In this document: positions 1 to 64,000 of the stretch, piece after piece
Numbering within the stretch: position 1 is the first letter of the stretch
How the letters are laid out: each line of letters starts with the position of its first letter
Assembly (NCBI GenBank): GCA_002269645.1
Contig: NIVC01002125.1
Location: 1-64,000 of the forward strand
DNA: 64,000 bases
Direction: 5' to 3'
Origin: Macrostomum lignano
Lineage: Eukaryota
Translations under genes and position numbers: made by a program
Notes under the pieces: generated by a model
What the model was told of the DNA's origin: nothing
What the model saw: the letters and a program-made list of their open reading frames with translations, nothing else
Database searches by the model: none

Positions 1-3000
1 ACGAACTATCATCCCGACAAGGCTGGCAGCGAGGCTGAAGACATGGCCAAGCTTCTGAATCAAGCCAAATCTGTCCTGTGCGATAAAAACCGAACGAATG
101 AAGTACGACGAACGTCGAGATGAAGCAACTGAGGATTACGAGAGTGGCGCTGATTTGCCTCGATTGCCAACTGGAAAGACACTATCGAAGGACCTCATGA
201 AGCAGAATCGCTGCTTGGAGGGAGAGTTCCGAGACGGCTCATGGAGCGCAATGCGACCCAAACGGATTCGCAAATAAGTTTTCGAGGAAACTCGTCAAGC
301 AGTTCTGGATCTTCAGGAGAAGCTACGGGTTATTAAGAGACGAGACGGTTCAACTCTGCAAAGCCCGTTTTTATTGAGAGTATCGCGTCAGGCGAGCTTT
401 CAGAAGAACATTTAGACGATGAAGTTCTCACCGAAGCCTGCAAATGGGCGAGAGAGACGCTAGAAAAAACGCTGAAAAGGAATACGCAGACGAAAGTTCC
501 ACCAGTTCAAGAAGGCGAACTAGTATGCTGCTATGACCTTTCCAGCTTGAAGGAAAGCGAATTGAGAAAACTCATGGTGATATTGATTCCTCCATCTGGC
601 TCCAAGCACTGTCAAGCGACCCCGAAAAGATGCGCCAAAGACTCAAAGATGTGTTACCCAAGTTTCGCGTCGACGTTAATAGAGAGAGAAGGGGTATAAA
701 GAAGTTTTTCCTCGGTGCTCGTTGTGTGGTATGCAGTGCCGAGAAAGATTTATCCGAACGAAATGCTTCCTTGTCGCAGGAGCCTGTCACGAGTTCAGAC
801 CTGTGTGTCTCACATGCTCTAAGCTTGAGTCCAAGAAGAGACTGCAGTTGTGGGAGGAGTTGGCAGCGACGCCTCAGACAGGATTTGTAGCTTCCTACGT
901 GGCGACAGGAATTGCAAGTATCGAAAGAATGATGCACAATCTGAAGATAAATCAGCCTAAGTCTGTGGTCGAAGCAACATTCGATCCTTCAATCGCTCTC
1001 ACTACAAAACTTTTCTTGCTGCTTCGGCGCTGTGGCTAGCTCTACAGAAGTCTCAACGCAATGAGCATGACATTGAGTCACTGCAGAGCCGTCAAACTGA
1101 GCTCGTACTGGAAATTCAGAAGAAAAAGATCCTGACCAAGAGCTGCGCTTGCTGTTACTCTTGGTAGAAAATGAAGAGTCTGCCTTGGAAAGTAATGAAA
1201 ATTTTCGATCTTTTTTAACACAAGAAGAAGCCCGGCTAAAGCTGATAGTTGACTCGGCCGATCTGAACAACTCGATTCACATTGCGTTCTCACAGTCACC
1301 GAGAGACAGGTTGCTGCTACGCCAGGCTAGCAAGTCAGCTAAGCTGGCTGACGAAGCACTTGCTAAAGCGAAACTTGAGTCAAGAATTGTAGGTCTATTT
1401 CTGAGAGGTGCAGGGATCCTCAGCTGTTCAGGTGATGTAACAGCTCAACTCAGAGGTATGAAGGACCTCACACAAGCAGTGCTCGAAGGATACTCTGTCT
1501 TCTACCACTCAGATTTGATATCATCTGTAATGCGTATTGTCTCTAGATTCGGAGCTCTTTGTGGGACATTTCCGGTTCATGCGCTGTTCCATTTAATCGA
1601 TAACCCATGGTCAGACTGCCAGGGAATGTTCAGTCGTCGGACTGCTTCGTCGGAAACACCAGCCAAAGCACAAGTCCCACTATTCCCAGGTATTTACGTA
1701 CCGGGACACAGCGTGCAAGCGTTGAAGAAGAGCGAGATCGCTATCTCCAGAAGACTCGAAAAGGGCCAAATGACGCCACTGCAAGCGGCAATGAGCGCAC
1801 TGGACCTTGCCATGGCTTGCGAAACGCTTGCTGAGGTCCTCGCCTGTTTTCTTGAGTGTGTAGCTCTGCTTCTACGAGCTCTGGAAATAGAGGAGTCGCT
1901 CTACCAGAGATATGCGCTCAAAGAAGCCATGTTTGAAATCGGGATCGCTTCAGTGAGCATTTGTCTCAACAACTTTTCCGATTCAGCTTTGTTAAACTAT
2001 GTTTCGAGACACGCTTTTGCCTTGCTGAGAGATGCCGCTACGAAAGTTGGACGACCAGATGATGTTGAACGGCTCATTTCGATTCTAGAGATAGTAGCCT
2101 TCACTGGTCGTTTCTCACCATTTGTGTCGCTGCCTCTGGTTCGTCCGTCTGAGTCGCTGGTATTTTCAAATGTGCTCAAAAAGTGCGCAGGTCAGCTTCT
2201 CTGTGGTTTGTCTCAGCCAGAAAATTCCTATTTTCTTGAACTACCGAAGAGTATCATAGCTTACCAGAGCTTGGAATACAGCATCAGCAGCTCTGCATTC
2301 ACTGAAAGTGAGACACGCCAGCTTGAGCTCTTAACTGCACGTGAGATGCTTAGAGAGCAGAATCTGGACTTTAACAACGTAGCCGCCCTGATAAATCCAT
2401 GCTATCTTGACGTTCCAGAGGACGGTTGGCTTGTACCAAATCAGACACTTGATTTTTCAGGATGCGGAAACACGTATTTGAGCATTGACAAGGTCATTTT
2501 TAACAAAATACGTTTCAAATTTCTGTCGTGGGCAGCAAAGGGAATCTTGTCAGCGATTTCGATGTGCTGACTGGTCTGCTAATGGATCATCCGGGTGTGG
2601 CTTTTAGCCTTGACAAGCCCGCCAATCTTCACGAAGCTCGATTCCACCCGTTTCAAAAGTACTGGAGTAGCCAACCAGATCTGCTTAAAGGAACTCCACT
2701 CCTAGACACTCTTTTCAACACGGACTACATCATGAAGCAATTCAGTTCCGGATTAGAGATCTGCAGGAAGCCACCGTTCGATCGGAGACCATTGCTTAAC
2801 GGTAGGGGTCTGTTCGCTGGACTGCCAGATCAGCTGCGCTGGCTGTTGAGACCTCTAAGCGAAAGAGGTGGGCAAAGATCTCGCTGCAGCAGATTCTGGA
2901 TTGCAGCCACAGACATGGAGATGAAAGTGGAGGAAACACCTGACACGATTGAGTTCGTGTTTGGAAAGGTTCGCTTGGAAGTCAAAACGCACAGGATGGT

Positions 3001-4570
3001 AGCTTCAATGGGTGGCGAACACCAGGACGCTGAGACTGATGATGAAGATTCTCCAGAGAATCAGTTCGCAAAGGACATGACGGAGGCCCTTCCCAGCTTG
3101 GGTAGATTCTTTCCCGAGTTTGAAAGACTAAAAGAGCTAACAAAGATTCCGAAACTCTGCCTGATTATTAAGGCCATGCACCAAAGCCTCGGAGCAATGA
3201 CCGTTCGCCAGGAGCAAGTAGAGCAAATTCTTGATCACGAACGAGCTGTTAGAATGGAAAAGAGTTATGAGATGGCGAAAAATGTTCTAGAGACACTGGA
3301 TCGAGCTGAATCAATCCCTGGTGCAAGCCACTATGATTGTTGCAATCTGGCCACTGATCAATTGCTAAGCCAACTAAACTTAAATAAGACCGAGACTGTC
3401 CGTGCCTTGCGTAGGCGAGATGTCAGAACGCTCCAGTACCTGTTGGCTGACAGTCTGCCATCAAGCTCTGCTGCGGATGTTAGGCAACAAATTCAAGATT
3501 TGATTGACTCGAAGAGAAGAGAATTTAGGAACTGGAACAGCAAGATACAGCATAAGTTAAATAGTAGCTTGCATCAGAGGCAACAGAAGATATCCGATTG
3601 TGATTGGGCACCCGCAGTGCTGAGCGCTAGTTCGGACGCAACAACACGATCGACAGTATACGGCGGTGTCTTACTGAATCCCAAATCAGTGCATTCCAGT
3701 TTTCGTATGGAGTTTCCCCCGGGAAGCACCGTTCACAAGGTAGTATCATTTCTGATTCTCGGCGAACTGAATAGCAAGCAGTTCGCCTCCACGCGGACTT
3801 TTGACAGTTTAGATTTAGGGACTGTAAACGAACTTCTTGGGAATAATTTTCCCGAAATGGAGAGTTCCTCTGACTCAGAGCTGGGCGGACGTTCAGGCCG
3901 TGACAATGAAGGCGCTACCAGCTCTGCTGACAACCAACCCAGAACATCTAAAAACGACCAGTTTTTGAATGATGAAGGAAACTGGTCTCACATCTTTTCT
4001 GACAAGCCCGGCCATGTGGTTCCACGAAACGCAAAAGAAGAATGGGAGCTGCGAAAAAAACTTGTCAGTATTCGAGATCTGGCTCTCAAAAAAGATCCGA
4101 GGTGCATTGACGCTTCTCAGCAATTTGTGCACGTCGAGGGACGAAAAAATAATTGTCGATTTATCTTCTACAAGGTAAGAAAAGATGCCATTTAAGTTTT
4201 AAAAATGATTGACTTTAAAGATTATGAAAAAGAAAATTTTAATGCATCTATATTTTTTAACAATGGTAATTTCAAGGACGAGAGGGAGACAAGTAGCGAC
4301 GTACTGCACCTAGCCTGGTGGATAAGAATCGATGGAAACGGGCGCATCGTCGGAGCAGGCTGCAACACGGTCCTAGCCAAGGAGCGAATTCCACAGTTGT
4401 TTCTGTTCTTGCGACCCATACCAACTGGCGAAGCTTTGATGGCATTTTTTCTGAGGGAGAAGCATAAGCTTCATGGCAAGAAAACAGACGTGGAGTTTCA
4501 TGATCACCTAAGCACCATTCGGAAAGGTCTGATTAATCAAATTAATTTAGTTAATCAGATCAAACCATAA
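1..4570 (+). CDS. Large multidomain protein, 5'-truncated by the window: J-domain, Cys-rich segment, helical region, DUF1598-like domain, low-complexity linker, toxin-like C-terminal domain. About 9 single-base frameshifts and one intron (4175-4276).
   Basis: Frame 1 from base 1 reads TNYHPDKAGSEAEDMAKLLNQAKSVLCD, and after a 1-nt shift R-M-K-Y-D follows (J-domain HPD motif and helix III/IV signature). Open frames continue with 1-nt shifts near 87, 206, 280, 370, 569, 745, 1012, 1125 and 2514 into ORFs 1149-2570 and 2528-4195. Donor AAG|GTAAGA at 4174/4175 and acceptor TTTCAAG|GAC at 4276/4277 join in phase 0 to the frame of ORF 4205-4570. Confidence 0.7.
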
Positions 4571-5031
4571 AGATACTAGAAACCGTAGATGGGCGTCTCG
4601 CCTATTTCGGGATTAAACTACTTTCAAATAGGCATCTGTTTGGAGTTTTTTGGATATATTTGTGAACCAAATTAAATTAATTTTTTTGCTGATTGTTATT
4701 TAATATTAGGATTCAACACTTGGTTTTGAGTGCTTAAATGTCTATGGCACTCGTGACCAAATATCATCGCTTTTGACGATCGGAATGGGAATTTGGGCAG
4801 TCGGAACGGGACGCCATAGACATTCAAGCCAGGCCACAGATCTCACCCTAGTCATGGACTTAAGCAGTTTAGCAAAGTCTACTGAGGGAGGCTAGGCCAT
4901 AGGCTATAAATTTGAACATTCAGTGTGGGAAAAAGCCATTCAAATTAAACGGGAATCGGACTGAGATTTTACAGCTCTCTGTCCCTCTCTCCCCTGTTTG
5001 TTCGTCTTTGGCCTGAAAGCGACCCCATTGA

Positions 5032-5345
5032 ATGGCGCCACCAATTCCTGTAGCAGATCGCCAGCGGCTGATTGATGCGATTGAACAAGGGTCATCCATC
5101 GCAGGAAGCTGCAAGAATCTTGTAAATCAAGAAAAAAACGGCATTCCGAATCGCTGCCAACTTTTGACTTGATGGCAAAGTGGAATCCCTTCCTCGCGGT
5201 GGTCGTAAATAAGGATTGTGCAAGGCCGATCAGGAAATGAGAGAATTCTTGGTTGAGAAACTCGATGAAAATCCTTTCCTGACGCTCAAGGAAATGTCTG
5301 AACTGCTGACTGAGCGCTTTCCCAAGAAGCCGCATGTTCACCTTG
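5032..5345 (+). pseudogene. Tc1/IS630-like transposase N-terminal helix-turn-helix remnant
   Basis: Reads MAPPIPVADRQRLIDAIEQGSSIA/AARIL*IKKKTAFRIAANF*LDGKVESLPRGGRK*GLCKADQEMREFLVEKLDENPFLTLKEMSELLTERFPKKPHV. The HTH, LPRGGR linker and ENPxLTLxEM pattern are typical of this superfamily. One frameshift, three stops, no DDE domain. Confidence 0.75.
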
Positions 5346-5434
5346 TTCTTCACTTTTAAATATTCCAGTGGCCCTGAGATATAAAAATACATTAAATTAG
5401 GCGAATTCCCGTTTTCAATGGCTTTTTTCCCATT

Positions 5435-5990
5435 TTGATTGTCAATTCCACATGCTATGGTTGTGTATTCCCAAGCAGCCCGAGCCTGTGGCCTGGCTTG
5501 AATTGAATGTCTATGACGTCCCGTTTTGATTGTCAATTCCACATGCTATGGTTGTGTATTCCCAAGCAGCCCGAGCCTGTGGCCTGGCTTGAATTGAATG
5601 TCTATGGCGTCCCGTTTTGATTGTCAATTCCACATGCTATGGTTGTGTATTCCCAAGCAGCCCGAGCCTGTGGCCTGGCTTGAATTGAATGTCTATGGCG
5701 TCCCGTTTTGATTGTCAATTCCACATGCTATGGTTGTGTATTCCCAAGCAGCCCGAGCCTGTGGCCTGGCTTGAATTGAATGTCTATGGCGTCCCGTTTT
5801 GATTGTCAATTCCACATGCTATGGTTGTGTATTCCCAAGCAGCCCGAGCCTGTGGCCTGGCTTGAATTGAATGTCTATGGCGTCCCGTTTTGATTGTCAA
5901 TTCCACATGCTATGGTTGTGTATTCCCAAGCAGCCCGAGCCTGTGGCCTGGCTTGAATTGAATGTCTATGGCGTCCCGTTTTGATTGTCC
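5435..5990. repeat. 91-bp tandem repeat, about 6 near-identical copies
   Basis: TTGATTGTCAATTCC recurs at 5435, 5526, 5617, 5708, 5799 and 5890. The last unit runs into the right inverted repeat. Confidence 0.95.
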
Positions 5991-6375
5991 AAATTCCCAT
6001 TTAGATTGTCAAAAGCGGTATTGCAATCAGGATATATATTTCTATTGCATTAAGTAAATAATAAACGTCGTTTAATTCACATTCCGAAGGACATTCTAAC
6101 CATAGACTATGATGAATTAAACAGCGTTTATCATATATGAACTTCGATTGATCCTGATTTCGAGGAGGATTATATGATATACCGGTATTAAACCACTTTA
6201 AAGCTCACTTTCAGGGAGGTTATTGACATAGATTTATTTTGCGCGATTTAATCGATCACTTTCCCGGACATTTTGCAAGGATTATTCTATGTATCTAAAT
6301 AAGCGAGCTTCTGCCTTCTCTTCCTTCGTGACTCAAGAAATTTCTTAATGAAATTTTGTCTATGGTAAGAATGTG

Positions 6376-6625
6376 GGGGCTTTGCCCCCACATCCCCAGC
6401 AGGGGCTTTGCCCCCACATCCCCAGCAGGGGCTTCGCCCCCACATCCCCAGCAGGGGCTTCGCCCCCACATCCCCAGCAGGGGCTTCGCCCCCACATCCC
6501 CAGCAGGGGCTTCGCCCCCACATCCCCAGCAGGGGCTTCGCCCCCACATCCCCAGCAGGGGCTTTGCCCCCACATCCCCAGCAGGGGCTTCGCCCCCACA
6601 TCCCCAGCAGGGGCTTCGCCCCCAC
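6376..6625. repeat. 26-bp tandem repeat with internal palindrome, about 9-10 copies
   Basis: Unit AGGGGCTTCGCCCCCACATCCCCAGC. Confidence 0.95.
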
Positions 6626-7818
6626 ACCCCATTCCCAACTTCAACCATAGACATACAAGTATGGCTCCGGGATTTATCTGAATACATCGGCTTCGGCTCT
6701 CGGGATTTAATCACATACCGACCTCAAACCCATAGAATATCTCATACATATCCTAGTTTTTGTCAAAATTACCATAGACAACACATTCCCGGCTCAGAAT
6801 AGTACAATTTTTAACGATAAAATGAGCAATCGTATTTTATATGACTAGCCAATATGCGATCACGAGCCATTTAAGCATGCTTTTTGTGTTTAATGCACGC
6901 TTTTACACATTTATATCCTGTTACAATAAGCACCTATTGGAAATGATTCAAAGTTCTGTGGGGTTGGCTACATTCCAAGGGTGTCACGCACATTTCATCT
7001 GTATATTTGATGGAATGCAGTTTACGACGTATGAAAGTATTTTTTCTCTAATAATAAGAATACACATACGAGCATATAGAGGGCAACTAGCAAGTGGAAA
7101 AGCATTGTCGTTTGACCAAATAGTGCAACAATGAGTTTAACCATGCAGGAATGCTTTAGTCTCACTTGAAAATAAACTACCGTAAACTCTACCGACAATG
7201 CTATACTATGTTTCTAGCATCAATGGGTCAAACAAATCAAATTTGAACTAAAAAACAATTGCTTTTTTCAGAATTCAACATTGTATCGGAACGAGCAAAT
7301 TCGGAGAGGCAGTACACTGCCGGAGCTCGACTCTCGGCGGCTGCCATTGCTGCTGCGGTGGAGGAAGGTCCGGAAGGATACGTTTTTGTAGAGTAGCTGT
7401 CTGGCTGCCTTTTAAGCTCCTTTACACTCAAGTGCAATCCCATTTCTGTGCGGATTTTTCGGATTTGCTTCCACTAAAATAGACATCACTTTTTTGTCTG
7501 TTAGCCGGGGCTCTAGTAGATTCCCTGTCATAGACTTGGTTGAGTATATAAATTTAGGACAACTTAGAGATCAAACTATTAGTTTTGAAGAAACATTTTT
7601 GCAATTTGGGAACTTTTTGTAACTTCCGGGATCCCGATGCGCATGATTGGTAACTTGTCAACGGCAATTTTTTTCATTTTTTATAGTTTTATGTGAAATA
7701 ATTGCATATCCAATTTGTATTTGATTTTCATTGTTAGTATTATACTTAGAGATTTAGCATATTTAGATAACTACTAAATAAGATATGTATTGGTATTGCT
7801 TTTGATTCTTACAATCAT

Positions 7819-8441
7819 GAGTGAGTGAGTGAGTGAGTGAGTGAGTGAGTGAGTGAGTGAGTGAGTGAGTGAGTGAGTGAGTGAGTGAGTGAATGAGTGA
7901 GTGAGTGAATGAGCGAGTGAGTGAGTGAGTGAGTGAGTGAGTGAGTGAGTGAATGAGTGAATGAGTGTGTGAGTGAGTGAGTGAGTGAGTGAGTGAGTGA
8001 GTGAATGAGTGAGTGAGTGAGTGAGTGAGTGAGTGAGTGAGTGAGTGAGTGAATGAGTGAGTGAGTGAGTGAGTGAGTGAGTGAGTGAGTGAGTGAGTGA
8101 GTGAGTGAGTGAGTGAGTGAGTGAGTGAGTGAGTGAGTGAGTGAGTGAGTGAGTGAGTGAGTGAGTGAGTGAGTGAGTGAGTGTGTGAGTGAGTGAGTGA
8201 GTGAGTGAGTGAGTGAGTGAGTGAGTGTGTGAGTGAGTGAGTGAGTGAGTGAGTGTGTGAGTGAGTGAGTGAGTGAGTGAGTGAGTGAGTGAGTGAGTGA
8301 GTGAGTGAGTGAGTGAGTGAGTGAGTGAGTGAGTGAGTGAGTGAGTGAGTGAGTGAGTGAGTGGGTGAGTGAGTGAGTGAGTGAGTGAGTGAGTGAGTGG
8401 GTGAGTGAGTGGGTGAGTGAGTGAGTGGGTGAGTGAGTGAG
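7819..8441. repeat. (GAGT)n microsatellite
   Basis: Direct reading, with GAAT/GTGT/GGGT variants. Confidence 0.98.
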
Positions 8442-9039
8442 AGTTTTGTGCTGGTTGTTACTGTTTTGCTACAATGATTGATGACTGCAATAAAGGAAAG
8501 TTCTCTGAATCATGCGGCAGAAGAAAAATGAATCATGAGTATTTTTATCGTTCATATTTTTTCTTTTTTCATCTGTTAGCCCATCCCGGTATTGAGGAAC
8601 CTCCGGTATTTGGGACCCCTACGCAGAGCTAACTTTAACAATCTTTTTTAATCTTAACCTTGAAATCAAAAACTGGTTTTCTGCAATCAACTTATAAAAT
8701 ATAGATCAAATCATTTCAACTGTACTCTCCATTTTAGATAGAATTTTTTCTATGCTGTCCTGACCTTTTTTAATTTGTCAGAGAATATACTGACCAGCAT
8801 AATTTTTTCTGCCATGATTACTTCTAAGTAGGGTGATACGAAATCACATGGCAAACCTTGTTTCCATATTTTCCCATTTTGCTAAACACAAATCACCCAC
8901 ATCACAAGCGCTTACGACGGAATAAAGCCATTATGAGGCAATTTGAAACTTTGAGGAAGAATACAACCGTGGATACTTCTGAGGTAGATTCTCCCATTCT
9001 GATTCTCCCATTCTGTGTGTTCCCGAATTGCAAAAAGTC

Positions 9040-9860
9040 ACCTGTCTGTGGCTTCATTCACCTGTCTGTGGCTTCATTCATCTGTCTGTGGCTTCAATTA
9101 TCTGTCTGTGGCTTCATTCATCTGCCTGTGGCTTCATTCATCTGTCCTGTGGCTTCATTCATCTGTCTGTGGCTTCATTCATCTGCCTGTGGCTTCATTC
9201 ATCTGTCCTGTGGCTTCATTCATCTGTCTGTGGCTTCACTCACCTGTCTGTGGCTTCAATTATCTGTCTGTGGCTTCATTCATCTGCCTGTGGCTTCATT
9301 CATCTGTCCTGTGGCTTCATTCATCCGTCAGTGGCTTCATTCATCTGTCAGTGGCTTCATTCATCTGCCTGTGGCTTCATTCATCTGTCTGTCTGTGGCT
9401 TCATTCACCTGTCTGTGGCTTCATTCATCTGTCCTGTGGCTTCATTCATCTGTCAGTGGCTTTATTCATCTGTCTGTGGCTTCATTCATCTGCCTGTGGC
9501 TTCATTCATCCGTCAGTGGCTTCATTCATCTGTCTGTGGCTTCACTCACCTGTCTGTGGCTTCGTTTATCTGTCTGTGGCTTCACTCACCTGTCTGTGGC
9601 TTCATTCATCTTTCTGTGGCTTCATTCATCCGTCAGTGGCTTCATTCATCTGTCAGTGGCTTCATTCATCTGTCAGTGGCTTCATTCATCTGTCAGTGGC
9701 TTCATTCATCTGTCTGTCTGTGGCTTCAATTATCTGTCTGTGGCTTCATTCATCTGTCTGTCTGTGGCTTCAATTATCTGTCTGCGGCTTTATTCATCTG
9801 TCTGTCTGTGGCTTCAATTATCTGTCTGCGGCTTCATTCATCTGTCTGTTTGTGTCTTCA
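9040..9860. repeat. About 16-bp minisatellite
   Basis: Unit CTGTGGCTTCATTCAT with 4-nt indel variants. Confidence 0.95.
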
Positions 9861-10179
9861 TTTATCTGACAGGTATTCACTGGGTCTCCCACTTGCCGTC
9901 TGAAATTCGTGGCATCTAATTAAACGCAGGGAAATTACCCCTCGCGCACGAAAGCCAATTATGTAAGGTCGGTCAGTAAAAGTACACAGTTGTTCGGGAC
10001 CAAAAGCAAAATATGTCTCAGCTGTAGCAAAGTCGCTACAGAGCTGTTCAGGCGTGTGGCAGACTGCTCATAGGAAAAAAGAGACCCGGAAAAGGAGTAA
10101 AAATAGATTGACTACTTGGCACTACTCATGAGCTCCTTTCCCTAATTCGATTGCTTTGATGAAGCCAGCATGTACCAGA

Positions 10180-10412
<233 letters not shown>

Positions 10413-10526
10413 AGCGATTGACTTCAGCTCCTTGCACTGCAAATGACGCAAGCTTTTCCAACTCTCGCTCAGGCTCACTGGGTCTGGGGTGGCGGCTTTC
10501 AATGTTGCTGAGTATAGATTGAAGCC

Positions 10527-10889
10527 GGGAGGCCGTAGCCTTTGTGTGCCAGCGGCCCAGGCTCGATTCCAAGTGCAGTCGCATGAATCCTATATACTAA
10601 AATTTGGGGCTAAATTTGAATCTCGGCTTGGCTCTGCTCGTGCAATTAACGGCCTTGAGGCCCAACCCCCAAGGCACAGTGAAGTGTACATGCCTAACGA
10701 TAAATAAAGTCAGGGCCGCTGTACACTCCTGTGTGAGTGCCTGTGCGTATGACTGCGTACGTATCCGCGCGCTTGTGTGCCTGCTCAGGGGAGTCGGCGG
10801 AATGGGCAGTAATGCCTCTCGTCGGTTGTGTGTCTATGTCGCTTAAAGTGCGCCAGGGTGCACACAGCCCCCTGACTCTAGTAAAAGAA
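10527..10889 (+). mobile_element. tRNA-headed SINE, copy A (head partly deleted)
   Basis: Aligns by eye with 31637-32006, 35400-35754 (reverse) and 57641-57993. B-box-like GGCTCGATTCC and an A-rich tail. Confidence 0.85.
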
Positions 10890-10923
10890 TAGATCGAAGC
10901 CATAATCCATATTTGCATGGATA

Positions 10924-11185
10924 CCAGCCCTTCAATCCCTGCATCAATGCCAGCCCTTCAATCCCTGCATCAATGCCAGCCCTTCAATCCCTGCATCAAT
11001 GCCAGCCCTTCAATCCCTGCATCAATGCCAGCCCTTCAATCCCTGCATCAATGCCAGCCCTTCAATCCCTGCATCAATGCCAGCCCTTCAATCCCTGCAT
11101 CAATGCCAGCCCTTCAATCCCTGCATCAATGCCAGCCCTTCAATCCCTGCATCAATGCCAACCCTTCAATCCTTGCATCAATGCC
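10924..11185. repeat. 26-bp minisatellite, about 10 copies
   Basis: Unit GCCAGCCCTTCAATCCCTGCATCAAT. Confidence 0.95.
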
Positions 11186-11859
11186 AGCTCACAACACGGC
11201 CATCCCTGATTAGTCCGACGCCACCTCCACCAAAAGAGAGCTCGCACCCAGCTGTTATTCCCTGCAAAATTGCTGCATGCAAACTCCAGTTCGCTTCACG
11301 CTTTTGATAAACGCATTTATCGAAAATTTCTGATTTAATTGAGGCAAAATTGTATTTAGCAAAGCCATCTCTCGATATTAATTGTCTGTACAATATAAAG
11401 ATTCGAGGGAGAGATTTGGCAGGCAAGCCAATTACTTTGCCGTCGTGAAATTGGGCTATTTTTCCAAGTCCATTTCCCTCTTTTTATCTCCTCTCAACAG
11501 CGTGCCCACTTGTTGTTTACCATGTAGGAATATTTCACCCGCCACTCAGCAACCCGGCCTTCTCCCATAGCTGGAGTGAGCTGAATACCTAAAATATTCT
11601 CGGAAATTCTGACTGAAAAATGTGTTCATTGAAATGCTGTGGAACAGGGAGGGGGAGGAGGCTAAAGACTAATGAGAACCGGCTGCTGCTGGTGCCGATG
11701 CATCATTTTAATCAGTCGGCTGGCCTCACGGGCCACCCGCTCACCCGCCACCCTAGGGCAACTACTCCGCTCTAGATGTCGTTGCAGCGTTAGTGTTCCT
11801 CTACACTAAACATTAATTACTTGCTTGAGCAAGGGGACCAAACAGAAATTTAGTGGTTC

Positions 11860-12217
<358 letters not shown>

Positions 12218-12817
12218 AGCTAACTAATCTAATCTAACTAACTGAAGCGTTCAAAATTTCTGACGATTATAAAAAGTTTCCCGCACAATCTCTACGTAAA
12301 AAAGAAGGCGGAGCCTCGAGGGGTCGTGACCCGAGCGTCTGATGAAGCCAACGAAGGCTGGAGAATGTTGAGCTGTAAAAATTACAGATAGGCAAATTTT
12401 TCCCACACGAAGTTTCATTAAGATGAGAGCAACATTTCTCTCGCTGATAGAGTTACTTTTTCCAGATTTAATAAGGCATCAAGGATTACAAATAAAGAGT
12501 GAAGCTGGGGAGACATGCAGAGACAGGCAGGATCGCAGAAATGGATCGGCAGACAGAATCGTTGCGAGAGAACAGGAGAGAACAAGCAGAAAACAGAGCA
12601 GCCAAGCCGTCGTGTGCGCGCACTCAGTCTCTGCCCTCCATCCCCCCGCTGGGAGTCTTGCACGTGACTCCGAGTGAGGATGTAAAATAACTCTATTGAA
12701 ATCATACACGGCTGACTGCCATTCTCCGTATATTTTCATCTCAGAAATGAATTCAAATCTTCTTCAAAAACGATGGCTGTGTCACGGGTTCGCGGACAAG
12801 GCAGAGTGCAGCATCCG

Positions 12818-13105
12818 ATCAGACCCTTCACTCCCTGCATCTTATCAGAAGGTTCACTCCCTGCATCTTATTAGACCCTTCACTCCCTGCATCCTATCAG
12901 ACTCTTCACTCCCTGCATCCCATCAGACCCTTCACTCCCTGCATCCCATCAGACCCTTCACTCCCTACATCCTATCAGACCCTTCACTCCCTACATCCTA
13001 TCGGACTCTTCACTCCCTGCATCCTATCAGACCCTTCACTCCCTGCATTCTATCAGACCCTTCACTCCCTGCATCCTATCAGACCCTTCACTCCCTGCAT
13101 CCTAT
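12818..13105. repeat. 26-bp minisatellite
   Basis: Unit TCAGACCCTTCACTCCCTGCATCCTA. Confidence 0.92.
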
Positions 13106-13419
13106 TGATGCTATTAGTTAAAATGTATTTTTTTTAGTAAAGAAAATCAGTTAACAGTTATCAGTACCAGTTATTGGAGGCAAAACGAATAAAAAGTAAG
13201 GCGTTGACTGGCAGTCAGAAGGTCACGTGATGTCTTGTTATAAAATTTTTTGATCGGAAGGCAGGGATGATTCACTTATAGTTCAGTCCTAATTAAAATG
13301 TCTCCAGCATTGGATCTGACTATCCTGTGGATTATTTGGCACGTGTTCCAGAGAATGGCAATGAGTTCTTTTATTCTAAACGGTGGAGAGTTCATTAGTC
13401 TAGCATCCACACGAACCCT

Positions 13420-13815
13420 ATCCTACCCTCCCTGCATTAATACCGACCCTACCCTCCCTGCAGAAATACCGACCCTACCCTCCCTGCAGAAATACCGACC
13501 CTACCCTCCCTGCAGAAATACCGACCCTACCCTCCCTGCAGAAATACCGACCCTACCCTCCCTGCAGAAATACCGACCCTACCCTCCCTGCATTAATACC
13601 GACCCTACCCTCCCTGCAGAAATACCGACCCTACCCTCCCTGCATTAATACCGACCCTACCCTCCCTGCATTAATACCGACCCTACCCTCCCTGCAGAAA
13701 TACCGACCCTACCCTCCCTGCAGAAATACCGACCCTACCCTCCCTGCAGAAATACCGACCCTACCCTCCCTGCAGAAATACCGACCCTACCCTCCCTGCA
13801 GAAATACCGACCCTG
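13420..13815. repeat. 26-bp minisatellite
   Basis: Unit ACCGACCCTACCCTCCCTGCAGAAAT. Confidence 0.95.
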
Positions 13816-14664
13816 TTGTTGTTGTTTCTGTTGTTGATGTTGTCGTTGTCGTTGTTGTTGTTTCACCCACGCCATACAATATATCCGAGTATAGTATGTG
13901 CAATAAGTAAGCGTCAATCAATGCAGACAGGATCCTCTAGTCTGGCTCCCATAAATTACGGCAGCAGTAGCATCCTAATATTAACACAGTCTGAGGCATA
14001 CTATACTGATTGTGAGTATAGACTCAAGAATTGATTCCAGGATTAGAGGACAGAAAGGATGTGAGAGGAGGATGTAGATGATTAAAGTAAGGAGAGTTCA
14101 GGTCAGGCCAAGGTAATGTTGGGCACTCAGACAGAAGTGTAATCGATGATGGCGCCCGTGTCCCGTAAAGGAAGCTGTGTTTTGACTGTCTCCTCACGTA
14201 AAACTCCTCTCCTCTCGCCAGTTTGCATAGCGGGCTTTAATGTCTGGCCTGCATGTCCTCACGTGACCCCAGGCTAAGCCGGCGTTGGCGAGACCGAGGC
14301 CGGGGTGGGGGAAGAGGCTGCAGCCCAGACCCCGCATCTCCCATTCTACACTTCTACACTTTATAGCAATAGAAAACATTACCAATTCCCATATTAGGAA
14401 AATTATTTAGAGAGAGGGGAAGAGAGGAACCATCAGGCTTAGGGGGAGTGCACTTCGTGACTGGGATATCGCCTCCTATGCATAATACAGCCTGCATAGT
14501 ATAGGAAGTTGAATCTAATTTAGCCAGACTCTGGTCCTCAGAGAAATCTCTTAACCTCTATGAATAGGGGGAATAGATAGATCTTCTCACAGTGTATATT
14601 CACTGATTGCAGATCTGCTTATCCATAAGATATAATAAGTCATATATATAATCTGTAATTTAAC

Positions 14665-14960
14665 GGACTGATGTAGAGAGTAGACTGAGATGTAGACTGA
14701 AGTAGAGAGTAGACTGAGATGTAGACTGAAGTAGAGAGTCAAGTGAGGTGTAGACAGAAGTAGAGACTAGACTGAGATGTAGACTGAAGTAGAGAGTCAA
14801 GTGAGGTGTAGACAGAAGTAGAGACTAGAGTGAGATGTAGACTGAAATAGAGAGTCAAGTGAGGTGTAGACAGAAGTAGAGAGTAAAGTGAGGTGTAGAC
14901 AGAAATAGAGAGTAAAGTGAGGTGTAGACAGAAGTAGAGAGTAAAGTGAGGTGTAGACTA
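14665..14960. repeat. 29-bp minisatellite with two variant units
   Basis: GTAGAGAGTAGACTGAGATGTAGACTGAA and GTAGAGAGTCAAGTGAGGTGTAGACAGAA. Confidence 0.9.
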
Positions 14961-15882
14961 AGTTAAAACATTCATTCAGAGCAGAAAATTTCAGCCAATG
15001 CTGCACACGAATTTCTGTGAAATATCGCAGATTTTTATCGCCAAACTGTCAGATCCTGCGTAAGCTGCTGAATTCATAGACTTACCCGGAAGTGCTATTA
15101 GGTGCAGTTGCTGGGCGAGCTGTGGGTTAGAACGCCCTTAGGGTGCAAATATCTCAAATTTTTCAAATATCCCAAAAGACCCAGATTTTTCCCTGGGGTA
15201 AACTGGTCCATAAAACAGGCTCGAGAACGGGGGGGGGGGGGTTTCGGGATAGATTAGGAGAAACCCTGAACAGAGCAGCAAGCTTTTGCCCAGTTCAAGT
15301 CAAGCGCCGAGAATGCATGACAATCAATCAAGCTGAACCCAAGCCGAGGCCCGGATCGGGCAACAGTCTCCGCGAGGAAGCGAAGGAGTAAAAAGAAGCC
15401 CTTGTTAAAAAAATCTGGCCGTCCGGCAGCAGAGACCAAATTTCTGTATTGATGGCAGGGAGCGCTAGTGATAGAAGTCTGGATAGGAAACTATTTTACC
15501 TACAAAACGAGACTAAAAATGGGTTCCTTTTCCGAAGCGATGCAAAATAGATTTGTACGAAATCTGTTTAGTTCAACTGTTATATTAATTATTAGTTTTA
15601 CCAGTCAATGTGACAGCAATCCAGATGCTGTATCAAGTATTCCCTGGCGCAGTGAATGCAAACAATAATTTTTCGATGCCTGGAAGATCTTAGCAACCAC
15701 TTTCTCTGTCTAGGAATTTCACAATGGAAAAATAAGTAAAGATTTACGAGCGTATGAATAAACCGCTGCTTTTGTGAACAGTTTTTAGTTTCCTGTCCCG
15801 TCAGAATCTAATAAGGTTCGCAGCAACGGTCATAAATCATTGCACGGCTGCGGTGAACTTTTATGCTGACTTATGCTTTCGG

Positions 15883-16975
15883 TCACTGACTGACTGACTG
15901 ACTGACTGACTGACTGACTGACTGACTGACTGACTGACTGACTGACTGACTGACTGACTGACTGACTGACTGACTGACTGACTGACTGACTGACTGACTG
16001 ACTGACTGACTTGTGTGAGTGGGTGACTGACTGACTGACTGACTGACTGACTGACTGACTGACTGACTGACTGACTGACTGACTTGACTGACTGACTTGA
16101 GTGAGTGGGTGACTGACTGACTGACTGACTGACTGACTGACTGACTGACTGACTGACTGACTGACTGACTGACTGACTGACTGACTGACTTGAGTGAGTG
16201 GGTGACTGACTGACTGACTGACTGACTGACTGACTGACTGACTGACTGACTGACTGACTGACTTGAGTGAGTGGGTCGGTGACTGACTGACTGACTGACT
16301 GACTGACTGACTTGAGTGAGTGGGTGACTGACTGACTGACTGACTGACTGACTGACTGACTGACTTGAGTGAGTGGGTGACTGACTGACTGACTGACTGA
16401 CTGACTGACTGACTGACTTGAGTGAGTGGGTGACTGACTGACTGACTGACTGACTGACTGACTGACTGACTGACTGACTGACTGACTGACTGATTGACTG
16501 ACTGACTGACTGACTGACTGACTGACTGACTGACTGACTGACTGACTGACTGACTGACTGACTGACTGACTGACTGATTGACTGACTGACTGACTGACTG
16601 ACTGACTGACTGACTGACTGACTGACTGACTGACTGACTGACTGACTGACTGACTGACTGATTGACTGACTGACTGACTGACTGACTGACTGACTGACTG
16701 ACTGACTGACTGACTGACTGACTGACTGATTGACTGACTGACTGACTGACTGACTGACTGATTGACTGACTGACTGACTGACTGACTGACTGACTTGAGT
16801 GAGTGGGTGACTGACTGACTGACTGACTGACTGACTGACTGACTGACTGACTGACTGACTGACTGACTGACTGACTGATTGACTGACTGACTGACTGACT
16901 GACTGACTGATTGACTGATTGACTGACTGACTGATTGACTGACTGACTGACTGACTGACTGACTGACTGACTGAG
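15883..16975. repeat. (GACT)n microsatellite with TGAGTGAGTGGG interruptions
   Basis: Direct reading. Confidence 0.98.
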
Positions 16976-17870
16976 CACATTCATCAAGCTCTGAGCAGCT
17001 GCAGCATCTGAGCAGGTCCTGTCCCTCAAATTCGTTACAAATTGATTATCAGATGCCACTGGAAATCCTCTGGGTAGACTTGGCTGGGTGGAACAGTTGG
17101 AATTTCTTAAGACGCTCGGGCCTGCCCCAGTTTTATCTCCTTTAAGGCATCGGGTGGGATCGGCATTCCCGTCAGAAAATCCCCTTGGAGTTGGACACAC
17201 GCCCTTGGCTTTATCATCTCTCACTGTGCTGGTCAGTTATGAGATTTATGCATATTCGCGATATAAATATACTCGCCACTATACGTTTCCACCTGACAAG
17301 GCAGGCATGCAAAAGTACAATTAGCTTGCCGGACGGGGGAGGTAAAGAAGCCAGGAAAGCAGAGCGACAAAGAATCCCAGCCCACGCAGCCATGTTTGCT
17401 ACAGAACTGCCCTACAGGCCCAGTTCGTTTTCTGTACACGAGGGCCAGATGCAGTTTAGCCCAGAAGCAAAACTTGAGAGGCCCGAACGAAGCACTGAAA
17501 ACTCTTGACCCGAAAGTTTACGACCGACCAGAGGGGAAATTGGGAGTAATGGGCATAAAACAGGGAAGAGAGGCTAGGATTGTAGGGCATAGGAAACGCT
17601 TAGGAAAATATGCAAATTATGTGATATAAACAAATACTCCAGTGCGATGCTGTGTGCCTGCATTGCCCCTCAGCAATGCGTAAAATTTCTGCATATCTAA
17701 TCATTCACACCATCCGCAGGCTTTGGAAATTCCGCAATATTTTATACTGCCCCGACCCGGGAGAGATGGCAGCGCAGATGTGCGAAAGCTGCACCATCCA
17801 AAGGACTGCAATTGGCAAGGGGAGCCTCGTCAGCCGAGTGAAAGTGCATTGTGTCCTAGTTGCTGATTGG

Positions 17871-18596
<726 letters not shown>

Positions 18597-19479
18597 AACA
18601 GTGCTTACATATTTAGCTCGTCAAAGAACAAAGGGATTAAACATCAGGTTGTATACATTAAGTTTTTTAATGTTTTAGCAAAAGCAAGTTTCTGCGCAGA
18701 ACAGTCATTAGATGAAGTAAATACTGTAGTTTTAACATAACAGAAAGCAGTCTTCACTGAGACCATAACCGCGGGCCCAGCGATCAGGTCATTGGGATGC
18801 CTCCAAGCCAGCAAAGTATGTGGGGCTTCAACATGACGGGAGCGGACTACAGTATTTACACTGCAGCTTCATGCAAATTCATTCAAAGACGCGAGGGCGC
18901 ACACAAAAGAAAACGGCACTCGGGCATGTCTCCAGCGGGCATTTAAAACCAAGATGTAAATATTGATTTTTGTTGACAACTCCCAGCTGAAATTGGAATC
19001 CAACCAAATCACTAAGCATCACTATGGCCTCAATCCACTCCCTCTAGCAGTTTCTGAAGAGTCGGGTACCAGAATTACCAGAACGGAATGATCTTTTCAG
19101 AAAAAAACAGAGTGCACGGACGGGACTGCGAGGCATATTTGATGGTGCCTGAAGCTGATGGGAAAAGTATAAATTATCCTGCTTGAACAGCCTACAGCCC
19201 ATCGGGTCTGGTTAGACACTGGAAACTGGACTTTGCGTGTCAGTTGGTCAAAGGCGGGAGATTACAGAGACGACCTGTGCTGGCTAAGGGTGGTTAAAGC
19301 TATACGAGGGGAAGGCTGCTGAGACTTGTAACCAGATAGAGAGAGAGAGAGAGGAAGTGGATGCCCTGAATTTGCATCATTCCATCTCGCTACAAAACTA
19401 TTTTACAAACTCTCGATCTGGCCTTCTCTCAAAGTCCAACCTGCTTTGATCTGGGCCGACGCGTTAATAGTACATTGGA

Positions 19480-20103
19480 TAGAGGGAGGGAGAGAGAGAG
19501 GGATGTAGAGAGAGAGAAGGAGAGAGAGAGAGGGGCAGAGAGGTAGAGAGGAGACAGAGGGGGAGAGAAGGGGAGAGAGGGAGATAGAGAAGATAGAGGG
19601 AGAGAGGGGGAGAGAGATGGGAGAGAGAGTGAGAAAGAGGGGAGAGGGAGAGAGCGGGGAGGAGTGGGAGAGAGAGGGGAGAGAGAGTGAGAAAGAGGAG
19701 AGAGAGCGGGAGAGAGAGGGAGAGAGAGGGAGAGAGGGAGAGAGAGGGGGAGGGAGGGAGAGAGAGGGAGAGAGAGGGAGAGAGAGGGAGAGGGAGGGAG
19801 AGAGAGGGAGAGAGGGGAGAGAGAGTGAGAAAGAGGAGAGAGAGGGAGAGAGGGAGAGAGAGGGGGAGGGAGGGAAAGAGAGGAGAGAGAGGGAGAGAGA
19901 GGGAGAGGGAGGGAGAGAGAGGGAGAGAGGGGAGAGAGAGTGAGAAAGAGGAGAGAGAGGGAGAGAGAGGGAGAGAGAGGGAGAGAGAGGGAGAGTGGGA
20001 GAGAGAGGGAGAGAGCGGGGGAGAGTGGGAGAGAGGGAGAAAGCGGGGGAGAGTGGGAGAGAGAGGGGAGAGAGGGAGAGAGGGGGGAGAGAGGGAGAGA
20101 GGG
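19480..20103. repeat. Degenerate GA-rich polypurine tract
   Basis: Direct reading. Confidence 0.95.
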
Positions 20104-20691
20104 GCAGAGTTCTGTAGCGACATGCAGGGGCCTGAGAAGCTGCCTTACAATACAGTCTATAACAATCTGAATTAATCATTATAACACGCGAGGATAGGGA
20201 ATGAGAGGGAGCATATAGATGATTAGTTTAAACAATTATGAATGCATATTTTTCAATATGCACAAAAAGCATTGAACACAATAGCCAGACTGCTACCTGC
20301 ATGTCTTGAAATAAATTGCCCAATAATAAACAGTGTGACGTTTAGAAGCAACAAAATCTGCTCTTTATGATGTAAATACAGAAAACAGGTGAGAATGCTG
20401 TTCGGCCAGGCGGGAAGTTGACGTCGGTCAGATATTGATTTGCTTTTTTGGTATGGGGATTATGCGAGCTGATGGCGACACAGATAATACAGCTTCCCAA
20501 TTAAACATAAATACTCGTATTAGCGTGTCTGTGCGCACGCGTCCAACAGACTTTGTAGAGTATTTTATCCGGACTGGACTAGATTCTAATCCAGACGAAA
20601 TTCCAAATATTAGTAGTCCTTGCCTGAGCCCTGAGTGTGTTAGTTTATATATATATAATTCTAGTAGCTCAGAGAGGCGCCCCAGCCTCCA

Positions 20692-23600
20692 TCACTGCGG
20701 CGAGGGAAGCTGGTGGCCATTGGAGGCGGCGCACTGCAGCTCCAGCGCCGGCGGCTCCTCTTCTGCCCCCTCCTCCTCGATCGCCGCTTCGACGCTGCCG
20801 TTACCAAGCTTGCCGTCGCCGTTGCTGCAGCCATTGACGTCGCCGTCGCCGTAGCCCTGGACCGCCGCCCGAAGCCGCTGCAGCTCCTCCTTCTGGGCGT
20901 CGTATTTCGCCCGCAGCCGCCGCACATCCGGCGAGCGAAGCTCCTCAACTTGCCGGCGAAGGCGCGCCAACTCGTCCCGATCGACCTCGGCCTGGGCGCA
21001 GCGCCCCGTCAGCCGGTCGACGACCTGCTGCAGGCCGTCGATGCGAGCCTGATAACCCGACTTGACCTTCTCCACCATGGCCAGAAACTGCGGGGTGGCC
21101 TTCTCTGGCAGGTGGCCTTCGCCCCAGTCGGTAAGCGACTCCCAGTCGGATGCGATGGACTCTGCGAAGGAGTAGAGTGGGTTGCTAATCTCGCTAGTGG
21201 ATTGCTAATCTCGCTAGTGGATTGCTAATCTCGCTAGTGGATTGCTAATCTCGCTAGTGGATTGCTAATCTCGCTAGTGGATTGCTAATCTCGCTAGTGG
21301 ATTGCTAATCTCGCTAGTGGATTGCTAATCTCGCTAGTGGATTGCTAATCTCGCTAGTGGATTGCTAATCTCGCTAGTGGATTGCTAATCTCGCTAGTGG
21401 ATTGCTAATCTCGCTAGTGGATTGCTAATCTCGCTAGTGGATTGCTAATCTCGCTAGTGGATTGCTAATCTCGCTAGTGGATTGCTAATCTCGCTAGTGG
21501 ATTGCTAATCTAGCCAATCTCGCTCAGTTTTCTGTCAACCTGCTGCTTATTTCCGCTAACGTAAAAACATCCTTCTTCTAGCTATGAATACAAATGGCCT
21601 TGTCAAATGTAGCGCTAAGTCTCCCCAGTATCGAAGTGGCGGTAGGAGCTGCGCTGTAATCGAGGTGAGCTTTTTCTACACGGGCGGAGGTAACAGTTTG
21701 GTCTCGTGACTACCGCTTGTGTTCTCTATGTGTTGTTTTTGTGTCTGTATCTGGGCCTAGACTGGGAGTGCAGAGGGAAACAACAAGGGAGAGAGAGAGA
21801 GAGAGCTAAAGCCTCCATAGTATCGATTCTAGATTTCGCATTCTCTACGCGACAACAGCGGAGCCAGATGTGACTGCACCATTGGCTTCGCTACACTTAG
21901 AGTTGGAAAATTTCCTCGTCACTTTCCGAGCTCAGCTACGAAAATATGCGCCGACCAGCAAATGAGTCAAAGGTGAAGGAGAAGAGATGAGAGAGGGTAG
22001 ATAGGAGTGATGGCTCCAAACAGGAACCAACTGCTTCTGCTCACCTTCGAGCGTCATCGGGCTGCTGGGCGCTTTCTCGGGCTTGAGCTGATCCAAGAAG
22101 GCCTCGGCCGACGATTTTGCCGCAGCCGAAGGAGGCGCCGGCCCGGCAGCTTGATTAAGTCGAATATTGGGCGCAAATTCCTGGGGTTGCACTTGCCTCG
22201 ATTCTGCAGTTGCTGCTGCTGCTGCTGCGGTCTTCTGCTCCTGCTGCGACGAGCTGTCGGGACTGAGCAGCGCCGATGGCTTCTCTTCGTCTTCTGGAAC
22301 TTTTTGTTGCTGCTGCTGCTGCTGTGGCGGCTGCTTTTGCGACTGTTGTGCCGGACTAGTAAGGCCGTTGCTGCATCTAAATGCGATTCAACGGTATTCG
22401 ATTGCGTTGTATCAAAAAAACAGCAATAAAGAGCATCTGTAAAATTAATTTAGGAAGGAACTCACGGCGAAATCGGACGAATTGCCCCGGTGGCGATGCC
22501 GTTCTCAATGTGGCACCGTCTGCTGTTGTTGAGCAGCTTGTGCCGTTTTGCCTCTGACTCGGGACCGACTCCGTGATGGTTTCCATTGGCAACGGGCTGC
22601 AATGACAGAATGCAATGAATTATATTCCAGGGATCTGATACCGAATGACCCGATACCGAAATGGCACCAGTTGGTCCCGATACCGAAATGGCATCGAATG
22701 GTTCCGATACCGAAATGGCACCGGTTAGTCCCGATACCGAAATGGCACCAGTTGGCCCCGATACCGAAATGGCACCAGTTGGTCCCGATACCGAAATGGC
22801 ACCAGTAAGTCCCGATACCGAAATGGTACCAGATGGTCCCGATACCGAAATGGTACCAGATGGTCCCGATACCGAAATGGCATCGAATGGTTCCGATACC
22901 GAAATGGCACCGGATGGTCCCGATACCGAAATGGTACCAGATGGTCCCGATACCGAAATGGTACCAGATGGTCCCGATACCGAAATGGTACCAGATGGTC
23001 CCGATACCGAAATGGCACCAGTTGGTCCCGATACCGAAATGGCACCGGATGGTCCCGATACCGAAATGGCATTCAAACATGAATTTAGGGAACAACTCAC
23101 CAGCAGCATCCCTGGCCGCTTCCTGGCCTCAAATCTGGCCTTCACAGCCTCCAGCGTTCTCTCCTGACTGTCCGAGTCCCGCTCGGCCAGCCGCCTGTCC
23201 AGCATGAGGTACAGCCGCCATTTGGTCGAATCGAAGCCCCAGTGGCAGGTCTCCCGCTCCGGCTGCACGTGGACGTGTCCGACAAACTGGGCTGGCGACA
23301 ACAAGCCGGAGCAGCCCGAGCACACGATACACGGCGCCTCCGGGCAGGTGTACAGCCGGGGAATGAGGAAGCCGCGCTGCTTGCCGAAGCAGCGGTGGTA
23401 AACGCAGGCTCCATCCAGCCCGGTAAGCGAGCCTTGGTAGCGCGGCAGATCCGGGCTGTTCAGCAGCAGCCATTTGCACAGCCGTTCAGCGTCCGACTTT
23501 GTGATGAGGCCGCAGTTCTCTAGGCGAGGCCCGAACACGCGGCGCTGCTGCAGCAGGTTCATCTGGTTGCTGGTGCAGCGCTGGCAGTAGATGTTAAGCT

Positions 23601-24249
23601 CCTCGCAGACCCGGTTGATGTCCGCCAAGGTGACCCCCGCCCGCAGCAGCACATTGTTAAGCACCTGCGGCAGGCACAGTCGCTTTTCGCCTCCAACAAC
23701 AAATGCGTAGATGGCTTTGCCTTCGAGAATTGTCTCGACAAAGTCGCCGGTCTCCCTTGAGGCTCTCGAGTCGGGCGGTTGGAGCGGTGGTGGCGGCGGT
23801 GGTGGAGGCGGAGGCGGCGGAGCGGCCCTGGCCGCAATCAGCCGGCCGTCCACTTGAGCTCCGATCGCGTGCAGCCCGGCCGGGAAAACCTGCGCTGCCG
23901 CCAGCTTCAGCTGCGGAGGTGGCGGCGGCGGCGGTGCTTGTGGCGGTGGCGGCCGCGGCTGCCGCGGCGGGGGCTGGAGATGATGATGAGGATGCGGCTG
24001 GCGCTGATAGGCATGGTGATGCTGATGATGCGGAAGTCGCTGTTGTTGCTGCTGCTGTTGCAGGTGCTGATGCCCATGTCCTGCCGACTGCATATAGGGA
24101 TAGGCGCCCAAAGGCTGGCCTGGCTGCATCTTCGCTGAGGCAGCAGCGGCGGCTGCAGCGGCGGCTGCCGCGTAGCCCTGCATGTTGTGCAGCATGGACA
24201 GCGAGGCCGAGGACGTCTGGTTGAACAAGTTGAATCCGTTCGAATTCAT
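20692..24249 (-). CDS. SKI: SKI/SnoN-family transcriptional co-repressor, 4 exons: 24249-23101, 22596-22466, 22376-22045, 21161-20692 (693 aa)
   Basis: DHD domain (ETILEGKAIYAFVVGGEKRLCLPQVLNNVL...CGLITKSDAERLC), SAND-like SMAD4-binding domain (VYHRCFGKQRG...CIVCSGC...SPAQFVGHVH...TCHWGFDSTKWRLYL) and a C-terminal coiled coil. All three introns are GT-AG and phase-consistent; the exons total 2082 nt. SKI and SKIL cannot be distinguished. Confidence 0.93.
21186..21517. repeat. 20-bp minisatellite in SKI intron 3
   Basis: Unit GGATTGCTAATCTCGCTAGT. Confidence 0.95.
22650..23070. repeat. 27-bp minisatellite in SKI intron 1
   Basis: Unit CCCGATACCGAAATGGCACCAGTTGGT. It explains the repetitive part of ORF 22462-24255. 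Confidence 0.95.
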
Positions 24250-24605
24250 TGCCAACCGCTTGCTGCTGTTGTCGCTTAATTAGTGGCTTAAGTGGCCAGG
24301 TATTGGCAGCAGACGGCTGTCGGCATGGGTAGCCAGAAATTCCTCCAGTCTAAATATTTATTCCTCTATCCCCTTTTCTTCTTTTAGAAGAGAGAGGGAG
24401 AGAGAGAGGGGAGAGGTGGGGCGCAGGCAGTTCGAGGATGGCAGACTGGCGGAGGCTCTGGAGTGGCTAGTAAACACTGGACTTTAGAGTTTAACTGCGT
24501 TCGTTCTGAACCTAAGAGGAAGAGTTGGAGGACGGGGTGGGTGGCGCCGTCTCGGGGGTATCAAGTACGCTGCGCAGTTTTTAGCTTCGGTGAACTTCTC
24601 CCGCT

Positions 24606-24650
<45 letters not shown>

Positions 24651-25077
24651 TCCTGACCTCGGGGTAGGGACGGCCGGATTGTGAAATACTCGACTAGTAC
24701 GTGGCCGGGATCTGGAACGGCTACACCGGTTGGGTGAGAGGAGCGAGTGGAGAGAAGGGGGGAAGGGGGAGGCCCAGTTGTTTCTGGCTGCTTCTGCACC
24801 AGAGGACACAGCGGGTCGCCTGGTGTGGAGTGGAACTATTGGCTGGCAAGGAACTGAGTGGAGGGGAGAGGGGAGTGAGGAAGGGAGATGGAGAACACAG
24901 AGACGGAATAGAGCAGAGGGGTTGGGGCAGGGTTGCTGTAGCAGTCTGAGCTCGATGCTCAGCGCCTAGACCGCCAGCCAACCTCAGTTCTCAACCCGCC
25001 CTTGTTTTCAGAGGTAACTGATGACATCAACAGGGCTGCTGAGGTAAATGAGGTCATTCCAAGGACTTAGGGCGCAG

Positions 25078-25287
25078 GCATAGTGCTAGTGGGGTAGCCA
25101 GCATAGTGCTAGTGGGGTAGCCAGCATAGTGCTAGTGGGGTAGCCAGCATAGTGCTAGTGGGGTAGCCAGCATAGTGCTAGTGGGGTAGCCAGCATAGTG
25201 CTAGTGGGGTAGCCAGCATAGTGCTAGTGGGGTAGCCAGTATAGTGCAAGTGGGGTAGCCAGCATAGTGCTAGTGGGGTAGCCAGCA
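25078..25287. repeat. 23-bp minisatellite, about 9 copies
   Basis: Unit GCATAGTGCTAGTGGGGTAGCCA. Confidence 0.95.
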
Positions 25288-25461
25288 AGCAGTTTCTAGC
25301 TGAAAGTCGTCGAAAGAAAAATTATGCTAATAACTATCTGGAATATTAATTCGTCAAAAAATTAAAATAAAGTTTTCCCATCTACTTACTAGCAGTAGGT
25401 ACTTTCGAGGAAAAAGCTCCTGCTGCGCATTATTGGGCAGAACTATAATCAAGAGCCACCC

Positions 25462-26046
25462 ATTGGTGCTGGCGCCCCTTGGTGCTGGCGCCCCTTGGTG
25501 CTGGCGCCCCTTGGTGCTGGCGCCCCTTGGTGCTGGCGCCCCTTGGTGCTGGCGCCCCTTGGTGCTGGCGCCCCTTGGTGCTGGCGCCCCTTGGTGCTGG
25601 CGCCCCTTGGTGCTGGCGCCCCTTGGTGCTGGCGCCCCTTGGTGCTGGCGCCCCTTGGTGCTGGCGCCCCTTGGTGCTGGCGCCCCTTGGTGCTGGCGCC
25701 CCTTGGTGCTGGCGCCATGAGGGCCAAACCCCATGAGGGCCAAACCCCATGAGGGCCAAACCCCATGAGGGCCAAACCCCATGAGGGCCAAACCTCATGA
25801 GGGCCAAACCCCATGAGGGCCAAACCCCATGAGGGCCAAACCCCATGAGGGCCAAACCCCATGAGGGCCAAACCCCATGAGGGCCAAACCCCATGAGGGC
25901 CAAACCCCATGAGGGCCAAACCCCATGAGGGCCAAACCCCATGAGGGCCAAACCCCATGAGGGCCAAACCCCATGAGGGCCAAACCCCATGAGGGCCAAA
26001 CCCCATGAGGGCCAAACCCCATGAGGGCCAAACCCCATGAGGGCCA
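25462..26046. repeat. Two abutting 16-bp minisatellites
   Basis: CCTTGGTGCTGGCGCC to about 25716, then CCATGAGGGCCAAACC to about 26046. Confidence 0.95.
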
Positions 26047-28045
26047 GACTCTCAAAAAAAGTTGAGCCGTTTTTTCTGAAATCCATCGCATGCCTACCCA
26101 CATACAGACAACTCATTTTTAGTTCATAGGATTAGCAATGTTTGTTCAATTAAATGACTAACTAAAAAAGTCCCCGCGCGGCCAATAAAATTGATTTTCG
26201 CCCAATCCGCGCGGGAGTTTCGGTCTGGTTTTCGTACGCACACCAACACGCCCTGGGCTCCATAGTGGCCTGAATGGGGAAAAGGCCAAACTGCTACTAA
26301 GACGAAGGAGCAGGATATGGGGGGGATAAAGTGGGACAGAAGAACACAGCTAAGGGGAAGAGAATTTCGGATAGAAAGAACTGGGAGAGACAGAAAAAAG
26401 CAGAGGCTCGCAAGCCAGTGTGCGTGCGCAATGGTGGGTGCGCAATGAAAGCCTGTTTTCGGACATATAATCAGGTCAAAAGTGCCGCCTGGGACTACGC
26501 CGACACCGCCGACTTTTCTCCCTCTCTCCGTCTCTGTCTCCCTCTATCGGACACTTCCATCCTCTCAGATTTGCCGCCTTCAGTTCTCCGTCTCTCAATA
26601 ACTTTCTCTCTAACACTGTGTTTCTTGCTTGAGTTTTAAAGAATCTTTCCTTTTGCTGTAGGCAGAGATAGGGAGAGAGAGAGACAGAAGGCGAGGGAGC
26701 GGCGCGTTGTGCGTCGTTTCACCATTCGAAATTCGAAGTCCAAGCCAATTTTGAGACAGGCTGGAGCCGCTCTCAGCCTGCGTTTTGTTTCTTCGGTTTC
26801 ATTTTTTTATTTAAAAACTTTCTGCTGACCTCTCAGTCAGCCTAGCGGCAGTATCGAGTGCTGGTGAGTTGATTATATTGTGCGAACTTTGCTCTGCTCA
26901 TTATTGAGGCCGGTATGCACTGGTGCAGCATCTGCAGTGGATACGCAATCGGTCCCGAATTCGGTCCACCTGAACTGCTGCGTCATCCTCTGCCCAGGTT
27001 AGAAAATCTTCCTCAGCATCCCCATTCGCCCGGCTGTGAGCGACAAGTTCAGCTGTACACTGAAGTCCTCTCTTGACTACGCCATCGCCAACCTCATGCC
27101 TTCAATACTTGCTAGTCTTCTGCCACCGCCATTGCAGAATAAGGGGGATATTTAAAAGCAGTATCGTGTGGTTTGGGGGGATACAGGGACAGTAGTATCG
27201 TAGTCAAACTAGTAGTAATTGCAATATGTTATAATGCAAAACTACAACTGTCTGGGTCCAGCGAATAATGCTGAGGGTTCGGAAATGTAAAGATTTTCTA
27301 TGAGAGACGGAGATACGAGAGGGTAGGAAGATGGGGCCGCAGCAGCCAGGCAGCTTGCACGCTGATCAATAATCCCCTTACACGGGGAAGATCCTCTCCG
27401 TGCTGGCAGTCCCGCCCCACAGCCACGGCAGTCTGAATCACCGTTCATCGGGTCTCCACCCCCCCCCCCAAATCCCATCTGCGCAGCGCTTTCAGGCTGT
27501 CAAAAGCCCAAAAAAGGTGGGCAGCGAGCGAAGGTGCCGCTTGCTGTTTCCCTCTGCCCATTCTACCCCCGAGGGGGCTGGAATCCGCTCCATCCTTCCT
27601 CCGAAGGGCAATCTGCCTACGAAAGCCAAGGATGTGCTGGGCGAACCCACAGAAAGTCAGCCAATCCAAACAGTTCGCGCTCAGTTAACGGCGCCATGTT
27701 CACCGGGGGCGCAGCCGTTCTGCTTTTAAATTAGTCCAGATGGACAGCCGTCTCCTTTAACTACAACTTCTAGTCCCGTCTCCGCCTTACTCTGCTTTCT
27801 TCCCATTTTGGCAGCCGAGGAGCGACGCTCCCCTTTCACCCCCCCCCCCAATTCTCCCGGACGCGCGTCTTAATTCATCTGTCTTGGAAAGTTTTTGACT
27901 TTTCACGAATCGATTTCACTGATCGAAATCAACTGCGTGCATCCTGCAGCGACGGAGCCACCGAATTCGGGCGGCAATCTTCGCCGCCAGTCACTGCAGC
28001 AGGCAGCGGGGCTTCTAGGGTGCTGTTGAAATACCGGAGACGGCA

Positions 28046-31000
28046 ATGTCTAGCACTCAGCAGCAGCAACAACAGGAGCAGAATGACGAGGCTCCGCAGC
28101 CAACGCCGCTGCAGCAAACTGTTTCGGTAGCGGGCAAAAAGTCCGGCAAGGAGGGCGGCGGCCCGAAAGAGTGCCCGGGATTCGAGTCGCAGACTTGGCG
28201 GAGGAACGTCTGCAAGAATTGCTTCCGGATGAAGTCGCAGCACTCGGCTGGCAGCGCGTCAGGCGTCGGAGTGGCGGGCGGCGGCGGCAGCAGCGGAGCG
28301 CAGACGTCAGCAGCCGAGTCGCCTCCATCGGCTGCCTTTCGGAAACTGTCTGGCGGAGCCTCCGGCGGTGGCGGCAGCGGCGCTTCCGGCTCGCCGAGAT
28401 CGTCGCGGAAGGCCACCGGCCTGGAGCGGACGCCATCAGGCAAGTCGCTGAGCTCTTCGCCGTCTGGGTCGCGGCGGACCACGCCGGAGTCGAAGCGGAA
28501 GGACTATAAAGACGAGAGAGAGGGCGGCAGGAGCTTTGGCTATGAGGGTGAGCTCAGACTCCGCTTTCTCTCGTGTAACATTTTTAAATAAAAACACTAA
28601 ATTTCCTGTTTTCCTGTCGTTCAGGCTCAAGCAGATCCCGTTCAGCAAGCAAGGAGAGCCTCCGCTCCGCCACTGGACGCAGCTACGGCGGAGGCAGCGG
28701 CGCCGGCGGCGGCAGTGGCGCCGGCGGGTCCAGCTTCGACGAGAAGTACGTCGAAGATCTGGAGAACGACCTGTTCGACATGGAAGACAAGTACGAGACG
28801 TTGTGCCGCGAGAAGACCCAGCTGGAGACGCAGATGGAGGAGAGGCTGGGTGACATTGAAGACCTCGAGGCCGAGCTGGAGAGCTGCCGGGCCAAGATTT
28901 CCGGCTTAGAGAAGCGAGTAGCGCAGCTGGAGCAGGAGATCAAGAGCTACCGGGAGCGTCTCAAGCTGCCCGAGTCCGACCAGAGCGGCCACCAGGAGGC
29001 GCCGACAACCACGGCGACCACTTCGGGGCAGGACGCCAGCGAGAGTCGAGCCCAGGAGCTCGAAGATCTCTGCCAAGAGCTCATGGAGGAGAATGACCAG
29101 CTAAAAGAAGAAGTCGAAGAGCTGCAAAAGGAGCTGAGCGAGATGCACGACTCGTTTCAAGACGAGGACAGCCAGGCCAACACTGTGAGAGAGCTTCAGC
29201 GGGAGCTGGACGCGGCCAACAAGAGCTACCGGGTGATCCAGTTCAAGCTACGCAAAGCTGAGCGCCGCTTCGACCAGTGCGAGGCCGAGCGGGCCGACTT
29301 GGAGGACAAGTTCCGGCGGCTCGGCGAGCGGATGCTCTCCGGAGACGAGAGCGTGCAGGCGAGTGGCAGGGCTTGGGGAGCGGGAGTGGCTGAGGAGGGA
29401 GAAATGAGTTTTCTCTGCAGGACTGTGACTGACCTGCAGGACTGTGTGTGCTGTTGTGACTGAGCTAACCCAAATAGACTCGTGTCTACGAGCGTACAAC
29501 CATCTGTCTAGCATCACAAAAGGAGTTTTCCGCGTAAAAAATCGTGACACAAAGTTTCTCGACAAAGTCTGCTTGGCTTTAGTGAACCAGTTCGAGTTTT
29601 TTCAGATGCGGCAGTGCTATCGGAGCTACAAGGGCACGCAATTGCTGATAAGAAGCAGACCCCGGTTCCGTTCTGGATCGTGTGAATTGGCGAATCCAAA
29701 ACAGAAACAAGTGAACTATTCAATATAAAGCTGTAGGACCAGAGACGGTTTCCACGTTCCCAGTTTCCATTATTTTGGGTTTTGGGTTTTGGGTTTAAAA
29801 TAGATTCGTTATGGGGCACCCAAGCCACAGACTTGGGAGTGAAAAACTGCCAGCCACAGGGCAGAGGAGGCCAGCGAAGAGAGGGAACTGTGACAGCTGT
29901 TTGTTGGCCCACGCGGGAGGCCAGATTTCCGACTGGGGGGAGCAAAGTCGGTTTCTCCTCTAATTGATGGAGAGCGAAAGATGCTGAAAGACTGAGAGAG
30001 AGAAATACAGACAGGAAAGAAAAGGTGCCCCCGCTCTCAGAAAGAAGAGGGCGTTCCTTCGTGTGGGCGAATTGTGACAAATTACAGGACCAGATCTTCC
30101 GTCTTGCCGCATGAGATTGGCCAAATTTGTCAAATTTTTCCTCTCGCCCTCCATCTGCTCGCCTGCTTGCGAGACTTTTTTCTGAGCTTTTTCCTTTTCA
30201 CTTGTTTTAGGGAGAGATTTAGCCTTTGTAGCGTCAGGAAATTGCGCTGCAATTTAAACTGGGATGCATCTTTTCTATTGTACTCGTAAAATCTATTACC
30301 AACATCGGAAGTTTTCTTTGATTTTGAAGCAAACTATCCCTAGTCTCTTGTAGGAGACCGTTACTTTTCTATCCTCTATATAGAGAGGAATGGCATTCAT
30401 TTCTAGATATTTAGATCTATGTCGTGTTTTTCTGGGAATCCTAGTCAGAGCCAAAAGAAAATAACCTAAAAACCGGAACCATATCGGTGTGCGTGCCTGC
30501 GAATTGGTGAGCGTGTGTACATATCGGTGAGCATGTGTACATATCGGTGAGCGTGTGTACATATTGGTGAGCGTGTGTACATATCGGTGTGCGTGTGTAC
30601 ATATCGGTGTGCGTGTGTACATATCGGTTTGCGTGTGTACATATAGGTGAGCGTGTGTACCTATCGGTGTGCGTGTGTACATATCGGTGAGCGTGTGTAC
30701 ATATCGGTGAGCGTGTGTACATATCGGTAAGCGTGTGTACATATCGGTGAGCGTGTCTACATATCCGTACATTGCTTGCCTCCTGCTGCAGGGCCCAAGA
30801 ATCTCTGCGAAAACTCAAAACTTAATAATCACCGCCATCGTCTCCCTCGCCCCCTCCGCCAGATTCAAGAGCTCGAGGACGAGCTGCGCATGGCCAAGGA
30901 GGTGTCCGTGCGACTCCACGACGAGCTGGAGTTCATTGAGGAGAAGCGATCCCGGCTGGAGAATGAAAATCAGAAATTGAAATTTGAACTGGAGTCGTCG

Positions 31001-34000
31001 GAGCGGGAGCGAATCCGATTGGAGAACGAGATCGACAGGGCCAGGCTGGAGGTGAGGCTCGTCCTAGGTCACGTGATTGCCTGACAGCCAATCAGAATCG
31101 AGGCAGACCGAACGTGATACGGAGGGCTAGGAGGGTGCAGCTCGCACGTGGGGGGAGGATTTAATAGAAAGTAAAGGACAACTTAATTAATTAATAGTGT
31201 AGCTTTGAATGGCTCACATAGAGTCAGAATGAAATTCACTGCAAGGATATTTTAGGGGTACACTCTCTCTGAATCTGAAACGCGATTTGCACTTGCGACT
31301 ACTGAAGTTTCAAACAGTACACTGAGTAACCTCATAATAGACTAACCTCATTTTTGTTGCTAACGAAGTCATTTCGCATGCTGTAAACTTGCTTATAAAA
31401 CCAAACTTATCTGAAATTCAATTGTGCTCAAGTCCGGTCTGAGAAGCTCTGACTTTGCTCAAAGAGTTGGAATTGCCGAATAGTCGTCCGAAGCACCCTC
31501 GATTCGACTGTTTTTTGGGCTTGCAATTAGCGCCAATGAGGCGCGCAAACTCCAAGGCCAAGAGAGCTGTATTTGCCTGAAGATGAGAATTCGGGGCTGC
31601 TGTACACTCTGTGTGAGTGCGTGCTGAGGGGTCAGCGGGGACCGTAGCCCTGACGTGGGTCTGACGCGGTGCCAGCGGCCCAGGCTCGATTCCAAGTGCA
31701 GTCGCATTAATTTGGGGCTGAATTGGAATCTCGGCTTGGCTCTGCTCGTGCAATTAACGGTCTTGAGGGCCAACCCCCAAGGCGCAGTGAAGTGTACAAT
31801 CGATAAATAAAGTTAGGGGCCGCTGTGCACTCCTGTGTGAGTGTGGGGCTGTGCGTATGACTGACTTTGTACGCATCCGCGCGCTTGTGTGCCTGCTCAG
31901 GGGAGTCGGCGGAATAGGCAGCAATGCCTCTCGCCGGTTGTGTGACAATGTCGCTTAAAGTGCGCCAGGGTGCACACAGCCCTCTTGACTCCAAAAAAAA
32001 ATAAAAGGAGGGTTAAGCTGGCCTTCTGCTGCTTTGATTTGTGACCAAGCCGCCTGTGCACAAACTCAACTTTATTTCAAAATCAAAATACAAAATTTAC
32101 AGCTCGACAAAGTGAGATCGGACGCGGGACTGTCAGACTCCGGGCCTCTCCAGGTGGTGGACAAGTCCAGTCCGAGGGTGAGTCGGATTCGAGCATTTCT
32201 GGCCGGAGAATATTAGGGAAATAATAATTTTTGCTTCGCTGATTCCGCAGCCACGCCTTGGCACGGTGGTGTCGCGCGAGTCCTCAATCGAGGAGGACCA
32301 CCTGAAGCGCGAGCTCACGGCAACCAAGGAGCGCGAGACCGACCTGGTCGAGCAGCTGCGCTTCTCCAAGGAGGAGGCAAAAATTCTCAAACGGAAACTC
32401 GAAGAGGCTGAAGAGGAGAACGAGGGACTCACGGCCAAGCTGCACAAGATTGGCGGCGGCGGCAGCGGCGGGGGCGGTGGAGGCGGAGGCGGCAGCGGTT
32501 CCGGCAGCGGGGGCGGCGCAGGCGAAGGCGGCAGCGGAGGCAGCGGCGGCGGCCGAGGTCGCTACGGCAGCGACGAAAGCGTTGAGGCGGAGCTCGACGA
32601 ACAGCTGGAACGGGAGGCGGCGGGACTGCGGCGCAAGATGGCCGAACTGGAGAGGGAGAATCGCGCGCTGCGGCGGGATGTCAACGAGCTGGAGGGCAGG
32701 CTGGAAGAGGGCGGCGAAGGCCACCAGCCTGCCCATGGCGAGCTCAGACAAAAGGCAGTGTATAAGTACAGTGAGTACTTCTATCTCGCAATCTCGGATA
32801 TAGACGGGATAATTAGGTTTATTCTTACATACAAGAGTACACTTTCAATTGACGATCATTAAAGTACACGTAGACCTAACGAAGACACACGTCACACACT
32901 CATAAAAGTACACGTAGACCTAACAGAGACGCACACATTCATAAAAGTACACGTAGACCTAACGGAGACACACACATTCATAAATAAAAGTACACATACG
33001 CTCGTAAAATGAACTATCATAAAAGTACACGTAGACCTAACGAAGACACACATTCATTAAAGTAAACGTAGACATAACGAAGACACATTTATAAAAGTAC
33101 ACCTACAATGAACTATCATTAAAAGTACACTTAAACCTTACGAAGACATACATAAAAGTACACTTGCACTTTTTATTCCTAGATTTTTACTCCTGTTTGC
33201 TAGCTAACCAACATCAGAAACATCAAAAGCAAAATTCATGAACTCATGCGACTGCAGATTCGCCGGAGGCGCAGAGCCTGCTCTCCGAGATCGACAGGGA
33301 CCTCGAAGACATGAAAACCAAAGTGACAGCCGCTGCACAGCTGGGCGCCGAAGACTTCGCCCTGCAGGAGAAATGGATCGAAGCCAGCGAAGCCAAGAAG
33401 CAGCTCGATCTGAAGGTTATCGAGCTGCGTCGACAAGTCGGTGAACTGGAGGGCGAGAATTCCAGCCTCAAGATGGAGCTGGACAAGCTGGCCGAGAAAA
33501 ATTCCAATTCTCAGGCGCAGAAGAGCTCAGTGAAGAAAAGCATTCAAGAGTTGGAGAATGCCACCAAGGCGGAGCTTATTCGCGAGGTTGGCGACCTCGA
33601 GGACGAAGTTGGTGAGTGCAGCATGTTAGATGTGGCACAGGGGTCGGCAAACTTCTCAAGGGCCAGATGAGAGAGGAGAGTTGAGAGAGGAGAGGAGAGT
33701 TGAGAGAGGAGAGAGAAGAGGGGAGAGACGAGGAGAGAGAGCTAAAAAGAAACATGAACATTGAGCGGTTCAAGTTTGTCGACCCCTGATGTAGTACGAG
33801 ACCAAAGTCCCGGGTTCGATTCTGCGATGGTACATCTACTTCAAGTTCGGGTTGAGGCCATCGACGACCCTAAATTAGCTGGACGCAAAAGTTCGTATCT
33901 TAGAAAATCTTTGCAGGCTGCTTCTTTACCGAAAATAGAAGCTACGATGGGACTGGGAGCTACATTAGTGGATCACCGGTGGGACTGGGAGCTACATTAG

Positions 34001-37000
34001 TAGATCACCGGTGGGACTGGGAGCTACATTAGTAGATCACCGGTGGGACTGGGAGCTACATTAGTGGATCACCGGTGGGACTGGGAGCTACATTAGTGGA
34101 TCACCGGTGGGACTGGGAGCTACATTAGTGGATCACCGGTGGGACTGGGAGCTACATTAGTGGATCACCGGTGGGACTGGCAGCTACATTAGTGGATCAC
34201 CGGTGGGACTGGGAGCTACATTAGTGGATCACCGGTGGGACTGGGAGCTACATTAGTGGATCACCGGTGGGACTGGCAGCTACATTAGTGGATCACCGGT
34301 GGGACTGGCAGCTACATTAGTGGATCACCGGTGGGACTGGCAGCTACATTAGTGGATCACCGGTGGGACTGGCAGCTACATTAGTGGATCACCGGTGGGA
34401 CTGGCAGCTACATTAGTGGATCTCCGGTGGGACTGGCAGCTACATTAGTGGATCACCGGTGGGACTGGCAGCTACATTAGTGGATCACCGGTGGGACTGG
34501 CAGCTACATTATTGGATCACCGGTGGGACTGGGAGCTACATTATTGGATCACCGGTGGGACTGGGAGCTACATTAGTGGATCACCGGTGGGACTGGCAGC
34601 TACATTATTGGATCACCGGTGGGACTGGGAGCTACATTATTGGATCACCGGTGGGACTGGGAGCTACATTAGTGTGACCCAACGCGATTCCGCAGAGGAT
34701 CTTCTGCTCGTCATCAAGAAAAGCGACTCAAACGCGGAGAGCATGCAGGCCAGACTGAAATCGTTAGAGGAGGAGCTTCAAGAGAGCCGGCGCACCTACG
34801 AAGAGGACGAGAGATTCTTCATCGAACAGCTGGAGAAGCTGCAGAAGCAGAATGAATTGTTGGGAGATCTGCTTTCGCTGGTGACCTTACGGCGCAGGTT
34901 TATGTACGAGTACGAAAGGTGAGCACCGAGTTCGAAATGGGAGACCACTTCGAATTGTATCAACCTGAAATTGAAACCTCATCCTCAGAATCTCACCCCT
35001 TAGAATCTTACCCATTGGAATCTCACTCCTCAGAAGCTCAGCCCTCGGAATCTCACTCAAAATCTCACACTACTCAGAATCTCACCCTCAGAATCTCACT
35101 CCTCAGAATTTTACCCTCAGAATCTCACTCCTCAGAATTTTACCCCCAGAATCTCACTCCTCAGAATTTTACCCTCAGAATCTCACTCCTCAGAATTTTA
35201 CCCTCAGAATCTCACTCCTCAGAGTCTCACCCTCAGAATCTCACTCATCAGAATCTCACTCCTTAAAATCCCAACCCTAAAACTCACTCACACCCCTCAA
35301 AATCTCACTCCTCAGAATCTCACCCTCAGAATCTCACCCTTAGAATCTCACCCCATAGAATCTCACCCCTTAGAATCTCACCCCTTGGAATCTCACCCCT
35401 TTTTTTAGAGGCAGGGGGGTTGTGTGCACCCTGGCGCACTTAAGCGACATGGCACACAACCGGCGAGAGGCATTGCTGCCTATTCCGCCGACTCCCCTGA
35501 GCAGGCATACAAGCGCGCGGATACGTACGCAGGCACACACTCACACAGGAGTGTACAGCGGCCCTAACTTTATATTAACGTTAGGCATGTACACTTCACT
35601 GCGCCTTGGGGGGTTGGCTCTCAAGGCCGTTAATTGCACGAGCAGAGCCAAGCCGAGATTCCAATTCAGCCCCAAATTAATGTGACTGCACTAGGAATCG
35701 AGCCTGGGTCGCTGGCACACCAGAGCAGCTGCGCTACCGCTGGGCTACGGCCCCCCTATCTCACCCCTTAGAATCTCACCTCTTAGAATTTCACCCCTCA
35801 AAATCTCACCCTTGGAATCTCACCCCTTTAGAATCTCGCCCTTCAGAATCACACTCCTCAGAATCTCAACCTTGGAATCTCAGTTGCGTTAGAAGCAATG
35901 GGTGAGAGAGAGCAACCAAAGCAAAGCAACCTGTTGACTTTTCATTTCTGCCCCACCCTCATTCCGTCTCCAGCTCAGCTGACTCCAGCAGCAGCGATGG
36001 AGGCAAACCGGCCTTGGCAGCTGCGGACAGCGGAAAGGCGGACAGATCAACTGACAAGGATGAAGTCTTCCCTGCTGGCGGCGAGAAGCAGCTGCAGTCG
36101 GAGGTGCAAGATGTGCACTATTGGGATGTGAGTACCAGCTGATGTGGGTTTACAGCAGATCCTTGTTTACGAGCGAGGGGGGGGGAGAGGGGTCAAAATT
36201 ATTTGTAAAGCTTGGGACTCACAAGGACAGCGGTGGTCTTGCATCTAGGGATCACCGGTGGGACTTGGAGCAACATTATTGGATCACCGATGGGACTGGG
36301 AGCTGGTGCGGGATCACCAGTGATACTGGGAGCTGGTGCGGGATCACCAGTGATACTGGGAGCTGGTGCAGGATCACCAGTGATTCTAGGAGCTAGTGAG
36401 GGATCATCAGTGATACTGGGAGCTAGTGAGGGATCATCAGTGATACTGGGAGCTAGTGAGGGATCATCAGTGATACTGGGAGCTAGTGCGGGATCACCAG
36501 TGATACTGGGAGCTGGTGCGGGATCACCAGTGATACTGGGAGCTGGTGCGGGATCACCAGTGATTCTGGGAGCTAGTGAGGGATCATCAGTGATACTGGG
36601 AGTTAGTGAGGGATCATCAGTGATACTGGGAGCTAGTGAGGGATCATCAGTGACGCTGGGAGCTGGTGCGGGATCACCAGTGATACTGGGAGCTGGTGCT
36701 GGATCACCAGTGATACTGGGAGCTAGTGAGGGATAATCAGTGACGCTGGGAGCTGGTGCGGGATCACCAGCGATACTGGGAGCTGGTGCGGGATCACCAG
36801 TGATACTGGGAGCTGGTGCGGGATCACCAGTGATACTAGGAGCTGGTGCGGGATCGCCAGTGATGCGGGAAGCTACATGTAGATAATCCCAATCAAATGG
36901 GAGCTGAAGGACTCAGTTTGAGCCCATCAAGGAAATGGTGAACAGCAAGAAATCAATCGTGCATCGAGTCCAAACATTCAGCACGAAATAATTCTAGAAC

Positions 37001-40000
37001 AAATTTCGAGAACGACTGCAAAGCCTCGAATCGCTGCTCAAGGAGGAGAGACAGCGAACTCGGCACTATCAGAGACGACTGGAGACCCTGAGCGAGGATC
37101 AGAAACGGGAGGAGAAGGACAACGAGAAGTATCGGGTTATCGTGAGTCTGACTATCTTGCCAAAGTACCCTGGGTCCGATTCCATGCGCAGCACGAAAAT
37201 TATCGCAGGGTTGGTCACGCCCGTGAGGGCCAACCCCCAAAATGAACACAAGGTCGCTGTACACCCTGTGTGAGTGCGTGCCTGCAGAAATGTGCCTGAC
37301 TGCTCGCCTCCTCGCTTCAGCGCCTCTGCAGACCAACTGATCCTTCGACCCCCCTTTACCAACGCAGATCAGCGACAAGGACGCTCAGCTGAAGGAGTGC
37401 CAGACCAAGCTGGACCAGAGCCGCAAGATGTATGAAGCGTTGAAGCTCCTAGTTGACGACTCCGACTCTGGCGAAGCTGCCGGACCGAGTCGAGCCGCGT
37501 CGACGCAGAGCCGCATCGAGGACCGGTCGCGGGCGCTGGACACGCAGCGCAATGAGCTGATGGAGCTGAAGAAACGGCACGACCAGTTGCTGGCCAAGGT
37601 GGCCAAGATGGAGAAGGACAAATCCGCGTCAGACAAGAACTTGCACATCCTCAACGAGGAGCTTCGCCTGCGCGAGGAGCACATATTTGAGCAGGATGAC
37701 ACGATCCGCGGACTGCAGCGCAAGCTTCAAGAGGCTGATAGGGAATTTGAACGGCTGAAAAATGAGCTGCATCTGCTCAAGAGCCAATTTTCGAGTGAGT
37801 GCTGGCGTCCCGAGCTTGGGTTCCCACTTCACAGTGCATGATGCCCTTCTAGATTCCATTAAAAAAGGTTTTCACTTGCATGTTCGAGCCTGAAACACAG
37901 TCATATGACTGACTAGCTGTCTCCGATTCGTGTCGCAGATTTGAAAGAGTGCTACAGTTCAGTCGGGTGAGCAACTGCGGTGGTGGTAAGACTCGTGATA
38001 CACTTAAATGCGAACTCATTTCTCTACTTTAATTGCTTACTATGGTTTATGCAAGCTTTATTTATTTTACACCTGACTTATTTGTGGTCCATGGAACCAA
38101 ACGCCAAAACTTTTATCCTTGTGTCCTCTAGCTATCTCGCGGCAGCTGTCACGTTTCTTTAATTCCTTATCGTCAGTCTTATGATTAGTAGTTGTTTTTT
38201 ATCGCGCGCTCCGTGCACTTTTGCACTGCAGGCGAGCAATTAATTCTGTCGTCTTATTTATACGAGCTAATTGTTTAAAACTGATTCCTCAATTTACTGT
38301 TTTAATGTTGTAACAACCTTGTAACCTTAAATTATGCAGTCAACCGAGAGTTATTTATGAATTAACAGCAAGATTAGGCAGCTGAACAACCACTTAGCAA
38401 CAAGCTTTTCTTAGCAACTGGCCCGCATTCGATTGCAGGCGTGCGGGAGAAGAACACGGAGAGCGCCAGACTAAAGGAGGAGCTGCACCGCAGCATCACC
38501 TCGGCGACGGACAAGGAGCGTCAGCTGGCAGAGCTGCGCGACCAGCTGGCCGAGCGCAAGGCGGAGCTGTCAGAGGCGGACGAGCGCCTTCGCGGCTACC
38601 AGGAGGCGGTGCGCAACCGGGACGACCGGATCCGGGAAAAGGACGAGCTGATCGGCCTAATCAACACCAGGCTGGCCAACCGGGAACGCGAGATCTCCGA
38701 CCTGGACGGAGTTCTGAAGCAAGCCAATCAGAAGCTCACAACAGCCGAGACGGAGCTGACGACGCTTCGTCAGCAGCTGGCGGAGCAGGAGAAGGAGGGC
38801 CGCAGCCTGCGCTGCCAGCTCGAGGAGGCCGAGGCCAGCCGCGACTGGCAGGCGGACGAGGCGGCGCAGCTGCGGCAGCGCAGCGAGCAGGCGGGGCGGA
38901 GCGCCGAGCAGGCCAGGGAGGAGGCGCAGCGGCGTTGCGCGGAGCTGCGCCAAGAGCGAGACGAGGCCAGGCGGGAGCTGGAGTCGGCCAGGCGGGATCT
39001 GACTCTGCTGGCGGGCGGATCGGGCAACAACGGCAGCAGGCAGCGGACGGCCGCGGGGGACAGCGGCTTCCAGTCCGTGAGCTCGCCCGCCAGCCTGTTG
39101 GAGAGGGTAAGCCATTGAGTTCGAATTTCCAGGTGTTTGCGTTCTGCTCACAAAATCTATTTTCCCTGACATACAGGACACAGACACCCCGGTGCCCATG
39201 GATATTCAAGTTCGTCTGAAGCACCTGGAACAGGTGGAGAAGATCTACTTGCAGCTGACGCATCAGCAAATCACGCTGAAGCTGCAGGTTGAGGCCTACC
39301 AGCGCGAGGTTGAAGAATTTCGCGAGCTGTACTACAGCACAAAGGAGCGTCTGAAGAATGACAGAGACTGCTGGGCACGCGAGAAGGACGCCCTGCAGCG
39401 GGCTTTGCACCGGGTTTGTGCCGCGTCTGAGAAGATAACTAGGAGGATATTTACACCTGCAACATAGCCAGTACCTTTTGTAGACAAGCTATATCTGTTT
39501 CTATAGTAGAAAGGGGAGAAGAGGAGCTGCTCAGTGGTGACACTCTGGATTCCTCGGGTTCGCCACATCAATTTAATGGATTCATGCTCTTTAGGTTCAT
39601 TTAGGGCCGGTCCGCAAGGGATAAAGTATCCACATTTCTGACCATATGAGAAATTCAGGTTGAGTGTACCTGCGTCGCACTGATTTGCAACACTGTCAAT
39701 AAAGCCCCCCCCCCCCTGCAGACTAACTGAATTAGTAGGTAGACCCCAGGGTGTATTGATCTAACCAGCCTTTGCTACTCTTGGTAGATATATTAATAAA
39801 GCTCTCGCTCCAATCTCGGCTCCTTCCAGTCTGAGAAGGCCGGCACAAGCAAGGAACCGCAGGCGCAGGAGCTGTACGCGTCGCTTCTTGAACGAGACCG
39901 TAGTCTGGTTCAGCTTCAGCAGCAGCTCTCCAAGCAGACTCTGGACCACGACGAGGAGCTGTCCCGACTGCAGTTGGAGAACCTGGAGCTAAAATCCAAA

Positions 40001-42544
40001 GCCGGTGGTTTCGTTGAGGAGAAGAAGATTCCCAAAGTGTTGCAGCGCTTTGCGGGCAGCAAGAAGGCGCCTCCGATTGTTGCCGGGGCTGGAGACGCCG
40101 CGTTTGAAGCCGAGCGATCCGAGTATCAGGTGCGCTTAGCTGAGCAAGAGAAGAAATTGGACCGGCTGCGCAAAGAGGTCCGCGAGCTCACGGAGAAACT
40201 GGCCCAGAAGAGCATGGAGCATCTGGATCGATGGGGCCAGGAGGTCGTACAGCTAAGTCAGCGGGTGGAAGAGATGGAGTTGGTCTTCACTCAGGTGAGT
40301 CGATCATTGACTTTCTTGGCACGTTAACTTATTGTTGGCGCACTGTACTAGCGTACCTTTAAATGCGATTTTACGCTCCAGGCTGACAGCTTCCGTCAGG
40401 ACGCGGTTGAGTGGCGCAGCCGAGCGGAGAGCCTGCAGGACACGCTGCTGAGGGAGCGCAAGCGCTGGCAGGGCGAGAAAGTATCGCTACAGTTCTCCGC
40501 CGAGCAGTTCCGGGTGATGCTGGACCAGTGGCTGGACCGATTTCTCAACGCTGTCGAAGATGCTGACGCTTTAAAACTGCAGGAGGGCTGTGAGGAGTTG
40601 CCAGCCAAGCAGGATGAGGTGCGGTGGGCACCCTGACGGTGACGGGTTTCCTGTTGAACATTCAGAAGTGTATCAAAATACAATGTATGCTTGACATTTC
40701 AGCTCAGGGCCTCCATCAAGCTGATTGTTGACGACATTGTCAAATTCAAGAGTCGCGTCAGCGGACACGACAAATCAGCCGGCGGATTCGCTAAGCAGGG
40801 CAAGCTGAGGTGAGCTGAGTAGAAGCTCTGTGATGGTTAAAGAAAAATAGAACCGGTCTGAGACTCGGACAGGAGTCAGATATTGAGTTCACATAATGAG
40901 TGTCCCCACACAGATAGTAAGTGTACCCACATGGATAGTGAGTGTCCCCACATGGATAGCGAGTGTCCCCACATGGATAGTGAGTGTACCCACGTGGATA
41001 GTGAGTGTCCCCACATGGATAGTGAGTGTCCCCACATGGATAGCGAGTGTCCCCACACTCGTGTCGATCTCAAAAGGCTAATTTCGAAGACACAGTTGCG
41101 CATACACTGCTTATTTAAATGCACAAAGTTACTCAAATATGGCAGGATGTCACTGGAAACTGAATCTCTTGCACCAAATAACCGCATCGCAGCTACAGAT
41201 CCGCTCTGAACAGCGCCAGCAGCCTCAGCAACACGTCTGGCATCGGTGCTGGCGCCGCATCATCTACAGGAGCCGCCACCGCCTCCGCCGACGACCCGTT
41301 CGGTTCAATAGGCGCTGTCGCTGGATCATCCGGAGCTCAGCAGCAGCAGCTCCAGCGCCCGCCGCAGCAGCCGCAGCTGGCTGGCTCAGGCAGTTTGGGC
41401 AACCGCTCCATCAGCATGGACTGGTCGGCCGCCCGCTCGCTACTCCGAGCCGAGAGTCCGTTCCGGTCCAAACGGTCCGCCAGTCCGGACGTCTCAGTCA
41501 AGAAGGTGACGGCCTACCCGGACCCGTCGCCCGGCTTCTGGATCAAGCCGTCGAGTCGGACCAACTCGCGGGAGAGTCTGGCCTCGTCGCAGACCAACCT
41601 GACCTTCCCGACTGTCCGCTTCTCGCCGCACGTGTCCTCGGCCGATGCGGACAGTTCGCTGTCCGGCTCCACCAGCAGCCTATCGAAGATGGCCAGCAGC
41701 AACGCCGCTGCCAGGAGGCGGTTCTATCAGGCCTACGATGAGCAGGTGAGCAAATGGGCAGATGGGCAACCGACAGCTCAGCTGCAGCTATTGCGCGGCG
41801 CATCTGAAGGCTCAGTCCAAGGACTGGGGGTCGCCACACACACACACCCTCAATTACCCCAACTAATGCTGGCACCCATTTTACAGCTTGGGTGGGACTG
41901 AAGCAATGCAGAGTCAAGTGTCTTGCTCAATGGGCACAAATTTTTCCGAGTTGGGTTCGGAATCGAACCTCCGACCTTTAAGACGTGAGTCTGGCGATCT
42001 AACAACTAGGCTGAAACCACTGGCTGTCGGTGGCTTCTGACTCAGCTCAAAATTGCCTAGACTCGAAACTTTAACTAACGCTCCAATAAATTTGCAGGTC
42101 TACGCCAGCAGCGAGCGGCTGATGCCGTCAAGCGGCGGCAGCGTTGCCACTGGCGTCGTAGCAGCGGCAAAGTCCAAGCCGGGCGATGATGATGCCGAAC
42201 TGAAAGCTCAACCGGAGAAGCAGCCGCAGACTCAGACGCAGCAGCCGCAGCAGCCGCAGCAGCAACAACAGAAACAAGAAAAGCAGCCGGAAAAGCAGCA
42301 GGCCTCGCAGACGCAACCAAAGCCGCAGCCGCAGCCGCAGCAGAAGCCGCCGCCGCCTCAGCCGGCTCCGAAGCCAGCAAAGGCGGGAACTTCAGCGTTA
42401 CGAAACCCGTTCGGCGTGACGCTGAAGTCTGTCAAGCCGGTGACGCAGGCTCAGCCGCAAGCGCAGGCGCAGCAACAGCAGCAGCAGCAACCGCCACCGA
42501 AAGGTGCGACTGGCATTAAGAAATTCTTCCCGCGAAGCAGCTAA
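28046..42544 (+). CDS. SOGA/MTCL1-family long coiled-coil protein, 17 exons, about 2009 aa
   Basis: Exons 28046-28547, 28625-29358, 30863-31051, 32103-32177, 32251-32770, 33258-33611, 34696-34918, 35974-36127, 36998-37141, 37368-37794, 38439-39106, 39177-39413, 39830-40294, 40382-40618, 40703-40809, 41199-41745 and 42098-42544 are phase-consistent and total 6030 nt. Family motifs: ELQRELDAANKSYRVIQFKLRKAE, ELRMAKEVSVRLHDELEFIEEKRSRLENEN, DLVEQLRFSKEEAKILKRKL, EREAAGLRRKMAELERENRAL. AATAAA at 42555. Confidence 0.88.
30505..30765. repeat. 20-bp minisatellite (intronic)
   Basis: Unit GTGTGTACATATCGGTGAGC. Confidence 0.95.
31637..32006 (+). mobile_element. tRNA-headed SINE, copy B
   Basis: Homologous to copies A, C and D, with a poly-A tail. 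A more diverged fragment lies immediately upstream (about 31590-31635). Confidence 0.85.
32860..33160. repeat. Degenerate minisatellite of about 40-50 bp (intronic)
   Basis: Recurrent AAAAGTACACGTAGACCTAACGAAGACAC. Confidence 0.85.
33945..34670. repeat. 32-bp minisatellite (intronic)
   Basis: Unit GGGACTGGGAGCTACATTAGTGGATCACCGGT. Confidence 0.95.
34970..35880. repeat. About 15-bp AGAATCTCACCC-type minisatellite interrupted by SINE copy C
   Basis: The same unit occurs on both sides of 35400-35754. Confidence 0.9.
35400..35754 (-). mobile_element. tRNA-headed SINE, copy C (most intact head)
   Basis: The minus strand starts GGGGCCGTAGCCCAGCGGTAGCGCAGC (A box) ... GGCTCGATTCC (B box) and ends in poly-A. 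Confidence 0.88.
36245..36880. repeat. 30-bp minisatellite (intronic), related to the 32-bp array
   Basis: Unit TGATACTGGGAGCTGGTGCGGGATCACCAG. Confidence 0.95.
40905..41060. repeat. 21-bp minisatellite (intronic)
   Basis: Unit GAGTGTCCCCACATGGATAGT. Confidence 0.95.
41871..42020 (-). mobile_element. Second SINE type: tRNA-like head plus conserved central domain, truncated
   Basis: Minus strand: GGTTTCAGCCTAGTTG (A-box-like), GGTTCGATTCC (B box), then GTGCCCATTGAGCAAGACACTT and CCACCCAAGCTGTAAAATGGGTGCC, resembling core domains of widespread invertebrate SINEs. Confidence 0.65.
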
Positions 42545-43315
42545 ATTTTACTTTAATAAAAAGAATTCTCTCTAGCGTGCCTCCATGGACGCCCCCTCTC
42601 TCTCTTGATCTCTTGAGCTGCCCTTTTCTATATCACAATTTTTTCTGATCAGTTTGTTTTTCGTCCTCGTGTCTTTTGCTGAGAGATGAGACGGGTAGCA
42701 ACTTTTTATCGAACGTTTTTTTCAATAATCACGCATGATGTGAGCGGTTTTTTATTGTTAGTAGACTACTGTAAGTAGCACGTTTCGCTGACCAGCCGAC
42801 ATTGGTGCTGCAAACTGGTGAAGGACTACAACTCGATTCATTTTTTTCTGAGGTCTGAAAATCAAAGCTGCACTGCTGAACTAACTGTACATTAGCTTGG
42901 CTTTTCTAATGTTGAGCAGATCCTTGGGCTAAAATATCACTCACTTCATCGATTCTGTCCCTTAAATTATTCACTATGCAGTATTTGCTTATGAATTCCT
43001 GTCAAGTCGAAGGAACCCAAAGAATGGTACAAAAACAGGTCAGGTATTTTTAAAAGCTTTTCTCAAGACTTTTTATTGAATTTTTAACGGGTTTTTTTAA
43101 GCTGCTAAGTTGCAAAATTTCGAGTAATTTCTCTTTTAGCTCAAAGTGTGCTGAATTTCAGTATGGAACATTAAATATGCGAGAAATAAATTGCAATCAA
43201 ATTCAGCGCATGCGATGGTACCTCGCTTCTAATTTTATTAAGCCAGCTCTTCGTGTCTGGATTAAAACGAAGTTGCAAATTCACTCAGATTATAGATGAG
43301 AAACACGTGCCGTTC

Positions 43316-45021
<1,706 letters not shown>

Positions 45022-45099
45022 ATGCAATAAGTTTCTACCGGCAGTACATGCTACAAAAGTACACTAGAAGATAATTTTAACGTGCCTGCAGATTCTTTG

Positions 45100-46190
45100 T
45101 ATGCGGGTGGGTGTAGTGTCTGTGGGTAATAGAGTGTGCCAGGGTGAATTGTGTGCGGGTGGGTGAAGTGTCTGTGGGTAATAGAGTGTTCCAGGGTGAC
45201 TTGTATGCGGGTGGGTGTAGTGTCTGTGGGTAATAGAGTGTTCCAGGGTGACTTGTGTGCGGGTGGGTGTAGTGTCTGTGGGTAATAGAGTGTTCCAGGG
45301 TGACTTGTGTGCGGGTGGGTGAAGTGTCTGTGGGTAATAGAGTGTTCCAGGGTGACTTGTGTGCGGGTGGGTGAAGTGTCTGTGGGTAATAGAGTGTTCC
45401 AGGGTGACTTGTGTGCGGGTGGGTGTAGTGTCTGTGGGTAATAGAGTGTTCCAGGGTGACTTGTGTGCGGGTGGGTGAAGTGTCTGTGGGTAATAGAGTG
45501 TTCCAGGGTGACTTGTATGCGGGTGGGTGTAGTGTCTGTGGGTAATAGAGTGTTCCAGGGTGACTTGTGTGCGGGTGGGTGAAGTGTCTGTGGGTAATAG
45601 AGTGTTCCAGGGTGACTTGTGTGCGGGTGGGTGTAGTGTCTGTGGGTAATAGAGTGTGCCAGGGTGACTTGTGTGCGGGTGGGTGTAGTGTCTGTGGGTA
45701 ATAGAGTGTGCCAGGGTGACTTGTGTGCGGGTGGGTGTAGTGTCTGTGGGTAATAGAGTGTTCCAGGGTGACTTGTGTGCGGGTGGGTGAAGTGTCTGTG
45801 GGTAATAGAGTGTTCCAGGGTGACTTGTGTGCGGGTGGGTGAAGTGTCTGTGGGTAATAGAGTGTTCCAGGGTGACTTGTGTGCGGGTGGGTGTAGTGTC
45901 TGTGGGTAATAGAGTGTGCCAGGGTGACTTGTGTGCGGGTGGGTGTAGTGTCTGTGGGTAATAGAGTGTGCCAGGGTGACTTGTGTGCGGTGGGTGAAGT
46001 GTCTGTGGGTAATAGAGTGTGCCAGGGTGACTTGTGTGCGGGTGGGTGAAGTGTCTGTGGGTAATAGAGTGTGCCAGGGTGAATTGTGTGCGGGTGGGTG
46101 AAGTGTCTGTGGGTAATAGAGTGTGCCAGGGTGAATTGTGTGCGGGTGGGTGAAGTGTCTGTGGGTAATAGAGTGTGCCAGGGTGAATCT
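45100..46190. repeat. 52-bp minisatellite, about 21 copies
   Basis: Unit GTGTCTGTGGGTAATAGAGTGTTCCAGGGTGACTTGTGTGCGGGTGGGTGAA. Confidence 0.95.
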
Positions 46191-46199
46191 TCTGGAAAT

Positions 46200-49100
46200 T
46201 GTCTGCAGCTGAAATGTCTGGCTGACTTCCAGTAAATGATATCGAACTAGAAGTTGAATAGCAAAAGTTGAATTAACTACCTGCAGGCCAAGACAGCCAC
46301 CAATGGAGGCAAATGTCTCCCTCAGTCCCATCCAGCTGTTTAACAGGTCGGATAGTCGGTCGAAGCAGCCCTCCTGATACCAGCTAGTGCTCGGGTTGGT
46401 ATTGTTGTAGCTGCAGTTGATGTCCACCGGTTTGAGAGTGGACATGTTGTACTTGCAACAGGTGACCGGATAGGCAAGCCCTTGAAACAATGAATCAGCG
46501 AGTACACAGATATTGAAGGTGATATGCATGGATACATCTAGCAACTAAGTTATAGTGCGAAGACTAATTTGAATTGTTTGTAGAAACTTTCCAAACAAAA
46601 GAGACCCGTAGCGGACGAACTTCTTTGGAGCGTTTCGTGTTTCACATTCTCGGATAAAATTTCCTGGTTGAGACCTTTCGATGCTTCTTTCGAGAATCTT
46701 GCAATCCTCTGACCAAATCTTTAACTTTCGCACCTAACACAATTTTAACCTTTTCTCTTCTTTTGGAACCGTTTTCTGGCCTATCAAAGTATTCCTTTTA
46801 CTGCAATCGTTGCTGTCTTTGGATGAGAGGGTTGAGGGCCATTTTGGTGCAGTGAAAGTCATGCATACACTAAAGCTGGGGTCAGCTGCAAACTTTTTAC
46901 CTCAAGGGCCAGATGAAGAATCCAGCTCATGGCTGCGGGCCAGATGAGGGGTCTACGACAATTGACTGCGGTCAATTTGACTGCGGACAATTTGACTGCC
47001 GACAATTTGACTGCCGACAATTTGACTGCCGACAATTTGACTGCCGACAATTTGACTGCCGACAAAATGACTGCGGACAAAATGACTGCGAACAAAATGA
47101 CTGTCGACAAAATGACTGCGAACAAAATGACTGTCGACAAAATGACTGCGGACAAAATGACTGCGGACAAAATGACTGCGGCAATTTGACTGCCGACAAT
47201 ATGACTGCCAACAAAATGACTGCCGACAAAATGACTGCGGCAATTTGACTGCCGACAATATGACTGCCGACAAAATGACTGCCGACAATTTGACTGCCGA
47301 CAAAATGACTGCGGACAAAATGACTGCGAACAAAATGACTGCGAACAAAATGACTGCGGACAAAATGACTGCGGCAATTTGACTGCCGACAATATGACTG
47401 CCGACAATTTGACTGCCAACAAAATGACTGCCGACAAAATGACTGCGGCAATTGACTGCCGACAAAATGACTGCCGACAAAATGACTGCGGCAAATGACT
47501 GCCGACAATATAGAAAACAAGAGGCCACCCCTCCTCCTCTCTCCCCCAGTCCCTCAATGTTCGCCTCTCTCTCTCTCTCTCTCTCTCTCCTCTCTCTCTC
47601 AATGGAGTTTTATGAGTTTGCTCGCCACCTAAACTTGTGGGCTCCACTGATCACCCTCTCCTTTTATTATTTGACTCCAAACCCCAAAGTTGGCAACCCC
47701 AAACACCAAAACCAAAAGCCTAGCCTAGTTGTGCACAGCTTTATATTGACGAATGAATTTGAAAAACTTGCTAGGCGCATTCTCGTTATGCAAAAGAGGA
47801 GAGATGAGAGATGAAGGCGGAGAGAGCAGAGTGCAGAGAGACGAGAGAAGTGAATAAAGGGGAGAGAGTATAGAAGAGGGAAGAGGACTAAGGAAAGAGA
47901 GGAGTCAAAAGAGGGGAAAGAGAAGAGTACAGAGGAGAGAGGTAAGAGAACATACCAGTATAAGAGAGTAAAGATGACAGATGAGAGAGGGGAGATGAGA
48001 GAGCAGAGACGAGAGAGAAGAGACGAGAGAGAAGTGAGAAAACAGAAGAGAAGATAGAAGGTTCAAAGGATGCAAGGAACATAGGGATCGAGAGGCAGAA
48101 GTAGAGGCCAGAGTTTTTCTGACATTCTGCGCCGCACCCCAGCCAACAATATCAATAGTTTGCCTCCAATCCTAATTTTACACGAATGTAATCTATGTTT
48201 TGTTTAACTCTAATAATAAAAGTTTTTGCTTGAGTTTAACTTCACATTTTAGAATATATGCAAAATAGTTCCTAAGATTGGAGTTCCCATTTCCCACTGT
48301 TCAAAATCCGCGGGTTTCAACAGCTGTTACAGCTTGTTGTATAAAGGTTATGTGTTCTGTTCTGCATCATTCTAGCTCGTAAAGAGAGGAGAGGAGAGGA
48401 GAGGAGAGGAGAGGAGAGGAGAGGATAGGAGAGGAGAGGAGAGGAGAGGAGAGGAGAGGAGAGGAGAGGAGAGGAGAGGAGAGGAGAGGAGGAGAGGAGA
48501 GGAGAGGAGAGGAGAGGAGAGGAGAGGAGAGGAGAGGAGAGGAGAGGAGAGGAGAGGAGAGGAGAGGAGAGGAGAGGAGAGGAGAGGAGAGGATAGGAGA
48601 GGAGAGGAGAGGAGAGGAGAGGAGAGGAGAGGAGAGGAGAGGAGAGGAGAGGAGAGGAGAGGAGAGGAGAGGAGAGGAGAGGAGAGGAGAGGAGAGGAGA
48701 GGAGAGGATAGGAGAGGAGAGGAGAGGAGAGGAGAGGAGAGGAGAGGAGAGGAGAGGAGAGGAGAGGAGAGGAGAGGAGAGGAGAGGAGAGGATAGGATA
48801 GGAGAGGAGAGGAGAGGAGAGGAGAGGAGAGGAGAGAGAGGAGAGGAGAGGAGAGGAGAGGAGAGGAGAGGAGAGGAGAGGAGAGGAGAGGAGAGGAGAG
48901 GAGAGGAGAGGAGAGGAGAGGAGAGGAGAGGAGAGGAGAGGAGAGGAGAGAGAGAGGAGAGGAGAGGAGAGGAGAGGAGAGGAGAGAGGAGAGGAGAGGA
49001 GAGGAGAGGAGAGGAGAGGAGAGGAGAGGAGGGGAGGGAGAGGAGAGAGGGGAGAGGAGAGGAGAGGAGAGGAGAGGAGAGAGAGGAGGAGAGGAGAGGA

Positions 49101-51748
49101 GAGGAGAGGAGAGAGAGAGGAGAGGAGAGGAGAGGAGAGGAGAGGAGAGGAGAGGAGAGGAGAGGAGAGGAGAGGAGAGGAGAGGAGAGGAGAGGAGAGG
49201 AGAGGAGAGGAGAGGAGAGGAGAGGAGAGGAGAGGAGAGGAGAGGAGAGGAGAGGAGAGGAGAGGAGAGGAGAGGAGAGGAGAGGAGAGGAGAGGAGAGG
49301 AGAGGAGAGGAGAGGAGAGGAGAGGAGAGGAGAGGAGAGGAGAGGAGAGCAGGAGAGATAACTGAGAAGAGACAAACCCTGAGCGGGCCGGATTGCCATT
49401 CTGAAGTGTCCAAGGACCCGAGGACCGGATAGAGAGGCTTTGCGGGCCGCGTATGGCCCGCGGGCCGGAGTAAGCTCACCCCTGCGGTAAAGTCTCACGG
49501 ACTACTTAATTGTCGTTTATCTACTTAAGTAGTCCGTGTGAAGTCTATCGAGTTCGGTAAGAGTTCACGAGAAGCTTGAAGATAGAAAAGATTACGAGAA
49601 GAACGGCTGTAGTTGTTTAGCCTAGATTTAGAACGTGGTGAACTACAGGTAGAGGGCATACGAAGCTGAAGATTAAAAAAAAGAGAAAGCGATGGATAGA
49701 AAGCAAGATGACTTTGCCACAGAAGACTCCTTGCACGGCCATGAGTGAGATCTAGAACTTTGGCAATTGGTTCTGTTGCTATTATTGCATAGAAATCCTC
49801 AAAAAGCTCACCATAGCTGAACGATCTGTTGTTCTCCTGATAGGTGTAGATTCTGTTCCAACGTGGACTAAGCGTTTGAAAGTCTGTACCATTGTTGACA
49901 CCGCAACACCCAGCGAATATGTGCAGCAGATTCTGGGACAGAGTTTGCACATTGTCGCTGCCAAGGCCTGTGTACTTCTGCAGACCGTCCAGCATGGCGC
50001 GTTTGATGAGCTGCTTGAACTGTTGAAGGGTTTTTTAATTGTAGTGCGCTGGGTTTTTTAAAGATTGGAAATCCAGTTGCCAAGGGTTATTTTCGGTTGC
50101 CCATTGGCAACTAGCCAAATTCTCGAGGATGGATATTTCCAAGGCTACTTTTGAAAAGCAGAAATTTGTTCTCTCAACTCTAAGATTGCTATCTCTGCTG
50201 CAAACAATAACAAACTAACAATTCCATCATATCTATTTATACTCGTATGGCACTTTTATTACACTTACAAAATCATACTTTGAAATTGGCAACTGGCACG
50301 GGGAAAATAAAGTTGCCAGATTGGCCTCTGATGCCAAAAATCCAGTTGCCAATGAGATTTTCAAGGGCCCAAAAAAGCCCGTATGGCCTAAAAAAAACTC
50401 AGGTAGTGCGTTCGCCGTAAACTCATGGGAGCAACTACGAGACCGAAGTAAAGCTCCCAAACTCCCAAAACAAACCGACTAACTGAAATCTCCTCAAAAT
50501 ATCTATCTAGTACAGCCAGTTTGGCCCTGAGCTTCACTTCGGGCTCAGTGACCATTAATCCCGCGCTTAATATGACATCGCCCTTTGGCTTTCGACAAGT
50601 CACCCCATTGACTCGGCACATTGGCAGCAAAGGCCGAGTCCGAGCTGCATCCATAATGAGACTCTGGGTCCTCAAACCAGATTATTGAGACATCTTTTTA
50701 AAAAGGATTCTTCCATGAAAGGTGTCAAGTAGGCGAATACGTTGAGATTGAAACAGAGAAAATAAAATTACTTGCCATTTCAAGCTTGGTGAACCACACC
50801 GCGACTAAAACCAGCTGACCAGTGAGCAGCACCAATAGATAGGCTGCGTACTGAAATTTTCAGGTGCATTTTGCATGGAATGAGTCCATTACAGAGTGAG
50901 TAGCCTATACCCAGACCCTTCTCCGGCACCAACAATGTATGCAGTGTCTCACAATGACCAGGCAGACACGGTTGCTGCAGCTGGCCCCAGACAGCCCAGG
51001 CAGCTCAGGCCGACAAGCGCCAGACCGGCGCCAATAAACACACCACCGATGGCGCCGGAAACCTCGCCCAGACCGGACAGCAGGCTGTCCAAGTCGATGC
51101 CAAGGCCCGGCGGTAGGAGGCCGTTGATGTGGTTGCCAAGCGAGCTGAGCACTCCGCTATCGGATTTCAACAGATCGCTAAGTCCGGCGAAGCCCCAGGC
51201 AAGCAGGCAGCCGATCAGGGTAAGAGCGATTCCGATTGGCTGGCGAGATTGGTACATCGTTAGAGGGAACTGTCAGCTCACAAGCTTATTTAATTGTCGT
51301 GAGCTATAGGGTTGATTAAATCGTATTTCTGGGACCGTCTCAATGATGTTGGCACTCGATCTTATATAGCTCGTAGTTTGTGAATGCCAGCTGAGTAATA
51401 TCATTGAAACAAAATAGACACTTTGCTAATAAATTTGTTATGCTTAAGAAAGTTTGTACTTTCATATTGTATTAATTAGATTCTAGTGACCAGTCAAAGA
51501 CAAGCAAAAGTATTCAGAGAAGTCTGCTGTAGATTTGATACGTAGACTGTAGACTGTACGAACTGTGAGTATTCTTGCTAACCAAGCCAAACAACTCCAA
51601 CCATTTAAACACAGTCTTCAAATCGCTTATCCCCAACCCATTATAAAATTAAGACTACTATACCGATACTTACAATAAAAATCACGTTTAGCCCAGCTAG
51701 GAAGACGCAGCAAGCTGCTCTACAGGCTCTCAGAACTTGACTGGCCAT
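46200..51748 (-). CDS. Tetraspanin, exons 51748-51674, 51239-50953 (1-nt frameshift), 50850-50776, 50019-49812, 46480 to about 46200 (3' end uncertain)
   Basis: TM1 FLAGLNVIFI|PIGIALTLIG, TM2 GLALVGLSCLGCLG, TM3 YAAYLLVLLTGQLVLVAVW, large loop with CCG, PVTCC and EGC motifs, TM4 IGGCLGLQVVNSTFAIQLL. Splice phases are consistent once one base is restored in a G-run at 50985-50988. Confidence 0.88.
46960..47510. repeat. 15-bp minisatellite
   Basis: Units ATTTGACTGCCGACA and AAATGACTGCGGACA. Confidence 0.95.
48384..49350. repeat. (GGAGA)n pentanucleotide microsatellite
   Basis: Direct reading. Confidence 0.98.
50049..50402. mobile_element. 354-bp MITE with 8-bp target-site duplication
   Basis: Perfect direct repeat GTAGTGCG at 50041-50048 and 50403-50410. 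Termini CTGGGTTTTTT and AAAAAACTCAG form an 11-bp TIR with one mismatch. Internal repeated GTTGCCA/TGGCAAC motifs. Confidence 0.8.
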
Positions 51749-54700
51749 TTTTTGCAAACGAATTCCGAAATAGTTGCGGTTATGTGGATCGATGCGTTGT
51801 GCGCTGTATTTAACTGTTTGGCACGAAGTTCCAGGGATGTATATTATCCCCTAGATTGCCGTTGGCCAGTTCACCTCAAGCTTAAAGGCCGTTCGGCAAC
51901 AACTGAGCTATACTATACATGTAGCTGTATTGCCACTGTCAGTCGATTCGGACCACGCCCATGTTATATTGATTAGCATGCCGCATAATTTGGACTGACT
52001 GCTCGGTACATGTATATCCATATCGTCTGTGTACAAAGCAACAAAGGCAGCTGTGCACAAGGGATAGTGCTCGTAAATATAAATTCTTCATCTAAAATCA
52101 CACCTGAAAGTTGATGGATTAGTTTTTCTGTGTATTACGTGCAATTTATACAATTGCTTTTGCATCAAACGCAGATAATTTACATGTACCACTACTGGAG
52201 CCTTGAAATTGAAATCGCTAGCACACTAGACGTATGAACATATCATGCATGCACCCTCCTACAAACTGCCAGCTGAAGTTTACATGTACATGTATAAACA
52301 TGTCAGTTTGCATGTAAATGTAACTATACATGTACATGTACAGTAAGTAGCTAATCTCCCATCGCTTCCTCAGTAACAAAATGCAGAATTTAAATGTCAT
52401 TGGTCATTCAAAATGCAATGTATTATTTAGCAGCCCTGGAAACACGATTTAGAATGATCAGAGTGATATGAAGGGTGTTAAAGTGTACCTGAGAGACCTG
52501 AGCGATTTCCACAACAGATGTTAGGAAAATTAAAGTATTTTTTCTATTGAATAAGATGCGATTTGATTTGATTTCGATGAGGTGATGATCGAGCAATGTA
52601 ATGTATATTTATGCATTTGTCGATCAATTGGATGTCAATTTCTTAGCAATATTTTTTCTACTACGTGTATGTGCTTCTTATTATCTTTTGTGCATTTATT
52701 TTTTGCATTTATTTTGTGCATTTATTTGTTATCTTCCTTCAATGTACGAGACAGAGTCATTCAGGGTACATGCGTAAAGCTTAAGCAAAACTTTTGGTCT
52801 CTTTCTGAGGTTTTTAATTACTGATTTTGATACTTCTAGACATTTAAATGCAAGTTATATTGATTTTTAACAACACAATGTACTTAAGTTATAGTAGCTT
52901 TGTTAAACTCAGTTTAATTGTTTTGTGCAATTTTAAATATCCAATATTCATTGCTTCGAGACTCTTCGCGTCATTCAAACTTTCTTTGTTCTATGAATTA
53001 ACTTTGCATTCAATGCCTATTGTTCGATGTCTATGGTAAATTTTGTTTCTCGTTCTATAGTATAACCCAAATATACAACACCGACGAGAAAGCAGAGTAC
53101 TGCTTCAGTGCTTATATTACTCTTGTATGGGCATTCTTTTGTCCTGCGATCACATACCAGTCCATTGTCCATGAGATATGAGTCAGGGCTTTTGTTATTC
53201 GATCCCAAGTAGTAATGGCCGATGATCCTTAAAATCAGTTTAGAGTTGAAGAAGGCGTATATTATATTTGACTAACATCCTTCCAAACGGATCCTATATA
53301 TACACTTTCGTTGTTAAGATAATTTAAATGGGGAGATTGTAGGCCTATTGTAATTGTATGAAGGTGATCGCAGGACGAAACTGGAGGGAGATATCAGATA
53401 TATATTTCGTTTTATGATCACATCAGTGGTAAAATTACGGGTAGGGGATCATAGCACAAAATTAAGTGAAACTGATTGTAAACTAACAATTAATGTTATT
53501 CCTAAAAATCACTAGGTCTAATGATCTGGAAATATTTTAGAAATAACTTAGATTCCTAGAAAAATCCTGGAAAACCCTAAAAAATCTAAAAATTTAAAAT
53601 TAAAATTGTGTAGACACCCTGGCTTTAATGAAAATTTAATATTGTTGCTAATTAAAAAACTAAAGCCTACTACATAAAATAGGTCTATTGTTTATATGGT
53701 AAAGGCCTAACTATATATTTTCCTTAAACCATTTTGGCCAAAGATATTTTGCCCCTTGACCATTTTGCTTATAGACCATACATGACCAACCTCAAAATTT
53801 CACCTGTCCAGTGCAACTTAGTTTTGTCCAAATTTGCGACTTACCTATGTACCACCACACTAAAAGACCGGGGGGGGGGTGGCATGCATTTCGTGCTTAT
53901 GCTTATTGAAAAATGGAAATACCTCATTTCTCTTCCCTTTTCCTACCTTTACTCTCTTTCTTGATTGATTTATCTTTTACTTATTCACTTATATGTAGTA
54001 CTAAACTGCACTGTAGCCTGTACCCTATAGGCTATACTGTACTGTATGTCTGGCAAACTAACTTGTATATATACACTCATGCACTCAATGGTATAAATTC
54101 TTTGAGTCATTATATACTTCACTTAAAGATAGATCTGCACCTGACTAAACGAGCGTATATTGAATCTTATACATGAATAGGATGAAAATGGCCATGAAGA
54201 CTATTCCATCAACTAGTGTCCCCTTTCTGCAACTGAAGAGCAAAAGCCATTGCTCTTTATATGATGGAAACTTGGTCATGCGACTCTTGGAGAAGTTAAT
54301 GATTGTTGTGATATGCATTGGATATTAAAAGAAAATTTACCAGCAATCTTAAGTGCAGCCTGGGGGATTAGGTGATGGTGTAGCTGCAGCACATTCAATA
54401 GAACTAGAAGCACCACCATCCCAATGTTTAGCAAGCTTACACAGAGAGGGACTGTTAATGGCAGTACAAAATCCAGAGGTTGTTGTTTTTAATAAAGATC
54501 TATCTATGCAAAAAATTGAAATTCATGGTGCAGATACAACAACATTACTTTTCTTGAGTAATGTCACTTGAAAAAGAAGCTGTTTTTGAAATAAAGAAGA
54601 AACTAGAAGTCTTGAGACAGAATTTGTACGACGGTGCACTGCTCATGCTAAATCTATTGCTATAGAATCTTGACCATCAACTGATGCTAGTACTGAAGCG

Positions 54701-54929
54701 CAGATCCAACTACAACACAGCCATTCATTTGGACTCAGATTCGGAGACTGCGACTGATGGCCAAAGAAGTGAGAGTCCTCCAAGAAAAAGATATATTTAT
54801 AGTTTATCAAAAAGGATTTTGATGAAGTTCAGTCTCATGAAGAGATTTTGATAGAGTTCATTTTTTATGGAGAGAATTTTGATGGATTTGGCACATTAAA
54901 TGAGTCAGAGAAAAAAAAATATAGAAAAG

Positions 54930-55620
54930 AATGAACAAATAGAGGAGAGATGATAGAGAAGAAAGTAGATATGAGAGAAGACAGATTAGAGATAACAGAT
55001 GGGAGAGAAGAAAGGAGTAAGGTAGGAATGAAGAGGGAGAGAGAAGAGAAGACGAGAGAAGAGATGAGAAGGGAGTTATGAGATAGCAGAGAGGAGACAG
55101 GAGAGATTAGAGAAGAAAGGAGGGATAAGAGCATACAGCTAAAATAAAAGAGAGGAGAGAGATAAAAGATCAGAGATGAGAGAGTTAAGAGAAGAAAGTA
55201 GTAAGGATAAAGAAAGAAGGTAAAGGTAAAAGTGCAGAGAAGACAGATGAAAGATGCAATGAGAAAAGATATGATTGAGAAAATAAGAGAGAAGAGATTA
55301 GAGATTAGAAAAGAGAAGAGACAAAGGGGAAAGATAGAATCGAGATGGTAGAAAGGAAGCAAGAAAGATGGGAGATAAGAAAGGAGAGGGTATAGGAGAT
55401 ATGATAAATGAGAGCAGAGAGGAGAGAGAAAAGAGAAGAGAGAGGGTATAGGAGAGACGATAGATAAGTGAATAGAGATGAGATATGAGAGAGGAGAGAA
55501 GAGAGGAGACAGGAGACAGGAGAGGGTACAGACAAAACACAAAGGAGAAGAGATAAATAGAGGTAGAGAGGAGGAGGGAGAAGAGAGTAATGGTGAGAAT
55601 GCAGAGAGGAGACATGAGAG
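54930..55620. repeat. Degenerate GA-rich polypurine tract
   Basis: Direct reading. Confidence 0.9.
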
Positions 55621-55734
55621 TCTAAGTCTGGACAATGGATGTCAGTTTTTGCAAACAGGGAAAACAAGATTTGATATTTGAAAGGCTGTACATTGGATTT
55701 TAAGACAATTTAGAATATGGGATTCAAGTTTCTC

Positions 55735-56105
55735 TCGATTATAACTTAGTTCCTCTCAATTGCGACTTAGTTCCTCCCAATTGCAACTTAGTTCCTCCCG
55801 ATTGCGACTTAGTTCCTCCCGATTGCGACTTAGTTCCTCTCAATTGCAACTTAGTTCCTCCCAATTGCAACTTAGTTCCTCCCAATTGCAACTTAGTTCC
55901 TCCCAATTGCAACTTAGTTCCTCCCGATTGCGACTTAGTTCCTCCCAATTGCGACTTAGTTCCTCCCAATTGCGACTTAGTTCCTCCCAATTGCAACTTA
56001 GTTCCTCCCGATTGCGACTTAGTTCCTCCCAATTGTGACTTAGTTCCTCCTGATTGCAACTTAGTTCCTCCCAATTGCGACTTAGTTCCTCTCAATTGCG
56101 ACTTA
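55735..56105. repeat. 21-bp minisatellite
   Basis: Unit ACTTAGTTCCTCCCAATTGCA. Confidence 0.95.
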
Positions 56106-57640
56106 ATTTTCACTTTGTATATGACTTTTCTTGTCTTTTTCTCTTTTCTTTTCTTTCTCTTTCTTTTTCCTCTTTCCCCCCTCTCTCTTTTCTCCCTCAT
56201 TTCTTTTCCTTTTCTCTTTCTCTCCTTTCTTTCTTCTCCCAATTTTTCATTTTTGTGTTTTTGATTTTGCAACTTACCTTGGCCAGCGGCCATTTCACCT
56301 GTCCGGTTCAGACAGGTTGGACAGGTGTTGGGCATGTATGTTATAGACTGTTTTGTCCTAAAGCCAATTTAGTCACAAACTAATGTCTAATTTTGGCTTA
56401 AGTGGAGACAAATGCCTATATAATATATTATTTGTTCAACTTTTATCCTTATAAGAAAAAGTTGTAAAATTGCAAATGGCATCCAGCGTGCTTTCAAAAT
56501 TTTTCTTAAGTGCAATGCCTACACAAGCGCATAGCACCTGTGCACACGCTGCCTTTTTCTGCTGGTTGCTGCTCTAGCAAATATATATATATAAATAAAG
56601 GTTTAATACCTTTGTGGAAAGGACCTATACACTTGTATTTTTTATATAATACTTAGAGTTGTTCAAAAACTTAGAGTTTTTTTTTAATTTGGAATTTTAA
56701 AGAGTGAATTTTGTTTTAAAAAAAATTTTGAAAGTCAAAATTTTGGAAGTGTGTAAAAAAGTGGCTAAAAAATAAACTAATTTGTGCTATAGTATAGATA
56801 CATATATTTGGTTTTGCATAAGCAATAAATCAAGAGTAAAAGAGTGAGTTTTGGTCATACTAAACTTTGTTTTTTTTAATTTTGATTTCAGAAAATTTCA
56901 ATTATGATTTTGGAAAGTTAGCAAATTTAGATTTTGATAGAAAATGATTTCTAATAATCCTAAAGTGTGGTAAAATAATTTCTCTTTTTCTAAAGCATGC
57001 ATCAACAAGTTTTCAATATTTATTCCAATAGGGACTTTTATTAGTTGATAGATTTTTATTTTTGCAATTTTCTAGCCTAGGCCTATAAAATGTTTTATTC
57101 TTAGACCCATATAAGTATAAACATTAAGAGTTTATATATTGGAATATGCCTTCATTTTGTAGATATCATCTAGCATGCCTAAGAAATTTTTCTATCTATC
57201 TATCTATCTAATATTAAACTTTGCTTGAATGATTTGTATCAATGGTATATATCAGTTTATAAATGACAGAATATATAATTGTCTTTTCTACTTAATAGTT
57301 TTTTTGTATTTTTGTAGCATATCAAAATATACGTTTACTATCACTGTCATCACTGTTACTAAAGTGGATTTTCATTTATCTACTTTACTTGACTTAGCTG
57401 CAGGGGGCTGCAGCTGCAGCATCATTTATCTATCTATTAAGCTTTTTAAAGCCTATACTCTCAACAAAATATAATAGATCACTTCTTTAAAATTAAAATT
57501 ATTTATGGTCTAGCCATAGCCTAACTATATAAATAGTCACAAATAGTCTATTATAGTATAGATTATAAAGTATTGCCAGTATTGGTATATTATATAAGTA
57601 TAAGTATGGTATATATAAGTATTGGTATATATATTATATA

Positions 57641-57993
57641 GAGGCCATAGCCTAGCAGTAGCGCAGCTGCTCTGGTGTGCTAGTGACCCAGGCTCGATTC
57701 CAAGTGCAGTCACATTAATTTGGGGCTGAATTGGAATCTTGGCTTGGCTCTGCTCATGCAATTAACAGCCTTGAGAGCCAACCTCCCAAGCCGCAGTGAA
57801 GTGTACATGCCTAACAATAAAAGTTAGGGCTGCTGTACACTCCTGTGTGAGTGTGTGCCTGCATATGTATCCACGCACTTGTATGTCTGCTTAGGGGAGT
57901 TGGCGGAATGGGCAGTAATGCCTCTCGCCAGTTGTGTGCCCATGTCACTTAAAGTGCACTAGGGTGCACACAACCCCCTGCCTCTAATAAAAA
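57641..57993 (+). mobile_element. tRNA-headed SINE, copy D (CpG-decayed)
   Basis: Collinear with copy C over its full length; most differences are CpG to TpG/CpA. Confidence 0.88.
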
Positions 57994-58503
57994 AATATAT
58001 ATTATATACCACATTGACAGTAGCTTTTTCTCCCTAGCCTCTTTGTTAGCATTAAGTTGAAATCTTATCTGGGTTATTTTTCTACAAGAGTAAAATCAAG
58101 TTTTTTAGTAAATTTAAGTTGCTAAAATAAACAATTGGCATTTCAATTGGCTATTTGTTTTTTTCTAAAATAAAGAAAACTTTAAATAGGTCCCAGCATA
58201 CTGTTATTCAAGTTTCTGAATTAATATAGGTTTTCTAAATAAAAAACTTGATTGTTGACAGTAGAAAATTGTATTATTTGTACTACTCATATCTGGTCCT
58301 AAGATGATACCTTTTCCTAGTACATGGCAGCCATATATTAGTAGGTAAGAATATAGGATAGTTTATTATCTACCTATTTATGAATAAATCTAGGAAAGAT
58401 GCTGGTTGATCTGTTCCTGATTTTAATATTAGTCCTTTCAATTCCCAGCTCTGTTGCACTAGCATAAAATTTTGCAACTGCAGAACAGTGTTGGCCTGTT
58501 ACC

Positions 58504-59199
58504 ATGATGACCACCGAGCCCGAGTCGGCGCATCCAGTTGAACCGGGCGCTGGTCCCGGCGCCGCCGCGGCCGCCGCCGCAGCCGCCGCAGCCGCAGCCG
58601 CCGCCGCAGCCGTAGTGAAGCGGCCAGTGAATCCCTATCTATTGTGGGCCACGCCCAGGCGCAAAGAGATCGCCGCCCAGAATCCCAGACTGAACAACGC
58701 CGACATCAGTCGCCGCCTAGGCGAAGAGTGGAAAGCCCTATCGGCCGAGGCCAAGCAGCCATTCGTTGACGAGGCGACCAGATTGAAGGCGGCCTTCAAG
58801 TCCGCTTATCCGGACTACAAAAGCCAGCGCAAGCCCAAGAAGAGGCCGAAGGCTGGCCAGCAGCCGGCTGCCGCTGCCGCCACCGCTGCTACTCCGCAGC
58901 AGGCTTCAAGCGCAGCTAAGGTTGGCGCCGCTACGGCTCAGAAGCAGGCTAAGCTGTCCCCGCCAGCCCAGCAGCAGCAGCAGCAGCAGCTGCCTATTCA
59001 ACAGCTGCAACAGCAGCCAGCCGCTATTGTTCAACAGCCTCAGCTGCTGCCGCCTCAGGTGCACCAGCTGCCAATTATGCCGCAGTACTACCACATGCCA
59101 ACTGGGCCGCTGCATTATTATCCTATAGCTACTCAGCAGCAGCCACAGCAGCTTCAATATCAACCATTCGCTGTTCACGACGCCGTGTACGGCATGTAT

Positions 59200-59234
<35 letters not shown>

Positions 59235-59340
59235 GCAGCAACAGCAGCAGACGCCTGGAACAACGCAGCAGCAGCAGCAGCCGCATTTAGCGGCTGTCAC
59301 CAGCGAGGCTGGGTCCTGGCTACTGTTCCAGCAGCCTTGA
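58504..59340 (+). CDS. Divergent Sox-family HMG-box transcription factor, single coding exon, 278 aa
   Basis: VKRPVNPYLLWATPRRKEIAAQNPRLNNADISRRLGEEWKALSAEAKQPFVDEATRLKAAFKSAYPDYK is a Sox-type HMG box. Poly-Ala N-terminus and Gln/Pro-rich C-terminus. Confidence 0.88.
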
Positions 59341-59675
59341 AACTGAGAGCGCGATTCAATAGTCTTTTGGGAAGACAGGCTTTTTGGGGGAACAAAGTCA
59401 GAACAGTTTTTATTAATTTTTTTATTTAAGAACCAGTTTGAGTGGCCCAGCACCGACACTTCCGTGAATCTCGCGCATCGGAACTTTATTGTTGCCTTGA
59501 AAATGTTGCAATCAAACTCGTACTCGATTGCTCTGGTCCGACACCTGACATATTGTAAATATACTGATATTTAAGTTGCTAAGCTGTATTGGGGTGTGTA
59601 CTGTCACACAGTTCCGGGTTGAATTTATCAAAATTTATATTTGTTATTAATTAATTTGGTCTCCATGACAACGCG

Positions 59676-62600
59676 TTACTCGCATTGCTCCAGTTTCATT
59701 TTCGTATCTCTTCTTAATACTTCAACTTTGCTTTTTTCATAAATCCAAACCAAAATTAATAGTCTAAATGGCATTACTTTAGGTAGTAGTGTGAACTGCA
59801 AATTGCTCCGTTTTTTGGTTGCCTTTATTTGTCGGGCCAGAAACGAACATCTCCACGCGCTTTTTTCACAGTTTCCTGTCAATTTAGCAGCTGGTTAATG
59901 ATTTGTTTTTGCTCCTAAACCTTTTCTACCCCTTTTCTTAAAGAAAGTTTAACTTTGGTCAGTTTTTTAATCGCAACATTTTAAATTATTTGAAAAAATT
60001 GACCTATTTCCTGTTTCTTATCGACTATGTTTAAGCCGAAGGAGATCTGCTGTCAATCATAGTTTCTTTTGGGTTGTCGCTAAATACTTTTACGACCATT
60101 GACTGAATTGACTTTAGGATCTCAAATCTAAGTCTCTTCAAAATGAGACCTTCTCGATAGGATGGATTGCCAAACAGCAGAATGCCCCGTGGGATAGAAT
60201 GAAGGAATCTCACCCCGTGGGATAGAATGCAGGAATCTCACCCTGTGAAATAGAATGCAGGAATCTCACCACGTGGGATAGAATGCAGGAATCTCACCCT
60301 GTGAGATAGAATGCAGGAATCTCACCCTGTGAGATAGAATGCAGGAATCTCACCCCGTGGGATAGAATGCAGGAATCTCACCTTGTGAGATAGAATGCAG
60401 GAATCTCACCCTGTGAGATAGAATGCAGAAATCTCACAACGTGGGATAGAATGCAGGAATCTCGCCCCGTGTGATAGAATGCAGGAATTTCACCCCGTGG
60501 GATAGAATGCAGGAATCTCACCCCGTGGGATAGAATGCAGGAATCTCGCCCCGTGGGATAGAATGCAGGAATCTCGCCCCGTGGGATAGAATGCAGGAAT
60601 CTCACCCCGTGTGATAGAATGCAGGAATTTCACCCCGTGTGATAGAATGCAGGAATTTCACCCCGTGGGATAGAATGCAGGAATCTCACCACCCCAATGG
60701 ACAGGAAGTCAGGAATCTCACCATCCCAATAGACAGAAAGGCAAGAATCTCACCCCAATAGACAGGAAGTCAAGGAGCTCACCCCAATAGACAGGAAGTC
60801 GGGAATCTCACCCCAATAGACAGGAAGTAAAGAATCTCACCCCAATAGACAGGAAGTCAGGAATCTCACCCCAATAGACAGGAAGTAAAGAATCTCACCC
60901 CAATAGACAGGAAGTCAGGATCTCACCCCAATAGACAGGAAGTCCGGAATCTCACCCCAATAGACAGGAAGTAAAGAATCTCACCCCAATAGACAGGAAG
61001 TCAGGAATCTCACCCCAATAGACAGGAAGTCAGGGATCTAATCCCATTAGATAGGAAGTCAGGAATCTTACCCCAATAGACAGTAAGTCAAGGATCTCAT
61101 CCCAATAGACAGGAAGTCAGGAATCTCACCCCAATAGACAGGAAGTCAGGAATCTCACCCCAATAGACAGGAAGTTAAGAATCTCACCCCAATAGACAGG
61201 AAGTCAGGATCTCACCCCAATAGACAGGAAGTCAGGAATCTCACCCCAATAGACAGGAAGTCAGGAATCTCACCCCAATAGACAGGAAGTTAGGAATCTC
61301 ACCCCAATAGTCAGGAAGTCAGGAATCTCACCCCAATAGACAGGAAGTCAGGAATCTCACCCCAATAGACAGGAAGTCAGGAATCTCACCCCAATAGACA
61401 GGAAGTAAAGAATCTCACCCCAATAGTCAGGAAGTCAGGAATCTCACCCCAATAGTCAGGAAGTCGGGAATCTCACCCCAATAGACAGGAAGTCAGGAAT
61501 CTCACCCCAATAGACAGGAAGTCAGGAATCTCACCCCAATAGACAGGAAGTTAAGAATCTCACCCCAATAGACAGGAAGTCAGGAATCTCACCCCAATAG
61601 TCAGGAAGTAAAGAATCTCACCCCAATAGTCAGGAAGTCAGGAATCTCACCCCAATAGACAGGAAGTCAGGATCTCACCCCAATAGACAGGAAGTCAGGA
61701 ATCTCACCCCAATAGACAGGAAGTCAGGAATCTCACCCCAATAGACAGGAAGTTAGGAATCTCACCCCAATAGACAGGAAGTCAGGAATCTCACCCCAAT
61801 AGACAGGAAGTAAAGAATCTCACCCCAATAGTCAGGAAGTCAGGAATCTCACCCCAATAGACAGGAAGTCAGGAATCTCACCCCAATAGACAGGAAGTCA
61901 GGAATCTCACCCCAATAGTCAGGAAGTCAGGAATCTCACCCCAATAGACAGGAAGTCAGGAATCTCACCCCAATAGTCAGGAAGTCAGGAATCTCACCCC
62001 AATAGACAGGAAGTCAGGAATCTCACCCCAATAGATGTTAGAAAACAAAGTGTAAATCTAATGATCTTAATAAATATAAGTTTTACTTATTACTGTTACT
62101 TATTAGTAATCCATGTACTGTACATGCGTGTCAACCCTGTTTAATTTGTTTGTTGCTATTTTTTGTTTATTTCTCCAACTATCTGCTGTAATTTTCTGTC
62201 TCTATCGAATTTTTCATCTTGCTGCTCAGCCGTTTTTTTTTTCTTTTTAGCTTACAAAAATGTTTCTCAGCGCCTGGAGCGAGTTCAGCTCCTTGGTGTA
62301 GCTCGCTTTATCAGCTAATGTGTATTTGATATGCCGGCCCCACTGTGCGTGTTTTTTATTAAGTAAACTGAAAGAACTTTAAAATACATTTAAAAATTGC
62401 ATATTTACTTGATAGTGTGCGATAATATATATTAGACGTAAGATAGACATAATTATTCACCTGTGTACTGGCTTGTTTCTGTAATCTTGTCTGCATCGAC
62501 TGCTCTTTTCGTAACTTATGTCATATTTATGTATGAGTATGCATATTTCTATTATTAATAAGTCTAAATTAATATATTTTTTATATATGAGTTAAGCAAC

Positions 62601-62991
62601 CAAAGTTTTAATTATAAGCATCTATAACTGGAAAAGACTTGTAGTACTTAAAGAAATTGTCTTAATAATTAGACATCAACAAAAAGGTAAATAGATTTCT
62701 CATTGGAATTCTCTAATGTTTTCTGTTCGGCTTCTATCCGGTTCGTCAGTGTTGTCTCCTTGGTGTTATTCTGGTGTATAGGTGAATCTAGCATCTGCAC
62801 TCAATGGAATGGGGGAAGAGTTGGCACTAATTAAGCGATTATGTTTTGTTTAGAATTTTGTATAAAATCTATTCGATTTGCGGTGCTTAATTTTATTTAA
62901 TCACATTTTTATTTTCAAGCACTTGTCATCGAGTGCTCTTCCTTTGTCACTCTGTCCTTACTCAACTCCGAAGAATCAGTGACCACTGAGC
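59676..62991 (-). CDS. Possible 3' exons of an unidentified gene (62991-62962, 62514-62461, 62314-62256, 60049-60004, 59875-59676)
   Basis: Small relatively GC-richer islands bounded by AG/GT splice into one open frame (SVVTDSSELITKRAVDADKITETSQYTADKASYTKELNSLQALRNIFQISFGLNIVDKKQEIG...). Boundaries were hand-picked and no family was recognised. Confidence 0.3.
60185..62035. repeat. Compound minisatellite: 28-bp unit (to about 60670) switching to a related 29-bp unit
   Basis: GAATGCAGGAATCTCACCCCGTGGGATA, then GACAGGAAGTCAGGAATCTCACCCCAATA. Confidence 0.95.
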
Positions 62992-63529
62992 CTGTAACAG
63001 CTACTATTATTATTGAAATAAACTGTCCATAAACCGTAGCTTAACCCCTTCGCCACCAGCTATTTCTTCTATTAATTATTATTACAGTAAAAATACTTTT
63101 TGCAATACTGTTTTTGCCTGTAATTATTTGCTTTACGAAATCAAACAGTTTAAATATTAATAATATAACAACCTTGTGACAGCATTCAGTTTGTAGAATT
63201 TAACTTGCAAACACCATTTTTCTATTAGAAATTTGTTTGTGTGCTGTGCGTTTGATTATTGCTAATGCAAAGCAGAACATAATTGTTGCGGCTTGAAAAG
63301 CACCGGCAAGCAAATTATACTTACACTTTGTGTGCCTGTCTGTTAAGGCTTTTATTGCACGCAAACGTTACGCAAATTTTTGTGTTTTGTACTTTTATTT
63401 AATTCTGACTGGCTAGAACCCTAGGGGAATAAATAGAGAAAATAGAGGAATAAGAATAATGTTTGATGATAAAAAATAAATGTGTGATGATCTTGAAATC
63501 AAAAGTCAAATAAAAACAAAGTGACTGAT

Positions 63530-64000
63530 ACACTAGAATGGGAATGATCTTGACTGATTGGCTAAAGCGGGAATGACATTGAACACTTGAAATTAGCTGA
63601 TTGGCTGAAGCGGGAATGACTTTGAAATTAAAATTAGCTGATTGGCTTAAGCGGGAATGACCTCGAAATTTAAATTAGCTGATTGGCTAAAGCGGGAATG
63701 ACCTCGAAATTGAAATTAGCTGATTGGCTAAAGCGGAAATGACCTCGAAATTGAAATTAGCTGATTGGCTAAAGCAGGAATGACCTTGAAATTGAAATTA
63801 GCTGATTGGCTAAAGCGGAAATGACCTCGAAATTGAAATTAGCTGATTGGCTAAAGCGGAAATGACCTCGAAATTGAAATTAGCTGATTGGCTAAAGCGG
63901 GAATGACATTGAACACTTAAAATTAGCTGATTGGCTGAAGCGGGAATGACCTCGAAATTGAAATTAGCTGATTGGCTTAAGCGGGAATGACCTCGAAATT
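63530..64000. repeat. 41-bp minisatellite running off the window end
   Basis: Unit CTGATTGGCTAAAGCGGGAATGACCTCGAAATTGAAATTAG. Confidence 0.95.

Follow-up and report, generated by a model that had tools for sequence, protein, structure and literature searches.

A spliced J-domain gene at the start of the window

The window analysed here is a stretch of 64,000 nucleotides from the flatworm Macrostomum lignano (contig NIVC01002125.1 of assembly GCA_002269645.1, positions 1 to 64,000). Its first 4570 nucleotides, on the + strand, hold the 3′ 98% of one gene, the 5′ end of which lies outside the window. In the sequence as given the frame is disrupted about 14 times, by some 12 frame-breaking indels within 1–1150, a cluster at 2001–2020 and a single indel at 2504. 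Contig alignment with NIVC01001901.1, from a second assembly (Mlig_3_7), revealed a copy free of every one of these indels. The two sequences are 99.66% identical, with 19 gaps and 5 mismatches over 6,969 aligned positions, and almost all differences are 1-nt indels. NIVC01001901.1 has one flaw of its own, a 2-nt deletion at a point where the window is intact (837–838), and its annotated product is truncated (343 aa). As each assembly has different frameshifts, none is corroborated. Merging the two assemblies yields a single open reading frame of 1,490 codons counted from window base 1, or 1,514 from the annotated partial start; the full gene has ~1,520 codons. An earlier note on this DNA had repaired the indels, a step that is justified by the finding that the breaks are private to each assembly.

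The sole intron inside the window, at 4175–4276, is 102 nt long (AAG/GTAAG...TTTCAAG/GAC). Unspliced read-through meets a stop after 7 codons, while splicing brings back residues that are invariant in the tips of relatives (G..I in ‘GRIVGAG’, the ‘G.I..AG’ strand). Another short intron lies immediately upstream of the window, as found in the other assembly, and both are of the GT-AG type. The gene has a GC3 of 0.46–0.52, compared with 0.64–0.89 for six neighbouring exons or genes, which together with the single intron in the window confirms the intron poverty and atypical composition claimed previously. This evidence indicates that the locus is an intact, spliced, nuclear M. lignano gene. Chlamydiota encode the same architecture (see below), as would be expected if bacterial DNA, for example from a chlamydial symbiont, had contaminated the flatworm assembly. 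Such an origin is ruled out by the two spliceosomal introns, physical linkage to animal SKI and SOX genes on the same contig, the presence of the gene in two independent assemblies, and best matches to eukaryote-type members of the family (E 1e-49, against ~1e-28 for the chlamydial ones).

Layout of the encoded protein

The window opens within a J-domain, the C-terminal two thirds of which occupy 1–125 (+ strand), with the HPD tripeptide at 10–18. Pfam DnaJ (PF00226) matches the truncated window piece with E=4e-5 and the database model P0001 with E=6e-13 (49 bits, cut-off 27.8), and the protein qualifies as a J-domain protein, a class defined by the J-domain fold with HPD in the stretch that joins helices II and III. 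In tblastn searches with relatives the match passes from frame 1 to frame 2 at ~85–89; position 85 is a 1-nt assembly insertion in the run GATAAAAAC, with no counterpart in the other assembly. The N-terminus, MANSDLPSFYSLLGV, leads directly into the J-domain, and inspection revealed no hydrophobic leader that could serve as a signal peptide.

A poorly conserved region follows (126–714), with weak similarity to the relative P0026 at 367–603 (tblastn) and window-specific 1-nt indels at 200, 278, 338, 351, 366 and 606, as judged by comparison with L009. At 715–830, the position taken by a FYVE finger in relatives, the sequence reads as a degenerate zinc-finger remnant (CVVC...C..AGAC...CLTC) with a window indel at 760. 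Recognition of a FYVE domain was based on eight zinc-binding Cys, a basic PI3P-binding motif and a Pfam match above cut-off; the remnant has only 6 Cys and lacks an R(R/K)HHCR-type basic motif, and FYVE (PF01363) found no match in the Macrostomum protein at E≤0.1. The trunk (831–2527) has no database match and no Pfam family, and its 1683–2450 portion aligns to the trunk of relatives (tblastn). Besides the cluster and the single indel given above, comparison with the other assembly places trunk indels at 1010 and 1114.

The conserved family core (2528–3700) was delimited by a phmmer family search, alignment, a conservation table and an AlphaFold2 model. It begins with an alpha/beta part (2528 to ~3140) containing HPFQ, TDYIMK (within TLFNTDYIMK, 2708–2737), SGLE (2747–2758), RFWI (2891–2902), FPEFERLKEL and FAKDMTEALPSLGRFFPEFERLKEL (3065–3139), continues with a long helical insert (~3140–3600) and ends in closing beta-strands (DWAPA at 3602, VYGGVLL at 3656–3676). 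The linker (3701–3979), recognised by composition, is the counterpart of the Gly/Ser-rich linkers of relatives; its final 126 nt (EMESSSDSELGG..., 3854–3979) are of low complexity and rich in S, G, D, E and N. The C-terminal tip is encoded by two exon parts, 3980–4174, which carries the ‘NWSHIFSDKPGH’ motif of a WHF-type module (alignment with 6 relatives), and 4277–4570, which includes the stop codon (4568–4570). The sequence features listed in the earlier note, namely the HPD, the motifs, the linker, the basic tip and the intron, are all present where it had placed them.

The roughly 14 frame disruptions in the window, the degenerate finger at the FYVE position and, in the other assembly, the 2-nt deletion and truncated product could mark a decaying pseudogene, one with genuine frameshifts in 1–1150 and at ~2504–2520 and with no remaining protein product. 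We consider this highly improbable. No disruption is common to both assemblies, and 19 gaps against 5 substitutions is an error signature, not a mutational one. Only one frame break falls in the window’s 3.4 kb from 1149, and the tip stays in frame across the intron. The core has 39 positions at which conservation across 121 relatives is at least 85%; the window protein retains 37 of them, and the other two (L to I, Y to L) are hydrophobic or aromatic.

A family spanning simple animals and intracellular bacteria

A word-indexed homology search returned no family members and one unrelated match; phmmer alone recovered the family. Exhaustive phmmer searching gave at least 422 sequence clusters (422 representatives at E≤1e-3, 57 at E≤1e-30). 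Most members are 1,300–2,200 aa long. The order of parts in the family is J-domain, usually FYVE, helical trunk, 400-aa core, low-complexity linker and variable tip. Pfam finds both DnaJ and FYVE in relatives, the latter with E-values of 8.8e-18 in P0006 and 3.7e-11 in L027. Named members come from Macrostomum, Hydra vulgaris and the sponge Oscarella lobularis. The closest relative of the window protein is only 37% identical to it. Intron poverty is family-wide, with single open reading frames of 4–6.5 kb amid fragmented neighbouring genes.

A bacterial connection had been proposed, and two bacterial groups bear it out: Chlamydiota encode proteins with J, FYVE and core, and Legionellales-like bacteria proteins with J and core in which no FYVE was detected. 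Members in a bacterial gene context were found in Waddliaceae, Parachlamydiaceae, another Chlamydiota genome and Tatlockia. No characterised bacterial J(+FYVE)+core protein appeared in the searchable literature. A further candidate, labelled a Stappiaceae MAG (L002), was rejected as a bacterial member: it shares 80% identity with a eukaryote-type member, and its split gene has the FYVE in an upstream open reading frame. Thus a large and widespread protein family, apparently undescribed until now, is common to simple animals and intracellular bacteria.

The core domain and its link to RHS proteins

The AlphaFold2 model of the core has a pLDDT of 83.7 and a pTM of 0.75. Searched by fold against the PDB it gave nothing below E=0.7, and searched by sequence it matched only designed helical repeats (E ~0.01, on the helical insert); Pfam and NCBIfam gave no match. 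Two RHS-associated bacterial proteins match the family core profile, with E-values of 2e-15 and 3e-20. In L008 the core immediately follows an Rhs_assc_core domain, and in L034 DUF6531-like sequence comes after two copies of the core. These profile matches indicate homology between the family core and a domain that lies beside RHS repeats in bacterial proteins. RHS/YD repeats and the Rhs-associated core themselves are absent from the window protein and its animal relatives, and occur only in the distant bacterial L008. A core tree rooted on the RHS-associated domains gives no direction of transfer, because the divergent sequences, that of the window included, fall together at the root in the manner of long branches.

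The core had been described earlier as DUF1598-like. PF07643 (DUF1598) did not match the window protein or 21 relatives even at E≤10; what stands of that description comes from the two RHS-associated bridging proteins, L008 and L034, which score 17.7 and 23.3 bits, below the Pfam gathering cut-off of 25. Both sub-threshold matches fall exactly on the ‘EADYL(L/M)K’ motif and cover ~35 residues of the 84-residue model, which makes a remote homology of the core to DUF1598 plausible.

Variable C-terminal tips

The tails of 119 family members fall into 34 similarity clusters. Profile searches assigned 24 of them to the GIY-YIG type, 17 to a chlamydial type, nine to a third type and eight to the window’s type; two more types account for eight and six tails, and 47 were unclassified. 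The types are interleaved on the core tree. Among 66 pairs with 60–70% core identity, 26 have unrelated tails, and unrelated tips were found on trunks 60–74% identical in the core; the variation is between representatives less than 50% identical overall. Four near-identical copies (P0008 cluster), compared for tip divergence, showed little difference. The chlamydial clade carries one conserved tip type and for that reason is not polymorphic. The scheme that the earlier note had put forward from one protein, with its conserved trunk, linker (here of low complexity) and swappable tip, is accordingly a property of the family, and the sequence comparisons support a polymorphic-toxin-like architecture.

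Many relatives end in a GIY-YIG nuclease tip that includes a zinc finger (GIY-YIG: Pfam 2.8e-6; PADLOC UzuA 1.3e-6), and PADLOC matches are limited to tips of this type. P0022 carries two modules in tandem, one of the WHF and one of the GIY-YIG type. In L018 the trunk reading frame stops at ‘GKGG/gtaaa’ and the GIY-YIG tip reading frame lies ~570 nt downstream, placing the tip on its own exon. GIY-YIG is the only tip type with an assignment: none of five other types matched Pfam, and the three of them that were also searched against PDB sequences gave no match. P0006-type tips have an R..G.YW...GGG.Q pattern, which we take to resemble that of TNT-like NAD glycohydrolases; neither Pfam nor PDB sequences confirmed this assignment. 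The invariant H, N, N, H and D of the ‘HxxKKD’ tips form what we presume to be an HNH-like pattern, and here too no PDB match confirmed it. KVW tips had no PDB match.

The tip of the window protein comprises 162 aa with a pI of 9.7. In its AF2 model, residues 10–106 reach a pLDDT of ~90, and the last ~60 residues are protein-specific and of low confidence. A helix is predicted to pack against a three- to four-stranded sheet, with conserved His, Lys and Gly-His. The GIY...YIG motifs with their conserved Arg and Glu (PF01541) are absent. Searches of Pfam and PDB sequences gave no match, nor did fold searches of the PDB and BFVD, where NTF2-like fragments were best (E ~0.25). The suggestion that this particular tip is a toxin nuclease was therefore not borne out.

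A possible role in biological conflict

Taken together, these observations make one reading somewhat probable: the window holds an intact gene of an apparently undescribed J-trunk-core family with interchangeable tips, the most likely role of which would be in biological conflict, as defence or in a selfish or toxin-like function. The protein would act in the cytosol, given that a signal peptide is absent and that J and FYVE domains are cytosolic. HPD J-domains are established to recruit Hsp70 and stimulate its ATPase, and the J-domain here is therefore expected to do the same. In relatives the FYVE finger would place the protein on PI3P membranes (endosomes, phagosomes, autophagosomes), a targeting that may not apply to the window copy, as its finger is eroded. 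Trunk (~550 aa) and core (~400 aa) would form a constant platform and the tip a variable effector, with new tips gained at the linker through recombination or exon shuffling. The Chlamydiota and Legionellales-like proteins would presumably be effectors delivered into host cells.

The combination of J and FYVE is also what a Hsp70 recruiter on PI3P membranes is expected to have, and a housekeeping trafficking function would fit it. The family might thus consist of ordinary endosomal or autophagic co-chaperones, like RME-8/DNAJC13 or auxilin, with no part in conflict, the C-termini being lineage-specific adaptor domains; the window’s tip has no toxin similarity, and most tips lack an identified type of fold or family. 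We think this unlikely. Against it stand the GIY-YIG nucleases, the unrelated tips on closely related trunks, a core common to RHS proteins, named members from sponge, cnidarian and flatworm only, and members in Chlamydiota and Legionellales; the core of a housekeeping protein would also be expected in Pfam or NCBIfam, and neither represents it.

A different reading starts from the intron-poor genes of atypical composition amid intron-rich neighbours and from the patchy taxonomic spread, which includes intracellular bacteria. Transposon genes adjoin some copies: DDE_1 and RVT_1 genes in L012, and IS605 TnpB and a DDE transposase beside the family gene in the Waddliaceae locus. The giant reading frame could then belong to a selfish mobile element that spreads horizontally, its GIY-YIG tips being homing or integration nucleases rather than toxins. 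Yet the frame contains no transposase, integrase or reverse transcriptase, the majority of tips are not nucleases, no second copy lies in the 64-kb window, and no viral relatives were found in IMG/VR viral contigs. With the closest relative so distant there is also no sign of recent spread, and we rate a mobile element as distinctly unlikely.

The conflict role that we favour can be extended into a bolder and decidedly tentative proposal, which we hold possible without thinking it probable: the family may be the equivalent of polymorphic toxins inside cells, powered by Hsp70 and passed between Chlamydiae/Legionellales and early-branching animals or protists. The constant J-FYVE-trunk-core platform would sit on PI3P membranes, and the structurally novel core would process or present the C-terminal module. 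In the course of an arms race, against intracellular parasites or rival genomes, the linker would be the site at which modules (nucleases and several unassigned folds) are exchanged, in part through exon shuffling.

If correct, animals and their intracellular bacteria would hold in common an undescribed modular effector platform, in which chaperone-recruiting and membrane-targeting domains are coupled to interchangeable enzymatic tips, and the logic of polymorphic toxins would extend beyond the weapons that bacteria secrete and take in sponge, cnidarian and flatworm proteins of the cytosol. The family would add a ~400-residue domain without a solved relative and several candidate new effector folds, and would offer a concrete case for gene flow between Chlamydiae/Legionellales and animal or protist hosts. 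M. lignano and Hydra are laboratory models, so the hypothesis should be experimentally testable.

Comparison with known systems

Rhs/YD-repeat polymorphic toxins join a constant N-terminal part, through a junction, to unrelated interchangeable C-terminal modules that include nucleases (Zhang et al. 2012, PMC3482391); DnaJ, FYVE and DUF1598 all go unmentioned in that paper. The family described here is alike in its constant part and swappable tips, with unrelated C-terminal modules on related trunks, and its core domain itself occurs in RHS proteins. Nuclease tips are likewise found among its members, while the WHF tip of the window has no match. It differs in lacking RHS repeats and any N-terminal domain for secretion or trafficking (signal peptide, T5/T6/T7SS-related), with the cytosolic J and FYVE domains instead. 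No immunity-like partner is evident: the + strand holds no open reading frame of at least 60 aa between the stop codon (4570) and 6000, and downstream of the gene we found tandem repeats and a 200-aa minus-strand reading frame (4940–5542) without a Pfam family. An immunity gene may not be a relevant expectation for a cytosolic protein of a eukaryote.

Among eukaryotic proteins, teneurins and Crinkler/CR-type effectors reportedly combine a constant head with variable or toxin-derived C-termini. They share this logic, and links to bacterial toxin systems, with the window family but have no sequence relationship to it. Teneurins, which have YD shells, are type II membrane proteins, the header of CR effectors is ubiquitin-like, and we know of none with a J-domain, FYVE or the family core. 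Sacsin (DNAJC29), a giant cytosolic animal protein, resembles the family in joining a J-domain to a C-terminal domain of a nuclease superfamily (HEPN). In sacsin, however, the J-domain lies near the C-terminus beside HEPN and the remainder consists of HATPase-like repeats; trunk and core are not homologous to it, and it is not known to have variable tips.

A further parallel is with the eukaryote-like effectors of Chlamydiae and Legionella, in that full-length J(+FYVE)+core proteins also occur in intracellular bacteria. The window gene, by contrast, is not bacterial: it belongs to an animal and is spliced. Of the bacterial members, one on a gammaproteobacterial contig adjoins the cyo operon, and one adjoins a gene for an ankyrin/Sel1 protein.

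An intact J-domain gene with two introns

Most of one Macrostomum lignano gene lies at 1–4570 on the + strand; the window begins partway through its J-domain (TNYHPDK). The HPD motif lies at 10–18 (+), and Pfam recognised the J-domain with E = 4e-5 on the window fragment and E = 6e-13 on P0001, the Macrostomum database model. Six-frame translation gave a patchwork of reading frames over 1–1150, a clean 473-codon ORF in frame 3 (1149–2570), a 555-codon ORF in frame 2 (2528–4195) and, after an in-frame stop, 121 more codons ending at 4570; all motifs quoted in the earlier note were found in this interval. A 102 nt intron on the same strand has its junctions at 4174/4175 (AAG|GTAAG) and 4276/4277 (TTTCAAG|GAC). 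Its removal fuses “...CRFIFYK” with “DERETSS...GRIVGAGC”, restoring a strand in which the Gly and the Ile never vary among related tips. A second intron, inside the J-domain, lies upstream of the window on contig NIVC01001901.1 (GTGAGT...TTTTTTGCCAG). It is preceded by a short first exon (ATG...MANSDLPSFYS) and followed by “LLGVTQ...”; with this exon the complete protein comes to about 1,520 amino acids. The linker before the tip, the variable C-terminal module, is rich in S, G, D, E and N, and the tip itself comprises 162 amino acids with a pI of 9.7. The product is 99% identical to UniRef A0A1I8GVL3, a “J domain-containing protein” that shares a cluster with the partial NCBI protein PAA62765.1.

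PAA62765.1 is encoded on contig NIVC01001901.1 (Mlig_3_7) of assembly GCA_002269645.1, which aligns to window 1–6959 with 99.66% identity, 5 mismatches and 19 gaps. The window copy carries frame-breaking indels at 85, 200, 278, 338, 351, 366, 606, 760, 1010, 1114, in a cluster at 2001–2020 and at 2504, as a decayed pseudogene might. None of these is present in NIVC01001901.1, and several fall in short homopolymer runs. The second contig has the whole gene in one frame except for a private 2 nt deletion, at a site where the window retains both bases (837–838); with these restored and the intron removed, a single ORF of 1,514 codons runs from the annotated partial start. The “repair” of indels made in the earlier note was thus legitimate. 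Among 121 relatives, 39 core positions are conserved in at least 85% of the sequences; the window protein keeps 37 of these and has I for L and L for Y at the other two. The conserved polar residues of the platform are retained. Because the indels are private, the two sequences reconcile into one ORF and all but two of the conserved core positions are kept, we conclude from these sequence comparisons that this is an intact gene, unlikely to be a pseudogene. GC3 is 0.46–0.52 in the J-domain gene versus 0.64–0.89 in six neighbouring exons or genes, confirming the less GC-rich codons remarked on earlier.

A family of J-domain proteins in eukaryotes and intracellular bacteria

A word-indexed protein search with the window protein returned no matches. 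Exhaustive phmmer searching of 1.84 billion cluster representatives identified 422 proteins at E ≤ 1e-3, 57 of them at E ≤ 1e-30. The relatives are mostly 1,300–2,200 amino acids long and match over their C-terminal third; a DnaJ domain stands at their N-terminus, and they also have a FYVE finger, which in the Macrostomum protein is reduced to a six-Cys remnant that Pfam does not recognise. Named members include Hydra vulgaris XP_065651170.1 and Oscarella lobularis XP_065841676.1. On large eukaryote-like contigs the family protein occupies one unbroken ORF of 4–6.5 kb, and the genes beside it are split into short ORFs; the intron poverty noted for the window gene is therefore a family trait. 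The J-domain often sits on a separate small upstream ORF in these contigs, an arrangement that suggests one 5′ intron. An alternative architecture for the same core was seen at L031 3095–5497, on an AT-rich, Asn-rich eukaryotic contig, where the core is followed by a C-terminal LIM domain and there is no J-domain.

A bacterial connection had also been proposed, and a scan of prokaryotes at one genome per species bore it out. Full-length homologues were found in a Waddliaceae genome (1,855 amino acids, on a 2.29-Mb contig), a Parachlamydiaceae genome (1,755), another Chlamydiota genome (1,612), Tatlockia of the Legionellales (1,369) and a gammaproteobacterial contig (1,523). DnaJ domains were detected in the chlamydial proteins, accompanied by FYVE, as well as in those from Tatlockia and the gammaproteobacterial contig. 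Their flanking genes are bacterial and include those for RimK, a PHO4 transporter, an AstE/AspA-type enzyme, IS605 TnpB, a DDE transposase and an ankyrin/Sel1 protein; a related protein of 2,605 amino acids adjoins a cyo operon. At the Waddliaceae locus (L004 6867–10266), the IS605-type TnpB, with a Cas12f1-like TNB domain, and the DDE transposase flank the homologue, marking a mobile region of that genome. A match in a “Stappiaceae MAG” was not counted as bacterial, its binning being considered doubtful: the protein shares 80% identity with a eukaryote-type member, and its gene is split. A search of IMG/VR viral contigs yielded no relatives.

The core and its link to RHS proteins

AlphaFold2 modelled the 400-residue core of the window protein (2528–3700), using 20 relatives, with confidence (pLDDT 83.7, pTM 0.75), predicting an alpha/beta domain with a long helical insert. 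Foldseek comparison of this model with the PDB gave nothing below E = 0.7, sequence profiles matched only designed helical repeats, on the insert, and neither Pfam nor NCBIfam has a model for the core. Matches to the family core profile came from two distantly related bacterial proteins. In a local search, the Verrucomicrobiae RHS protein L008 scored 47.8 bits (E = 2e-15) and has the motifs “TMFEADYLLK”, “RFWF” and “LPILEKLKNLGKI”; the metagenomic protein L034 contains the core twice in tandem (E = 3e-20). The order along L008 2742–7469 is an Rhs-associated core (TIGR03696, E = 2e-22), the core-like domain and a second DUF6531+RHS unit; in L034 (119–3079) the tandem core-like domains precede DUF6531-like sequence. 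In both, the same stretch of 35 residues, with “EADYL(L/M)K” within it, matches Pfam DUF1598, at 17.7 bits (L008) and 23.3 bits (L034), below the cut-off of 25. Since these proteins bridge the core profile and DUF1598, the earlier label “DUF1598-like” is reasonable for a remote relationship, though weakly supported, the scores falling short of membership. Judged from sequence, the family has a common origin with proteins found in intracellular bacteria and also with an RHS-associated domain.

Variable C-terminal modules

Sequence beyond the core was excised from 119 proteins, and these tails fell into 34 similarity clusters. Iterated profile searches assigned a zinc-finger+GIY-YIG module to 24 of the 119, the GIY-YIG identity being confirmed by Pfam (E = 2.8e-6) and the PADLOC UzuA model (E = 1.3e-6). 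A small module restricted to the chlamydial clade accounts for 17 tails, three further modules for 9, 8 and 6, and the window's own module (consensus HxWxHVFxxKxGHVxPK...GxIxSAG) for 8, with 47 unclassified; one protein has a window-type module followed by GIY-YIG. Tip types are interleaved on a neighbour-joining tree of 141 cores, and in 26 of 66 pairs with 60–70% core identity the tails have no detectable similarity. The C-terminal domains are thus modular, with one type a nuclease as judged from sequence, and the constant trunk, linker and swappable tip first proposed for the window gene hold across the family.

In two metagenomic loci with trunks 90% identical, the long ORF stops exactly at the linker. 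In one of these, L018 4060–5094 (JGI metagenome contig Ga0126336_10002699), the Gly/Ser linker ends at “GKGG|gtaaa...”, with a GTAAA donor, and a 151-amino-acid zinc-finger+GIY-YIG ORF lies ~570 nt downstream. The tip is evidently a separate exon, as read from the sequence, which would offer a simple route for tip exchange.

The toxic nature suggested for the window's own tip found no support. Its conserved ~95 residues are confidently predicted to form a sheet of three to four strands with a helix packed against it. Neither Pfam nor PDB sequence searches gave a match, and the model had no significant fold match in the PDB or BFVD (best hits NTF2-like fragments, E ~ 0.25). Its conserved His, Lys and Gly-His residues might, as a guess, be compatible with a small metal-independent hydrolase.

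Other tips have features of their own. P0006-type tips have an invariant R..G.YW...GGG.Q reminiscent of NAD-glycohydrolase toxins, and “HxxKKD” tips an invariant H..N..N..H..D reminiscent of HNH toxins; Pfam and PDB sequence searches supported neither resemblance. In ten of the 119 tails (e.g. P0013, P0024, P0030, P0046 and P0051), the Gly-rich linker is separated from the tip by a strongly hydrophobic segment of 17 residues, a possible membrane-inserting element that is absent from the window protein.

Possible function and comparison with known systems

HPD J-domains recruit Hsp70 and switch on its ATPase, and FYVE fingers attach to PI3P in the membranes of endosomes, phagosomes and autophagosomes. 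On the most likely reading, the family would be a platform that carries a variable effector and Hsp70 to such membranes, its tips diversifying under conflict; the bacterial versions are probably effectors injected into a host. The same two domains would suit a housekeeping trafficking co-chaperone, a reading we consider less likely beside tails that differ between similar cores. A selfish mobile gene seems less likely still.

Bacterial polymorphic toxins are the closest analogues of the family, with a distant but real homology link through the RHS-associated domain. However, the family has neither their secretion modules nor their RHS repeats, and no adjacent immunity gene was seen, so we do not file it among them. 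The resemblance to teneurins, Crinkler-type effectors and sacsin is one of analogy only. The 2012 polymorphic-toxin survey mentions none of DnaJ, FYVE or DUF1598 (PMC3482391). No account of the architecture or family was found in the full-text literature, coverage of which was incomplete, so that a prior description is possible.

Other features of the window

Near the J-domain gene are clearly animal neighbours: a SKI/Sno-family gene (Ski_Sno_DHD and c-SKI_SMAD_bind; 22462–24255, −) and a SOX-type HMG-box gene (58504–59340, +). The multi-exon coiled-coil gene at 28046–42544 (+), previously called SOGA, had no SOGA Pfam match in five exons tested. Very long micro- and minisatellite blocks occupy 6295–6800, 8858–9919, 15830–17224, 19400–20180, 25354–26116, 43253–45067, 45051–46544, 46859–47647, 48317–49498 and 54865–56335, and yield spurious ORFs of 150–600 codons in several frames on both strands. 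Between window 1–6959 and NIVC01001901.1, indel differences far exceed substitutions (19 gaps versus 5), and frameshifts elsewhere in the window are therefore no safe sign of pseudogenisation unless checked. The same comparison revealed, as staggered self-matches, a tandem repeat with a period of ~91 bp at 5428–6000, just 3′ of the J-domain gene.

Follow-up and report, generated by a model that had tools for sequence, protein, structure and literature searches.

The window analysed here is a stretch of 64,000 nucleotides from the free-living flatworm Macrostomum lignano (contig NIVC01002125.1, positions 1 to 64,000 of the forward strand), and the interval of interest, a 102-nt segment at 4175-4276, is located at the 3′ end of a J-domain protein gene whose 5′ end lies before the window. 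Elsewhere, the window codes for an HMG-box protein and for a Ski/Sno protein that carries Dachshund-homology and SMAD4-binding domains. The window is dense in micro- and minisatellites, and tRNA and Rfam searches of it returned no match. The first-pass annotation had proposed that an intron at this position would mark a domesticated gene of the animal and speak against bacterial contamination. The question of contamination is moot, because the whole window is animal DNA, with Ski/Sno and HMG-box genes, and the gene opens with a J domain of the eukaryotic style, which an intron interrupts. The coordinates of the features are collected in Table 1.

Table 1. Features of the J-domain protein gene; positions refer to the window unless another contig is named
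Feature	Position	Strand	Description
ATG start	NIVC01001901.1 327		followed by 11 codons, MANSDLPSFYS
Intron 1 (predicted)	NIVC01001901.1 359-449		91 nt, GTGAGT...CAG, 32% GC; followed by LLGVTQAASEAEIL...
J domain, C-terminal half	1..109	+	HPD at 10-18 (CAT CCC GAC); Pfam DnaJ and PDB J-domain matches
Exon 2 (5′ end before the window)	1..4174	+	apparent 1-2-nt indel errors at 85, 200, 278, 338, 351, 366
Exon 2, further apparent indel errors	606, 760, 1010, 1114, 2504	+	from alignment to NIVC01001901.1
Low-complexity Ser/Asp/Glu/Gly-rich linker (...NNFPEMESSSDSELGGRSGRDNEGATSSADNQPRTSK)	3840..3953	+	precedes the C-terminal module; from translation
C-terminal module, first half	3954..4174	+	WSHIFSDKPGH loop (3983-4015), long helix, strands 1-2 (low-confidence AlphaFold2 prediction)
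Intron 2 (predicted)	4175..4276	+	102 nt, phase 0, GT-AG, 20.6% GC, in-frame TAA at 4193-4195
Exon 3 (predicted)	4277..4570	+	predicted strands 3-4 (LAWWIRIDGNGRIVGAGCN at 4310-4366), C-terminal helices, TAA stop at 4568-4570
ATTAAA signals	4612, 4671	+	after the TAA stop at 4568-4570
Possible intron 3	4527..7271	+	donor AAAG/GTCTGA, acceptor TTTTTTCAG/AATTC; used by A0A1I8HR59
Possible alternative terminal coding exon (EFNIVSERANSERQYTAGARLSAAAIAAAVEEGPEGYVFVE*)	7272..7396	+	from model A0A1I8HR59

The gene is present in public databases as the UniProt entries A0A1I8GVL3 and A0A1I8HR59, both named "J domain-containing protein" of Macrostomum lignano. The 90% cluster of A0A1I8GVL3 holds A0A1I8HR59 (1,796 aa) together with the partial NCBI entry PAA62765.1 (BOX15_Mlig019399g1, M. 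lignano), and all three entries are labeled either J domain-containing or hypothetical protein. Both the gene model and its splice junction are therefore on public record, and the feature is not new. A search of the literature for the locus tag Mlig019399 returned nothing.

The reconstructed product has 1,522 residues and a pI of 6.4 and begins with MANSDLPSFYSLLGV..., which is a J domain. The Pfam family DnaJ (PF00226) matches residues 9-68 with 55.6 bits, against a cut-off of 27.8, and gives 50.2 bits on the model A0A1I8HR59, while J domains of the PDB match the gene product with a best E of 6.5e-6. The match to DnaJ runs uninterrupted across the junction of intron 1, which is located just upstream of the window. 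The HPD tripeptide is present between helices II and III, the string NYHPDKAG being read at window positions 4-27. With both the profile match and the HPD in place, the protein is a member of the J-domain (Hsp40) family.

Pfam found DnaJ alone in the 1,522-residue reconstructed protein, with no match beyond residue 68, and no part of the protein after residue 70 has a detectable relative in any library searched. The body of the protein comprises a Cys-rich segment with the pattern CxxC...C...CH...CxxC, a largely helical segment of about 700 residues, an alpha/beta middle region, an acidic Ser-rich linker, and a C-terminal module of 170 residues. Word-index homology searches with the 646-aa 3′ part, the 171-aa C-terminal domain, and the 515-aa middle part gave no match, a result of little weight, as this type of search misses even the gene's own UniRef model although the collection contains it. 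The reconstructed protein has no signal-like N-terminal segment.

It had been claimed that two peptides flank an AT-rich GT-AG interval of 102 nt and are joined in phase when the interval is excised. The peptides WSHIFSDKPGHVVP (3983-4024) and LAWWIRIDGNGRIVGAGCN (4310-4366) are indeed found at these positions in the same frame (2 mod 3), and the interval 4175-4276 between them has a GC content of 20.6% and joins its flanks in phase 0. The further observation that the two halves appear as separate open reading frames is also correct, these being 2528..4195 and 4205..4570, again in one frame. The borders of the interval read AAG/GTAAGA ... TTTCAAG/G, its length is a multiple of 3, and it contains one in-frame stop. 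When all in-frame GT-AG pairs that remove this stop are enumerated, 4175 is the sole consensus donor, and 4276 is the first acceptor AG past the AT-rich stretch. Excision of the interval fuses ...NNCRFIFYK to DERETSSDVLHLAWW... in phase 0. In windows of 102 nt across the coding sequence 1-4174, the GC content has a mean of 47.6% (sd 4.2%) and a minimum of 35.3%, as compared with 20.6% for the interval, and it returns to the coding level (48%) right after the AG. The 97 codons on the 3′ side are open, an outcome found in just 0.29% of versions of 4277-4567 shuffled by mononucleotide (p ~0.003). The observation on 4175-4276 is thus confirmed to exceed chance.

The two public models A0A1I8GVL3 and A0A1I8HR59 both read ...CRFIFYKDERETSS... 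across this region, which corresponds exactly to the junction 4174/4277 (FIFYK/DERETSS). The compositional break resembles that of the other intron of the gene, with 20.6% GC over 102 nt here and 32% GC over 91 nt in intron 1, so that short, AT-rich GT-AG introns of comparable size would be present at least twice in the gene. We have also considered, and rejected, an origin of the interval by transposon insertion. There is no second copy of it in the window, and no terminal repeats exist beyond the CAAG of the splice sites. Exon and intron could not be told apart by a codon-usage score with exon 2 as its training set, and the score was dropped.

An alternative is that no splicing takes place, in which case the protein would end at the TAA at 4193-4195 (...FIFYKVRKDAI*), and 4196-4567 would be 3′ untranslated sequence, open by chance or as a relic. 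In this connection, the codon usage of exon 3 is only weakly positive, at 0.035 bits per codon, by the score that does not discriminate exon from intron. However, the chance origin of the downstream frame is at odds with its 97 open codons and the shuffling result given above, and with the coding-level GC content that resumes immediately after the AG. The donor is a textbook AAG/GTAAG, the interval is the sole part of 4.5 kb with less than 35% GC, the truncated protein would lose the C-terminal module beyond strand 2, and the public models use the 4174/4277 junction. We therefore consider the unspliced reading quite unlikely. Splicing at 4174/4277 is, in contrast, strongly indicated by the sequence features and the predicted gene models, according to which 4175-4276 is probably a real and unremarkable intron. 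Short AT-rich introns are routine in animal genes.

The coding-like sequence upstream of 2540 switches frame about seven times in the frame map, and about 11 frame corrections are needed in the window to read the gene through. This raises the alternative of a decaying pseudogene, in which true mutations underlie the frame changes between 85 and 2504 and the intron survives from a gene that used to function. The comparison was made with the contig NIVC01001901.1 of the assembly Mlig_3_7, which encodes PAA62765.1 and is 99.56% identical to window positions 1-10945. ML2 is a PacBio assembly, and Mlig_3_7 was obtained by re-assembling the same PacBio reads and polishing with Illumina DNA and RNA-seq data (PMC5730564). 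The differences between these assemblies inside the gene are 1-2-nt indels, mostly in homopolymers, at 12 sites including 837-838, where NIVC01001901.1 carries a 2-nt deletion. The latter contig also has a garbled patch at window positions 2001-2020, and there are no substitutions elsewhere in the gene. The stretch 2505-4800, which contains the 102-nt interval together with its in-frame TAA, is base-identical between the two assemblies, and neither of them has an indel or a stop in 2505-4174 or 4277-4570.

When the variant of NIVC01001901.1 is taken at 11 of the 12 sites, i.e., all but 837-838, the frame is free of stops over 1-4174 and continues through 4277-4570, and this combination yields an open reading frame of 1,490 codons without a premature stop. 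The number of corrections needed in the window as given, the deletion at 837-838 and the garbled patch that persist in the polished contig, and the common PacBio reads behind both assemblies are points in favor of a pseudogene. However, nearly all of the differences are homopolymer indels of one base, a pattern typical of long-read consensus error; the polished assembly repairs 11 of the sites and the window the twelfth; and 2505-4174 and 4277-4570 are intact in both. A pseudogene is thus very unlikely in our estimate. Because the indels are mostly of single bases in homopolymers and substitutions occur only in the garbled patch, the upstream frame breaks are best read as errors of the assembly rather than decay, and the gene as intact, in keeping with the published origin of the two assemblies. 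For the break at about 2504-2570, small introns were also considered. The candidates of 43 and 36 nt have the wrong phase or no effect, and the comparison with NIVC01001901.1 shows an A missing from a homopolymer there. It follows that "separate ORFs" or "frameshifted genes" read from this assembly need to be checked against the polished contigs of Mlig_3_7.

Two 3′ ends of the gene are predicted. In addition to the end in exon 3, the model A0A1I8HR59 uses a possible third intron, which contains a 91-bp tandem array and transposase-like fragments and would take the place of the final 14 codons of exon 3. Joining 4277-4526 to 7272-7396 gives the exact C-terminus of this predicted model. The core of the C-terminal module is the same with either predicted 3′ end.

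The spliced C-terminal domain has 171 residues and a pI of 9.3. Two AlphaFold2 single-sequence models were obtained, with mean pLDDT values of 40.7 and 43.3 that are too poor to interpret. In both, the predicted order of elements is a loop with WSHIF...GH, which contains two His residues, one long helix, four strands, and helices, and intron 2 would be located between strands 2 and 3 in these low-confidence models. The claim that an intron splits a toxin domain has two halves: the intron has the consensus sites, the drop in GC content, the restored long frame, the similar second intron, and the public models on its side, and the toxin half is not supported.

Against Pfam, the spliced 171-residue domain scored no better than noise, its top match being a poxvirus family with E 0.16, and toxin families were absent at E ≤ 1. 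NCBIfam and PHROGs returned no match, and PADLOC returned just a Type I specificity subunit at 13.6 bits (E 0.0062), which we take as chance. Nothing significant was found among the PDB sequences (best E 0.29), and a tblastn search of 72,556 plasmids (E ≤ 10) yielded a single match of no relevance. An exhaustive phmmer search of the same 171 residues against 1.84 billion representative proteins gave two matches. The first is A0A1I8GVL3 itself, with 100% identity over residues 1-145. The second, P0002 (E 4.9e-5), was rejected, as it is a translation of a tandem repeat in which a chance similarity of 24 residues (GSWCHIFSSRCSDLIPHAGKEHYE) is counted about 10 times; it has neither the GH nor the second motif. 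No bacterial protein was found at E ≤ 0.001 in this search. From these sequence comparisons, the C-terminal 170 residues appear as an orphan module, with no detected relatives in other organisms.

Foldseek searches of the PDB with the two models (pLDDT below 45) yielded nothing at E ≤ 0.001; the lowest E values, 0.15 and 0.077, belong to unrelated folds. An RNase H1, the NTF2-like domain of a carotenoid protein, and methyltransferases head the non-significant matches, and a cystatin-like protein ranks lower. In the second list, chains of 6cp9 (CdiA-CT/CdiI of Klebsiella pneumoniae 342) are present with E 0.3-0.7, TM scores of 0.22-0.26, and rmsd above 12 Å, which are non-significant values. 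The similarity to toxin nucleases that had been expected of the spliced domain is thus not borne out, no significant match being found in the sequence searches or by Foldseek with these low-confidence models.

The proposal behind this expectation sees in the C-terminal module an RNase toxin of the BECR fold and the RHS/CDI polymorphic type, which came from bacteria, was domesticated, and later gained the intron. A number of its properties would suit such an origin, namely the order of elements in both AlphaFold2 models, with the two His residues in the loop, which fits the BECR core, the C-terminal position after a low-complexity linker in a large protein, the module pI of 9.3, and the presence of the CdiA-CT(Kp342) complex chains among the weak Foldseek matches. 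The canonical order of the BECR core is a pre-helix loop, a helix, and four antiparallel strands (bioRxiv 10.64898/2026.08.28.747851). As to the structural argument, the 6cp9 matches are non-significant, come from models with pLDDT below 45, and are found below NTF2-like and methyltransferase folds and beside a cystatin-like match. The loop-helix-four-strand order is shared by a number of small alpha+beta folds, the cystatin-like fold among them.

As to the motif argument, the pair HIFxxxxGH ... NGxIxxxGxN had been put forward as a signature of RHS/CDI toxins of the BECR type. The BECR signatures tabulated by Zhang et al. (2012, PMC3482391) include [KH]K/Hxx[ED]; DGx..R/N; H/KH; D,H,DxxxR,E,HxxF; and H,S,K,T,H,K,HxVP, and none of the signatures in that compilation resembles the proposed pair, which is absent from all of its BECR families. 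These families are all contained in Pfam, and none of them matches the spliced domain. Furthermore, no Ntox, Tox, or CdiA family is found at E ≤ 1 in Pfam or NCBIfam, the 1.84 billion representatives hold no bacterial relative at the threshold given above, and the PDB sequence and plasmid searches are empty. The N-terminal part of the protein points in the same direction. The reconstructed protein has no secretion or trafficking module at its N-terminus, i.e., no signal peptide, RHS/YD or FHA repeats, PAAR, LXG/WXG, or pre-toxin region. A polymorphic-toxin origin is argued against because the N-terminus is instead a J domain, without a secretion, repeat, pre-toxin, or other delivery module. 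We regard a domesticated bacterial toxin as highly improbable, and both a bacterial origin and a nuclease activity of the module are unsupported by the searches.

It is useful to compare the module directly with the known systems. Like the BECR toxin domains considered (colicin D/E5, EndoU, RelE, Ntox7/19/21/35/36/41/47-50, and CdiA-CT of Kp342), it is small, follows a linker at the C-terminus, has a basic pI and His residues in the pre-helix loop, and is predicted to have the order loop, helix, and four strands. Unlike them, it has no significant match in sequence or structure, no delivery module, and no bacterial relatives, and it belongs to a gene of eukaryotic structure. Animal proteins with domesticated toxin domains do exist, examples being the C-terminal GHH/HNH domain of teneurin and the CIDE nuclease (PMC3482391), and in these cases, as in the proposed event, a toxin domain ends a large animal protein. 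The homology of teneurin and CIDE to bacterial toxin families is, however, shown by sequence profiles, which is not so for the module of M. lignano. With models of such low confidence, a very remote kinship of the module to some nuclease fold may exist. A more specific version, in which the module is an extremely divergent BECR-like RNase, whether derived from bacteria or not, that is specific to macrostomids and coupled to Hsp70 through its fusion to the J domain, would have to be considered extremely doubtful.

The gene product resembles the class C (type III) J-domain proteins, with which it shares an N-terminal J domain with an intact HPD and a remainder unrelated to the Gly/Phe, zinc-finger, and C-terminal domains of DnaJ. 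It differs from them in that the gene product, of about 1,520 residues, has no detectable relative after residue 70. J domains bind Hsp70 via the HPD loop and stimulate ATP hydrolysis.

On the basis of the above results, the reading that we favor, with a probability of roughly 0.8, is that the locus holds an intact M. lignano gene of the co-chaperone type, in which 4175-4276 is an ordinary intron and the orphan C-terminal module serves in targeting rather than as a toxin. An Hsp40-type co-chaperone mechanism is the most likely one, because a canonical J domain with its HPD is located at the start of the protein. The J domain would dock on Hsp70 and stimulate its ATPase, and the long lineage-specific remainder would, as suggested by the architecture, set the site or the client of Hsp70 action. 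The C-terminal module would then be the binding or targeting end of a class C J-domain protein, and not a toxin. The interval 4175-4276 would be an ordinary U2-type GT-AG intron of phase 0, the second in the gene.

The intron itself matters little, since the gene and the junction are already annotated, introns of this kind are routine, and the link to toxins is unsupported. The approximately 1,450 residues past the J domain have no detectable relatives, and the protein is a candidate lineage-specific co-chaperone adaptor. M. lignano is a tractable animal, and the gene is open to study by RNAi there.

In the window, the J-domain gene is broken into about eight frame segments by small indels, as seen by comparison with NIVC01001901.1, the polished Mlig_3_7 contig of the same locus, and ORF-based readings of the window are therefore unreliable. 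The 5′ end of the gene lies on the latter contig, and the NCBI partial CDS of the gene, PAA62765.1, begins 9 nt into the GTGAGT..CAG intron that follows the first exon. Spliced-leader trans-splicing occurs in M. lignano, and the acceptor of this intron might therefore be a candidate trans-splice site as well. In the protein reconstructed after correction of the frame breaks, a Cys-rich segment, CVVCSAEKDLSERKCFLVAGACHEFRPVCLTCS, looks like a small zinc-binding motif; Pfam gives no match to this segment.

Directly downstream of the gene, two short ORFs resembling transposase helix-turn-helix fragments (MAPPIPVADRQRLIDAIEQG...) probably represent a degraded Tc1/mariner-type element. They are followed by a 91-bp tandem repeat, which yields a minus-strand ladder of identical 40-aa ORFs. 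The public UniProt model of the gene, A0A1I8HR59, predicts a 2.7-kb intron that encloses this repeat.

Features of the window and of the contig upstream of it
Feature	Position	Strand	Details
Start codon, first exon and 91-nt intron of J-domain gene	NIVC01001901.1 327-449		11 codons (MANSDLPSFYS); directly upstream of window position 1
Small indels, window vs NIVC01001901.1	85, 200, 278, 338, 351, 366, 606, 760, 1010, 1114, 2504		mostly homopolymer
Further differences between the two	NIVC01001901.1 equivalents of 837-838 and 2001-2020
Cys-rich segment	~720-830		reconstructed protein residues ~274-305; CxxC...C...CH...CxxC
Transposase-like ORFs	5032-5359	+	Pfam HTH_32, weak, E 0.004
91-bp tandem repeat	5428-5989		6.2 copies, 99% identity
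ACTG array	15885-16974		x270
ACTA array	17871-18594		x181
Ski/Sno-family protein	22462-24255	-	597-aa single-exon ORF; Ski_Sno_DHD 4.6e-31, c-SKI_SMAD_bind 3e-31
SOGA-family ORF	32266-32862	+	E 4e-8, exceeds gathering score
CAGA array	43315-45022		x427
GAGAG array	48384-49349		x193
HMG box ORF	58504-59340	+	278 aa; E 3.8e-22
29-mer array	60690-62035		x46

Three further ORFs with domain matches were found in the window. The Ski/Sno ORF, which contains a 27-bp tandem array at 22649-23071, also weakly matches Collagen and DUF3060, and the array may be the source of these weak matches. The SOGA-matching ORF is probably one exon of a gene for a coiled-coil protein. The HMG-box ORF may represent a gene for a Sox/TCF-type transcription factor.

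The window carries more than 25 distinct arrays of micro- and minisatellites along its length (35 TRF rows at a score of at least 200), and their translations account for many of the ORFs of at least 150 aa in the mechanical ORF list. This fits the high content of simple repeats reported for M. lignano (PMC5730564).

The second match of the spliced 171-aa C-terminal sequence in the exhaustive phmmer search, a 908-aa protein from an ENA contig, was rejected, as it is a translated satellite repeat on an unrelated 218-kb contig. Its E-value of 4.9e-5 is reached only because a short chance match recurs about 10 times, and the case is a warning for the interpretation of exhaustive phmmer match lists.
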